From Iphione sp. A-MEVVRFRX5 (Eukaryota), in NCBI GenBank assembly GCA_976226885.1, contig OZ320313.1, forward strand, positions 106,640,001-106,704,000: a DNA stretch of 64,000 nucleotides. Direction: 5' to 3'. The position numbers and the translations under genes were made by a program. This document shows positions 1 to 64,000 of this stretch, piece by piece. A model generated the notes under the pieces. It was not told the DNA's origin. It did no database searches and was given only the letters and a program-made list of their open reading frames with translations. How positions within the stretch are numbered: the stretch's first letter is position 1; each line of letters opens with the position of its first letter.

Positions 1-700
1 CTATGGAAACCGAGTATTAGCCATAAATCAAACCTAGAAGTGATGATCTACTATTTTAGTATACATGTACATGATCGATCTGATCAGAGTCATGTAGCAC
101 AGACATGCTCTATGACTGTAATATCCGCATATTCATTACTACTTTTTTCACTAGTAATTCTTGTGAATTAGACAATTCATCAAGCATTGTTAGTTGTAAG
201 CTATAAATCAACAGAACTGATGACATTATCTACAGTTCTCTGATAACCTGCCTCTCAAACATCACAAGACAAAAAAGGGTAATATCTTCAGAGATACCCA
301 CACATGTTTGTCATAAACTCCAAGTCAAATTAAGTTTTTAAAAACTAACAAATCTGCAAGGTTTAACTGCAACAAAGTATAAAGTTTGTGTATGCATGCA
401 ACAGCAGTTCTTTTGTCATGGAATGCAACATATGATATTGTTAGCCTCCACCACGATGAAAAACTCCATACCAGGTTGAGTGAAGACAAGCTGTAGCTTA
501 TTAATTGCTGAATGACGTACAAATGGCAACTAAATTGAACCTTTGAAAAACTGCCAATATAAAAAGTCAAAATGCCCTCCATATGACAACAGTAACAATT
601 AACCCCTTTGTGACAACTATATATAACCCCTCTGCCTTTCCTCCACTACAATATATATTGAAATACTTGTACATGTATGTGTAACATGCTAGGAGCTGAT

Positions 701-713
701 CTCTCTCGCTCTC

Positions 714-747
<34 letters not shown>
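701..747. repeat. (CT)n microsatellite
   Basis: Visible dinucleotide run. Confidence 0.95.
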
Positions 748-749
<2 letters not shown>

Positions 750-823
750 GATGATGTTGCCTGTCTCTGTGGGCAGGGCGCTTTTAAGTAGAGCCTGATG
801 TCTCTCAAAACTTCTAAAACTAC

Positions 824-1068
824 TGTGGTGTGTGTGCGGGGCTGTGCGTGCGGGGGTCATAAGTGCGGTGAAAGTGCGGGTGTATGGGTCGTGCGGGGCG
901 TGGCAGGGAGTGCGGTTGTGTGCGTGTGTGTCCCCGCACCTGATATTATATAAGGAGGTGTTGTGCGGGGAATCACCAGTTGCTTGCCTGTGTTGGCTGA
1001 ATAAACATCTTCAACTGTTATCCGGCCTTCCCGCGTCATGAGTCTGAGAAGTGGCAGAAGCCGTAACA
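824..1068 (+). repeat. 5' LTR
   Basis: Starts TGTGG, ends TAACA. TATA-like TATATAA at 947-953, AATAAA at 1000-1005. 3 mismatches versus the 3' LTR by eye. Confidence 0.97.
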
Positions 1069-1069
1069 T

Positions 1070-1087
1070 TGGTGGCAGCGGTGGGAT
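1070..1087 (+). other. Primer-binding site complementary to the tRNA-Leu 3' end
   Basis: TGGTGGCAGCGGTGGGAT begins 1 nt after the LTR; it is the reverse complement of ATCCCACCGCTGCCA+CCA, the 3' end of metazoan tRNA-Leu(AAG/UAG) as recalled, not searched. Confidence 0.88.
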
Positions 1088-1227
1088 ACCCCCTGGTGAT
1101 AGTCGGGAGTACGTTAGCACCACGGGGGAAGAAGAACTGGCTACTTTCAGCGTGGGAAGGAGAGCGGCGACGAGTGACATGGATGATCTGGAAGGAGAAC
1201 GGTCCCCATTAGCTTCGGTTCCCCGAA

Positions 1228-2412
1228 GTGGGGCAGCCTCGCACCCCGCACCCAGGGGCCACCCCGCATACACCGACACTCCAAGGCGGGGCCCCGCACC
1301 CAGCCTTGGCAAGCGGGGCCCCGAGCCGGGCGGACCGGGAGCGGAAGGTGGTACGCCGGCCTAGTATTTTCCGACTGGAGGAACAAAGGGAGCCAACTGC
1401 AGACAATGAAGACCAAGAGGAAGAGTCCGATCAGGCAAGCAACTCAGGCAATAGCGAAGAGGAGGAAGAGGAGAACCCCCCCAGCCACGACAGCGACATC
1501 GGACAGGCTGATAACGGGGGGTCGGCCGCCAATGATTTGTTCCAGGGGCTGGCCCAAGCCTTGATGGCTAGCGTTCAGGAAGCAGCGGCGCAGCACAGGG
1601 CCTCGAAACGGAATCACACCAAACCAGAACAGTATGATGGCACCACACCTTTGATGGATTACATCCAACATTTTGAATGGGTGGCCACGGCAAATCGTTG
1701 GAATGAACGGGAGAAAGCTCTCCAAATGCGTATCAATCTCCGGAAGTCTGCCAGAGCGATCCTGCGAACGGAGGCGTGGGACGAGAATGATCCCCAGGCA
1801 TATCAGAAGCTGTTGAGGTTGTTGAAGCAGAGATTCATGTCCAAGGACCAAGCGGGGCTGTTTGAGCAGCAGTTGAAGAGTCGGAAGCAGGGCAAGGATG
1901 AGGACCTGAATCAGTTTGCAGAGGAGATGGAAAGATTGGTCCGTCAGGCCTACCCGGAGGCAGAGGGCCCCGGGCTCGATCGTATGTGCCGGGAGTATTT
2001 TACCGGCGCTCTTCGGGACAAGAGGGTTCGCAAGCAAGTCACCCTGAGTAAGGCCATCACGTTCCAGGGAGCATTATCCCAGGCTCTGTTGGCAGATTCC
2101 TTTTATCGAGCTGAAGAAGAGAGAGGAAGCACTCATCGTGTTCGCGTTGCCACAGAGGCGGAGGAGGAAGTGGATATGGCTGCGGCAGTTACAGCCCCCA
2201 GGGCCAATGACGGGGCCGCATTGGAGCGGATTGAGCAGCTGCTACAGCAACTACTGAAGCCGGAGCCAGCTGGAGAAACAAAGAAGTCACGACCCCGGGG
2301 AAGAAAGGGGAAGTGCCATTTCTGCGACGAAGTGGGGCACTTCAAAAGGGATTGTGAGAAGATTAAGACGTATCAGGCAGAAAACGGTGTCCCGCCCACC
2401 CCAGAGAAGTAG
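1228..2412 (+). CDS. gag: Gag (retrotransposon capsid domain plus CCHC zinc knuckle); N-terminus probably frameshifted from the ATG at 1038
   Basis: KPEQYDGTTP..YIQHFEWVATANRWN gag motif; CHFCDEVGHFKRDC is a CX2CX4HX4C knuckle. The listed start is GTG; this frame is closed by TAG at 1210-1212. Confidence 0.9.
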   Translation: MGQPRTPHPGATPHTPTLQGGAPHPALASGAPSRADRERKVVRRPSIFRLEEQREPTADNEDQEEESDQASNSGNSEEEEEENPPSHDSDIGQADNGGSAANDLFQGLAQALMASVQEAAAQHRASKRNHTKPEQYDGTTPLMDYIQHFEWVATANRWNEREKALQMRINLRKSARAILRTEAWDENDPQAYQKLLRLLKQRFMSKDQAGLFEQQLKSRKQGKDEDLNQFAEEMERLVRQAYPEAEGPGLDRMCREYFTGALRDKRVRKQVTLSKAITFQGALSQALLADSFYRAEEERGSTHRVRVATEAEEEVDMAAAVTAPRANDGAALERIEQLLQQLLKPEPAGETKKSRPRGRKGKCHFCDEVGHFKRDCEKIKTYQAENGVPPTPEK

Positions 2413-2510
2413 GGCAGGCGGGGTCGACTACAGATCAGGTAGAGTGGCCGGAACACCTTGCTGTGTTAACCTACGACCGGAGTGCCCTCTGTCGACTACA
2501 AGCAAATTGA

Positions 2511-5500
2511 GATAGTGTCACCAAGGGGTGGAGTCTGCCAGCTCGTGTACAGGGGATTTCTATGAATTGGCTTGTGGATACGGGAGCGTCAGTGACGGTT
2601 TTAGCTGAGAGGGTATATCAACAGTTACACGGAACTCCCTTACTTCCTCGTCAGGGCCGCGTGTTGTGCGCTGATGGAAAGCCCTTGGAAATCCAAGGAG
2701 AAGTGAAGCTGAACGTGGAATTCGGCCGAGCCCAATTGCCGGTGGATGCGCGAGTGGCCCTCATCGAAGCGGAGGGGTTATTAGGATTGGATACCCTAAC
2801 TAAGTGGGATGCTACAGTGTGCACGGGGTCAGGTGAGATTGTGGTACGGCTACCTGAACAGGGAGACCGGGTCGTCTTGAAGAGGTCGGTGATTGTCGAG
2901 GGGCGTTGTCGACAAGTTATCCCCATCCAACTAAGTGACCCAAGGCCAAGGGGACAATTCGTGGTCGAAGGACTTCCAAGTTTCAAAGAGAGGTCGGGGC
3001 TGCGAGTGGTGTCGACGCTGTTGGAAGATCAGAAGGGGGAACTTGGCGTACTCGCCTGTAACCCCAGGGAGACGGCCGTGCGACTGTACCAGGGTACCGG
3101 TGTGGGACTGGTGTCCACCCTTACTAGCCCAGAAGAGGGAAGAGAGTTGGGCAAGATAGAGGGAGAGTTACTTGCAGAAGAACAGGAGTCAGCCATCCAG
3201 TCTCTCCTGGACACCCTACCCGAAGAAGTCCAAGAAGCAGAGCGAGAACTGTTACACCGTCTCTTGTGGAAATATCGTGAAGTAATGCAGACACCGTCGG
3301 GACCTCCTGGACGTACCGCCCTGATTTGTCATCAGATAGAGACTCAAGGTCATGTTCCCATCCGCCAACGAACGCGCCGTCTGCCTGGAGACAAGCGACC
3401 ACTGGTCCAAGCAGAGCTGCAGAAGATGATTGACAAGGGTGTTTTGGAACCTTCCGTTAGCCCGTGGGCGTCTCCTGTGGTATTAGTGCGCAAGAAGGAC
3501 GGGGGAGTTCGAATTTGTGTGGATTATCGCAAGCTAAACAACTGCACCAAGAAGGACGCGTACCCATTACCCTGAATTGACGACACACTGGACACGCTTC
3601 AGGGGGCGAGGTATTTTTCCACCTTAGACCTAGCAAGTGGGTACTGGCAAGTCGAGGTACATCCGTCCGACCGGGAGAAGACAGCGGTGTGTACGACTGA
3701 AGGACTTTACCAATTTAAGGTCATGCCATTTGGCCTTTGCAATGCGCCTTCAATCTTTGAGAGGCTCATGGAAGCTATTCTACAAGGCCTAATCGGAGAC
3801 AGGTGCCTGGTCTACCTTGACGATGTGATCATCTTGGGGCGATCGGTAGAAGACAGCTGCGCTAACTTAGCGGAAGTCCTGGAGCGGTTTCGAGAAGCAG
3901 GCCTGCTCATTAAACCGTCGAAGTGCCAGTTATGCCAACGAGGTGTGCGGTACTTAGGGCACGAGGTGTCCGAAGAGGGGGTGTCGCCGGACCCCGAGAA
4001 GACAAGGGCTATTTCAGCATGGCCGGAGCCGAAATGTGTTGATGAAGTGAGAAGTTTCCTCGGGCTAGCTTCATATTACCGAAGCTTCGTCAAGAACTTC
4101 GTGGATATTGCGTCGCCACTCATCCAGTTGACAGAGAAAGGAGCGGAGTTCGACTGGAGCCTCCAGTGTGAGACTGCTTTTTGCTCACTGAAACAACGCC
4201 TCTGTGATGCCCCTATCCTTGCCTATCCGCAACCGGGAGGAGCGTTACGCCTGGACACCGACGCGTCTTTGGTGGGGGTAGGAGCGGTCCTTAGTCAAGA
4301 GCAGGATGGGGAGGAGAAAGTAATTGCCTATGCTAGCCGACGATTGACCAAGCCCGAGCGGAATTACTGCATGACGAGACGCGAGCTATTGGCGGTGGTC
4401 TGGGCTCTTAGGAAATTCAAGCATTACCTTGGTGGTCAGGAAGTACTGATAAGGACTGATCATGATTCCTTGAGATGGCTTTGTCGATTTCATGAGCCAG
4501 AGGGGCAGCTCGCGCGCTGGTTAGAAGAAATATTCTGTTACAACTTCTCCATCGTACATCGGCCTGGAAAGAAACATGGAAATGCAGATGCCCTGTCCAG
4601 GGTAACCTGTAGGCAATGCGGTAGATCGGAGGAAGAGGATCCCGAGGAAGAAACGGTCAGCCGCTTGGAGCTGAGAAGTCAGAACCATCCCTGGGGCATA
4701 GAGGCAGCTACCAGACTCGAGGACGTTCATTGGAAAATAATGGAGTGGCTAAAAGATGGGCATGAAGAGAGGCCAGTGATCCAAGAGCAGCACGGCCGAG
4801 AAGAGAGGAAGCTGTTGGCTGAGTTGGAGCGATTGGAGGAAGATCGTGGCAAATTGATTAGGCTCTGGGAGCTAGAGGATGGCAGACGGCTGAGGCAGTG
4901 TTATGTACCACAGGGTCTACGTCAGAAGGTCTGGGAAGCTGTGCATTCAGGGCCCATGGGGGGGGCCACCTTGGGCCAGAGAAGACCTTGGGGGCGTTGC
5001 GACTCAAGTACTTCTGGCCCGGACAGCGTCGTGACGTCAGGTGCTGGGGGGCAGCAGTGCCAAGAGTGCCAGCAGTGGAAGCCACCGGGAGCTAGTCGTA
5101 GGAACCCCCTGCAACGCAGAGAAGTAGGAGAGCCATGGTCCTTGGTGGCAGTAGATGTGCTCGGGCCCCTTCCTAGAACGGAGAGGGGGAAGCGATATGT
5201 CCTGGTTATCGTAGACCACTTCACCAAGTGGGCGGAAGCATTCCCCTTGGAGGAGGCAAGCGCTGAAGTAACTGCAGATGTCCTGTTAAAAGAAGTGATC
5301 TGCCGCTTTGGACCCCCACGGTCAATCCATTCAGACCAGGGCCGCAATTTCGAGAGTCAGCTAGTGGCGGCAGTACTGAAGAAAATGGGAGTGAAGAAGA
5401 CGCGTACGACCCCATACCACCCCCAGGCTGATGGGGTAGTAGAACGATTGAATCGAACCCTGCTAGCCATGTTAGCTACCACCTGCCGAGAGGCGCAAGA

Positions 5501-6692
5501 AGATTGGGACATCCAACTGCCGTACGTTATGGCAGCATATCGGGCAACCCCCCATGGAAGTACTGGTTGTACTCCAAACTGGTTGATGACACAGAGGGAG
5601 ACCACCCTTCCAGTTGAAGCAATGTATGGAGGACCAGAACCCGATGCACAGAACGTGGTGGATTATGCTGCCGAGTTACAGGACCGTACCCAGAGAGCAT
5701 ATCGCCAGGTGGCACAATCGTTGGGTCGGGTAGCGCAGCGTCAAGCAGACTGGTACGACCAACGAACAAGACCCCAACACCTTGAAGAAGGGGAGTGGGT
5801 GTGGCTCTTCCTCCCTCAGAAGAAGGTGGGGAGGTCCCCCAAGCTCGAGAGGTGGTGGACTGGACCCTGGAAGATAGAGAAGAAGTTGTCATCAGTGGTG
5901 TTCAGGATACAAAAAGGAAGATCTACAAAAGTGGTGCATGGAGACCTGCTCAAGAAAGCTCATGGGGTGAGAGAAGCCACCGAAGTTGACCATGTAGGAG
6001 TATTGCGAAAGGAGGAGATCAAACAAGTCCATATGGCTGGGCGTGTTTTGCGGGTTCGCGCACTGCCGCCCCGCTGGTTGACTGGAACCGCGGGGTGCGG
6101 GGAAGAGCGGGATGTGCGCAACGGTGCTGAGAAGAATGAACTAAGCAGGGACGGTGCGGGGAGCGATGCGGGCGAAGTGCGGTCAACAGACTCAACGATG
6201 GTGCGGGGAGTGCGATCCCCTGAAGACTGGCGTGAGACGGACGTGCTGCCGCCGTGCGGAGAATGGTCGAATCAAAAAATTAGCGAAGTTGGGGTGTCGC
6301 CCTCTATCGTGAGCGGGGCGAATCAAGGGAAACTGACGACGTATGCGCCCTCTGTAGGAAGAGTGTCTGTACTACTCGCCCTGGAGAGAAAATTACGAGG
6401 TGAAGGAACACTGCACCGGTTAACTAAGGAAAAAGAGCAATTGGGGCCGCAGAAGAACAAGCAAAGGAAGCCTCTGTACATAGCCCCGACTTGGGACGTC
6501 AGTGCGGGGGAGTGCGACCCAGCAGCGCAGCAAGAAAGACGCGATTCCCCGATTCAGCCGAGAAGCCGAAACGCAGGAGGAGTGACCTTGACCCGGGCAG
6601 CAGTGCGTGGAAAGGTCGGTTCCCCGTGTAAGCCCCGCTGCGTGTCTTGTCGATTTCCTGATTTTTGGCTTGTGCTTCGTGATGGGGTTTAG
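2511..6692 (+). pseudogene. pol: pol (protease, RT, RNase H, integrase) with premature stops and compensating frameshifts
   Basis: Protease LVDTGAS; [27 protein letters not shown] (TGA 3573-3575 where Arg is conserved), MPFGLCNAP, YLDD; RNase H TDAS, ELLAVV, TDH, NADALSR; integrase VDVLGP, HSDQGRNFES, ERLNRTL. The HHCC region is split over two frames by indels in G-runs (4958-4965, 5046-5051). A further TGA at 2508-2510 lies upstream of the protease. Confidence 0.95.
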
Positions 6693-9451
6693 CCCTAGAG
6701 GCGTGCGAAGAGCGGGAGGCCGGGCGAAACCTAGCCCAGGGCGACGAATCCACGCGCGGGCCCCAGCATCACCTCCCGCCGCTAGGAGGCAGGACCGGTG
6801 CCCCGATCTCATTCCGGTGACGCCGAAGTTCGTCACCCCCGCCGCTAGGAGGTGCAAGAAGAGCCCCGCACTTGTGCAGGGAAACGGCAGTATACCGCGC
6901 TACTGGGATAAAGAAGAGGCCGACGACATGGATGCCCTAATGTGCCGCCTCTGCGACAAGAAGTTTGCGAATCAATACCGCCTAAAAAGGCATGTTGAGG
7001 ATGTACATGGGACCGAGGGGTTCGGACGTCGATGCCCAGACCCCCGCTGTGAGGGGCGAGCCTTCAAACGCCGTGGGGACTTAACAAGGCATCTCCGGCT
7101 GGTCCACCACAATCTGGCGATGGGCCAGAGCATTGAAGTGGAGTAACTGCGCTTCAAGGGACATATGCCCACCTTCGGAAGCCCCCTGCCTCTGCCTAAA
7201 CACCTACAGCATGAATTCGAAGTGCAGAAGGCCGCAGAGGCGAAGAGTAGGAAACGGGAGCTCCACGAATGGCAAGACGAGCAGGAGGCGTGGAGACAGA
7301 GCCTTCAGTCACAGTCTAGCGGAGCTGGGGCATCGCCATCTCAGCCGATTGTCATCGATGAGGAGACAGAAGAGGCCGAGGAAGAAGACGCTCCAGCCGA
7401 ACCGAGCCCCGCGCCCACTGCTCCTACCCAGCCGGGGAAGAAGAGTACCCTCTCGGTGAAGAAGGAAAGTGAGCAGCCCTATGTTTGACCCTTGGCCATC
7501 CGCCGCCCCCCGGCTCAGAAGCTTCCGCCACTGAAGAGGCGACAGGCTACTTCGTCCTCGGACTCGGGCTGGAGCGGCGTCTCCACCCCCTCTTCATCAG
7601 AAGTAACTCCTCCAGTCATGTCACAGAAGAGGAACAAGAGCGGGGGCAAGCGAGGGGTTGTCAAGCGTAGCCGGACAACCACTGAGAAGACTGGAAGGGA
7701 TAGCCCTAAGAGGAGCCCCGCCGCCAAGATGCAACGTCGGCGTTCGTGGTCTGCCGAAGAGGAGCCGGACTTCGATCCGGCGGAGTTCTTGGCTAGTCTT
7801 CAGGACTGGCCCGGGCTGACTGAGCCGGCTCCGACCCCCAAGGGGCAAGAGGAACAGAGTCGCCCATACCCGGACTTTGAAGATATATCTGAAGGTGAGA
7901 CCCAACGTGCAGTAGTGGCCCTCACCATTGCAGAGACTGCGCGGCCATGTGAGTTAGTGGCCAGTAAGTCAGTGATTTTGTCTGGCCAGGGTGGTGCGCC
8001 GCGGCCTGTCGAAGGAAAAGTCCCTTCTGCTGACAAGTCGATTGCAGTTCCCGTAGCTGTTCCTTCCGGGGGCCGCTTGGCTGTTGGCCCTCAGGCTGAG
8101 GATCCAGATGTGGTGGTTGTTGGAGCCTCAGGTGTTGGTGGGTCAATCCCCCCGTCTGGAGACGGGACGACAGCAGCTGTTCCCCCATGTACGGAGGGGG
8201 TGTCGACGGCTCCGCGAGCTACTAGCCCGCCGCCTTCCGGCCCTGACTCACTCGGGGTTGGGCCTGGGCAGAGTGGCGGGTCAATCCCCCCGTCTGGAGA
8301 CGGGACGGCGACTGGTGTCTCCCCGCCTACTGAGGGGACAGACCCCCCGTCTGGAGACGGGATGGCGACCAGTGTCCCCCCACCTACTGAGGGGACAGAC
8401 CCCCCGTCTGGAGACGGGATGGCGACCGAGGTCCCCCCGCCTACCGGCAGGACGACGGCCGGGGTCCCCCCGCCTGCCGGCGGGACGACGTCTGGTCAGG
8501 GCGCTGCCCTGGGCCAGCCGACCGATGTTGCTGCTCCCAGGTTTCACCCCACCGAGCCTCGGCTCACGTTACTGGGGGTGGATCCGATTGATGAGGCCCC
8601 CCCCGTCCGAAGACGGGACGTCAGTGGTCCCGGGTACCTCACGACGAGGAGCACCCACCGAGCCTGGGGATGGCCCCAGTGGAGGAGCTGCTGACAGGAA
8701 GGTCGACCCGGGGTTGACAGAACAGCCGGTCACAACAGCACGTGGCAGAGCGGAGGGGCCCGACCTGGTAGCACGAATGGAGGCGTTCCCCGTGGCTCCT
8801 GGGCCCAGTGACCAGAAACCGTCGGCTCCCTTACAGGTACTGGCGACCGTGGGGCAAGACCAGGAATTGGACTTTGAGAGAGTTGTGCTTCCCCCAGGGC
8901 AGGACTTCGTGGTCGAGGGACCGGAGGACCAAGTCCCCCCGGATAATGGTGCTGCAGGGCCGCAGAGCCAGCGCCCCTCTGCTCAGGTGACGCCCCAGGT
9001 GTCACCACAGAGACCTCGACGCGACTCGTCGTCTGGGATGCCGGCGGTCAGGGTACAGGAGCTGGAGAGCTCAGTCCGGTTCGTAGATGCAGACCGGCCG
9101 GCAGGGGTCGTCACGCCCAAGCTGTTGGTTCTATGGGCAGTGGCGCGACTGATTACACGCACTTCACCTCCGCCCACCCACTGGACTATTCTGAGTGCTT
9201 CGGGACAATCGCGTACCAGGCTCGTTGATAACCATTTCCAAGTGACAATCGACCAAACTGTCCTGTGGCAACATGATGGCCGTGGGGTCCTTCTGCATTT
9301 GAAAGTGTGGTACTACGACCGAGCGGCCAGGTTAGAAGGACTGGTGCCTAGAACGGTGGAGGACACCTGGGAGTACGAGGAGCCTCGAGCGGACCAGCTC
9401 AGGTTGCACATCAGGGAAGTCTTTACTGCTTCGCTCCCTGACGAACAGTAG
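6592..9451 (+). pseudogene. ORF3 of the retrotransposon: two C2H2 zinc fingers, coiled/low-complexity middle, unknown C-terminal domain (two in-frame stops, one frameshift)
   Basis: ORFs 6607-7146, 7165-7488 and 7492-8694 share one frame and are separated only by TAA 7144-7146 and TGA 7486-7488. Coding appears to continue in the 8084-9451 frame after the C8 run at 8597-8604. Fingers: CRLC-x12-HVEDVH and CPDPRC-x13-HLRLVH. Confidence 0.75.
8288..8490 (+). repeat. 57-bp coding tandem repeat in ORF3 (PPSGDG.AT.V.PPTEGTD, about 3 copies)
   Basis: Repeated CCCCCGTCTGGAGACGGGA...CCTACTGAGGGGACAGAC units; a partial extra copy near 8140-8170. Confidence 0.9.
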
Positions 9452-10263
9452 GTTTCCCTTAAAGAAATTCTACCCCTATCATGGATGGTACAGGCGGAGT
9501 GCCATATGCAAAACCTGCCTCTTTTTGCCCTCTCCACCGGAGGGGCTTCTGCTATTAGCTGTGTTCTTGGGCCTGTACTGGCTCTAGGTTTTGAGTATCT
9601 AACCAAGTAAATTCGACCCCTTAAGGGTCGCGTTCCTCACTCTTGAGGTAGTTAATTCATGGCAGGAGGAGAGCGTAGACCAGCCCACTCGGGCCCTCTT
9701 GCAGGTGCTACTGAATAGCGGGGCACCTCTTTCCTTGTTCCATGTTGTGTTGTCCTGTCATGTGTAGAGCTCAGCTCCGGTGCCTTCTGCACTGTTTTAT
9801 TTTCGGTAGTGTTGTATGTCCTGTGTTAAATGTTTGAGCCTTTGAGATAGGAATACTCAAGAAGTTACTCATCTTGGAGAAATTACCGGTAAATTAAGGA
9901 GTTAGCTCACCCAGTGTTGAGGTTGAGCATATTCATCTTTTCCCTTGTTGGTAGCCACTGTTGGCCGTCTTTGGCCCATGTATCTGGGCTATATTTGTTA
10001 CTTACCCTCCATTGTTGGAGGAAAAATAGTTTGTTAAAAGAACTCGTCTAATCTTGACATTCATGTGATGTTTCTCTTTGAGGTAATGTTTAAGCTGACA
10101 CTGTACTGTGCAGTCCGTTTTACTTCTGACTTTGTAAAAGTGGGAAGTTTGAACTTACTTAGCTCTTCTAAGTTGTACTACCCCAGGCACTGGGATCTGT
10201 ACTGATTCCAGGGATGAGTCTTTGGGCTCCTAGGGAGGGACAGTTGCCGGGACGGCAACGTCT

Positions 10264-10276
10264 AGATGGGGAGGAA
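10264..10276 (+). other. Polypurine tract
   Basis: AGATGGGGAGGAA directly abuts the 3' LTR. Confidence 0.85.
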
Positions 10277-10521
10277 TGTGGTGTGTGTGCGGGGCTGTGC
10301 GTGCGCTGGTCATAAGTGCGGTGCAAGTGCGGGTGTATGGGTCGTGCGGGGCGTGGCAGGGAGTGCGGTTGTGTGCGTGTGTGTCCCCGCACCTGATATT
10401 ATATAAGGAGGTGTTGTGCGGGGAATCACCAGTTGCTTGCCTGTGTTGGCTGAATAAACATCTTCAACTGTTATCCGGCCTTCCCGCGTCATGAGTCTGA
10501 GAAGTGGCAGAAGCCGTAACA
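10277..10521 (+). repeat. 3' LTR
   Basis: 245-bp copy of 824-1068, followed by the CTAC duplication. Confidence 0.97.
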
Positions 10522-12689
10522 CTACCTTATCTAAAACGACAGCAGGGAGTGGTACTGAAAGTAGATCTGTTACCTGATTCCTCCCTACTAGGTTTCTCAT
10601 TATTTATGTAATTTAAGTAAACGTTGCTTCCTCATCGTTCCTGTAATATAATATGTGGAAGTGTTTTACAGTAATGGACACTAGTAGATTTGTTTTGTCA
10701 GAAAAGGGAATATTAACCAAAATGGTGATATTCCTTTTACTATTTCTTCAGCTGGATGTAATAATAAGGCTCAACTTAGGGGTTGATAATATCATCAAGT
10801 GAGATGAATTCCCTATGCCCTCTAATTTAAGTTAAACAAGCGCCTTCAGCGCCTGCACTGGTCGATTAGGGTGTGTGTGTGTGTAGTGTTGGTGGGGGGG
10901 GGGGTGTCAGAGGCTAAAGTCCAGCATTTACAACCCTCGGTTCTGCTTGACTGGACACACAGAGGTGCAGGAATATATACATCTGAAAAAGTAGGGCCAT
11001 GCTTTTTGTGTGTTTTTCTTTATATCCTCTTTTAGTTTTATGACAGAAAATATATTCAGGCTTCTATGAATATAAAAAATAGTAACATTAACATAAGAAA
11101 TAATGGGAATTTTACCACTTGAAAGATGTCTCACACTGAGAGAGTTCATCCCCATGGGAGGACTACTGGTAGGGCCACATATGTCAGCCTCCATGGCCGG
11201 ACTACTTTCGGGCAACGTTTTATATAGGTAGTGTAACCACCAGGATAAGCGCCAAAGGCTCTTGTGGGTTACGTAAGTATACCTCCTTGTATCTTGTAAC
11301 AGCGTTACATCCGGACTCCCGTGTCTTTACAGTGCCTGTATATCCTCTATATCCCCAGCCTTACCACCAGCCATCCCAAACACCCAAACCTGTCCGACAG
11401 AGAGGGACATATGGTGCCTGTCAGTTCCCCGTAGCTTCTCGGCATTGATCAGCAAGACGGCGGAATGCGGAAGGAGTAGGAGTCTGGCTAGCGCGGGTGG
11501 TAGTGGGGTGGGGGGTGGAGAGGCCGGCGAGAGAGGCCAATACAAATAACTCAGGCGGCAAACAAAACAAGATGACATCCACATGCATGTGTGTGTGTGG
11601 GGGGGGGGGTGTAAGGCCCCCACCGTTTTTCGAGATTGACGTTACCTAACCATCCTCCACAGCCAGCCGAGATGTGCAAATTAGCAGTTCAGATTTAATC
11701 ACAGAAAGGAAAACTACGTATCTAAATACTTAAAATAGGGACATCTTGAAGTCACTGATGTGAATGTTCGGTAGACATCACCAGTGGCAAGAGAATGCCA
11801 GCGACAAGTGTGACACATACCACGTAGCGATATCGTCACTCGGGCGCACACAGGGGCATTCATTCTGAGATTTAGAACAGGAATTGTGCTTGGAAAATGC
11901 CTCCATATTACATCCAGTCCACTGTGGACTGGCTTGCAGTGTTCGAGGGGGCGGGTCGGGAAGCTGGATGTGGTGGTTGCGGTGATGCTGTAAACTAAAA
12001 CCCAAAACAAGACAGAACACAAATCCCTGCGATAAATATTCGTAAAAACATCTTCCACTCACCTCTGATGAATCAACGCCGCTTGCGTTTGCTCTTCGTG
12101 CTTGTTTTAATGATGGTTTGATTCGACTGGACGGTGTGGCGATCAGATCAGTTTTTAAGCTGCATTGTTTACACCGCCATGTTGTTTCCAGGCCCGGCAA
12201 CTCGGATATGCAATCAGCATCTATAGCGTGGTCCCGTCGCAGGCCGCTTGGGAGCAGCAACGGGCGATACTACTGGCGCCGCTATTCGTGGACTTCTGAA
12301 GACTGGTCTGCTCGCCCCGCCCCCCCCCCCCCCCATCTCAATCAGTGGTATGCTGTGTGATACGAGGCTATATAAAATCTGTCAATAGGCTCTGGAGCAA
12401 CCATGCATCAGGGCAAGGGTGCCAGTGCACCCTCCCTTAAAAGCAGAATGCAAACCTCTCGACCCATTGAATAGGGGAGTGGGAGAGGGGGTAGGGCCTG
12501 GGGAGGGAGCTTTTCTCTGGAATGAATTCCATTTTTTTTTCTTTTGGAGAGGGGGATGGAAGGAAAAGCAGGGGGAAAAGAGGGATCCATGGAGAGAGGG
12601 GTTAGGAAATTTTCTATTTTATTATTAATTTTTTTTTTTTTTTTTTTAAGGGAAGATGGGATGAAAAGCTCATTCAGGTAGGGTATTTT

Positions 12690-13790
12690 TCACTTTGTCA
12701 GGAAGTTCGGGGGAAGTGATAGTACAATGTCTCATGGGAGGCATGGTTTTGACCATGATAGTCTCATCTGGCACCGTGAGAATGGCATGGTCACCCAATA
12801 TAGGGTGTAATAGGCAGAGTATCCACCCATTCCTTATGGAAGTTCCAAAAGCCCCTATGGGCAGTGGGTATACCTACTGGGTTAACTTATGGTATTTTAG
12901 GTGTCTATATCTAGAGAGGTTTGCTGGCACTAATCTGTGGTGCCAAGAGCCCACTGGTGGAGTCCAGAGAGGTTGCAGCCCCTCTAGGGCCAAGGCTGAA
13001 AATAAACAAAATTTTTACGAGGCTAGGGCCCTGGGGAGGGGCAATGTATTCTCTGTATGGTCAGTCTCTGATGATATGGTGTTGAGGGCCAGGGGTGCCT
13101 GGGTACCTAGACAGTAGATCCAACGGTGTTCAATAAGGGGGCATAGGGATAGAGCCTGGGCACTCCCAGGATGGCTATGGATAAAGTCCAAAACATGAAC
13201 CTCAATATCCTGGATCCCCTGGTGTTATTCGGAGTTAAAGTGCATAGGGACAGAACCATGCTTGGAGATGTATAAACGACCAGTGGTGGTGCTTTTTATC
13301 CTCCCTGTTTTGTTGAGATGGGGGCAGTAGTGGTAAAGCTTGGTGCCGCATTTCCATAAAGATTTATTGTCTGCCCAATGTGGGATTGGACAAGGGGGGA
13401 GGGGGTGATGAGTGGGGTTGTGGTGGTCGGATGTTTGGTGTGGAGGACACACGTGACCAGGAGGGCTCCAGATGGGAGAGGGAGGTCCTCTATGAGGTGG
13501 AGTAGGTGAGACGTGTCCTTGAGATAGGAGGGTATGAGGGAGACCAAGGGTTTGAGGCTGAAGTCGAGAAGAGCGGAAATCCGTTCCATGGGGTAGCCAT
13601 TGCCTGAACCAATGGGTTGTCCCTTACACCCTTGTGGATCTTGGGAAGAGGGTAGAATTGGGCGGGGGGGGGGGTGGGAGGCATTGGTGGTCAAGAGGCG
13701 GGGCCTGGGGCCAGTGGGGTGCTGCAGAGAGGGTGGAGATGGGGGGGGGGGGATCTGGTGGCTCAGTGGCATTATGAACAGTGAAATAAA
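12690..13790 (-). mobile_element. Decayed Penelope-like retroelement fragment (partial RT, GIY-YIG C-terminus)
   Basis: Minus-strand fragments in several frames: FYPLPKIHK, ERISALLDFSLKPLVSLIPSYLKDTSHLL..LP..ALLVT (PLE-type RT), MHFNSE, EHRWIYCLGTQAPLALN (E..WI..L.T..P.GLN endonuclease tail). Frameshifted and internally deleted. Confidence 0.75.
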
Positions 13791-13845
13791 TGCTTTACAG
13801 GCTTCCCAGGTTTGAATCCGAACTGATTTTCATTTAATTTGCTAA

Positions 13846-14183
13846 GGCCTAAAAAAAAAGTTCTGTGTTTCCGGTAACAAGCTGAAAAAATATAGGGTCG
13901 GTAGGTCGGTGGCATATTTTTTTTTATTTCTCTTTTTTTCAATGTAAAAAAATGCTCCCATCAACAAATCAATCTGCAATATATGTTCTAATGGTTAGAT
14001 CTTAATGAAATACATACCAAATGAAAGCTTATATCATAAGGAAGACAATGGTGTATAATATGAGTCTCTATCTTTATTCATTGCTGAAATATTCATAAAA
14101 CAAGTATAAAATAAAAATTTACATTGACACCAAAATTAGGGTCGGTCGGGTTACCGGAAACACAGATATTTTTTGTTTAGGCC
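13846..14183. mobile_element. PIF/Harbinger-type MITE, copy 1
   Basis: TIRs GGCCTAAA...TGTGTTTCCGGTAAC; TAA duplication at 13843-13845 and 14184-14186. Confidence 0.85.
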
Positions 14184-15311
14184 TAACAGAACCAATGTAA
14201 TGTGATGAATAGCTCAATACCATTCTCGCTGATATCTCCCAGGCACTCGGAGAAAGAATGCGTTGCCTGTTATTTAAGGTGAAGGCACAACTATGGCTTC
14301 TTTCCCGTCTCCTCTGAAGAAGCCTGCCCATAGTGACTGGTTTAGGATTCCTACTACTTAAATGAGTTTACAAAGTTTGACTTTCCTTAATCTAGTGTTC
14401 TAACACTCGCGCCATGACGTTCTCTATAAAGAGCAGTGGAACAGGGCATGGGTCTCGGGACTCCAAAACATTCCATGATTGCCGAATTGTAAATATAGCA
14501 GTTATCTGTATATGGCAGTTAAGTTCAATTTCTGGTTTTTGTCCATAGGTTTAAGCTCTTAGCTTCAGGCCTATCAGGCCTCGACTTCAGGCTTACACCT
14601 ACGGGCAAAAACCAGAAACTGAACTTAACCGCTTCGATATAAGTATGGGTAAGTAAACCAGGTAATTGACGTCATATCAAGGGATGAGCTGTGCACAATC
14701 TAGTCATGCTTTGTAAATTGTGGTGCTAGGATACAGGATCATTGTGGAATTGGATTTTGATATGACATCACTTATAGTATCACTAGATGAATCATAGTCA
14801 AACTACCTAAACTTATTTAACTAGTAGGATTAATCATGTCATCAGTGATGTCATTCACGGGATGATTTGTACATTGCACCTATATCCCATCACCCAGGAA
14901 CTTGCTCAATCATCCAAAAAGAGTCACAAGTCCTTAGATAGCCTGAAGGCGAGGATAGGCAGGACATTGTCCTTTTCCTCCTAATGTGGAGGAGCAATGC
15001 AAGTCCCATGTTCCTGGGCTTGAGGCTCCAATGTCACCTACAAAGCGGGTGACTGCGACATTTTGCACTAGGAATGCTCAAACAACAGGGGCGAACGGGT
15101 CGGTAGTTTCCCAAGACAACTAAGAATCATTGTTTCGTACTGCAAATGGCGGTCTTATTGGCCTATTGGTTGCCCCAGCCAAGTGGTCACCGTGAAACAT
15201 ATAGACAATGTACAGAAATTCAATCCATTCTCTGTAAAAGTGGTCGCATTAGCCGAGTGACGCCCCCTGTGTAATATTGTAAAGAAATGTACTGGTAGCC
15301 CACGTAAATTA

Positions 15312-15644
15312 GGCCTAACCAAAGAATATCTGTTTCCGGTAACCCGACCGCCCCTGCTTTTTGTCCTACTAGAACATTTTATTTTATTATGTTTTTGTTA
15401 ATATCTTTGGCATGAATAATGACAGAGACATATGCTATATACCATTTTGCTCCTCAGATCATTAGCTTTCATTTGATATATGTTTCATTAAGATCTGAGT
15501 AATAAAACATATATTACTATATAGGCCTGCACAGGCCTATGTCACTTTAGGTGAAAATTAACATTGAAAAAAAATGAAAAAATAAAAAACGACCTACCGA
15601 CCCTCAATTTTTTAAGCATGTTACCGGAAACTTTTTTTGGGGCC
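15312..15644. mobile_element. PIF/Harbinger-type MITE, copy 2 (same family, inverted relative to copy 1)
   Basis: GGCC...TTTCCGGTAAC TIRs; TTA duplication at 15309-15311 and 15645-15647; internal sequence matches the reverse complement of copy 1. Confidence 0.85.
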
Positions 15645-15979
15645 TTAGGCAGTTTGAAATTCTCCAAAGCCATCTTGTATTTACCACAAATATTTCTTTA
15701 TAAATACATGTGTATGGTTTTAACATTTGTCGCAACAGCATTTTCTCGTATTTCAGAAAGTCCTTATTGATATTGGGTATCTTACATTTAAATAGCAAAA
15801 GATCCACGGTATTGAATTATTTGATTGGTGTCTATCCTGATTTACCACTTTAAAACGTCTATCTTCATGATTTTAATTCATCAATGCGACCAAACAACTG
15901 GATTAATAAAATGTCTAAGCCGATACGTACTGGTTTATATATATTTTTTATTTATTCATGTTCAAGCAACAGCGTCGGC

Positions 15980-16260
15980 GACCCAATCACTAATCATCAA
16001 AGGCAAGAACGTCGCAATCCGATGACGTCATCACGAGCGGATATGAAGCATACTTTGACGTCACCACAATAATCAATCCCCTTGCGGAACGTTCCCCAAT
16101 AGTGTAACAAGCTCTCTGACTGACTGCAACAGCAAACACGTGCGTACGTCTTAACACCACAAGCACGAGAGATGGGAACCCCGTGATTGGCTGGTTAATG
16201 TGTGACGTCATACCGCCACTGGCGACCTCTAGTAGTAGCACCTACCTAAACCTACGGTAA
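15980..16260. promoter_or_regulatory. CRE/CCAAT-rich promoter- or enhancer-like cluster
   Basis: Three perfect TGACGTCA sites (16023-16030, 16056-16063, 16203-16210) plus CCAAT/ATTGG boxes in a locally CpG-rich patch. Confidence 0.5.
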
Positions 16261-19200
16261 AGAGAACCATGTCCGCTGTCCAGAAAGTGGTTGGGCGAGG
16301 GCAGAAGTGGTCGGGGCAGTAAAGACGTGTAAAGGCTAACGTGTGCCGGCTGTGGGGCAGAGATGGTTTGTAAGTCTTGATGGGAAATAATGTAAGTCAG
16401 TAAGCTATATATACCGGTTGGTTGTACGACGTGTGATCAAATGTTCCCGCGACAGGGTTATATAGGGCCTACTGGCCAAACACATCATCATGTACAACTG
16501 ACAACAATAAGTAAGGTGAACTTATCAACACTCTGGAACTTGTGAAACATCAGAATGAGAACAAGGAGGGACAAAAAAAGGAGACCAAGAGGGCAGAAGA
16601 ATGGAAATAGCGAAATGTCGACTGATAAAAGGGAACGCCGGGGAGGGGGGAATTAGAGTGGAACTAGAAGAGAGAAGAAAGTGGACAAAAGGGAAAAGAG
16701 GGGAGAGGGAGGTAGGAATAAGAAAAAGCAGACACTAAAAAACGGAAAGGTTGTGACGGGTGAATACACAGATGGATGGGCAGACTGACAGATGAATCGG
16801 GACACAAATAGGGGCGGCCACCGACCTCTACTGAGAACAGCAGCAGCTTCCTGCATTCATGTTTACACTTAACCATGAACAGCAATGATACTTTGCATTG
16901 TTCCACCTTAAGAAGACTTACAAAACAACTATCTAAACAGGCATTACCACACCCCTACCTTTACTTGCAAGGTCTTCTCCTTTATAGTAAAAATATTATA
17001 ACTGACAACCAAGGCCAATGGTTGGATAACCACTGCCTATATATGTATTCGTGCTGGGTGTGTTCAGTGTATAAGAAGAAACTTAAAGAGAGGTGGGAGG
17101 ACAGGGCAATGAACTACAGTTAACTCTGTTCACAAGACTGTTAGAATTCTGCGGAACAACCGAGGGTTCCTTCAGGCAGCAAACCTCCGTTAGTGGATAT
17201 AATTACACAGCCAAGAACAGATACTTGTCGGTTTAATGGAAGATTTGTATAAAGTACTTTTGATTTCGGACACCTGCTTTTCGACATCATAAAGAAATCG
17301 TACCACTTCACATAGAGCCTCCTCGTCCACCAAATCTTCACCGGCAGTATTCAAGCCCACATACACTGGATGATACAATGTTTTGACTCCCAGGAGATTA
17401 CAACTTGAAGCGTCCCTCTGACAAGAAACCATGTATGCAAAAGGATGGTCATGGATGACTTCTCACTACACTGTCCACCTTGCTCAGTTTTGTCCCCTTC
17501 CCCGCCTCCCACCACCCCGGCATTCACTTGTTCTTTCTTTCATGTATTCACCCTTCATTAAGACAGTATGCAATACACATCTCACGCAAGTCTTCTGCTT
17601 AACAGTCCTAAGGAACCGTTCACCGTTCACAGATTTCAAACCTTTGATGCGACTGGATAGACAATTGCTATTATAAATCAGCAGGGTGAGAATCGCCAGT
17701 GTCTTGATGCTTGTTGTGGATAGTGGAATAGAACCAGAGGTACTAAACTGATTATATCTTACATATATAACTCATCATACTAAGAATGCAGAAACCATTC
17801 AACATACGAAAGAAACAGGTCTGGCACAAAACTTGAAAAAAATTATGAAAATAAACTTTCTTTTGCCCCACATACCTCTAGCAGCAGGGTTAAAACTTTA
17901 TATTTTTCTCTCAGTTTTCTTATGTAAATGTGAAAATCATATAAACTGCTTCGAGTAGTACTGTCATGAAGATGCCACATGCTCAGATTTTTTCTTTCCA
18001 TATAAAATTTGTACAGATTCTGATTTTTTTTCTTAACCATATTCACACTGGTACTTGCCCTGCTTCACACTTAACATGGCCCAGTATATAAGATACATAT
18101 ATTTAAAAAATATATGCATATATATACTAAACTGAATACATCCTAGAGGAATGATTCCTTTTAATATCAGATTCAACTCTCGCACTCTAGTAAGTATCTT
18201 TGAGCCTTTATGAAATATTCCTTTTGGGAAATATTCATGTCTATTTACATATGGAACAACTTTGGCAGTAAATTCTGATCACATTTCTCTACCTTATATT
18301 TTAACATGTTCTTACCTTGCATGACTATAAGAAAGGGGAAAACACTTGTAGCAACATGATAAAGTTATATATTCAGCAACTTCATTTGTCTACATTCGTA
18401 ATTTATCTAGAAATTAAAGTAATCAATATTGAAGAATGCAGCAAACCCTTGCTTATTTTTTTAAAAAGGCATGAAGAAAGGGAACTTTTTAAAAGAGAAA
18501 TGCATTGTGATTAATCCAGCCATTTCTCCGAGACCTATAATGCGGTATAAATTAATTCAGATTTAATTTTGTCGTTAAATCTCTTTCCAAAGGGAATCGT
18601 TGAAATCCCATGCAATGATTAAATGGTGTATTTAAAATTTATCATACGTCCAGGAATTTCTAAATCACATACATTAACACTGGAAAAAAAGACTTTTCAT
18701 GGTGATGATTATAACCTAGAAATATATTCAGCATACAAACTGATGTTTAAATATGCTTACTGGATTATAAGTGATTCAGTTTTCAAGAGTTTAATTTAAA
18801 ATCATAACTCAAGAGGCTGTTGTCTCAGCAAAATCTAACCCTTTCTGATACTCTGAACACATTTCCCCTTAGGCTTTCATGTAAAATTCTGGCGGATGAA
18901 TGGAAAAAGACGCAAAAGGACCTATAGATGAATATACTGTTATTTCAGACAGCTTCTTGACAGCGGGGTAATGACAGAATGACAGCAAAAACGTAGTTAT
19001 TCCCTTTGCTGCTGTAATATGGGAGTTACATATGAAGATCAATTCCGCCTGTAGTAGAAGCGATGCACAATGACGACAAGCTTTGTAGCCCATCTCTCTC
19101 TCTGATCATGCACACACACATGCCACAATCTTGAGAATATGTGACATGTCAAACAGTTAGAGGTGGGACCAAAGAAAGAGCTACATCACTGTGGTGCGTC

Positions 19201-20784
19201 ATCTCAGATTCAGTATGAACTGAAGTTAGAAAGATGTCGAATGGGGTTCGATGATGACAAAAGCCTTACAGTCACACACATGTAAGGCTAAGGCAGACAG
19301 ACAAATATATATGTGTGTTTGTGTGTGTATATATATATGTTTATACATACAATGTTAACACAAGAGTTGGACCTTCTTTGGTAAAGTTCACATTTTTTGG
19401 TGGGTGTTATAATACGCTATAAGTAGTGCTTGTTTACATACATACAGATTAAGTGAGTACAGAATGATCAGTCAGCAAGGTAAAAAAATTCACCCCTTCA
19501 CATCTGACTTAGAATAAAACTATAAATCGAACAAAAGATGAAAATATCTACATATCTGAATGTGACATTTATATATATAATATATATGTATTGACAAATG
19601 TCTTCACAGAAATCATGAATCTTTTATCATTGTTATTAATGCAATTATACCTCATCAAAATCAAGTGCATTTGTGACTTCATCCTGAGACGAGCCGAGAG
19701 AACAAATGGTGGGCTCCTAACACATTATTCCATATATCTGAGTATACAACTTCTAATATTCGCATTAACTTACACATTGTCAACTCTTTGTTACCAACGC
19801 TAAACGGGCTAAACCATTACATGATGAGAGGATCCTGCACTTTGAGGGTTCAAACCATTCAGATGGTGGATGCTCCAACACTGTGAGGGCTAAGACTGTT
19901 CACATGACATACGCTCCCACACTGAGGGTTTTCACACTGTTTGTCTAACGTAGGATCCTGCATTCAAAGTTGAGGGCTCAAAGAATACAGGACAAACTAA
20001 TATATTTTCTTCATATGTATCCTCCACTAAAGGGGTTATTGTGGTACGTTTTTGTAACCACCACAAGAAAATGTTAATATAGAGTGTTCAAACAAAATCT
20101 TCAGAATCATCCGAAAAATGTCTGAACAGAAATACACATGAGCTTTCCTGTGATCTCTGACAATGGCAACCCTAATACATGTACACCAAGGAAATTGTGT
20201 TAGATATACACTTGAATGGTCCACTGTAGTTAATGCAGGGAAATGATCTCATCGATAGGACAATGTCTTAGGAGTCCACTAAGTAGGAATGTTTCCTCCT
20301 TGTATGAATGTTGCTCCCATTCTACCGCCTAGGTAGTAGTTTATGTACACCTTTATATGAATGGGTTCTTTTTGTGCACTTACTGTTTTTCAGTCACAGA
20401 CTACTGGGGTGGGGATGAATGGATGTGGCGGTTGACAAAATGAATCAATGTCAAACACGACACATTCTGTTCAATACATTGGTACATTGCTGCTTCAGAA
20501 ACACACAACTGACAAGCACTCTGGCCTTGTCTGTAAATGGTGACATGCAGAGACCTTTTAACAACAAGGATTTGCAAGATCTAAAGAGATGGGTGTTACC
20601 AACCATACATAGCCTTTTTTGTCGTAGAAAGAAGCAAAGAAAAGTTCCGCAGACATATTTGGAAACGTAGGCGAAGGCCATTTGAAATTGAAAAATTTGT
20701 GAATGAACCCGCAATATAAGATTTTTACTCAAAAATAACATATGTCTATATTTCTGGTCAAATTCCTCTTTTTTTAAAAAACTT

Positions 20785-20790
20785 TTTATT
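20785..20790 (-). terminator. Candidate polyadenylation signal of aPKC
   Basis: AATAAA on the minus strand about 740 nt after the stop codon; more distal sites are possible. Confidence 0.35.
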
Positions 20791-21530
20791 TACACTGGAG
20801 TACGATCATACAAATAGTATCTAGTCCAGTATTTTCCATGACTTTTATACTTCAACACAAAATGCTTCCAAATTTCCTCTTTGTCATCAAAGCAAACCCT
20901 AAAAGTTGGTGTAAGGTCAGCTTTGCCATTCTTCCATTTACAGAACAATGCCTTCACTAAAGACAGCATGCAACGGATATGTGCTGATACCACCCAATAT
21001 GTTTGTTCTTGACTAGCTGAGGCCTCCGTTGTGTGTTATATATATGTACATGTATATCCCTGCTTTCTCACACACTGCTAGAAGCAAGATCTCTGTGCAG
21101 GCCTCGCACAACTACCTGCTCCTCTGCAACAGAATTCGAGACCTTTTGGTTAAGTACGTTACTTTTACCTTCCGGCTTACTCTTCAGCCTATTTCTTTCC
21201 ATAAATTATGTTGCCTTTTACTCTTGACAAGTTTGTCGTTTCGACTTTCATACCCAAGGCATTCGTATTGGTCCGTTAAGATAGCGTTTGTGAACAAATA
21301 GCACTTTGTATTTTTAGAGAAACACGTAGACACAGAGAGAAAAGGAAACGGATGCATACATGAAAATAAACCTCCCACATGCCAATATTGCTCCCAAATA
21401 CCAGGAGGCCAATATATATATACTGGTTCTGAGGTCATTCTGAGGCTTTCTCTTCCAGCAATACCACTGTAACAAAATGGCGACTGCCGTTCTCCGTCGT
21501 TCCTCCAGGTGGCAGGGTGAGTGTGGCTCC

Positions 21531-21618
21531 TCATACACAATCCTCCTGTGACATCAGCAGCGGGTTGACATACTCGAAGCCATCGAACTCTGACTGATCG
21601 ATCTTGCTGATAACTTTC
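21531..21618 (-). CDS. aPKC: aPKC last coding exon ([28 protein letters not shown])
   Basis: Hydrophobic motif F-D-G-F-E-Y with the aPKC-specific phosphomimetic Glu; C-terminal -EDCV PDZ-type ligand; AG acceptor at 21620-21619; TGA at 21533-21531. Confidence 0.96.
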
Positions 21619-21668
21619 CTGAAGTAGAGCAGAAACAAATAACCATTAATGTGATCTTATATATGCAG

Positions 21669-21817
21669 NNNNNNNNNNNNNNNNNNNNNNNNNNNNNNNN
21701 NNNNNNNNNNNNNNNNNNNNNNNNNNNNNNNNNNNNNNNNNNNNNNNNNNNNNNNNNNNNNNNNNNNNNNNNNNNNNNNNNNNNNNNNNNNNNNNNNNNN
21801 NNNNNNNNNNNNNNNNN
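21669..21817. other. Assembly gap (N run) in the last aPKC intron
   Basis: Run of N. Confidence 0.99.
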
Positions 21818-21908
21818 AGTTTTGAGAATTCAACATATCTTGCAGAACTAACCGACGTATAAATTTGACAGAGTGGTCAATTAAGACTAACTGCAAAGGA
21901 CAACATAC

Positions 21909-22114
21909 GGGTCATCGGGCGTGAGCTGCACCGGTTCGGTGGTGAACTGGGGGTCAAAGTGCTCGAGGTCTCTCTCAGAGCGCACTGTTGGCTTGTATGG
22001 TGGTGGAATCTGCTTCTCGTAAAGAAGGTCCCAGTCGATGGTGCGGAAGAATGGGTGAGACTGGATGTCTGCAAAACCTGTTTGCGGGTGGCATCCGAGC
22101 CGTTCCGCCGGGTT
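21909..22114 (-). CDS. aPKC: aPKC exon ([14 protein letters not shown]...[14 protein letters not shown]; turn motif)
   Basis: 206 bp, AG/GT boundaries, phase 0 to 2. Confidence 0.96.
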
Positions 22115-22984
22115 CTGTTCAAAGTAAATCGAAAATTAATATATATGTTGTAGTAAAGCAATCAAATCTCAAGGACAGTGACGTCAATTGGCTTTATTAC
22201 ACTGCCGACATCTCGGAAAGCAGAGTCAGCCACAAAATATCTGCATGAAATATTCCAGAAGTCAATATAAAACATATTTTTCAATGTGATAAACTACGTG
22301 TGAAAATACAAGCCGCTTTTTTTTCGTAGTTTTAGTTGCAGCAGTTTTACTGATTCCGTTGTTGTCACACTGACATTTATATGAGGCCATGACATGGACA
22401 ACAAGGAAGGGAACCTATGAGGTCTATTGTCCCCCACCAGCCATTCGATCAAGTGGAACTAATCAGTCCTGCCTAGGTTAACAGACTATGACATGGCATC
22501 ATGTCTTGAAATCTACAAACTCCCAGTGTGTATGTTAGTTTGTGTGTGCAGTGATATAATATAATTTGACCTTTGAATCACTAGAAATTACAGAAAAATA
22601 AACCTGTGTCAAGAGTCCATGTAGAGAAACTCCATAATTGAAAGTCAGAGCAATTGATACGATGAGCCGATCGCCAGGAATGGAAGAAACTGGTAGTGTG
22701 AATGTAATATTTATGAACTATGATGTCATGATGGGCATTGACCAATCAGATCACTTAAAATTGTGACAAATGTCGCAATTACGTAAAAGTGATGTGTGTG
22801 ATACCTGTTATTTCAAGCGCTGGCGATCTGTCCATAGTTTGGGAGTAGAAAGATCCACACTTGTGGAAGGTTGGGAGCTCAGATCATCAGTCCTAAGGTC
22901 CCCCACTTCTCTTGGAGGTGGGGGACAGTAATCGCTCAGCAAAGAGCCCAATAATGTCTTTCTAAGGACTCTGCTTATAATCTC

Positions 22985-23080
22985 AACAAGAGTGTGGACC
23001 TGTGAGGTCTATTGTGCCCCGCCATCAACTGCCCATAAAGATGGGGGGGGGGGGGAAGGGGAGAGAAAGAGAGAGAAAAT

Positions 23081-23114
<34 letters not shown>

Positions 23115-23585
23115 TGTCTCTCTCCTTATAACCACCTTGATTGGCAGCTTGTTTTGGGGGTAGTTGGCTAGACTTGTTTAAGTCCTTCAGATTTACAACT
23201 CTCGGTTCTGCCTGACTGGGCACAGCCCCCTCGGTTCTGCCTCACTGAGCACCAGACTGCTACAAACCTTTGGTTCTGCATGACTGAGCACTGAGTGTGT
23301 ATATATGTGCATTGTCAGATCTAGGAACCCCTGAACCAGGTATGTATGTTTGTAGGTGTGTTACGAAAAGAGTAAAATTGGCATAATTTCACCTTCAAAA
23401 TATTTGAATTACTACCAAAATTACCCAGTGCCATGGGGCCATATATACCAATATCATATATTAAAATCAGTTTTTTTGAGTGAAGGGTCTAAGACTTATA
23501 AGACCCATAAGAGTGCGACGGATGGTCGGGACACCAGCTGGCAGCATTCCTAATGTCCCCCCCTCTATGAGGCGGGGGACAATTA
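22985..23585 (+). mobile_element. Helentron-associated (HINE/DINE-1-like) non-autonomous element, copy 1
   Basis: Near-identical to 28819-29421. Sub-terminal inverted repeat ATTGT(G/C)CCCCGCC with a matching GGCGGGGGACAAT at the 3' end, 3' stem-loop, internal (GT)n and short tandem subrepeats. Confidence 0.7.
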
Positions 23586-23637
23586 AGGATTTCGGAAAAA
23601 GATGCCGCTAGCTCAGAGAAGAAAAGATTTGCCATAC

Positions 23638-23717
23638 CTTATTGAGGAACCCTTTCAGGGCAGATGCGGCTTTTACTGACAAGGACCTTGGGATACGGAT
23701 CGTCTTCTCCAAAATCA
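23638..23717 (-). CDS. aPKC: aPKC exon ([27 protein letters not shown])
   Basis: 80 bp, AG/GT boundaries, phase 1 to 0. Confidence 0.96.
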
Positions 23718-23819
23718 CTGCAACAGATAGTAGAAGATAATTATTAGCAGACGATATGAATTTACCGGTGATATATGATACTGCACAGCCGTAACATTAG
23801 CGCAAAAATTATTATAAAT

Positions 23820-23879
<60 letters not shown>

Positions 23880-23894
23880 GGAGAGAGAGAGAGA
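23820..23894. repeat. (GA)n microsatellite with a G run
   Basis: Visible run. Confidence 0.95.
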
Positions 23895-23956
23895 GATTGA
23901 GAGAAGAACCAATGCATTTGATGACTAGTAATTATCTTTTCCCCTTTAACAAATAA

Positions 23957-24549
23957 AGGAGAAACTTACTTTGCGACCACCAGTCGGGTCGGCCCAAAAT
24001 GTTCGTAATTTTGAATATGGTCGGAAAGCAATAATTTGACCCCCCCCCTTTATTCTAGTATATAAATAAGATAAATAAATCAATAGATAGTATGTTCACG
24101 CCCCCGACCATCCCAGCAGACCCTCTCCAGTGTGAGAGACCATCAGAGACGTCGCAGTTCATGCCCCTGACCATCACGGCAGACCCTCTCTAAGGTGAGA
24201 ACACATCAGAGACGTCGGCAGTTGACTCCCCTACCACTACCGGCCGACCCTCTCCAAGGTGAGAGAACATCAGAGACATCACAGTTGACTCCCCTGCCAC
24301 TACCGGCCAACCCTCTCCAGGGTGAGAGAACATCAGAGACATCGGCAGTTCATGCCCGCGACCATCCCGGCAGACCCCCTCCAAGGTGAAAATGGTCGGA
24401 AATCATAAGAATGGTCGGAAATCAATATGGTCGGAAAGTGATACTCAAACATATAGGAAATGTATTGAGAATATTTCTGTTCCAAAGAGAAATGGTCGGA
24501 ATGGTTGGTTTGGTCAGAAACTAAGATGGTCGCAAAGTAAGATTCTCCT
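23957..24549. mobile_element. Non-autonomous TIR element containing a 63-64-bp minisatellite (24106-24388)
   Basis: 23-bp TIRs AGGAGAAACTTACTTTGCGACCA / TGGTCGCAAAGTAAGATTCTCCT (1 mismatch); repeated ATGGTCGGAA motifs; about 4.4 tandem units; no clear TSD. Confidence 0.75.
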
Positions 24550-24739
24550 GCATTTCGATTTCAATAGTGAAGTATGCACCTGAAGGAAGCACCATACTCT
24601 TGAGAGTTGGAGCAAATATGCCTCAAAGAATAAAGAAGCCAGTCTTTTTTGGTTTATAGCTTTTCAAAATATCATTCTCTTTTGAATAGTTCAAAGGACA
24701 AATAACCAGAACTGCAGCAGTGGAAATACATCAGCCTTA

Positions 24740-25087
24740 GGCTAAAAAAAAAACAATAGGTGCGTTTCTGGTAACGGCCACCCAAAAACCTAGGTAGGGA
24801 GGGGGGTATCTTTCTTTTTTTTACATTTTCTTTCCACTTTCTTTGTCTGGTTTTTGATAAAATTAAAGACAATATGAAAAATTTTGCTTTACAGTTTTTG
24901 CTGAATTTCCATGGATTTTATTGTTTTCTACTGAATTTACAAAAAATATGTGCTGTGAAAAACTCGTATCTAAGAAAATTCTGCCTTGGAAGCTCTTTGG
25001 GGACAAAAATTTTTTAGGTACGGTGAGGTTTTACTAGGTAGGGGGGCGGGGGGGTTTACCAAAAACACACCTATTTTTTTTTTTGCC
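24740..25087. mobile_element. PIF/Harbinger-type MITE (related family)
   Basis: TIRs GGC(T/A)A-run..ATAGGTG(C/T)GTTT(C/T)TGGTAA; TTA duplication at 24737-24739 and 25088-25090. Confidence 0.8.
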
Positions 25088-25543
25088 TTATCAGATAATG
25101 TCTCTGGTATCCTGGTTGTTAGTGAGGCACCATGAAGCAATATGTAGCTAGTTAACTGAAAGTAAACAACACGGCAGCAGTGGAGCGGGGAGCGGGGATG
25201 GACAAAAGCATGTTATAGTCCCTGAATCAGCCATGACGTCCAAGATAAAACCTCCAATTTGCATAAAATGTTAGCGAATGGCACTGACATCATGCACTAC
25301 AAAGTGCCTTCACAAGTTGAAAATGATCTGGCAGAACACAAAAAAAACACAGTAGAACCTCGCATCTTGGTTTCCGCTGAAATTTTCCACATTTGCAGAG
25401 TGTCCCTAATCCTGGACGTACAGCCAAAGTATGATACTATTTCAGAGAAGGGTATCCCCATTCATGAAGTTCTTCTATACTTTCAAAATATTTTCCATCT
25501 TTTTATGATATTCAATAAAATATATGAATCATGAATAGCTGAC

Positions 25544-25669
25544 CTTGGAAGAGGTAGTCCTCTGTGTTTTGGTCCGGGTTGTCCGTATGTCCCACAATAT
25601 CAAATGGTGAACGCCCCGCCAGCATTTCAAACATCAACACACCAAGTGCCCACCAGTCGACACTGAAGT
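25544..25669 (-). CDS. aPKC: aPKC exon ([42 protein letters not shown])
   Basis: 126 bp, phase 1 to 1, kinase subdomain IX plus the aPKC-specific insert. Confidence 0.97.
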
Positions 25670-27096
25670 CTGAAAAAGACAGATTACCAATATATAATTT
25701 ATTTCGAGAATTTCTGCAGCAAAAAGCATCTGCTCAAATCATTGGGTTTCAGCCCTAGGCTGCGCAAGTTGTATGGTTATATCATTACATGAGATTTAGT
25801 CAGAGCAGAATAATGTAATAAATAAACATGTATAATCTTAATATTATATATATAAATAAGAGACATCTCCAGATTGGGGACATAGTATCTACTTCTTCTT
25901 ACAGTTTCATCTTTCAATGCTACGTTCAGATATTGATATTCAAAATTACATAATTTACTTATATTGCCCCCATCAAAGAATGGTAATTTCTGAGGTACTT
26001 AGTAACATTAACATTTCACAATAGGATGGGGGGAAACGCTTTCTTTGATTTTTCAATTCCACGTTGAGTGTACTTCCAGAGTACTACTCCACCTGTATTT
26101 AAAGCGTGCATCACACAATGGTTTCATCTGTTACGAAATAGCTATGCTTGAGCTAGCATTATACATTAACTATGTATCTCTTTCACTTTTTCTGTGTTTC
26201 ATTAAAAAGATAAATCTGCCACGATAGCTTTGACGCTCATATTTTAGAGGATATACAATAGAAGGCAGATCAGCGGTAAACAAATGTATTTGCCAATATC
26301 AGCGATTTCTACGGACTAAGCAGGTTATTAGTAGGTTTTTAGTGCGTCCAGTATTGTAGTACGGGATGAACATTCTTAACTCTCTTGAGTAATCAAAATG
26401 GATACAGTCACACAAAATATTCACCAATTGGTATTGAGAAACGCCACAGTTTAGCTGCTGGGGCTTACTTTTAAAAAAACTATTATTCCTAGGGATGCTG
26501 ATTCAACGTTAGTAACATACCGATGTGCTACCTGGTAAGTATAGGTACAAGGTTAAAGCGAGGGTAAAATACGTTCAGTGTTTGATGGGGAAAATAAAAC
26601 TGTCATATGTACAAGTCAGACCGAATCCTAGGATACGGAGAGCAAATGAACCCCTGTACGGGTCAAAATCCCCTTCTTATTCAACACGTGCGTATCTGTA
26701 TATACATGCACAGGGTCATTTTAAGATGAAAAAAATTGTTTTTGTATTTATATAGATGGACACATACATGTAAATGCATGCATATCATTTGCGGGTGTTT
26801 CTTTTTGGTAGACGAGCCATGAAAATGGTACTTCAGGGAAGATGTTCAAACAACGGTTGAATCGACCCATCACCAAGGAGCGACAGAACATTAAGATGAT
26901 GCTCTGCCTACGACACACTTTACGTTAGTTCTGTGGAGAGTGACATATCTGCGAAGCATCATTTTGATGTTGTGCTACTCTTTGCTGATTGGTCAATTGG
27001 GTCACACCCATGCATGGTTGATGGCTGTAACTGAGGAAGCTTTTTTTTTCTTTCCGAAAAAGCAACAGCATTCTTTGGCACAGCACAGCACCATAC

Positions 27097-27184
27097 CGTA
27101 ATCCTCGCCCCGGAGGATTTCGGGGGCGATGTAATTCGGAGTCCCGCAGAATGTGGCAGTGGTGTCGCCAGCCTTGAGTCCCTC
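27097..27184 (-). CDS. aPKC: aPKC activation-loop exon, variant B ([29 protein letters not shown])
   Basis: 88 bp, catcag acceptor, gtatgg donor, phase 0 to 1, open frame. Confidence 0.9.
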
Positions 27185-28014
27185 CTGATGTGTATTTGCA
27201 GTGGAGGACCGAATGGACAGTGAACCGCCAGAACCCATCACCAATGAGGGGACAACCATTACCATTTTGATGGTTTTATTTTTTTTTCGCAAATGGCACG
27301 AAGGTGCAAGAATGCAAAGGAGAGAGGGTGAAAGAAAAAAAAAAAGGTTGATGATTGGCTACTTCAGTGTGAAATTCTGTGCAACATTCTTAGTCTAATG
27401 TTCAGTACTCCTTCTAAAACCTAAGAATTACACAGAGGGGTTTGCTTTGTGCAGTGAGCCCTGTGGTGCTAACCTGAAAATGAACTGGAACAATAATACA
27501 GCATTCAACCAAGTGTGATGCATCGAAATGACACCTATTATGACTAAAAGCTATGCCAGAATCAAACAACGTATATGAGGTTCTTTTCTCTACTCTGTAC
27601 AAGAGTGTGATGCCATTTACGTCTTTTCAAGAAAGGGTTACATGGAGTGGAGGTTTGATACTGTCTGATGCGTCACACTTGATGTTAACGGAGCATACAA
27701 TCTACACATTGTGACAAGGTGGGGGTAAGGTAATGGCTTTTAGCTTCTTTGCACATGGCCAATTCCTTCGCACGATCTCCTGATGAACAGAAAACTATTT
27801 TACTTGTGGTGAACACTTCTGACTCTTGGAAACCGTGGTATACCCCCCCCCCCCATCAACTGCAGATGAAGCCTTGACTCGGTGGGGGAAAAAAACACAC
27901 CAAAAGCCGTTACCTTTTTGTTGTGCACATTATAAATATAAAAAGCAAGCATGAAAGGAGAGAAAGAGGTCCCAGTTAGGAGGTGCGCTCGGGAGTGTTA
28001 CTTGGAGAGCCTAC

Positions 28015-28102
28015 CGTAGTCCTGTCCTCGCAGCATCTCGGGTGCGATGTAGTTGGGCGTTCCGCAGAAGGTGCTTGTCGTGTCGCCGGGCCGGAGACCC
28101 TC
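28015..28102 (-). CDS. aPKC: aPKC activation-loop exon, variant A ([29 protein letters not shown])
   Basis: 88 bp, tttttaag acceptor, gtaggc donor, phase 0 to 1. Not shown in the ORF track in this frame; translated by hand. Confidence 0.9.
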
Positions 28103-28818
28103 CTTAAAAAGCCACGCGCAGCATGCAAACAGGCCAGCAACACAGTGTTAGTTGATGTCATGAGATGGTTATGGGTAACTCAGGTAGTATGGTTAGGTGG
28201 CACGATTGAAAAGGAAATATTAAAGACAGAGGTATTTAAAAACTAATACATTTGACCTAATGGTTTGGGAACAGATAGAACCACAAAGTTCATAAAAGAG
28301 GGTTGGAGGGAAGCACAGCAGTCTTCCTGAGCGGCCCCCCTTTTTTCATTACAAAAATGAACGCTTATCCACACGTAAAATCTCTCCTAGACCCGCTCTC
28401 ATATGTATGGAGCCTTTCTTCTGTAGTCATCTCTGAATACACTCAGAGAACGCATTTTCTATTCGTGGTTATTATGCTAAAACCACTCTATGGCTGACAC
28501 AAGCCCCTTCTCAACAAATGCCTCGCTACTTGTATGCAGGCTTTCATAGCAATGTCCTTATGGGGTTTCAGGTTTGGCACAAGTTGTAAATGTTGACCAA
28601 AAGGGTTTGAAACTATATTTGCAAGTTTTCCACTAAAGGTTAGGATGTATTTATGTGTTTCACATCCCGTGGAGCTTTGGATAACTAACAAGTGGGAAAA
28701 CTACATAACTAGTAAACATCATGGTTAGTTGGTTATGCCCTGCTGTTTCTACTGTGCCCGAGTTCTGTTGGTTCAAAATATTTGCTGGGCTGATGAACCG
28801 TACAGGTTTCTATACAAG

Positions 28819-29421
28819 ACAAGAGTGTGGACCTGTGAGGTCTATTGTCCCCCGCCAACTGCCCATAAAGATGGGGTGGGGGGGGGGGAAGAAGGGAAGA
28901 GAAAGAGAGAGAAAATGAGTGTGTGTGTGTGTGTGTGTGTGTGTGTAGTGTCTCTCTCTCCTTACAACCACCTTGATTGGCAGCTTGTTTTGGGGGTAGT
29001 TGGCTGGACTTGTTTAAGTCCTTCAGGTTTACAACTCTCGGTTCTGCCTGACCGGGCACAGCCCCCTTGGTTCTGCCTCACTGAGCACCAGACTGCTACA
29101 AACCCTCGGTTCTGCATGACTGAGCACTGAGTGTGTATGTATGTGCATTGTCAGACCTAGGAACTCCTGAACCAGGTCTGTATGTTTGTAAGTGTGTTAG
29201 GAAAAGAGTAAAATTGGCATATTTTCACCTTCAAAATATTTGAATTACTACCAAAATTACCCAGTGCCATGGGACCATATATACCAATATCATATATTAA
29301 AATCAGTTCTTTTGAGTGAAGGGTTTAAGACTTATAAGACCCACAAGAGTGTGACGGATGGTCGGGACACCAGCTGGCAGCATTCCTAATGTCCCCCCCT
29401 CTATGAGGCGGGGGACAATAA
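28819..29421 (+). mobile_element. HINE-like element, copy 2
   Basis: Same family as 22985-23585; perfect 13-bp inverted pair ATTGTCCCCCGCC (28844-28856) / GGCGGGGGACAAT (29407-29419). Confidence 0.7.
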
Positions 29422-30748
29422 AGTGATCTGTGGTTCCATGATGATTTATTACACTACCTATATAAAACGTTGCCTAAAAGTAGTACGGCCATGGGGACAG
29501 CCATGGGAGGAGTTCTCATTGCTGTGAGATATTTTCAAGATCACAGAGTGTGCTAACTTTCATATGTTTGTGTTGATACTTTTAAAAATAATATCTAATG
29601 GCATGTGTTTCTTTTCAAAAAAGACTACATAGAAGAAAATATCCCTAAAGTTGTGTCACTTGGGACTACTTTTTCAGTTAGGTGTATCCCTACATTGGTT
29701 TTCTGTTTACATGGAAGAGTGTACTTAGACCCCACTACATAGGGTGGGGGAGGTGGGGGGGAGCAATAAACCTCCAGCAACTGAGGTCGCCAAAGGCGCT
29801 TGTATTGTCTGAAAACAATGTCGCCCACTGAGTGGAGTTGGCGATAAGGAGGAAACCAATAAGAAAAGGAGAGAGGCCGGCTCGGTCTCACTACTGCCTC
29901 AAACTAAGCTGGTCCTCCGACCATATCCACATGTCTGTGTAGTAAGCTTCAGCCCTTTTCATAGGTATTCAGTTCCCCTTTGGCAGTATTTAACCCTAAA
30001 CATCTGTCAGACACTCACACCAGTGTTTGAAAAAGGTATAAAACGGATAATAAACTGCATAAATCTCGCAACGATTGACCTACCACTAGGCGGTTTAGAC
30101 AATGTCCAGCTTCACTTGCCTGAACCTTTAAAACATTTCCGATTATGGGTTATTTGCTGAAAAGTGAAACAATGTCTGTTACTAGGCAATGCGCAAGGGA
30201 TTAGTGGTTCCACGACGCAAAGACAAGTGAATGCTGGACAATATCCAAGCCACCCAGCGACAGGTCAGTTAGAAGTTTTGTTGCAAAATATTTCTACAGA
30301 TTAGTCAATCAAATCAGTTTAAGTAGAAAAGGTACATAGGCGTGTATAGTAAAACCTCTAGCGGGATACCCTTGGTTCCTAGAGAAAAAGTCCTCATATA
30401 GGGCGTGCCCTCAGTTCTGGGACATAGATAACCTATATATAAAATGCTTGTTCCGAGCAAATCTACCCCAGTATAAAAAATGGTCCTTGTTTTGGGGTAG
30501 CTTCATACCGAGGTTCTACTGTACATTCTTGGGTTTTTTCTCGAAATTTCTTTAACAGACTTTTACATTTGAGAAGTATGCTCTGGTACTCTTCCTACCA
30601 TACGCAACAGTCATTATTATATCAACGATCATTTAAAAAAAATCAAATATCATCAAACTCACAATTCGATTTTCAACATGTTAAAAGCAAAACATGCATG
30701 AAGTCAACTGATACCTGATTCTAAATTCATTTCGGATGTAAATAAGTA

Positions 30749-30925
30749 CAGTGCAGTCTCTATTAACGACCACATCGTTTTGCAACCATTCTCTATTTAA
30801 GACCACCTCAGATTGGTCCCAAAACGCTGTTTTTTCTACATTTTATACTCTATTTATGACAAAATTTGCCAATAAGACCATTTGGGCCTGGTCCCAAGGG
30901 GTGGTCGTAAATAGAGACTCCACTG
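30749..30925. mobile_element. Tc1/mariner-type MITE (177 bp)
   Basis: TIRs CAGTG(C/G)AGTCTCTATT(A/T)ACGACCAC flanked by TA on both sides. Confidence 0.85.
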
Positions 30926-31081
30926 TATGTATATGCAAAATTACAATTTGACATTTTTAATATGGATATAAATTTTCTAAATAAATGCCAGTCGTGTGCG
31001 CTCTCAATGAATAATTCAATGGCTAGTACAATTTAATGATACATATATTTACTGGCTGCTGGCTGCTTATTCATCTGTTTA

Positions 31082-31273
<192 letters not shown>

Positions 31274-31924
31274 CTATTAAAGCCTACTTAAAACCAACTT
31301 GTTCTTGTTGTATTAGTGTGTTCATCTAACACAAAATAACAGAATTATTCCTAGCTAACCTCCATTTTCAGGTCACACCTTCAGCTACTGAGAGAATGTT
31401 GGCAATTTATGTAAGGTTTGGGCAGTAAGATCGTAAAATTTGGGCGAAGTTGAGGCTAACAAAGATACCAATAAACTGACCCACTTGCTTGATTGTTGGC
31501 AATCCTGCTACAACGCAATGTGTTACTCCTGGATATGTATATGTTTGCGGGGACTACACATGCCACACAGTAACACTCACAGACACATATACACGTACAT
31601 GTACATACAGGTACCTTGTATATACATGTATGTCTTCGGGCACACAGCCACAGCAGAATTAACGGTCACATTGTCTGGCCTTCAGATTCTTAGCGTTTTT
31701 TAAAAAAATACTTTTATTATTGCAAAATGCATCTTTCACTAAGGCAACAGCTGTTGCAGTGAATCTAAGTTTTTTTTTGACATAAACTTAATTTTGATTG
31801 CTGGTGTGACACAAGTACGTTCCCCGGCTGAAGACATTTTTGAGTTACCCAGTGATCGGTCCATTGTGATTTTCCTTATGAAAATACTCATACATCAGGG
31901 ACAGAGAAACAGATCGATGATTAC

Positions 31925-32061
31925 CCTTCTCATGCAGGAAGTTGAGAGCCAGACAGATTTCCGCCGAGTAGAAGCGTGCATGCTCCTCTGGCAGCCGGCG
32001 CTGGCGCTGCATGTGGAACATGAGGTCCCCGCCATTGACAAACTCTATCACAAAGAACAGT
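31925..32061 (-). CDS. aPKC: aPKC exon ([45 protein letters not shown])
   Basis: 137 bp, AG/GT boundaries, phase 2 to 1. Confidence 0.97.
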
Positions 32062-33146
32062 CTGAAAGACAGAAACACCAAGAAAACGAAATCAATCTAT
32101 AATACAGTTACTCTAAGGGCTGATTTTGTCGATCTCAAAGACTGATTCAGGAATGTAAACAAATATAAAGCTTTTTTTTTTTTGATGCCTGAAGAGCCAC
32201 ATATGGCGAAACCTTGAGAATAAACCTTCCCTATATATGGGGAAAACAATCCCCAACACTTATTGAACCCAAGAGTCACAATTAGATACCGAAACAGCCC
32301 ATATTGGCCTAATAAACACATTTTGTTTGGTATCTTGGGGAGGCACCATAGAGAGAGACAACATCTCCATGGTTACCAAGACTTGCTATAGCAATGGCAG
32401 TTACAGTGGAACATTTTCACATCAGTCAAGGTAGCATCAGCTGGTTGAAGACACCCATCCACGTCTTATTAATATTAACAAATATAAAGCTGGGTTGTCC
32501 ACGCAAGGTATTACCTGTATTTTGAATAAATGTATAGAATATGAACCAGAACAAAGTTTCTGTTATGTTATAAATACTTTCAACTTTCACATCATGACCA
32601 TTGCTTAAATAAGTGATAGCCAGCGAGTTCCGTTATGTACGTGTTGTCCGTGGAGTTTCCATGACTTCAGTCAAGTATGAACAGAACAGTCTAAGCTTAG
32701 AAAGGAAACCCTATCAGGCACTATTTGTTAAAGGACAATTTTTTCTGGAATATGCCCAGGACCCTCAGATCAAGTCTACTCGTGCTGTTGTGAATACAGT
32801 TGCATCAGGCTTTATGTGAAAGGTACAACAGAGAAAAGTTACCGAAAAAGAGTCACAAACATTTTGCAGTGGGAAAACCTGACGGAAAAATGAACGCCAA
32901 ATTATTCAGCAATCTCTCGTGATTAAATTCACTTATTACTTGAACATTGCTGACGAGCGCCAGCATGTTAAAATGATGCTCTGCCACCAACCCTGTTTAC
33001 ATTAGTTGTGTGGAGAATGACATCGCTGTGAAGCATAATTTTGACATTCTGCTGCTCTTCTGCGATCGGCCAACTGTGAAGTAATGCAAGTTGTAAACAG
33101 GACATGATTGTTTGTGACCTAGAAGATACTTGACGGTAGGACATAC

Positions 33147-33244
33147 CTGCTTGGTGTTTGGAAGCATGAGTGAAGGCCGACGAGGAACGGGTGATTGGAA
33201 GCCACCTCAAATACATGCTTCTCTGTTTGCACCCAGTCAATATC
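33147..33244 (-). CDS. aPKC: aPKC exon ([32 protein letters not shown])
   Basis: 98 bp, AG/GT boundaries, phase 0 to 2. Confidence 0.97.
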
Positions 33245-33540
33245 CTGAAGAAGAGGACACACAGGGTTAAAAGTACACGCCATTGCCGAATATGCTCAGA
33301 TTATTCCTGTTAAGGTTTTCAATGCTTTAAAGCTATCAAAAGTTAACCATACAAGTAAACAGGATACAACCCTTGGCGATGTGAAGTGAGAGAAAAGAAT
33401 CAATTAAAAAATTTAAGAGGACTTCCTTAATACATCTAGACTCAGACAACGACTTTCGTTATGTGAGAGACCAGCAGGCTCATGTGGTTATAATAAAAAC
33501 AGTGATCTGTGAACTCTGTAACATTCAGGCATGAACCAAC

Positions 33541-33702
33541 CTCATCGTCATTGACCAGTTCCTTCTTGATGACCTTCATTGCGTAGATACGTTTGGTTTT
33601 CTTCTGCTCCACCATTAGGACCTTGGCATAGCTTCCGCGACCGATGACTCGCAGCAACTCAAAGTCCTCCAGCCCGATGGCTGTGTTTTCACTTGAGGTA
33701 GC
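33541..33702 (-). CDS. aPKC: aPKC exon ([28 protein letters not shown]...[14 protein letters not shown])
   Basis: 162 bp; GRGSYAKV glycine loop with the aPKC-diagnostic Ala; catalytic Lys in AMK. Confidence 0.97.
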
Positions 33703-36700
33703 CTGTAAAGTAACACACACACAACCAATAAATCCTGACAATTTTTTTTTGTCATTTGATTCAACACTTGTACAGGTGTATATCCATTTACGAAACCTCT
33801 GGGAATGAAGCTCCTTTATAACGAAGTAAGAAATACCCTCTTATAAACAGGTTACCAAAAGGAGGCAAACTGGATTGAATGGACATCCACTATGCCTCTG
33901 GTAACGAAGTTTCTGACAACGAAGTCATCTCTAGGAACACGACTACTTTGTTAATTAAGATATACCTTGAGTCAGTCCTGTTTTTGTATCAATTCAACAT
34001 TTTGATTACCTTGCAAAAATCGTTTGTGAATACAGTGGGCTTACTTCAAATCAGAGCTTCACACGCAAAAAAAAACGTTTTAGTGAGCCGGTTATACTTC
34101 ATTCCACTAAAAGGCATTTTACACAACAGAAGACCTGATGCTAAAAGCGTATACTACTGACAAAAAGAACCAGCCACCTGAAGGAATATGTTCTAATCCT
34201 TAGGGCAATTGATTCGTGTGAACAAAAACTCAGTCTCCTTTGGAGAGAAATGATTTCGTGGTTCCTAGTAAGGAAATCTATTGGGTCATAGTATGATTGC
34301 TTTTTTTTCACTGGATATGACACCGTTCATTCATAAATATTACTTGTGCCAACACAAAGTCCAGAGAGGAGTTTGTTTAAAGGAACAGCAAATTGACTTG
34401 AGTTTGCTGCTTTTGAGGACAGAAACATAAACAGTTCAGTTTTGCTTGCATGTTTGAAAAACAGAGACACCAAAAACAAGCATCTAAAGCCCCACTCATC
34501 TAAGTTCATAATTCTTTTTAAATATTAAGATAGTCAAAGGCAAAATCAAAACAATACAGCGCATTCATTACTGTAGGAGTAATTGTTCCTAGTGCAACTT
34601 TCACATACTGCTTTGATTTAGCAGTCCTGATTGTCCCAAAATAAAGATATCCATATATACCTCCATATTTATGGGTCTGAATTTGAATTACAATCAAAAA
34701 TCAAAGAAATATTAGAAAGGAATGCACTACCATTAGATAAAGTTAGTTTAGGTCAGTACTACATGAGACGGAACTGATTCGTTCAAATTTAAAGCACTCA
34801 AGTTTCTATAAAAAAAATAAAAAAAATAACACCTCCGACAAACAAAAAATTATTAATACTGAAACTCACAATTGTTTAAAGGAAAGCAAAGGCCCAAAGT
34901 AACATTTATTTGAATTATTGTTGTAGGTGGACCACTAGGTTCCCCAGTGGTTTCCTTAGGTTGGCCATACCTTGATACAGCACACTATTACATGTCCTGT
35001 CACGTAAACATGTGTGGGAATTGCTATCTAGAGCATTTTCTGTTGCTAAATGTTGAACGGTCCCTCGCTAAAACCTCCCGTTCTCCCCAGCTTGAAAAAA
35101 CGAGCAGGGTTAATTAGAAGAATACAGATATTTCTATTTTTCATTATCGATTTCGGAAAAATTCAGAAGTGGGAAAACTAAGCAGACAAACTCTTCCTTT
35201 GTGTGAAAAATACTTAATGCGATAGATCTAGTTCAAACTGTGAAGTTTTCTTTTCTGGTGCAGTTCGTGAATTCGGATTTTGCCCTCTTCCTATAGTTGG
35301 GGGACTTCATGGCATGAGAGGTAAACGGTATAAGAAAAGACCACTACTATTTCCTTTGTGTGTTCCGCAAACAGTACATATACTAAGTTAACAACCTATT
35401 CACAAACACAGTGTTCCTTAATGATAATGCAGCCCAAATCTAACAAGGCACTGTCACCCGTGTTTTAAGCTTAAAACAAGCCTTTAAAATCTTAATTATA
35501 ACTACATACATGTATATATTTCGTATTTATTTGGAAACTGGGATGTCATGAGTGACGCAAAATAGAAATTTAAATCTGATCTTGTTTATCAGAGACGACA
35601 TCGCCTCGTCTCGTCTGAATCGGGAGATCTCAGTAGTGACTTAAGATTCTGTATGCATTTGCTCTATTGGGCACTAAATAATGTGACTTATTCTGAAGTG
35701 AGTCGGTAACATACTTAATTAGGGAATAAAAAGCATGGGTCCCCCCTCCACTAGGATACTAGCGGCTTATAGCTTCTATGGGTCTGTGCACTTGGCTGTC
35801 CGAAAGGCAGTATATACGACTGATCGCACGACAGCTTGAGGAACAATTCCAATGAACACTTCTGCCATTTTCTCTTATGACAGTGACTGTTGCTGTCGTA
35901 GCACAGTATGAAACAATGCCAGGGGAGAGCTTTACTTTGACATGATCAACAATCAATGCAGAATTTCACTAGGATATGTGCAAACGGCCAATTTACGCCA
36001 TTCGTCCATATCTTATGTAGGTAACAATCACTGTTCCTATCCCAGTGAAAAACTGAGACAGACAGAACCCTAGGGCAGTTATACTTGTTGTGTTCAAAGT
36101 TTTCACATGAAACTGCATTTATGATTCGCGCCAAAATGTGTGAAAGGAAATAGATTGACAAAAAAACTGTGTTTTGTAGATGGATAGGAAATTAAATTGT
36201 TCTTCCCTGAAACAGATATTATAGGATGATTCTGTCACCATAAGGTTGTCAAGTATGAATTTCACATCACAAAAAAATGGAATTATTTTCACGCTCACAG
36301 AAGCACAGCTCCAAACCTGTCTGGGTGCAAAGTGTAAGAAACACCAAGGATCACAGGGAAGGAAAACATCGCTTGAAGATAACAGGAATAGAGGTTGGTT
36401 GGTTGGTTGATTACTGAAGGCAGTCTAATCATGTTATATGCACCATCACCCCCACAGTACTTTGACCGATCACTATACCGACTTACATCGTTACTCGCAC
36501 TATTCTGCGATCGTGTGGAATCACGGCTGGTTGAGAGACTCTGAAAATAAAACGATGCCTGCATGCTCATGCACGGTCTACGCACAGAAGGCGGCTGTGG
36601 CACACATCCAGTCGTGGTGCATTTATCAAACACAGTCTGGCTATGTGTGAAAAATTATGTCCAATGTTTCGCAGATTATGGGGCTAAAGTTCCTGTCTTT

Positions 36701-38772
36701 ATAGAGTGGACATAAATGCAACATAACTTTATATGAAACACTACTACTTCTCTGCGACCTCACATACACGGCACGATAATCACAACATTTTGCGAACCAC
36801 TGTGTATTTTTGGTTCTTTCTGTATATTTGGAATACATGATCTACACCACTGACCAGGCACGTGCTTACATACATCAGAGACGTTCTATCAGTTTCCCTT
36901 CCTATACCTACCAGAAAATCGCGACTGAATCTTTGCCTTTATAAAGAAATCCCTGTAGAACATGCTACTACTAGCTAGAAGTTGAAAATACATTTGTACA
37001 CACTTATTAAAAAGCAGGTTTCTGGAACATCTCCACCCTCAGCTGTTAATCACAGTGTAGAAACAGATTAGAACTCTGTTTGCGCATGATGTCTAATTCT
37101 TGCTTTTGCTCAAGTAACGCAAACTAAGAGACTTTGGTTAGTGTTACACCAAAAAGAAAAAAAAAGTTTGCCATGATAAATCCTCCAAAGTAACGTAGTT
37201 CTTGACTACAAAGAAAACCAACTAGTCACCATTCGTTCCATAGTAAAGCATTAATATAGTATTTCCCCTTTAAAATATAGTCGTATTCTTAAGACAATAT
37301 GTGGAAGCAATTTCGCAGGAGAGGACTTATGATGGCGGGCGCACCAATTTATGGGTACACCAAAGACATTATCATATTAAGAATTCTTCAACACAGGAGC
37401 ATGCAATCTCTCTCTGGTCACTGTGAACGCCGAAATACCAAACTTCTTTACATTATTGTTTTAATAGACTGTATTTTCCCCAAAGACAACAAAGCACCGC
37501 ACATATATGGCTGGTCTGTAGTGATGGATTTACTTTGATTTCATCGCTGTTTCTCTAGGTGTTTCCATAGAGCCTCATGTATGCTTTCTATTCAGATATT
37601 TGTGTCCCCTGGTAGCAAGCTGTATGTACATGTATAGACATGTAGCATAGGGTATAATGACACCATTCCACAGCCACTCCATTATACACATACGTCCCGC
37701 CACAAACTGGGCAATCAGCATTTATATACTTTGAAGACATCACTGTCTTTCCTCCTAACCTCTCACTACAAATCTCTTTTAATTACTAAGACATGTGTTA
37801 CAAACAAGGCTCTAATAAGACACGAGATCGTCAAGCAGCAAACCGGTGATAAAGACATACTGCAACAGGGTCAGGATTCAATATCAGATAATTCCAAGCT
37901 CGGAGAGAGACGATATGCCTGAAGCTGGTTGGTAGCATTTCTGTTCTACCATAGAGAGGCTATCCTCGCAGTTGAGAACGTTACCCTCTTTACACACTTG
38001 TGTGGCTAAGATAAAAGATATCAGATATTAGATCCTGACCCTGTTGTTAAGGGAACAGCAGTGGGGGACAACTGGTTCAAATTACCTCCACACTCTCTCC
38101 TCCGAGTGAATACTGGGAAAAAGTGAATTAACAGAGGAGTGAGCACAAAAAAAACAATAAAAAAGGACTTTAGGCTGACTACACTATTATACATTTAGTT
38201 TTTATCACTGCAGCTACCAATACAGAAGCAGCTGAAAGACTATCAATGTAGTTTGAGTTGGAAGTCAGCTTTTCCAAATTTGCTAAATTAAAGCATTTTG
38301 CTTGATGCACTGTATGTATACTGAGAGAGTGGGATATTGATAGTGCAGCTTCACACGGGACAAATCAACAGGTTTTATTATAGAAAATACAGAAAATTTT
38401 ATAATTTTATTTTTTTAAAAAATAATCCCAGCATGCTTTTACTGTGGAGAAAGCTATGGTTATTTTTCTACGCCAGGTTGTTTGAGGTCCCCGATGTACT
38501 TTGCTAGTATCCTGGATGAGAAAATCCAAGAAACCTACCACAAAAATTTATACACGATTTCCTTTGCTGTTGGCTTATATGAATGAAAAACTTGTATCAC
38601 ATGAGATTGTACATGGATTTCAATTCCATGTACAAATGGTAAATTTTGAAGTTAATTCACATCCACGTCCGAGGACCTCATTTTTTTCTAGCAGTTATGT
38701 CATTCCGGCAGGCGATCAGTAAATGTCAAAATAATTGAATTACGGCAAAAAATATAGTTAAATTGTCCTTAC

Positions 38773-38819
38773 CTCTTGATCTGAGACACCGGATAAACCT
38801 GAGGTGTCCAATCTGGAGC
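38773..38819 (-). CDS. aPKC: aPKC hinge exon (GSRLDTSGLSGVSDQE)
   Basis: 47 bp, strong acceptor (ttttcgcacag) and gtaagg donor; supplies the phase 1 to 0 link needed between 39926 and 33702. Confidence 0.8.
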
Positions 38820-39925
38820 CTGTGCGAAAAGCATGACAGAAACATAAGAACAATCAATTTCTGCAGAAGACTGAAAACACCTCTCCAAATATCAGAACTA
38901 CGCCCCACCATCTAAAAAAAAACCAGGTCTTATACATAGTAAGAGGAAAGAAGGACAATTTGCAATTTCGTGGAATTCATACTAAGAAATGTCGTCTAAG
39001 AATTTTAAGAATACGTCCATGCAGATTAATGTATCTTAATAGCCTACTGTAACCCTCTGAGCTCATGGTATTAATTAAACATATGTGCACAATGAAACTG
39101 CTCCTAAATATCCTCATATTAAAAGGATGTCATGGGTAACATTCAAACCTAAACTGGACTTTGTCACAGCAGGCGCACATCTTAATAAGTAGGCTGAAAG
39201 TTTAGCGAGTGCCCTTGGGTCATGTACCTGATCAGAAGACCATAGCGAGTACAACACAAAATAAAGCCACACTGTCATTGCCATGTTCAGATGGTAGTCT
39301 ACGGAAATCCTTTGGTTCTAGGCAAAATTGTCCATTTGAGGCTTTGTCGGTATTTTGTTCTGTTCGGAGTACGTCTTTTCTGCCACACTCGTTTTACTGC
39401 CCATTTATCACTCAGGTTTTAACTGAACTGCATCATACTATCAGTCAACCAAGGAAGTTACCAAAACTAGAAAAGTATCCTTGTGGAAGTCTTGCCTAAG
39501 GAAGGTATATAATGTATGAAGCAATGCATGGGGATAATGGTAGGTTCAACAGAACCAATATAGCTTCTCAATACGCGCAAATCGTGTGAATTTTGACAAA
39601 ATTTAGCTGCGCCAAGTATCATCAGAGGTATACATGTATTTCTGTAAACGAAGTACAGGTGTTCCACACTGTCTGTGTCACCAATACGAACTACATGTAC
39701 TGGGGGGCAAACACAGCACTGGCAGAAAGGTAACTATTTCCCACGCAGTGGCGGAATGGTACACCTTGCCTCTAGAGCCCAGCAGATGGTTTGATCAACA
39801 GGCCAACAGTCTTGGCAAGCCTCCCATCGACTTTGCATGCGGAGCCATGAATAAGTTCGGTAACATGTATAAGTTAGTCAATACACCCCCCCCCTCGCCC
39901 TGTACAAAAAAAAGCTGCTGTTTAC

Positions 39926-40004
39926 CTTTATGAGAGTCCCCATTCTGCTGCTCGGGTATACTCGACAAAGACTGTGTCATTGTCGAAGATGGGCACGTAG
40001 GCTC
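39926..40004 (-). CDS. aPKC: aPKC hinge exon (EPTCPSSTMTQSLSSIPEQQNGDSHK)
   Basis: 79 bp, ctgcag acceptor, gtaaac donor, phase 0 to 1, open frame. Confidence 0.8.
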
Positions 40005-41657
40005 CTGCAGGGATAGAACAAGGGAATTAGCACAGATGTCATACTATTCATGCCGGATTTGTTTTTTAAGTACACACAATGGATGGTACCGTGACAAATC
40101 GTTTTGAATGGTGGTGACGGCTCATTTAACATTTATTATTCAAAACCATTTGAACAATGACTACAAGTATCGTTTACTCTTTAAGAAAAAAACAGGAAAA
40201 TATATACAATCAGCCCCGTTTCACCGAGCAAGGTACGGTTCTTGTCAAACGTTTGGTTAGCCAGGGTTTTAAGTTAATCTAAACATGAAACAGAGATAAA
40301 ACCCTTTTGTATGGGACAAAGTAGTCCATATAAGCGGAGAATTTAATAAACTCGGGTCCCGTTAACCGGGGCCGACCGTACTTGGTTCTAGATTACAAAA
40401 AGGTTACCGGAGAATGTTCTTACGTCTGACAGTAGAGCAGGACATAAATCTCCAATTGAACAGATTAGCTGAGGTACAATGAAACAGAAGTGCAGCCAGA
40501 TCGGTTACAAGAAATTGTGCACATCATCCCTTGACAGAAGAACATCACATACAACATGGCAGTCATCAACCGTTTCAAGCGGATTGAGCGAGTTTAGGAA
40601 AAAAACAGCACAAACCAATTTCAAAATTTGTATTTTTGGCTAATTGCCACTTAAGCTTTTAAACAGATTTATTTTAGTCAAAAGATTTGTAACGTCTTAT
40701 AATTCAGATATGAAGCTCAGTAACTTTTTTCAGGTTATGACAAAAGGGAAAGTAGCACAGGCAGCAGTTATTCAACCACTGAAGAGCATGATTTGTTTTA
40801 ATTGTCTGCTTGACAACAAAACAAACGAATTTTCTCTAGCACCTTTACGAACTAACCCTACTTACATTCTGACTAACTGTACAATAAAAGAAACAATGAA
40901 ATTTCTACTGAGATATCCAAAAAAATATGAACAATGAAAAACAAATCCGAAAGGGTTCACTATAGTTAGAAACATGATGCAACTGAGTGAAATTTTAAAC
41001 AACTTAAACATAGAACACCTTGGACATGGGATATGGGAGGGGGGAATCGTTTGGTAGGAACCTCATGATAAAGCTTTCTGCAATAAGCCATCGCAATGGG
41101 AAAAGCAACTTCAATATCGACGTCTTTCGTGAAGTAAAGCCTCCAGCAAAATTCTGATGAACACACACTTAACTACTTGGCTAATACACTTGCCTATTGA
41201 ATGTCCGGAATAAGGCAACTATGCCAGTGGCTACTAAAACATTACAAGCTTCAGAAACGAAAATTAAATGCACGAAGCCATCAACATCGGCAAGGAAACA
41301 AATGATGCCACTTGACTTGAACGATATATCAGGAGGTTCAAATGTCTGCAAACGGTCACAGTTGCTTTGCTAAATCCATCGTAATAAAAAATCTGCATGT
41401 AAAGTTGAAGTATCCTAACAATAACAGTATTTTAAATACGTTTTCTTGTTTTGTCATATATTGTCCGGTTCAGCCTTTTCTCTTTTTTTTTTCTTTGAGT
41501 GATATCTGAAATTTCTTCGGAATATTTTGCCAGCGGACGCAAGTGACCATCAGCAAGACATTTGTCACCCGGTATAGTCAACAAATATACAGAAGCTGTA
41601 CATAATGTGAAGTTCTAGACTAAGACGATCACACACAGCGCAGTGTCTCTTGCTTAC

Positions 41658-41720
41658 ACTGTGGGAGTAAGTGTCAGAGACTGATGGCAGCGGTGTTGGG
41701 GGATCCGGCTCAACCAGCAC
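41658..41720 (-). CDS. aPKC: Candidate aPKC cassette exon in the hinge (VLVEPDPPTPLPSVSDTYSHS)
   Basis: 63 bp, phase 0 to 0, ccacag acceptor, gtaagc donor; frame-neutral, so not required by the model. Confidence 0.5.
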
Positions 41721-42429
41721 CTGTGGCAACAACAACCATATACACCACCTAATCTTTCCTGTTAACCCTTTATACGCAGTTGTATCAAGTGTATCCCGGC
41801 ACTCGATAATCAGGTACGCCCTGCAACCTTGTCTATCAGGCCTGCGACATGAAGGACTGCAAGGACCTTTTACAAAAACCAAATCTATCACAGGATAAAA
41901 AAAACCTCAACCCTTTTGCCAGTAAATCTAGATGTACACATTTTCTGTGATTACTATATAGAAGGTAGTTACACGTGGGTTAATGTGTCATAGCATCTGG
42001 TATATGGTTTGATTTATGTTAAATTCTGGTAGGTTTGCAGCTAATAGGAATTTTAATCAAGATGCATGTCACTAGAAAAGATGAGTGCGGAATAAAAATG
42101 ACAAAACTGCGCTCAATTCCCACCTTCCTCATAACGCCTCTCCTAAATACATTCGTTTTTTAAACGAAAACAGTAAACTTTATGTCCCCGTTGGGCTTCC
42201 CACTATTTTGAGTCAAGAGAAACCACAGCTTAATCCAGAACAACTTTTAAAAAAAGCGATAAATTTTAAGTTTCAATGAATTTGATTTTTCGCGTCGTGA
42301 CGTACTATATGACAATAACCTAGGTGAAAAAAGCTACAGGTATTTTTGTTCACCTGTTCAAAGGCAGATTGTGTACACATATGCCACACTGAAGCGAGTC
42401 ACGTTTAGAAACAGCGTCTGCGTACTCAC

Positions 42430-42561
42430 CACGGTGCCGCCACAGGAGAGCTTGATGAGTTTGTGACATTTCTTGTGCACAAGTAGCTTACAGTTGATGC
42501 ACTTGTAACCCTGGCGGCCCAGCCCCCAGATCCGGTCTGAGCAATACGCACAGAAAGCACG
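42430..42561 (-). CDS. aPKC: aPKC C1-domain exon ([44 protein letters not shown])
   Basis: 132 bp, phase 0 to 0, atypical C1 zinc finger. Confidence 0.97.
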
Positions 42562-45500
42562 CTGCAAGAGAGAGGTAAGACCGAGGTAGGCAGTTAGTTT
42601 GATGTTGGTTATGTGTGAAGGTGAGACGAAAGACACTGTGGATGAAAAGGTTGGCTTTAGGTCATAATTGAAGGAATAAAACACATTGTCATGGAGGTGG
42701 GGCCACCTCCTCTTGGAGTAGAGGTCACTGGGGGTTATGACCCTAGTATGTGGGAAGGTCACTGCATCATAAGTAAACAAAGTGTTGGTACTGGAACTGT
42801 TCCCTTATTCCAAATCTGGCAACCTGTGTCCAGTACTCTGGTAACGTTTCCATAACTGACTCAGGAAAACAGGAAGTTATACAATCTGTTATGTAGTTTT
42901 CACTATGAATAGACCTGTTATACAACCATCACTGTATATAAGACTGATGTTTCTGTGAATAAATAGATACTCTCTCCCTGCACTTTGAGAGAGACACCCA
43001 GCAGAGTTTTGTATGTACAGCGAACCAGAATTCTTTGTGAGGACATTCTTCACTTCACAAACCGCTTCTGAGCTGTGATCTGTTAGTCACCAGACTGGGC
43101 CCACGTTACAATATCTTTCTTTTTAGCTGACAGGGGGTCCTGCTTGGTGTGACCAGGTCATACGATCTCACAGTAGACCTCTAATGGATAGTAGATGAAC
43201 TAAAGTTCATAACAGGTTTTCAAGCTCCCCCCCCTTCCCGACCCAACAATTATTCTCAGCATAGGAGGCGGAACCCTATTTGGCCTGCGCGATCCACGAG
43301 GGTAGGTGGTCATCAAAACCACCACCCCCTACACACAAAAATACATGACGTCTCATACAGAGGGGCTGCGTTGTCCACATCAGCCTTTGAATGAGGTGTA
43401 TTAACCACACATGTTTATTATTAAAGGTTTACAAAGTTGCGTCAAAGGCTGTCTCTTCTAAACAACTGCTCTTTTTGTCGCACTGTCCCTCGAGTCCTTG
43501 AGGTGGCTATCTACTTATTTCAGAATGTTCGGCGGTCATTTTTGGCTGAAGCATGTTTGTTCATACTCAGACTTGAACCCGGTACTTCTCACACCACAGG
43601 CAGACATATCAGTGCGCCACGAGCATGGTGTTTAGCTCATAAGATAATACTCTTCAACGTCAAGGTCACTCCGAACACTAGGGTGTGATGCCATCAGGAC
43701 TGCATGGCCCTGGATACTTCCTGGAGTGCGTCAATACGAGCCTTAATAAATATTTGCTTTCATGATTTATGAGTCTACGTGGCCAATATGACGTTACCAA
43801 GTTGATAAGGTGAGACAATAACAAGCGACTAATACAAAGAAAACAAACGACAGAATCTGAAATAAAGCAACCCGCAATAAAAGAACGGGTACACATTACG
43901 GTTAATTAGACCGAATTCTGTTTGAAGAGAATACCATTCACAAGTATGTTGTTGATCCCATATATGAGTACTGCGGTAGGTTATTTTAGACGCAATTATA
44001 TGGTATATTAAAAAGAATAGAAACTGGCCTCAGATATCTGCAGTTTAAAGTTAGTACTGGATCATTCATAAAAAAAGAAGCTAAAGTTAAATGAATATAA
44101 CCAAAAATAAATATTCTGATACTTAATTCTTCCCCAAGAGTTGCACGGATGATAATTATAATAAACTTAATCATTATTCTCGATTTATAACAGAAACATG
44201 ACTTTGAACATTATATTAATCTAGACCATTTTATTACTACTTTGATATTCTTTCTAGCCAAGTAAATTATATGGTGAGCCTAAAATGAATTGGCACACAA
44301 AGTACCTGCAAGGTAAATCTTTTTGCTTATAAGGTTGTTACAACGACAAAACAACATGATGCAAAGTTCGTTAGTACTGCGGACATGGGTGTATGTTAGA
44401 TATTTTTAGCGAAAAGACGTAATGGTACCTACAGTCAACACGGGGCAAAGGAGGATATCAACATGGTCAATAAATATTCACCGATCCGAAAGTACATTCT
44501 TCATGCCCATTCTTCCAAAAAATGTCAGTATCCCACAAGCAAAATGTTAAAAGGTCTTCCTTACGCCTACCCTGCTTCACGTATTTCTGAAAGCCTAACC
44601 ACACCGACATACGACCTCCTCTATATGTGGGTTGAGGTACATACATCACTGCATTAAGATGACTCTCACAGCTGCTGTGGTAGCGACAGGATAACAGTAC
44701 TTTTACGGACAAAAACGCCAAGAGATTTATCTTTCCGATTTTACCATTTACACTCATTTACGTTTTACTTCTCCAATATGCTTGAATATCAATACAGAAT
44801 AACTGTGCGACAGTCCAAATCAACTATAGAAACGAAGATGCGTCTAGAAAGGGACACAACATGAGCTTTACATGATCTTGTTCTTCAAACAGGCTATATA
44901 TTATGATTATATGTAATACGTCAGTATAAATACGTGTACATGTATATATAATGTTCGCATGCATGAACTGCCCTCGTCTTTTACGTGACGTTTCCATTTA
45001 TATACAAATATGAGACTAAAACACAAATACCATTACCTCCAGAGCAAAACACCTTTCACAATGCCGTCAGCGAAATCCAAACCGATTTTGGCTTTTTCCT
45101 ACAGAAATGCCGGTATCCTCCACAAAGAGTGGCCAACGACATCAAAAGGGTTCCTTCGCAAACAGCCCACTTGCGGTCTATAGTTACTACTACGTTTCCA
45201 GCCTCAACTCACAGCGACAGTCGATAGGGTAACGTGAATGATGATCATGCTGGCGGTCAATGTCAGTCGGGCTGCTTTCTGGGTCTAGTCGTTCCATGTA
45301 TATGAGTCGGTGCTCCCTTGATAGACAGTAGATTCCAATTTGCCCTGCCCCCCCCCAACTCCTACATGCCCTTGCTATATAAGAGTAATCATACGTGTAT
45401 ATTATATCGTTTAACATCAGCGGCGCCACCCCTATGTTTGATCCCTGGTGGCCGTCGTTTTTAGGCCCCTTTGGAGGACTTCATCGCCAAATGAATGCCC

Positions 45501-45898
45501 CTTGCTGAGCGAGCAGATCATAACAATATGAGGGGGTTAATTGCATTGGTATATTACCCGCCTAGTACGTCGCGAAACGGCAGGGGAAAACCGTCAGATA
45601 CCTTGCATATTTCACAGATCTTGGCTTTGATAGAATTGAGCTCTGCAGCCTAAGTAAAAGCGCTGGATTTTAATACAAGGAATTATCATGTGGTCAAAGA
45701 GTTACATGTTCTAAATGTAGTCTTTAAAATAAGCTACTTCATCCCTTAATTTGGTCGCTAGGCAAAGTCGTAAAATTCATTAACGAGTACTTTGTTACGG
45801 AATGGGCTATAGTCTGGTACCGCTAAATGTTAGGGACCAATATCAATGTTGTTTGCACTAATAAAATATATGCAACAAAAAACATTAATTGCAGCGGG

Positions 45899-45907
45899 AG
45901 AGAGAGC

Positions 45908-45982
<75 letters not shown>
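45899..45982. repeat. (GA)n microsatellite
   Basis: Visible run. Confidence 0.97.
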
Positions 45983-45989
<7 letters not shown>

Positions 45990-46149
45990 TGCAGAGAAAA
46001 AGAGAGGGAAAACATAGGTAATTAGAGCCAGAGAAAGAGAACAGAAAGTAGACAGGAACAGAGACGTACAGAAAGAGGAGTGACAGAAATGGAGAGAAAA
46101 CCAAAGAGAGGACAGAAGGAGAAAAGACAGCGGGAGAGAGATACGAGCA

Positions 46150-46212
46150 GGGGCGGGACCAAGCCATCAGCGTCTAGGGCGTGGCTTCTTTTATACCTGA
46201 AAGTCCCGCCCC
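46150..46212 (-). promoter_or_regulatory. Candidate intronic promoter (TATA box between inverted GC boxes)
   Basis: TATAAAAG on the minus strand at 46195-46188; GGGGCGGGAC at 46150-46159 and its reverse complement at 46203-46212. Confidence 0.4.
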
Positions 46213-48253
46213 AACTTGTCACTGAAGACGAGTCAAACACTGCTCACACTGCCTTCCCTACCGCACGATATCATCTTGTTATATATGCAACAGCAGCCAC
46301 ATATACCTTCGACTGAATATCCAACGGCCCGTGTTTCTTCCTGTAGAAGCACATAGAATCACAGGCAGCTCATATATGGCAGAGCTAGCGTTGATCCCCC
46401 CCCCCCCCCCCCACTTAAAAAAAATAACAAAGCAGTAATACTCTGACATAGACAGGAGGGAACATAGAGGAACGTATAATAGCCATTAATGAAGAAATTT
46501 AGTTTTAAAAAATATACCCTTCCCTGAACCAATCACATGTTCTTTCTTGAGGTTTCTTGACAAGTGATATAGTATGCCTAAAGAAGATCACTTTACGAAT
46601 CATTCACAAGGGAAACTTTTATGGAGCAGAAAACACAAATTATGAATCTGCGAGTTGGTTGGGCTTGGCATACTTGACTGATTCGGGATCAATATGATTA
46701 GTTAAGAGGATGCAAAGTATTCGCCGTATCTTGTCAACTAAAAGACATTGCAAACATGCGCTGGTCAAAGTACAATGAAGCGATTTACTGGAGGGAAGGC
46801 AATCGGTTAGTGATGTGATCAGGCTTTTGCGATCTGTCTCACAGAGAAAGAGGATTAGTGACCTAAGTACATGACAGGGTTAATTTTATGTTCAGTATAT
46901 ACACGAAAAGACCCTTATGATTTGCTGTGTTAACAAAGTTATTAATCCAGATTTAAAGTAAAAAAAGATCAAGGTTGGATCTACAAAAACGCTTGAGTAA
47001 TACAATAAAACTGCATTCTCATCCTCATCACTGTTTTAAAACAGGGGCATAATCATAATGCTCTCCCACAAGCATAGTTAAAGAAAACTTAATTTTCTTT
47101 CAGAACAGGAACTGAACACTGTTTTGCAAAATAAGGTTCTGTATACGGGCATGGCAACAATTTTAAGGAAACAAAACAACGAGATATTTTGAGGTTGCAT
47201 TCTTTGAATCAAAGTATCTGACCATTGGTATAAAGATTTAAGAGGTTCAAAATTCCTTATATAGTTATTCTTGGTTATCCGTTAACAAAAACTAAGACAC
47301 TATGCATACACATTTTAGTCGTGCATGTAAACAAAAAAAAATCCTCGTCGACAACAGTGTGGCTACTTATAGAACTGCCCACTGTTGATAGACCAATTTA
47401 TACACTTGTACACATCATTAAGAAATATACAAACAATGCTGCACTGCACTGGTGGACAATTTTTAAAACGTTCCTATCATAGATGTAAAGACATTTTCCC
47501 TTTTAAAAACTATTCTAGTCATAACTTTTTTTTCACTGTCCTTCTAATTAAATCGAAAAAGAATTAAAACACCATTTAAAGGATAGTTTATCACAGTGAC
47601 TGCATTTTCCTTCTAATGAACAATCGTAGGCGTTTCATATTAAATATATATAATCAACGTTTAGGAAATTTAGGACAAACTAAGGAAATATACGAAATAA
47701 TAAATTAATTACACTGTTGAGTTAGCAAGATGCAAAGAGGGGATGGGGGAAGGGATCCAACCAATCAGATTCATTATCACAATTAAAGAGGTCTTGAAGG
47801 GTGGAGTTTCAGCCAATCAAAATCTCCCATACATCTGAAAATAAACAGGACGCAAGGCTTCTTCAAGACATGAGAAATACCGTCTGATTCTGCCATTTTC
47901 ATCCGTTTGTAAACACCCTGACAAAAGCTATACACATATATACACAAAAAATAAGGTTTTAAATTACTTTACTTTCGTTTTCTTCCTAATCATACCATTC
48001 GTAAAAGAACATTAGGCCAAAAGATGACCGGGACATAGCATATTATCATCTAATGAAGTAACTTTTGCAGCCTACAATTATACTCTCGCAGTCAGGAGGC
48101 CACTTTTTTATATTCAATGATTTACATGAACTGGGAGAAACAGCTCCATCTCAAACTTCAAAACACCCCTAAACTGAATGTTGCGCACTAAATGTTGTTT
48201 CATATACGTTTTGATAATGACTCCCTGATTGAACTAGCATTAATTCGAAAAAT

Positions 48254-48678
48254 ACAAGACTGGACCTGCAAGGTCTACTGTCCCCGATCACCAAGTGGCC
48301 ATTTCAGGCTTGATTGCACCTCTTGTGGTCAGACTGCTACAGGGTCGTGCTGGTAGAGGGGGGGGGGGGGGTTAGTGCATGGTGTGTGTCTGTGTGTGTA
48401 TGTGAGTGTATTGACAGACACAGAAATCCCTAAAGAAAGTATTATGTTTGTGGGTGTGTTAGCAAAAGAGTAAGTTAACATAATTTCTCCTTTAGAACAT
48501 TTGAATAAATACTAAAATTACCCAGTTTCTATACATAAATATCATATATTAAAATCAGTTCATTTGACTGAAGGGTTTTAGAATTATAAGACCCACAAGA
48601 GTGTGACAGAAGGTTGGACAGTTGAACAGCAGCATTACTAAGGTACCCCCATCCCCCTCTATGAGGTGGAGGACATAA
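48254..48678 (+). mobile_element. HINE-like element, diverged copy 3
   Basis: Shares the 5' GGACCTG..AGGTCTA.TGTCCCC, the CAAAAGAGTAA...ATAAGACCCACAAGAGTGTGAC block and the CCCCTCTATGAGG..GGAC 3' hairpin with copies 1 and 2. Confidence 0.65.
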
Positions 48679-49149
48679 ATTTTAGTTTACTGGTGCCAGC
48701 AGGACTACTTTTGCCATGACCATGACCTTGTTAGTGCTGGCTCAACTCACCTCTAATGTTTCCAAAGGAATGGAGGGTTATCACTTAAATTAAATTTTGG
48801 TAATCAAAGTTGTGTGGAGGACCACCACACAGCCATTTTGATTGTGTGTGAAGTACCTAGCGTAGTGATCTACAGGTGGTACCAGTAAAGTAGAGCTGAG
48901 CCAATAAAACTATATTTATTAAGGTCAATTATGATGCAATGTGAAAAAGAATACATTTTGCTAATAAAGCCAGCAAATCTGTTGCAACTTCCTCCTTCTG
49001 TCCCAGAAATCTAACACCTTTTATTTGCTGTCTAACTGATTACAAAGAATGTATTTCCAATTAACGGTAACGGCTAGTGGCAATATCTGACGGTATTTCC
49101 CTTTAGAAAACTAAAGTAAATACAAAACAAGAACAAAAATAGTTCCCAG

Positions 49150-49250
49150 AAAATGAGTCATTTCATCCGACGCCTCGGCGGCCATTTTGGTTGTTAGACG
49201 TGCGCGTGCGCACCTGGTTCCCATGGCAACAGACGCATCACGTGACTCAC
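49150..49250. promoter_or_regulatory. Dense transcription-factor motif cluster (YY1, NRF1-like, RFX X-box, E-box, AP-1)
   Basis: GCCATTTT 49181; TGCGCGTGCGCA 49201-49212; GTTCCCATGGCAAC 49217-49230; TCACGTGA 49238-49245; TGA(G/C)TCA at 49154 and 49243. Confidence 0.45.
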
Positions 49251-50007
49251 CCCAAAGAAGTGCTCGCCCTACAAAAAGTATATGAATTGTTTTATACTGT
49301 TCAGGGGGAAGGGGTTGAGAAGGAGTGGGGTTGGAAGCGGTATTAGCTCGGTGGGAAAAAACTCACCACAAGAGCTTAAAACAGTACACTTGGTCAGTCT
49401 TTTTTCATCAGTTGATCACAATTTAGCCCAGAGTTAGAAATCCTGGGTGACAGTGGGCGATGCGGAAAACATTTTGAAAAAAAAGCGAATATAAAAGATA
49501 CTACTGACAATAGGGTGTAAATATATCATGTCCAAAAAGAGTGCGTCTAGATTAAATTCTACATACTGATGCAAACCATCTAGATACGAGAAATACTATG
49601 TGGACCAAATGGGATGAAAATAAATATGTCATAAGTCTTATCTGACAGGGCATTCGCTCATTGGTTGACGGAGGACCTTACTTTCTCGGAAAGTAGTTAC
49701 ATATTTATTGCTTATTAACGACTTTCTGTTCAGTATTCAACCTTGGACAAACCTGTACCATGATAAGTTCAGTAGTTTAATGAGATAATGCCCACAGAAC
49801 AACTTGCCACAGAGCGAAGTACTAAGTACGTGTAATCATATTGCAAACAAATGGCAGGGGATATCACAATATAGCACTTTTTTCAGGTTACCACAATTCG
49901 TTTTTCTCCCCCAAGCTGGACCAGAAAACCATGCAAGAAAAACCCAGCATATAAGACAGATTATCGTACTGAAGTAATAGAGAGACGGATTGACGAAGGC
50001 AACTCAC

Positions 50008-50093
50008 CCTGCTGAACCGCTTGGCTTGGAAGAGGTGGCCATTGACGCGGTAAAGCTTCCTCCATCGTCGAGCCCCGCGTCGGTACATGTTAC
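50008..50093 (-). CDS. aPKC: aPKC pseudosubstrate exon ([28 protein letters not shown])
   Basis: 86 bp, phase 1 to 0; [11 protein letters not shown] pseudosubstrate is diagnostic of atypical PKC. Confidence 0.97.
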
Positions 50094-51763
50094 CTGCAAA
50101 GCAAAGACCCAAACTGTCAAAAACGTGTGAAAATCACTGGTGTTATACACAGGACAATCACTGACAACATGCCATCTGCAAAAATCCTGAATCCATAGAT
50201 GGCAGGCAGAGGGACTGACATCAGTCCTTCCTGCACCAATCACTAACACTGGGCCGGATGGTCGATACCAATAACAAAGAGCATCTATTTGTAGGCCCTT
50301 TGCCAATAGTCTTGCGGGAGATGGGGGCCGGGATGTGGCAAAAGGGGGATTCTCAGTGATGGAAACAAAAGAGAATCTCTACCATGAGCTGGTCTTGAAT
50401 GCAAGGACATTATTTGCAAAGCACGAGCTCTGAAATTGGCATCGTTTGACGCGCATGACGTAAGCTGGGCAACACCCGTGAGACAAAATAATCGCAATAA
50501 CACACAATTCCGATATGTAACTCTATTAATGAATCCTCTGAGAACAAAACCTCTTTATAACGAACTTAGCCATCTCTGTAGAATATGTGGCCTTAGCTCA
50601 CTTTTCAACGAACCGGTTTGTGAAAAAGAAACGCTGGAAAGGAAACTGAATAACCAATATATATATATATATATATATATCGTTGTATAAAGACAAATGA
50701 TTTTTTTAAAGGTAAGTATCAAGGTGAATATGTTGTAAATGCCTCCATAAACAGTATGATTCTGATAACGAAGTTTCCCACAGCGAAATTCTAAGGAACA
50801 CATCTATTGCGAGTTTTCAGTTTCCGTGTCTCTGTCTTTCTGTTCTTACTCCCCCACGTCTCTTACTCCCGACTAACCTGTCATTATCTGCCAAGCACTG
50901 GGAGCTATAGACCACCAGACACCGTTGCCTGTATGGAACTGAAGAAACAACTCCCGACGTACCTACCTATTCAACAAGCAAGTGGCACGTGCATTGCAAT
51001 CAAACGTTCGGACACGTGCTCAGGATACAAAAAGCAATCATACATTTCCTGCTGTATAGGGTATGTGGCGTGTAGAATGCAAGAGGGAAAAAGAGGGTCC
51101 TAAAGTAGGTATCTTTATCCTTGGTAAAGTTATGTCCCTTCTTTGCTCTGCCCCTCTACCTAATATCACTTCTCACTTCTCATCTTATCTGTCTGTCAGG
51201 GCGCATAGTTTTTCCTTTGTCCATCCTATCTTCTCTGTGCGCTCCAAATTAACGCCCGGCCCATTCTGACGAGGGAGTTGGATTAGACTTCTACATGTAA
51301 ATGAAAATATAGGGAAACAACAATGATGGGTTCTACTAAGGCAGGTTAAGAGGCAGCTGCACTGCAGTTTTAAAGCAGAACTGTTGATACTGCAAACCAA
51401 CATATCTAGGGAGGAGGTGGGGAGTAGGGGGACTGAGAGACAGCCAGAAGGATAAGCGCACTGATTCCTAGAGATCCAGGCAAATTTACTTCAAGAGACG
51501 CGAAAAGCAAGTCAAAGGTGCACGCAAAAAGGCATTAACAGAGCAGAAGGAGACACTGATACTTCTAATTTGGTATTCTCATTAAAAGTTTAGCTTTACG
51601 TAATAAAGTCAGGGTCCCTTCACCTCCATTACATATACTAAACATAGCTTCAGAATATACTTCGGTATAACACATGTGTCTGCATTTTCCTCTTCCGTAT
51701 TTAATTTTGTTGTTACTGCTTTCAAATTCTTCCCATGAAAACGACCAGCAGGATCGGACTTAC

Positions 51764-51953
51764 TGGGACTAGCGTCTCTGTCCTTGACCTTGCAATCATC
51801 GACCTTGTCCTCATTGACTTTGACGCTCTTGTAGGTAACCTTAACCTTCTTCTCTTCACTGCTAGGGGGTGTAGAGCTCAGTTTTTGGTAGTAGTTGCGA
51901 CACTTGTGTTTGGAGGACAGGCAAAGGTCAAGGCCACACAGGCGCAAACCTTG
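51764..51953 (-). CDS. aPKC: 3' part of a candidate alternative first coding exon of aPKC (QGLRLCG...KDRDASP), split by the Ngaro insertion
   Basis: Open frame ending in a phase-1 gtaagt donor (51763-51758) compatible with the 50093 acceptor; in frame with ATG GCG AGG CTC on the far side of the element. Confidence 0.65.
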
Positions 51954-52635
51954 TATCACTCTAAACGACATCCCGCAATGATCATAACATAGAACAAACA
52001 ACAGATAAGAAATACAATGGCAGACATAGTTTAATTCTGAATAACATGGGAATAACCTCTTGAGGCAGATGTGAGAAAACCTTATGTACTAATGTCTCTA
52101 GAGACAGCGATGTACAATCAATGGACATAGAGTAAACAAACAATCTGGAAATGTGAAGATAATCACAATGGCAATGCCACAAGACCTAGCATACAAATCA
52201 TAGGGTTACAGAGGAAAAAGATAATAAACGATATACATATGAGCCCTTGGGTGGGCGGGCGTGGTAATCAAAGCAGCGAATGCTGAACTGGTCTAATCTA
52301 AATATAGCGCCAAGGCGCCTAGCTAATCAACAGAGGGCATCGCGGTCTGCGAATCGTAATACCTTGCAATCCCCTAGGGAGTAGCTTACATATCACTCTA
52401 AACGACATCCCGCAATGATCATAACATAGAACAAACAACAGATAAGAAATACAATGGCAGACATAGTTTAATTCTGAATAACATGGGAATAACCTCTTGA
52501 GGCAGATGTGAGAAAACCTTATGTACTAATGTCTCTAGAGACAGCGATGTACAATCAATGGACATAGAGTAAACAAACAATCTGGAAATGTGAAGATAAT
52601 CACAATGGCAATGCCACCATTGAGCCAAGGGCTAG

Positions 52636-53553
52636 TTACGCCTCCGAGAGGAGGGACTTGATCTTTTTGGATGCTTTCTTGCTCGAAATAGAGGAGCTAG
52701 TGTACATGAGAGATGAAGGGAGAGCCTTCCAAGTACCCTGGGACATAATTTGTGTATCAGAGGCGTCTGCCTCCTGGAGGGCCTGTGCACCTCCCCGTCT
52801 AAAGCTGTGGAGACTATAAGCTTGGGGGGCCTCACCCAGGTGAGATAGTATTGACCTGAGAACCTTAGTGAGCCTTTGGGCAGGGAATGGAGCCTTATAC
52901 ACTGGGTCGGTGAATAAGGGCTGTAGATGGTTATGAGTTGGAATGATGGAATACATATGCTGGATGAGTGTGACAGGGCAGATAGGAGTGCCCAGACGTG
53001 GGATATGAATGGTGCGGGAGTCGGACAATTTAATGGTCTTGGACCACTTGAGAACTATGCTTAGTCCATCAGAGGAGAAGGCAATGTCGCCTCTGGTGAG
53101 TTGCTTGAACGGATCAAATGCAGATGATGATTTGGCGCATATATTGCTCTGGCGGACTAGTGAAAAGAAAAGAAAAGAGAAAATGGACTTCAATACAGTA
53201 CCCAGGGGGCCCAGGGCGTTGCAATATGCCACTATCCTAGCCAATAGGGGGGAGGTGATGGGGGCTTTCTGAATCGGAATGTGTGAGGAGGTGAGCCTAA
53301 CTGCCTTTAAGGCATTAGCAACCTTAGGTGAGCGTATGGCGACAACATTGAAATCACACTGATTGAGTAGAAAAGTGAGAGATGAAATGTACTGTGAAAT
53401 AACTGAGGGTGTGTAGGAAAGATATACCAGATACTCAATGAACACCAGGATGTGGTATACTTGGAGATGCTTGATATCCATAGCGTAGTGGTGGAAGAAG
53501 GCTATGGCGAGGGCGGCCTGTTGCATTCTCCTGGAGTTGGTTCTGGGCGTCAC
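52636..53553 (-). CDS. Tyrosine recombinase (ORF3)
   Basis: Catalytic set FFSLVRQSN (R), WSKT (K), HSFRRGG (HxxR), GTWK (W), SLMY (Y). Frame is open upstream to 53667; first ATG at 53526. Confidence 0.93.
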   Translation of the reverse strand: MTPRTNSRRMQQAALAIAFFHHYAMDIKHLQVYHILVFIEYLVYLSYTPSVISQYISSLTFLLNQCDFNVVAIRSPKVANALKAVRLTSSHIPIQKAPITSPLLARIVAYCNALGPLGTVLKSIFSFLFFSLVRQSNICAKSSSAFDPFKQLTRGDIAFSSDGLSIVLKWSKTIKLSDSRTIHIPRLGTPICPVTLIQHMYSIIPTHNHLQPLFTDPVYKAPFPAQRLTKVLRSILSHLGEAPQAYSLHSFRRGGAQALQEADASDTQIMSQGTWKALPSSLMYTSSSISSKKASKKIKSLLSEA

Positions 53554-53612
53554 CGACTGAAACTGCCTATGGTGGGCGTTGGTGAGCCAGGATGCTATAT
53601 TCGGGTCTGTAA

Positions 53613-55556
53613 TCAGAATGAGGATATATGTGATACCAGAGAGGGAGGGACTGCGAGCCTGTGTAAATTAGTATGGTCATTAAGAAAGCGCTTGACTATA
53701 GACCGGTATTTTGGAGACGTGGGGAGTCTTGAGAGTGCATCGGCTATAATCATCTTTTCTCCTGGTAAGTGGGTGAATGCTAGGGAAACGTTGAAGCGTG
53801 CAGCCCTATACCAGACTGCACGCAGGACCTTAGATAAGAAGGGGTCCCTGGTCTTACCAGAACTTAGGACAGAGATTGTAGCTGAATTATCACAGATCAA
53901 CTCTATTCTCTTGTTTCGGGTCTCAGGGCCTATGAATAGATGAACGGCGACGGCGGTATTAAATGCTTCTAGCTGAGAAATTGGTAACTTGGAGAGAAGA
54001 GGGGGAATGGGCTCTGTATAGTAGAAAGATGAGTTGTAGGCCCCCATGCCTACAAGGCAAGCGTCACAGAAAATAACATCAGAGATGATCGGGGGAGGAA
54101 TGAGACGAATACCATTAAAGTGAGGGAGGTAGGTGAGAAACCAGGAAAGGTCCTTCTTCACAGAAGGGGTAAGGAGGACTGAATCAGACTTGGATGCTGA
54201 GGTCGCTCTGAGCTGTTCAAGGAGAGAGTTTATGAAAAATCTGGCCGGAGGGGAGCATTTGACTATATGATTAATGAGACCTATCAGGCTCTGTGCTTGT
54301 CTAAGAGAAATGTGAGATTGATGTATGACTTCGGATATGGCAGTTAATAACTGAGTGATTTTGGAATGGGGAATAGACATGGTGCGATGAACGGTGTCAA
54401 AGGTCACTCCAAGCCAGGTTAGAGTATGAGAAGGGTGAACGCATTTCTCGTGGGCTAACTGCAGCCCCAAGTTGGAGATGAAGAGCTGTGCATAGGAGAA
54501 GGCAGATGATAGTTGTTGTCTGGAGCTAGATATGAATACATAGTCATCTAAATAAGCATAGATGGAAACGTCTGGAAAAAGAGTAGATATATGGTTGACT
54601 ATTGCAGTAGAAAGCTCTTGGAGGAGTAGAGACGAGTATCGTGTGCCGAAAGGGAGTGAAATGTCTAAATAGAATTTGTGGTTGAAATTGAAGGGGAGCA
54701 AGGGCCAGTCCAGGGGGTCAACTGGGAAGTATCTATAGGCTCTTTTGAGGTCAAGTGAAGCTAGAGATAGATCAGTGGTAGAGGAAGAAATGAGCTTAGC
54801 TACGTCATGGGTAGTTGGGAGGGAAACTTTAAGTGGGATGGAGAAATAATCATGTCTGGGAATACCTGCATTCACTTGTGAGTGAGACAAGTCAAAAATG
54901 ACCCTCCTGTCACTTGAATCCTTCTTGGACCTAGTCATGATTGGATTTAGGATCTTGGGGTCTGAAAATGGATGATCGTCGAACGGTCCACATATAGCCC
55001 CGGCGGCGAGTTCTGTACATAGGTATTTAGTGATATGCTTGGTATCTAATGGGTTAACGGGGTAAGGTCGTATTGGGGCTGGTAGAGATGAATGAGCATA
55101 ACCTAATGGGAAGCCATAAGTGAGAAAATCGGACAAGATAACACCTTTGTGTCCTAAGGGACTCAGAAATGAATACCAATTCTGCAAGTTTAACTGAGAC
55201 GGTAATATGACTCTGGCTTCCATGAAGTTAGGGAGGCCAGTACATCTTATAGATAAATATGTATTAGAAAGGTCATTTGGCAATTGTGGTCCGGGAAGTG
55301 GCCAGTTGAATATCCTGTGTGAAATCATTTGATAGTGAGACCTGGAAAAAAATGAATGTTCATTAGAAATGGAGCGATGCAGTTCAATGGCTAACAAGTC
55401 GTAGGGATCTGGCTCGATGAAGTCGTCTTGGCAATTCACCAGTCCTGGGTCTCCTGGCGTTGTTGGCGCTGGTCTTTCGGTTGACTTGCGGTCCAAGGCC
55501 TGGTCTGCTGGCGATCTTGTGAGGTCTGCTGCTGGGCCCTTTTCTTTGACCTGCAC
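53613..55556 (-). CDS. Reverse transcriptase / RNase H (ORF2)
   Basis: RRVIFDLS, SLDLKRAYR, LPFG, AYLDDY, LTWLG; RNase H FCDAC, QLEAF, CDNS, ADALSR. Listed start is GTG; frame opens after TAA at 55583-55581. Confidence 0.95.
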   Translation of the reverse strand: MQVKEKGPAADLTRSPADQALDRKSTERPAPTTPGDPGLVNCQDDFIEPDPYDLLAIELHRSISNEHSFFSRSHYQMISHRIFNWPLPGPQLPNDLSNTYLSIRCTGLPNFMEARVILPSQLNLQNWYSFLSPLGHKGVILSDFLTYGFPLGYAHSSLPAPIRPYPVNPLDTKHITKYLCTELAAGAICGPFDDHPFSDPKILNPIMTRSKKDSSDRRVIFDLSHSQVNAGIPRHDYFSIPLKVSLPTTHDVAKLISSSTTDLSLASLDLKRAYRYFPVDPLDWPLLPFNFNHKFYLDISLPFGTRYSSLLLQELSTAIVNHISTLFPDVSIYAYLDDYVFISSSRQQLSSAFSYAQLFISNLGLQLAHEKCVHPSHTLTWLGVTFDTVHRTMSIPHSKITQLLTAISEVIHQSHISLRQAQSLIGLINHIVKCSPPARFFINSLLEQLRATSASKSDSVLLTPSVKKDLSWFLTYLPHFNGIRLIPPPIISDVIFCDACLVGMGAYNSSFYYTEPIPPLLSKLPISQLEAFNTAVAVHLFIGPETRNKRIELICDNSATISVLSSGKTRDPFLSKVLRAVWYRAARFNVSLAFTHLPGEKMIIADALSRLPTSPKYRSIVKRFLNDHTNLHRLAVPPSLVSHISSF

Positions 55557-56413
55557 TGGTCCAGCTTGTGTTCGAGCTGTTTATTGTGGAGTAGAAGACA
55601 AAATGGGCATATATGAGAAAAATGCACATCATTTGCTGCATGAGGAGAGTTTTCAGTACACTTGCCTCCGAACCATTGGGGGCATGGAACAGTAGTGTCT
55701 TTCTGAAGGCCCAGTGTGTCCCGAGTAGCCCTAGTGTGAGCATTAATACATCGTTGTTTGATTGACTCGATCCTGGCTGTATCAGACCAAGAGAGTCGAT
55801 CGTTCCCAGTTAAATGCCATATCTCGACAAGCCATTCCCTGACAGGGGCCCAGCCACTTGCCTGGACCTCCTCGGATGTGTCTCTGATATGGGCAACAAG
55901 AGTCAGAATGTCAGCTGGGTAAACAATCGATGGGTCTAAGAGCATGCCCATTATGGACGATACGTATTGAGGAAAGGTGAATTTCCTCAAGTCGGGCTTA
56001 TCAGTCTCTGGAAATACCACATAGGAAGCTGGATTTGGCCGTGCCATTTTCTTACCTACTGTCTCGAGAGCAGCTGGGTACATGTGTGTGAAGATCTCCT
56101 GGATCTTGGAGGCGGCCTCTGTCTTCAGAGCAGCTGGTTGTGGTGGAGGTGTAGCTTCGTCTGCATTGCCGTCGTCATCGGGTGTGCTTGAGCCGGCGGT
56201 CGAGGTGGAGGGTGCGTCAGCCATTTTAGCTGCCGCTGCACGTGTGGTGACCGTTGGAGCTGGATTTTTCTTGGACTTCTTGGACTCCTTGGGCTCCTTA
56301 GGCTCCTTTGGCTCCAGTCTGTCCAAGCGTTCTTCAATGGCTTTCATTTTATCCAGCATTTTGATCAGCAGGTCACCCTCTTCCTCGGTAATACCTTTAT
56401 GGGTCTCCGGCAT
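55436..56413 (-). CDS. ORF1 (gag-like) with C-terminal Cys/His cluster
   Basis: ATG in good context (accATGc) just after repeat A1; CPQWFGGKC...HICPFC...H...C; overlaps ORF2 by 121 bp. Confidence 0.85.
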   Translation of the reverse strand: MPETHKGITEEEGDLLIKMLDKMKAIEERLDRLEPKEPKEPKESKKSKKNPAPTVTTRAAAAKMADAPSTSTAGSSTPDDDGNADEATPPPQPAALKTEAASKIQEIFTHMYPAALETVGKKMARPNPASYVVFPETDKPDLRKFTFPQYVSSIMGMLLDPSIVYPADILTLVAHIRDTSEEVQASGWAPVREWLVEIWHLTGNDRLSWSDTARIESIKQRCINAHTRATRDTLGLQKDTTVPCPQWFGGKCTENSPHAANDVHFSHICPFCLLLHNKQLEHKLDQCRSKKRAQQQTSQDRQQTRPWTASQPKDQRQQRQETQDW

Positions 56414-56568
56414 GGTAGCTACTTACACGTCTGACCCGAGCGAAATCAAAGCAGCGAATGCTGAACTGGTCTAATCTAAATATAGCGCCAAGGCGCCTAG
56501 CTAATCAACAGAGGGCATCGCGGTCTGCGAATCGTAATACCTTGCAATCCCCTAGGGAGTAGCTTACA

Positions 56569-56580
56569 GAGCCTCGCCAT
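56569..56580 (-). CDS. aPKC: 5' part (MARL) of the candidate alternative aPKC first exon
   Basis: accATGG Kozak context; in-frame upstream TGA at 56628-56626; joins codon-exactly to 51953 when the element is removed. Confidence 0.6.
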
Positions 56581-59344
56581 GGTTACACACTTGGGGTTAA
56601 ACGATTCTGAGCGTCCGACGCTGATTCAGCGTTCCACCACGCAGTGTCTCCAGGATTGCCAACAAATATGCTATTATCACGATGAAGATTGATTTATCCG
56701 ACAAGATATAGATAGCATTCTCTGTCAATATATGTTGTGACTGAGTCCTCTCTGAGTGAGAGATGCAGATCCTTCGGCCGGTTAGATCAGGTCAATTAAC
56801 CAGCGCAGGTTCTGTCATTGCTGCTGTACAAGGCTTGAGTTTAGATAAAGAGAACTCTTTATCTTTACAGATCTATGGACGTTCGCTATATTGTGGGCGG
56901 TGTCTTACTAAGGATATGACAAAATATATTCTCACCGTAGATGGACATGTACTGAAGTATTAAATGTCTTATATTGAGCGATATCAGACATCCATGTTAT
57001 TCCTTGGCTCATATGCCGCTGACCTGAAGGAATACGACAAACCGTATCACCGGCAGTCAGAACATCACAGACGATCCCAAATGATAGGTGAATCATACAG
57101 AAGACGACTAGTCAGAAGACTGGATATAATTATCAACGCAGTTTGACTTCTGAACTGGACGTTGTCACACTGGACAATCTTACGAAGTGATGAAAGACGA
57201 CGATCAACTTAGCGTGTCGGATTAAAGTAATTGGAATAATGTCAGGAAATGGGATGAATAGCCATCGATCACCAGAACTAACGTACATGTGTCCAACTTA
57301 TGCTTCTTCCAAGATACAGCACATCTTCAACAGTCAATCACAGTCAACTTCCATGAGAAAAATAATCACAGTTATTCCACAGCTGCATGGTTAGGGTGCA
57401 TACCTATGTACTTCATCCACTGATCAGCCCCTGGTGTTTGCGATAACGACGTGCTTTATTGTTGTGTGAGAGGTACTATTTCCCCCGAAGATCGTCCAGT
57501 CCTGGAGGTGGCATTATAGTTCGTGGTCCAACACGGGAGCCTTTGGGACGGTGGTGACCTGCACGCCTGCGGTGTGAGAAACCGCCTGGTTCAAATCCTC
57601 TTTCCGATGTTTCTTAGTGCCCATCCTTTCCAGCAGCCAATAACGCGAGGAGGGTGCAGCAGCAGCTGCTCCAGCCTGGACTCTGCTGGGATGACTAAGA
57701 CCCGACAGGCTGGGCAGATCATGCAAACACGCGTGGAAATAAACCTGCTGGGAGGGAAGCAGGCGGCGAGGTAAGGTAGCTTCAGTGAGTGCATGTGAAT
57801 CATATCAGTGTATCCCAGACTTCAAGCAAGGCGATATTGACTAGTACACTCAGGCGACGTCACTCTTGGTCGCTACTGCACTGCTGCAGTAGATGTCTGG
57901 ATCACAGATGTACACCTTGTATTAGAGCCGGCTGGTCTAGTGTAGTGCGGGTACAGTCCTCAGGGAGGCATCCTGCAGACTGGCGGGCAGTAAGGTACTC
58001 TAACTCCTCTCCTACTGCAACAGTTGGACTGACTCTATACATCCCTTACATATGGAAATACATTATTTCAGTCAGGAGGTAAAGGTACACATGAACATTA
58101 CATGCACTATGTAGACTATTGTAGATTGTGTACTGCTGCTCTGCGCTTAGTACACAGATGCTACATATAGTCAACGTTCTTCATATCTGTATGTGGAGGT
58201 TATGGCATCGTCGACGCATCAATTATGATGAATGCAGGTAGTCGACACTTGACTTTGCAAAAAGTGTCCCGCATTAGAGGGTATCAGCAATATTCACAGT
58301 GTATCCGTGTAAATTCTCCGTCAGATAGTCGGATACACATATCCCCACACACGCACACACACATATATATACCTATACAACAAGCTTTCACCGAGTGCGA
58401 GAATCAAATTCCTGTTGGTGCGTTGGGAACCGACCAAAATGCCACTCTCTTCTCGTAGCTACTTACAAGCACGGATTACAATGACTGGTTCCCCCAATGA
58501 TGGTTCACGGTGGGCGGGGGCCTTCTTGCAGCCGAGACCGCTGCCAGGAAAGCCCCTCGTGTGCATCGAGGCTGAACGCCTAGGGCCCAATCGGTGGGGT
58601 ATCCATTTGTCACCTCCTCGACCTGGCTGACCTCCTTCTACAAGAAAGATCTCACTTTCTCACCTGATCGGGTGTCCACTTCGGTGATTCGCCTGCGAGA
58701 AAATTCCCCGAGTCAAAATCCTCCATGCATGGCTTCCACACCATAAATGATCTACATACCAGTACTTTCATACTGCTGTATGTAAGTCTTCTCTCAGTAA
58801 TGTCGGGAGATTTAGGGCCTCTCCAGTGTGTGTGCATGTACTTGGTGGTGTTCGTTATAATGATAATAATGCAAAGGTTTCGTACACGGAGAAGGTGGTT
58901 CCTGCGACCAGTGAGTCAGTCACGTCCACGGGGCTGATGTAGGCTGACAACCGTCAACACTTATCACCACACACCACCGCTGCATGAGTATTTTGTTCCT
59001 GTCGCCGCCAACGACAAGTCACCTGCGTCTCGCGCCATCTGGACGAGACTTCATATAAGACGCGCAGTAACGTAACGCACGTCGGTGACGTCAGTGCGTC
59101 CAATTGTACTTCCTATCTTTCTGGGGGCTGCTTCTATAAGTCCCGCTTGGAATGACCAATCCTGAAGAAAACGGCCGACATAATCTGCATTCTAAACGTA
59201 TGTAGAACCAAAGAATGTACGATACATTGATATTAACGACCATATTCTCTTCCCTTTCTGGTCTGTCCTGTTCCTGCATCTGGTCTATTTCCCTCCTTGT
59301 GCATTATTTCTTTCTCTTTAAAAGGAGGTCGGATACCACACAAG

Positions 59345-59492
59345 NNNNNNNNNNNNNNNNNNNNNNNNNNNNNNNNNNNNNNNNNNNNNNNNNNNNNNNN
59401 NNNNNNNNNNNNNNNNNNNNNNNNNNNNNNNNNNNNNNNNNNNNNNNNNNNNNNNNNNNNNNNNNNNNNNNNNNNNNNNNNNNNNNNNNNNN
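59345..59492. other. Assembly gap (N run)
   Basis: Run of N. Confidence 0.99.
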
Positions 59493-60572
59493 GTGGGCTG
59501 CAGCACAGTGTGTCACTGCGGATTCTTGCCTGGCAGAATACTGGCGCCAGGTGGAGAGCAGCTTCAGAAAGATAATGTCGGCAAGACTGGGAGGTGAGCA
59601 GAAGTGTGAGTGAGTGTACGTGTGTGTTTGTATGCGTGCGCACGTGCGTTGTTTGCGGAGGGTCCGAATGAGTAAAGTGTATATGAGTACACGCGCGTTT
59701 CCATTCGTTTGGCAGTATGCTGAATCTGTGTAAGAACTAACTTCATCTCTCTTCATTTACCATGAGTGACGGTCACCTTAGTCCCAATATACATGTACAT
59801 ATTTTTATGCTTAAAAGATATTATAAAAACTGATGGCGGGAAATAACTGTTTTAAATGAAACTCTGTTGTGCATATAACTGATAGTAAATCATCAAAGTA
59901 CGCTTCAGATCTGACTGCATTCTGTTGTATAAAAAAAAGGTTAACTAGCAGGGTATGAATGATACAGAGAACACGGAGAGCATTTGGAGAACGATATGGC
60001 AATAACCTATGGTATTTTCTGCGTCTCGCCAAAGTGACGCATCATTACAGAAGAACGAAACGTTCCATTCATACGAGACATCGCGAGATGTGGCTAAAAC
60101 CAAGCATTGGGTAAAAATATAAAGCAGCCAGTCAACGTCTGTTTCCGATTAAGAGTACTTCCACCAGTTTCTAGAGAGTTTTGGCAAGGCCAGAACATCT
60201 CTTCGAATTCTTGCGTGAGACATACATTTCTGTGAGTAATATGTTGCCACTATCTAGAGCGAGGAATGACAAGGCGTGGGGGATGACTCAAACCATGTGT
60301 ATGACTTGGGACGTCCTCCGATATTCTACCCGTTCCTAACCACGATGTGTATACAGTGTGTATGTGTGTGTCCTTTATTTCCTGCTCTCTTCAGTACAGA
60401 TAAACGTAATATCACGTTCGACCTTTTTCCACACCAAGTTATAATTACCCTTCATGCTTATTTAGGTGACACTAGGAAGTGGAGTGGTTATCCTCTGACC
60501 ACCAACAGGTGACTAATCAGACTTCTGCCCCCCTGTACACCCACTCTCTCCACTCTCTCATACACACGCACA

Positions 60573-60574
<2 letters not shown>

Positions 60575-60638
<64 letters not shown>
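60575..60638. repeat. (CT)n microsatellite
   Basis: Visible run. Confidence 0.97.
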
Positions 60639-60644
<6 letters not shown>

Positions 60645-63600
60645 GTGTCTGTCTGTCTCAGTCTCTCTGCTTTTGTGTCTGTCTGTCTCAGTCTCTGTCT
60701 GTGTCAATGGCTATCTCTCTCCTTTAACCCTCCCTCCACTTCCGTCGTGTGATGAGATGTGCTGACATCAATGTTGACATCCGGTCTAATCTTATCTCTC
60801 GTCTGAGGAGCTTCATGGTGACTTTTGTACACAGAATTTCGGGGGGGGGAGGGGAGGTGATGCACCCAACTCACCTGTATAGTTTATCTCTCATATATTT
60901 GTGACACTTAGCGGCGCTCATGTGGGTTACCTCGGAGGTTAACCAAGGCGGCTAGGATTACGTGAGCACGTGTGCGAGTTTACAGACGTGTGGCGGGAAG
61001 TCAATCGAAGTAATGGAGGCATTGCATAGTCCGTAATTCTATCACTGTCCAACAGCCCTAGCCCTACATCGGCTCCGTACTTTGGTAAGATATGGTAATA
61101 TGGGATTCCCCGAAAAGTCCAATGGCTAGCCTTCCAATGAAAAGCGAGTTACCCCGGGGGTTCTTGCACTGTGATATATAGAGATTATAACTGAGTTTGG
61201 ATCAGCAGGTCTTCACTATGACTGCCATTATGGTCGCACCTCGAAAAGGGCTCAGCACCTCTGGGTAACCGTGTGATGTGTTTTATTACCTGATTTGGTT
61301 TAAACATAAGATCGCATCAAATCACAGCTTGACTTAAATGGAAACATCAGGACACACTACGAGAATCAATTCTTCCTTATTCTTCCTTATTTTGCTTTAA
61401 TCAGAAGCATGTCTATGCAAGCCATTAACCAATACATGTACTTTTATTGTTTTGTCTTATGATTATCTTTAATCAGGGTAATTAGTTTAATCAGGAAATC
61501 AGTGTAAAGCGTATCACAATAGAGGTGATTGTTATTAGGAAATGCTAAAAAGAGGGGAAAAATGCAGTGTATTTGGCTATTTCATAGTACATTCCTTACA
61601 AAGGCCCTCAGACCCCAAAATGTCTATTTTACTCCAAGGAGCAATAAGTATCACGATTATAGTAAGGCCACTTGATCATGTCGGTATTGGTTAATCATCA
61701 CTTGTCTCGTACCCTGAATATACTTCTCCTACGTAATTTAAGACTGTTTTCATTCCATCCCATCCCATTCATGTATATATATCTAGGAATCTGGTCCTTA
61801 TATACATGTCAATGTATTTATCACACCAGGATAAATAAAAGTCTTTAAAAAATTGGGAAGTGGTGGTGTGAGTTGGTGAGGCAGTGAGTTGTCATCGGAC
61901 ATGACGGACAATGGCGCCGTACTGAAGTCGACTCTTTCTCCTTCGGGGCAGTCTATGCAGCTAGTTTTTTTTTCGCCTTTACATTGTCATAGTTGAAGCG
62001 ATCCCAGTCTCCTCACCCTACCTACCATCAGGTTACGTTCAAATTATCTTTAGGGACCCAAGACAACAGAACTCTAACTGACATTCACTATTTGGAGTTA
62101 GTCATCATCCCCGGTCGAATCCTATATGAGAAGAACTCGCCTCTTTCCGCACGAATAAATATCGCGTGTAAAGGATTCGAATATCCCTTATCTATGTAGG
62201 ATAAAAGGCCCACATCACAGTGCATATAAGCAATCTAGTCTATGCATCCATATTCCGATAGGATTTTAGCTGTAAACAATACAAAGGATAAAACTCAACC
62301 GTTTTATGTAAAATGGTATCCTATTTAAAATCATATTAGAGTACTTCAAATCGTTTTCAATATTTTGAGAAAGATTTGATGAACACTATCGATTCTTTGT
62401 ACCTTTTTTTCTGTATGTCTTTTCATAGTTTTGTCTGTCCTTCTATTTCTCTCGCGTCTGCTGACTTTTCAAGACAATTATTCATCCTATGGAAAGGCCA
62501 GCATTAACTTATTATAGCATCTGATATCGAAAGTTTACAGTTAAACTTCTGAGAAAGATCAGAATTTATTGGACGCTAGCATAGGGAGAAATTTAAAAAA
62601 AAAAGGGGGGGGGTGTAATGAAACTCTTCAGAACGATTATATACTCACCTCAGCAAAATATGCCCTATCCTGGCTTGTAACGATCATGAATTTAGAAAAG
62701 AAAATACAGTTGTAGCTAGCACTTTCTGAACTATCCTACTTTAAACGGTCCGACCTGCTCGTCAATACTGCCGTACCTGATCTAGGTGGATATCCAGCAA
62801 TAGGTGGGAGAGACGCCGCCTCCAAGGGGGAGACCTGTCTGAGGGAATTAAGTCGTGTCAACATGAAAGGGTTAAGTTACAAGATCTGCAGGCAGCGTTC
62901 AAGCATGACATAACGGATCCTTCTGCAGCAAATTTACGCTTCAGCAACCTCCGAGGCAAATACAGACATGCTTTTAAAAAAAACTGGAATTCCGCGTGGT
63001 GTATAGAGTCTGAGGGATTCTCTCGTGGTCATAAATATTAAGCAGGCTGTCTGGCTAGATGGCACAGGTGATCAGAGGAATGACGGTAGGGTGTGCAATA
63101 ATTCTCCTCTCATCAGCTCGGTTGTCAAGCAGCGACATAGTCTGGCGACAAGTGACAAGCTGTCAGATTCCTTGGTGGGGAGAGCTTTTCCTTTTGCAGC
63201 GAGCGAGTGACACACGAGGCCAGGGTAATATTTCTAGAGAGGAGGAGGAGGAGGAGGAGGAAGGGGAGGGAGGGCCGGGTGCTCCCGAAGCGGACTAGAC
63301 CGATTCCTCCAGACAGGCAATCTGTCACTGCCGGCCCGCGCGGCCGTCAGATCCCGTGTAGAGGTGGTGATCAACAAGTGCTGCTTGTCTCCATGCCTCC
63401 GACTCCCTGGCTCAGACACACCGACAGAATACACGTTACGTCCATTAGTCGTCGGTGTCCATTCATGCTCACTTCATACGAACCAGTGGTTTCCGTTCCC
63501 TCCAACCTACTCTCTCCCCCCCGTATGTTCCTGGAGCTGCTTCCCTGGTTGTTACCCTCGCCACCAATGACTCAGGCAGGCAACCAGCAGCTGGCGGTCA

Positions 63601-64000
63601 CATGACTCAGCAGGGCATAACCAAGTAGCGGGCGTCTAATGTTTTAACCCTTTTCGGACAGCTGTGAATGAGTTTAGCATGGTTTTGCTTCAGACATACT
63701 CTTGTTATAGGGGGAATAAAATCAATGCACTGATCAGCACCTTTATTATTTAGGAAAAACATTCTCTCATGGCTCCAGAAATCAATATTCTAGCAGGAAC
63801 ATTCTCAGCAGCATTATGGAAACCCTGGAGCTGTGTTTGGGTGCTGTGCATTCTAGTGAAACATCAAACGTGGGTTTAAATGCTCATATTTGAGATATTA
63901 AAATGATATTGGATTTACTACGAGATAGATAATCCATGTACAGTGCATGTATGTATGTATGTACGTACGTACGTACGGATATGTATGTATGTACATGTAT

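What the first reader, a model, noticed from the sequence alone, without database searches (positions are those of the whole stretch)
27097..28102. Duplicated, mutually exclusive activation-loop exons in aPKC
Seen: two 88-bp exons 830 nt apart, both with AG/GT ends, identical phase (0 to 1) and intact frames. A = [29 protein letters not shown]; B = [29 protein letters not shown]. They differ at 5 residues but at many synonymous sites, which indicates old duplication with purifying selection on both. Including both or neither shifts the frame, so use must be mutually exclusive. Established: the Thr of TFCGT is the PDK1 site controlling aPKC activity. Inference: splicing swaps the residues around that site (Ser versus Ala at -1, RP versus KA, Met versus Ile after APE), giving two catalytically tuned kinases from one gene. 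Vertebrate PRKCI/PRKCZ have a single such exon as far as I know.
Basis: partly seen in the sequence, partly recalled or inferred. Interest (0 to 1): 0.8.

Follow-up and report, generated by a model that had tools for sequence, protein, structure and literature searches.

The report
Alternative activation-loop exons in worm aPKC
An atypical protein kinase C gene of a marine worm-like invertebrate carries two old, intact copies of the 88-base exon that encodes the kinase's activation loop. Only one copy fits per mRNA. The same either-or exon set occurs in leeches, other annelids, a lamp shell and molluscs, where databases list both isoforms but no paper I could find describes them.

Summary
On the minus strand, exon A (28102-28015) and exon B (27184-27097) are each 88 nt with AG/GT ends and the same phase. 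They differ at 5 of 29 residues and at about 73% of synonymous sites. They lie between aPKC kinase exons 31215-31130 and 25669-25544. Including both, or neither, gives a premature stop more than 370 nt before the last exon junction.

The same tandem pair sits between the same flanking exons in:
- the window's nearest relatives (L001, L002/L052);
- clitellate-like annelid contigs;
- the leech Helobdella robusta;
- the brachiopod Lingula anatina.

In all of these the first copy reads APE-M and the second reads APE-I. Orthologous B-B comparisons give dN/dS of 0.01-0.04, so B is a selected coding exon.

Lingula, Aplysia, Gigantopelta and Mytilus have RefSeq isoforms of equal length that differ in this exon; Haliotis isoforms carry both versions too. 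Oysters have three versions. cDNA-like annelid contigs carry either A (L011) or B (L027).

No RNA run could be listed for this species, so use of both exons here is inferred. The functional "tuning" is untested, and the Ser/Ala change at -1 is not a conserved A/B difference.

Verdict: real, ancient, and a new member of a known kind (mutually exclusive tandem exons).

The parts
28015..28102 (-). Exon A (first copy): 88-nt activation-segment exon, [22 protein letters not shown], phase 0 to 1
   Evidence: AG/GT ends. 97% identical to the same segment of annelid-like transcript protein P0121.
27097..27184 (-). Exon B (second copy): 88-nt alternative activation-segment exon, [22 protein letters not shown], same phase
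   Evidence: AG/GT ends and an intact frame. Orthologous copies in L001, L002, L083, Helobdella and Lingula.
27185..28014 (-). 830-nt intron between the two alternative exons
   Evidence: It does not align to the other flanks. It is long enough to be spliced, so steric exclusion is not the mechanism.
31130..31215 (-). Upstream constitutive kinase exon (..[29 protein letters not shown]), the donor shared by A and B
25544..25669 (-). Downstream constitutive kinase exon ((D)[20 protein letters not shown]), the acceptor shared by A and B
33147..33244 (-). Kinase exon k2
31925..32061 (-). Kinase exon k3
23638..23717 (-). Kinase exon k7 ([27 protein letters not shown])
21909..22114 (-). Exon k8 (end of the kinase domain and the turn-motif region)
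21531..21618 (-). Last coding exon (..[21 protein letters not shown], then the stop). An N run at 21669-21817 lies in the preceding intron.
42388..42564 (-). C1-domain exon of the same gene (approximate ends)
50008..50090 (-). Pseudosubstrate exon ([28 protein letters not shown]; approximate ends)

Best explanation
Exons A and B are a tandem-duplicated, mutually exclusive exon pair in an atypical protein kinase C (PKC iota/zeta-type) gene.

Each exon encodes the whole activation segment after the DYG motif: the loop with the PDK1-site threonine (TFCGT), the P+1 loop (GTPNYIAPE) and the first turn of helix alpha-EF. Splicing joins the upstream donor (31130) to either A or B, and then joins that exon to the acceptor at 25669.

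Because each exon is 88 nt (3n+1), an mRNA with both or with neither is frameshifted. It ends in a premature stop far upstream of the last junction, so it should be removed by nonsense-mediated decay. One gene therefore makes two kinases that are identical except for 5 residues of the activation segment.

Shown here:
- the anatomy, frames and premature stops;
- conservation of the ordered pair (APE-M first, APE-I second) in annelids and a brachiopod;
- purifying selection on both copies;
- use of either version in transcripts or RefSeq models of relatives.

Inferred:
- that both are spliced in this species;
- that exclusivity rests on frame and NMD;
- that the two isoforms differ in activation-loop phosphorylation, stability or substrate and partner handling.
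For: - Anatomy and junctions.
- Frameshift: A+B gives a stop 372 nt before the last exon junction, and skipping both gives a stop 379 nt before it.
- The same pair between the same flanking exons: L001 and L002; L052, L056, L057, L065, L067, L068, L073, L077, L078, L083 and L085; Lingula anatina L088; Helobdella robusta L090. All copies inspected in L002 (by eye), L088 and L090 have AG/GT ends.
- Position 23 is Met in every first copy and Ile in every second copy.
- Selection: A versus B has pS 0.73 and pN 0.10. L083-B versus L057-B has pS 0.58 and pN 0.015 (omega 0.014). L001-B versus L002-B has omega 0.044. The A copies of L001 and L002, and of L083 and L057, have pN 0.
- Expression in relatives: the spliced contig L011 is a full-length A isoform and L027 is a B isoform. 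Annelid-clade transcript proteins P0121-P0125 are the A type, and P0128 and P0185 are the I type.
- Equal-length isoform pairs: Lingula X1 and X2 are both 609 aa and differ in this exon, as do the pairs in Aplysia, Gigantopelta and Mytilus; Haliotis isoforms also carry both versions. Oysters have three versions, which lie in a row in the genome.
Against: - There are no RNA data for this species. The look-up of sequencing runs listed nothing, so read laying could not be used.
- No protein in the searched collections comes from this species; the best match is 94% identical over the kinase part.
- Transcripts recovered from any one annelid sample carry only one version, so same-species alternative use in annelids was not shown. 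It rests on Lingula and the molluscs.
- RefSeq X-isoforms are model predictions, and I could not inspect their RNA support.
- No functional difference between the isoforms has been measured anywhere.
Confidence: 0.85

Rival explanations
1. Only one of the two exons is used in this species. The other is a silent relic that has not yet decayed, or is used so rarely that it has no function.
For: No RNA evidence for this species. In annelid-like transcript sets each sample shows one version only. The annotated Helobdella model uses only the second copy.
Against: Both copies keep their frame, length and AG/GT ends here and in every relative examined. Synonymous sites are saturated while non-synonymous change stays at or below 0.15, and orthologous B-B and A-A comparisons give omega of 0 to 0.04. 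A relic would not be held like this across annelids and a brachiopod. Both types are found in transcripts of different annelids.
Confidence: 0.08
2. The second exon acts mainly as a regulatory 'poison' unit. Including both exons creates an NMD target that sets aPKC dosage, and the protein difference does not matter.
For: A+B inclusion gives a premature stop 372 nt before the last junction. The 830-nt intron between A and B could be spliced.
Against: A poison exon needs no conserved protein sequence, yet B is held at the amino-acid level (22 of 29 columns are invariant across the nine copies aligned; omega 0.01-0.04). B is also found as the only version in complete coding transcripts (L027, P0128, P0185, Lingula X2).
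Confidence: 0.04
3. Assembly artefact or chance similarity: a collapsed or duplicated stretch mimics a second exon.
For: None beyond the general possibility. An N run exists elsewhere in the gene (21669-21817).
Against: The copies are 25% diverged at the DNA level and their flanks do not align. The same ordered pair occurs in independent assemblies of other species.
Confidence: 0.01

Closest known systems
RefSeq-predicted aPKC isoforms of Lingula anatina (XP_013393560.1 X1 vs XP_013393561.1 X2) and of molluscs (Aplysia NP_001191516.1 vs XP_035828559.1; Gigantopelta XP_041378089.1/XP_041378090.1; Mytilus californianus XP_052083236.1/XP_052083237.1; Haliotis; oysters)
   Same: The same gene and the same 88-nt exon position between the same flanking exons. 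The isoform pairs are of equal length and differ in this exon. In Lingula the genomic order (APE-M copy, then APE-I copy) is the same as in the window.
   Different: In molluscs the order is APE-I first and APE-V last, and oysters have three copies. Orthology of the mollusc set with the annelid/brachiopod pair is therefore unresolved. These are database models; I found no paper on them.
Mutually exclusive tandem-duplicated exons in other kinases: PRKCB/Pkc53E/pkc-2 and FYN exon 7A/7B (PMC9741552); JNK (MAPK8-10) exon 6a/6b and p38-alpha (own knowledge)
   Same: A tandem exon duplication is used one at a time, giving kinase isoforms with a swapped homologous segment. These events are ancient and conserved.
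   Different: Those events swap the C-terminal tail (PRKCB), the SH2-kinase linker and ATP-site region (FYN), or C-lobe segments (JNK, p38). Here the swapped unit is the activation segment itself, including the PDK1-site threonine and the P+1 loop.
Known aPKC transcript diversity: PKM-zeta alternative promoter in vertebrates; hinge-region splice inserts in Aplysia PKC Apl III; delta-C1 isoform in Helix (PMC7104321, PMC6539039)
   Same: The same gene family; isoforms made from one gene.
   Different: All of those change the regulatory or hinge part. None touches the catalytic core, and the papers I could read do not mention an alternative kinase-domain exon.
Human PKC iota kinase domain structures (5LI1, 5LI9, 5LIH, 4DC2, 3A8W, 1ZRZ)
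   Same: The annelid A-isoform kinase domain aligns end to end with them (E 1e-207). The human activation segment equals exon A except for Ile after APE, plus Glu in place of the window's Gln.
   Different: Vertebrate-like sequence shows a single exon here (L047; not pursued further).

Membership tests
Mutually exclusive exon cluster from tandem exon duplication | Neighbouring exons in one gene, on the same strand, with no other exon between them | tested here: met
   A and B lie 830 nt apart between exons 31215-31130 and 25669-25544.
Mutually exclusive exon cluster from tandem exon duplication | Homologous sequence, equal or near-equal length, same splice phase | tested here: met
   Both are 88 nt, phase 0 to 1, with 24 of 29 residues identical and AG/GT ends.
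Mutually exclusive exon cluster from tandem exon duplication | Joint inclusion or joint skipping is incompatible with the reading frame | tested here: met
   Premature stops lie 372 nt and 379 nt before the last junction.
Mutually exclusive exon cluster from tandem exon duplication | Transcripts contain exactly one of the exons, and both versions occur | tested here: inconclusive
   Met in relatives: Lingula, Aplysia, Mytilus, Gigantopelta and oyster isoform models and annelid cDNA-like contigs L011 (A) and L027 (B). Not testable for this species, because no RNA run was listed.
Mutually exclusive exon cluster from tandem exon duplication | Both copies are conserved under purifying selection in other species | tested here: met
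Atypical protein kinase C (PKC iota/zeta type) | AGC kinase domain with the activation-loop TFCGT, turn motif and a Glu-containing hydrophobic motif (F-x-G-F-E-Y), C-terminal ..EDCV | tested here: met
   The window's exons translate to these motifs. The kinase part is 94% identical to aPKC protein P0124. The nearest full-length relative matches human PKC iota structures at E 1e-207.
Atypical protein kinase C (PKC iota/zeta type) | Pseudosubstrate plus a single atypical C1 domain | tested here: met
   Exons at about 50090-50008 and 42564-42388.
Atypical protein kinase C (PKC iota/zeta type) | N-terminal PB1 domain | tested here: not met
   No PB1-like exon was found on the minus strand upstream of 50133 within the window (tblastn E up to 5). 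It may lie beyond position 64000. This concerns the window's extent, not the family assignment.

The most novel reading that the evidence does not exclude
aPKC of annelids and brachiopods, and possibly of all lophotrochozoans (molluscs have their own two- or three-exon set at the same site), has carried two interchangeable activation segments since before these phyla split. If so, the core polarity and memory kinase exists there as two catalytic-core isoforms that have never been compared. This would be an undescribed isoform switch. It also bears on Aplysia PKC/PKM Apl III work, where the cloned cDNA represents only one of the two versions.
Probability: 0.6. Interest if true: 0.6.

Novelty: new member of a known kind. 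Interest (0 to 1): 0.5.

Why it matters
aPKC is the catalytic heart of the Par polarity complex. In molluscs it is also the source of a memory-related PKM. An either-or exon that replaces the whole activation segment (PDK1 site, P+1 loop, start of helix alpha-EF) is unusual among kinases. It has been kept for hundreds of millions of years in at least annelids and a brachiopod, with a parallel or related set in molluscs.

This gives a natural, minimal pair of kinase variants (5 residues apart here) for asking how activation-loop context affects priming by PDK1, dephosphorylation, stability and substrate choice. It also warns that published invertebrate aPKC clones and gene models (the Aplysia cDNA, the Helobdella model) represent only one isoform.

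For this genome it is one more case in a long list of conserved mutually exclusive exon pairs.

Tried and rejected
- **RNA evidence.** With hindsight, a shorter exon-rich query might have passed the one-twentieth-of-words threshold.
- **Word search with the stop-free stretch around exon B.** It returned only 65-206 aa fragments. These were useful as handles for loci but not for isoforms.
- **The look-up of encoding contigs for Lingula X1 (P0249) and Ostrea X1 (P0282).** These found nothing, because only one product per gene is on record. P0127 and P0164 worked instead.
- **Lys at position 4 as a marker of the B copy.** Rejected: in Helobdella the first copy has Lys and the second has Arg.
- **Ser to Ala at -1 of the PDK1 threonine as the functional point.** Rejected as a conserved feature, because that position varies freely among B copies.
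- **Steric exclusion by a short intron.** Rejected: the A-B intron is 830 nt here and about 300-3800 nt in relatives.
- **U12-type splice-site incompatibility.** Nothing suggests it: both donors are GT with no U12-like consensus (read by eye).
- **Competing RNA pairing (docking and selector sites).** An inverted-repeat scan of 25545-31215 gave only short, chance-level pairs. Introns of relatives are too diverged to test conservation.
- **Exon tree to decide orthology with the mollusc copies.** Not attempted: only about 7 variable columns.
- **Bougie et al. 2009 and 2012.** Not held in the library.
- **The large representative-protein search.** Not used, because the word search and the loci answered the question.
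- **A vertebrate-like contig (L047).** It was among the metagenome hits. It differs from the human sequence shown at one residue of the next exon. I used it only in the bulk exon scan and did not pursue it.

Full report
**1. The observation**

The minus strand of 26900-28300 shows two 88-nt units. Exon A is 28102..28015 and exon B is 27184..27097. Each is preceded by AG and followed by GT. The flanking intron sequence does not align.

A tblastn of an annelid-like aPKC protein against the whole window finds this segment exactly twice (E 7e-14 and 1e-12). A brute-force search for GT/AG boundaries that keep the frame recovered these kinase exons:
- 33244-33147
- 32061-31925
- 31215-31130
- A or B
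- 25669-25544
- 23717-23638
- 22114-21909
- 21618-21531

The split codon at the downstream junction is G|AC (Asp). The pseudosubstrate and C1 exons lie at about 50090-50008 and 42564-42388. No PB1 exon lies inside the window.

**2. Frame logic**

With A alone or B alone the reading frame runs to the normal end. With A+B, a stop appears in the next exon, 372 nt before the last exon junction. With neither, a stop appears 11 codons after the junction, 379 nt before the last junction. Both aberrant products are textbook NMD substrates (established knowledge of the 50-55 nt rule). The 830-nt A-B intron is long enough to be spliced, so exclusivity is not steric.

**3. Selection**

A versus B in the window: 15.5 of 21.3 synonymous sites differ and 6.5 of 65.7 non-synonymous sites differ (pS 0.73, pN 0.10).

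Between species, synonymous sites are saturated while the protein is held:

| Comparison | pS | pN | omega |
|---|---|---|---|
| L083-B vs L057-B | 0.58 | 0.015 | 0.014 |
| L001-B vs L002-B | 0.66 | 0.067 | 0.044 |
| L001-A vs L002-A | 0.83 | 0 | 0 |
| L083-A vs L057-A | 0.76 | 0 | 0 |

Neither copy is decaying.

**4. Relatives: genomic arrangement**

Fragments from a word search with the stretch around B led to two loci, L001 (an ENA assembly) and L002 (NCBI GCA_029980185.1). Both hold upstream exon, A-like exon, B-like exon and downstream exon within 1.8 kb. In L002, read by eye, both copies are 88 nt with AG/GT ends.

A scan of metagenome contigs with an alignment of nine copies brought in 80 loci. 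A tblastn survey found the ordered pair in L052, L056, L057, L065, L067, L068, L073, L077, L078, L083 and L085, with spacing of about 0.4 to 3.8 kb among these contigs.

Three named genomes were fetched through their annotated proteins:
- **Lingula anatina (L088):** an APE-M copy at 23986, then an APE-I copy at 24450.
- **Helobdella robusta (L090):** an APE-M copy at 6999 that the gene model does not use, then the annotated APE-I copy at 7718.
- **Molluscs:** Aplysia (L087) has an APE-I copy followed by an APE-V copy. Crassostrea virginica (L089) has three copies in a row.

Every first copy in the window, L001/L002, the L083 group, Helobdella and Lingula has Met after APE, and every second copy has Ile. 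Window A is closer to the Lingula first copy (pN 0.052) than to the second (0.114). Window B is closer to the second (0.091) than to the first (0.127). One duplication before the annelid-brachiopod split is the simplest reading. Whether the mollusc set, which has a different order, shares that origin is open.

**5. Who the unnamed loci are**

A maximum-likelihood tree of the kinase and C-terminal region, with the alternative exon masked, places L011, L027 and L083 with Helobdella and several transcript-derived proteins in one clade (support 99/96). The window is nearest to L001 (93% identity). That group sits next to the clade, but the tree does not resolve its position.

Earlier notes of this scan call the genome annelid-like. 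My tree is compatible with that but does not prove it.

**6. Relatives: transcripts and isoforms**

Two metagenome contigs are spliced copies, with all exons contiguous:
- L011 encodes a complete 610-aa aPKC with the A version.
- L027, from a different species (80% nucleotide identity), encodes the B version.

A search with the L011 protein plus cluster look-ups gave the following, read out.

| Taxon | Finding |
|---|---|
| Annelid-clade transcripts | P0121-P0125 carry the A type; P0128 and P0185/P0283 carry the APE-I type |
| Lingula | X1 and X2, both 609 aa, differ in this exon |
| Aplysia | the cloned cDNA NP_001191516 carries the APE-I version; model X1 (same length) carries the APE-V version |
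| Gigantopelta | X1/X2, equal length, differ in this exon |
| Mytilus californianus | X1/X2, equal length, differ in this exon |
| Haliotis | isoforms carry both versions |
| Oysters (Crassostrea, Ostrea, Saccostrea) | three versions among 599-aa isoforms |
| Sea stars, a brittle star, amphioxus (many isoforms), the nemertean Lineus, cnidarian-like and vertebrate-like contigs | one version only |
| Arthropod-like sequences | lack the intron before this exon |

P0185 and P0283 are filed under the gregarine Ancora sagittata. Because they sit in the annelid clade, they are probably host contamination.

**7. What could not be shown**

No reads were laid, so the use of both exons in this species is inferred from conservation. 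No retrieved protein comes from this species (best match 94% identical).

**8. Mechanism and function**

The exon encodes the activation segment from just after DYGMCK to the start of helix alpha-EF. The human PKC iota structures match the annelid kinase domain end to end (E 1e-207). The human segment equals exon A except for Ile after APE, plus Glu in place of the window's Gln.

That the Thr of TFCGT is the PDK1 site is established knowledge. From memory, it is Thr412 in human PKC iota and Thr410 in PKC zeta.

It does not hold as a conserved feature, because B copies carry A, S, H, Y or N there. The constant difference is Met versus Ile after APE. There is also a tendency for the second copy to depart from the canonical RPGDTT stretch.

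So each copy keeps one ancestral half. A keeps the canonical loop. B keeps the canonical APE-I. A difference in loop priming or dephosphorylation, P+1-pocket packing or partner binding is plausible but untested.

**9. Literature**

Searches combined aPKC with mutually exclusive or alternative exons, the activation loop, PKC Apl III splicing, and tandem exon duplication in kinases or molluscs. They found no description of this exon pair.

- Papers on mollusc aPKC describe hinge inserts and a delta-C1 isoform only.
- A survey of tandem duplicated exon substitutions lists PRKCB (with fly Pkc53E and worm pkc-2) and FYN, but not aPKC.
- The two Bougie papers are not held.
- The library does not cover most subscription journals, so absence is not proof.

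**10. Verdict**

The functional tuning is unproven and was partly mis-specified.

It is a new member of a known kind of feature. It is already visible as database isoform models in a brachiopod and molluscs, and appears undescribed in print.

Noticed in passing
window 28819-29427 and 22986-23590: A roughly 610-bp interspersed repeat is present in two introns of the aPKC gene, in the same orientation and 94% identical. It borders AC/CT microsatellites. A weaker third copy may lie near 48530-48690 (seen only as a similar translation).
   Followed up: partly
L027 1-2419 (JGI contig Ga0115594_1026754): The spliced B-isoform contig has no PB1 or C1 coding part. Its open frame starts in the hinge after an upstream stop, like a PKM-type short transcript. 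This raises the question of whether exon B use is linked to an internal promoter.
   Followed up: no
L089 9033-9675 (Crassostrea virginica): Oysters have three tandem versions of the exon, each 88 nt with AG/GT ends. Each version appears in 599-aa RefSeq isoforms of Crassostrea, Ostrea and Saccostrea.
   Followed up: partly
L090 6999-7086 (Helobdella robusta KB096134.1): The first (APE-M) copy is intact but is not part of the annotated Helobdella protein, which uses only the second copy.
   Followed up: partly
P0126 (Pinctada imbricata, 681 aa) and P0258 (Haliotis asinina X3, 487 aa): These look like gene-model errors at this site. The Pinctada protein reads through the intron and contains two versions of the exon. 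The Haliotis model runs from the APE-V exon into intron sequence and ends.
   Followed up: no
P0185 / P0283 (EukProt, Ancora sagittata): Two aPKC transcripts are filed under a gregarine parasite but group with annelid sequences. They are probably host-worm contamination of the parasite transcriptome. They differ by a hinge insert and both carry the APE-I version.
   Followed up: partly
window 50133-64000, minus strand: No PB1-domain exon of the aPKC gene was found upstream of the pseudosubstrate exon within the window. Another first-stage note places a Ngaro retrotransposon at 51764-56580.
   Followed up: partly
window 21669-21817: An N run lies inside the last intron of the gene. It was left as it is.
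   Followed up: no
junction codon at 28015/27097 | 25669: The residue after ..DY is Asp (G|AC) here, and also in molluscs, the brachiopod, echinoderms, a hemichordate and ticks. It is Gly in vertebrates, insects, cnidarians, Helobdella and L027.
   Followed up: no
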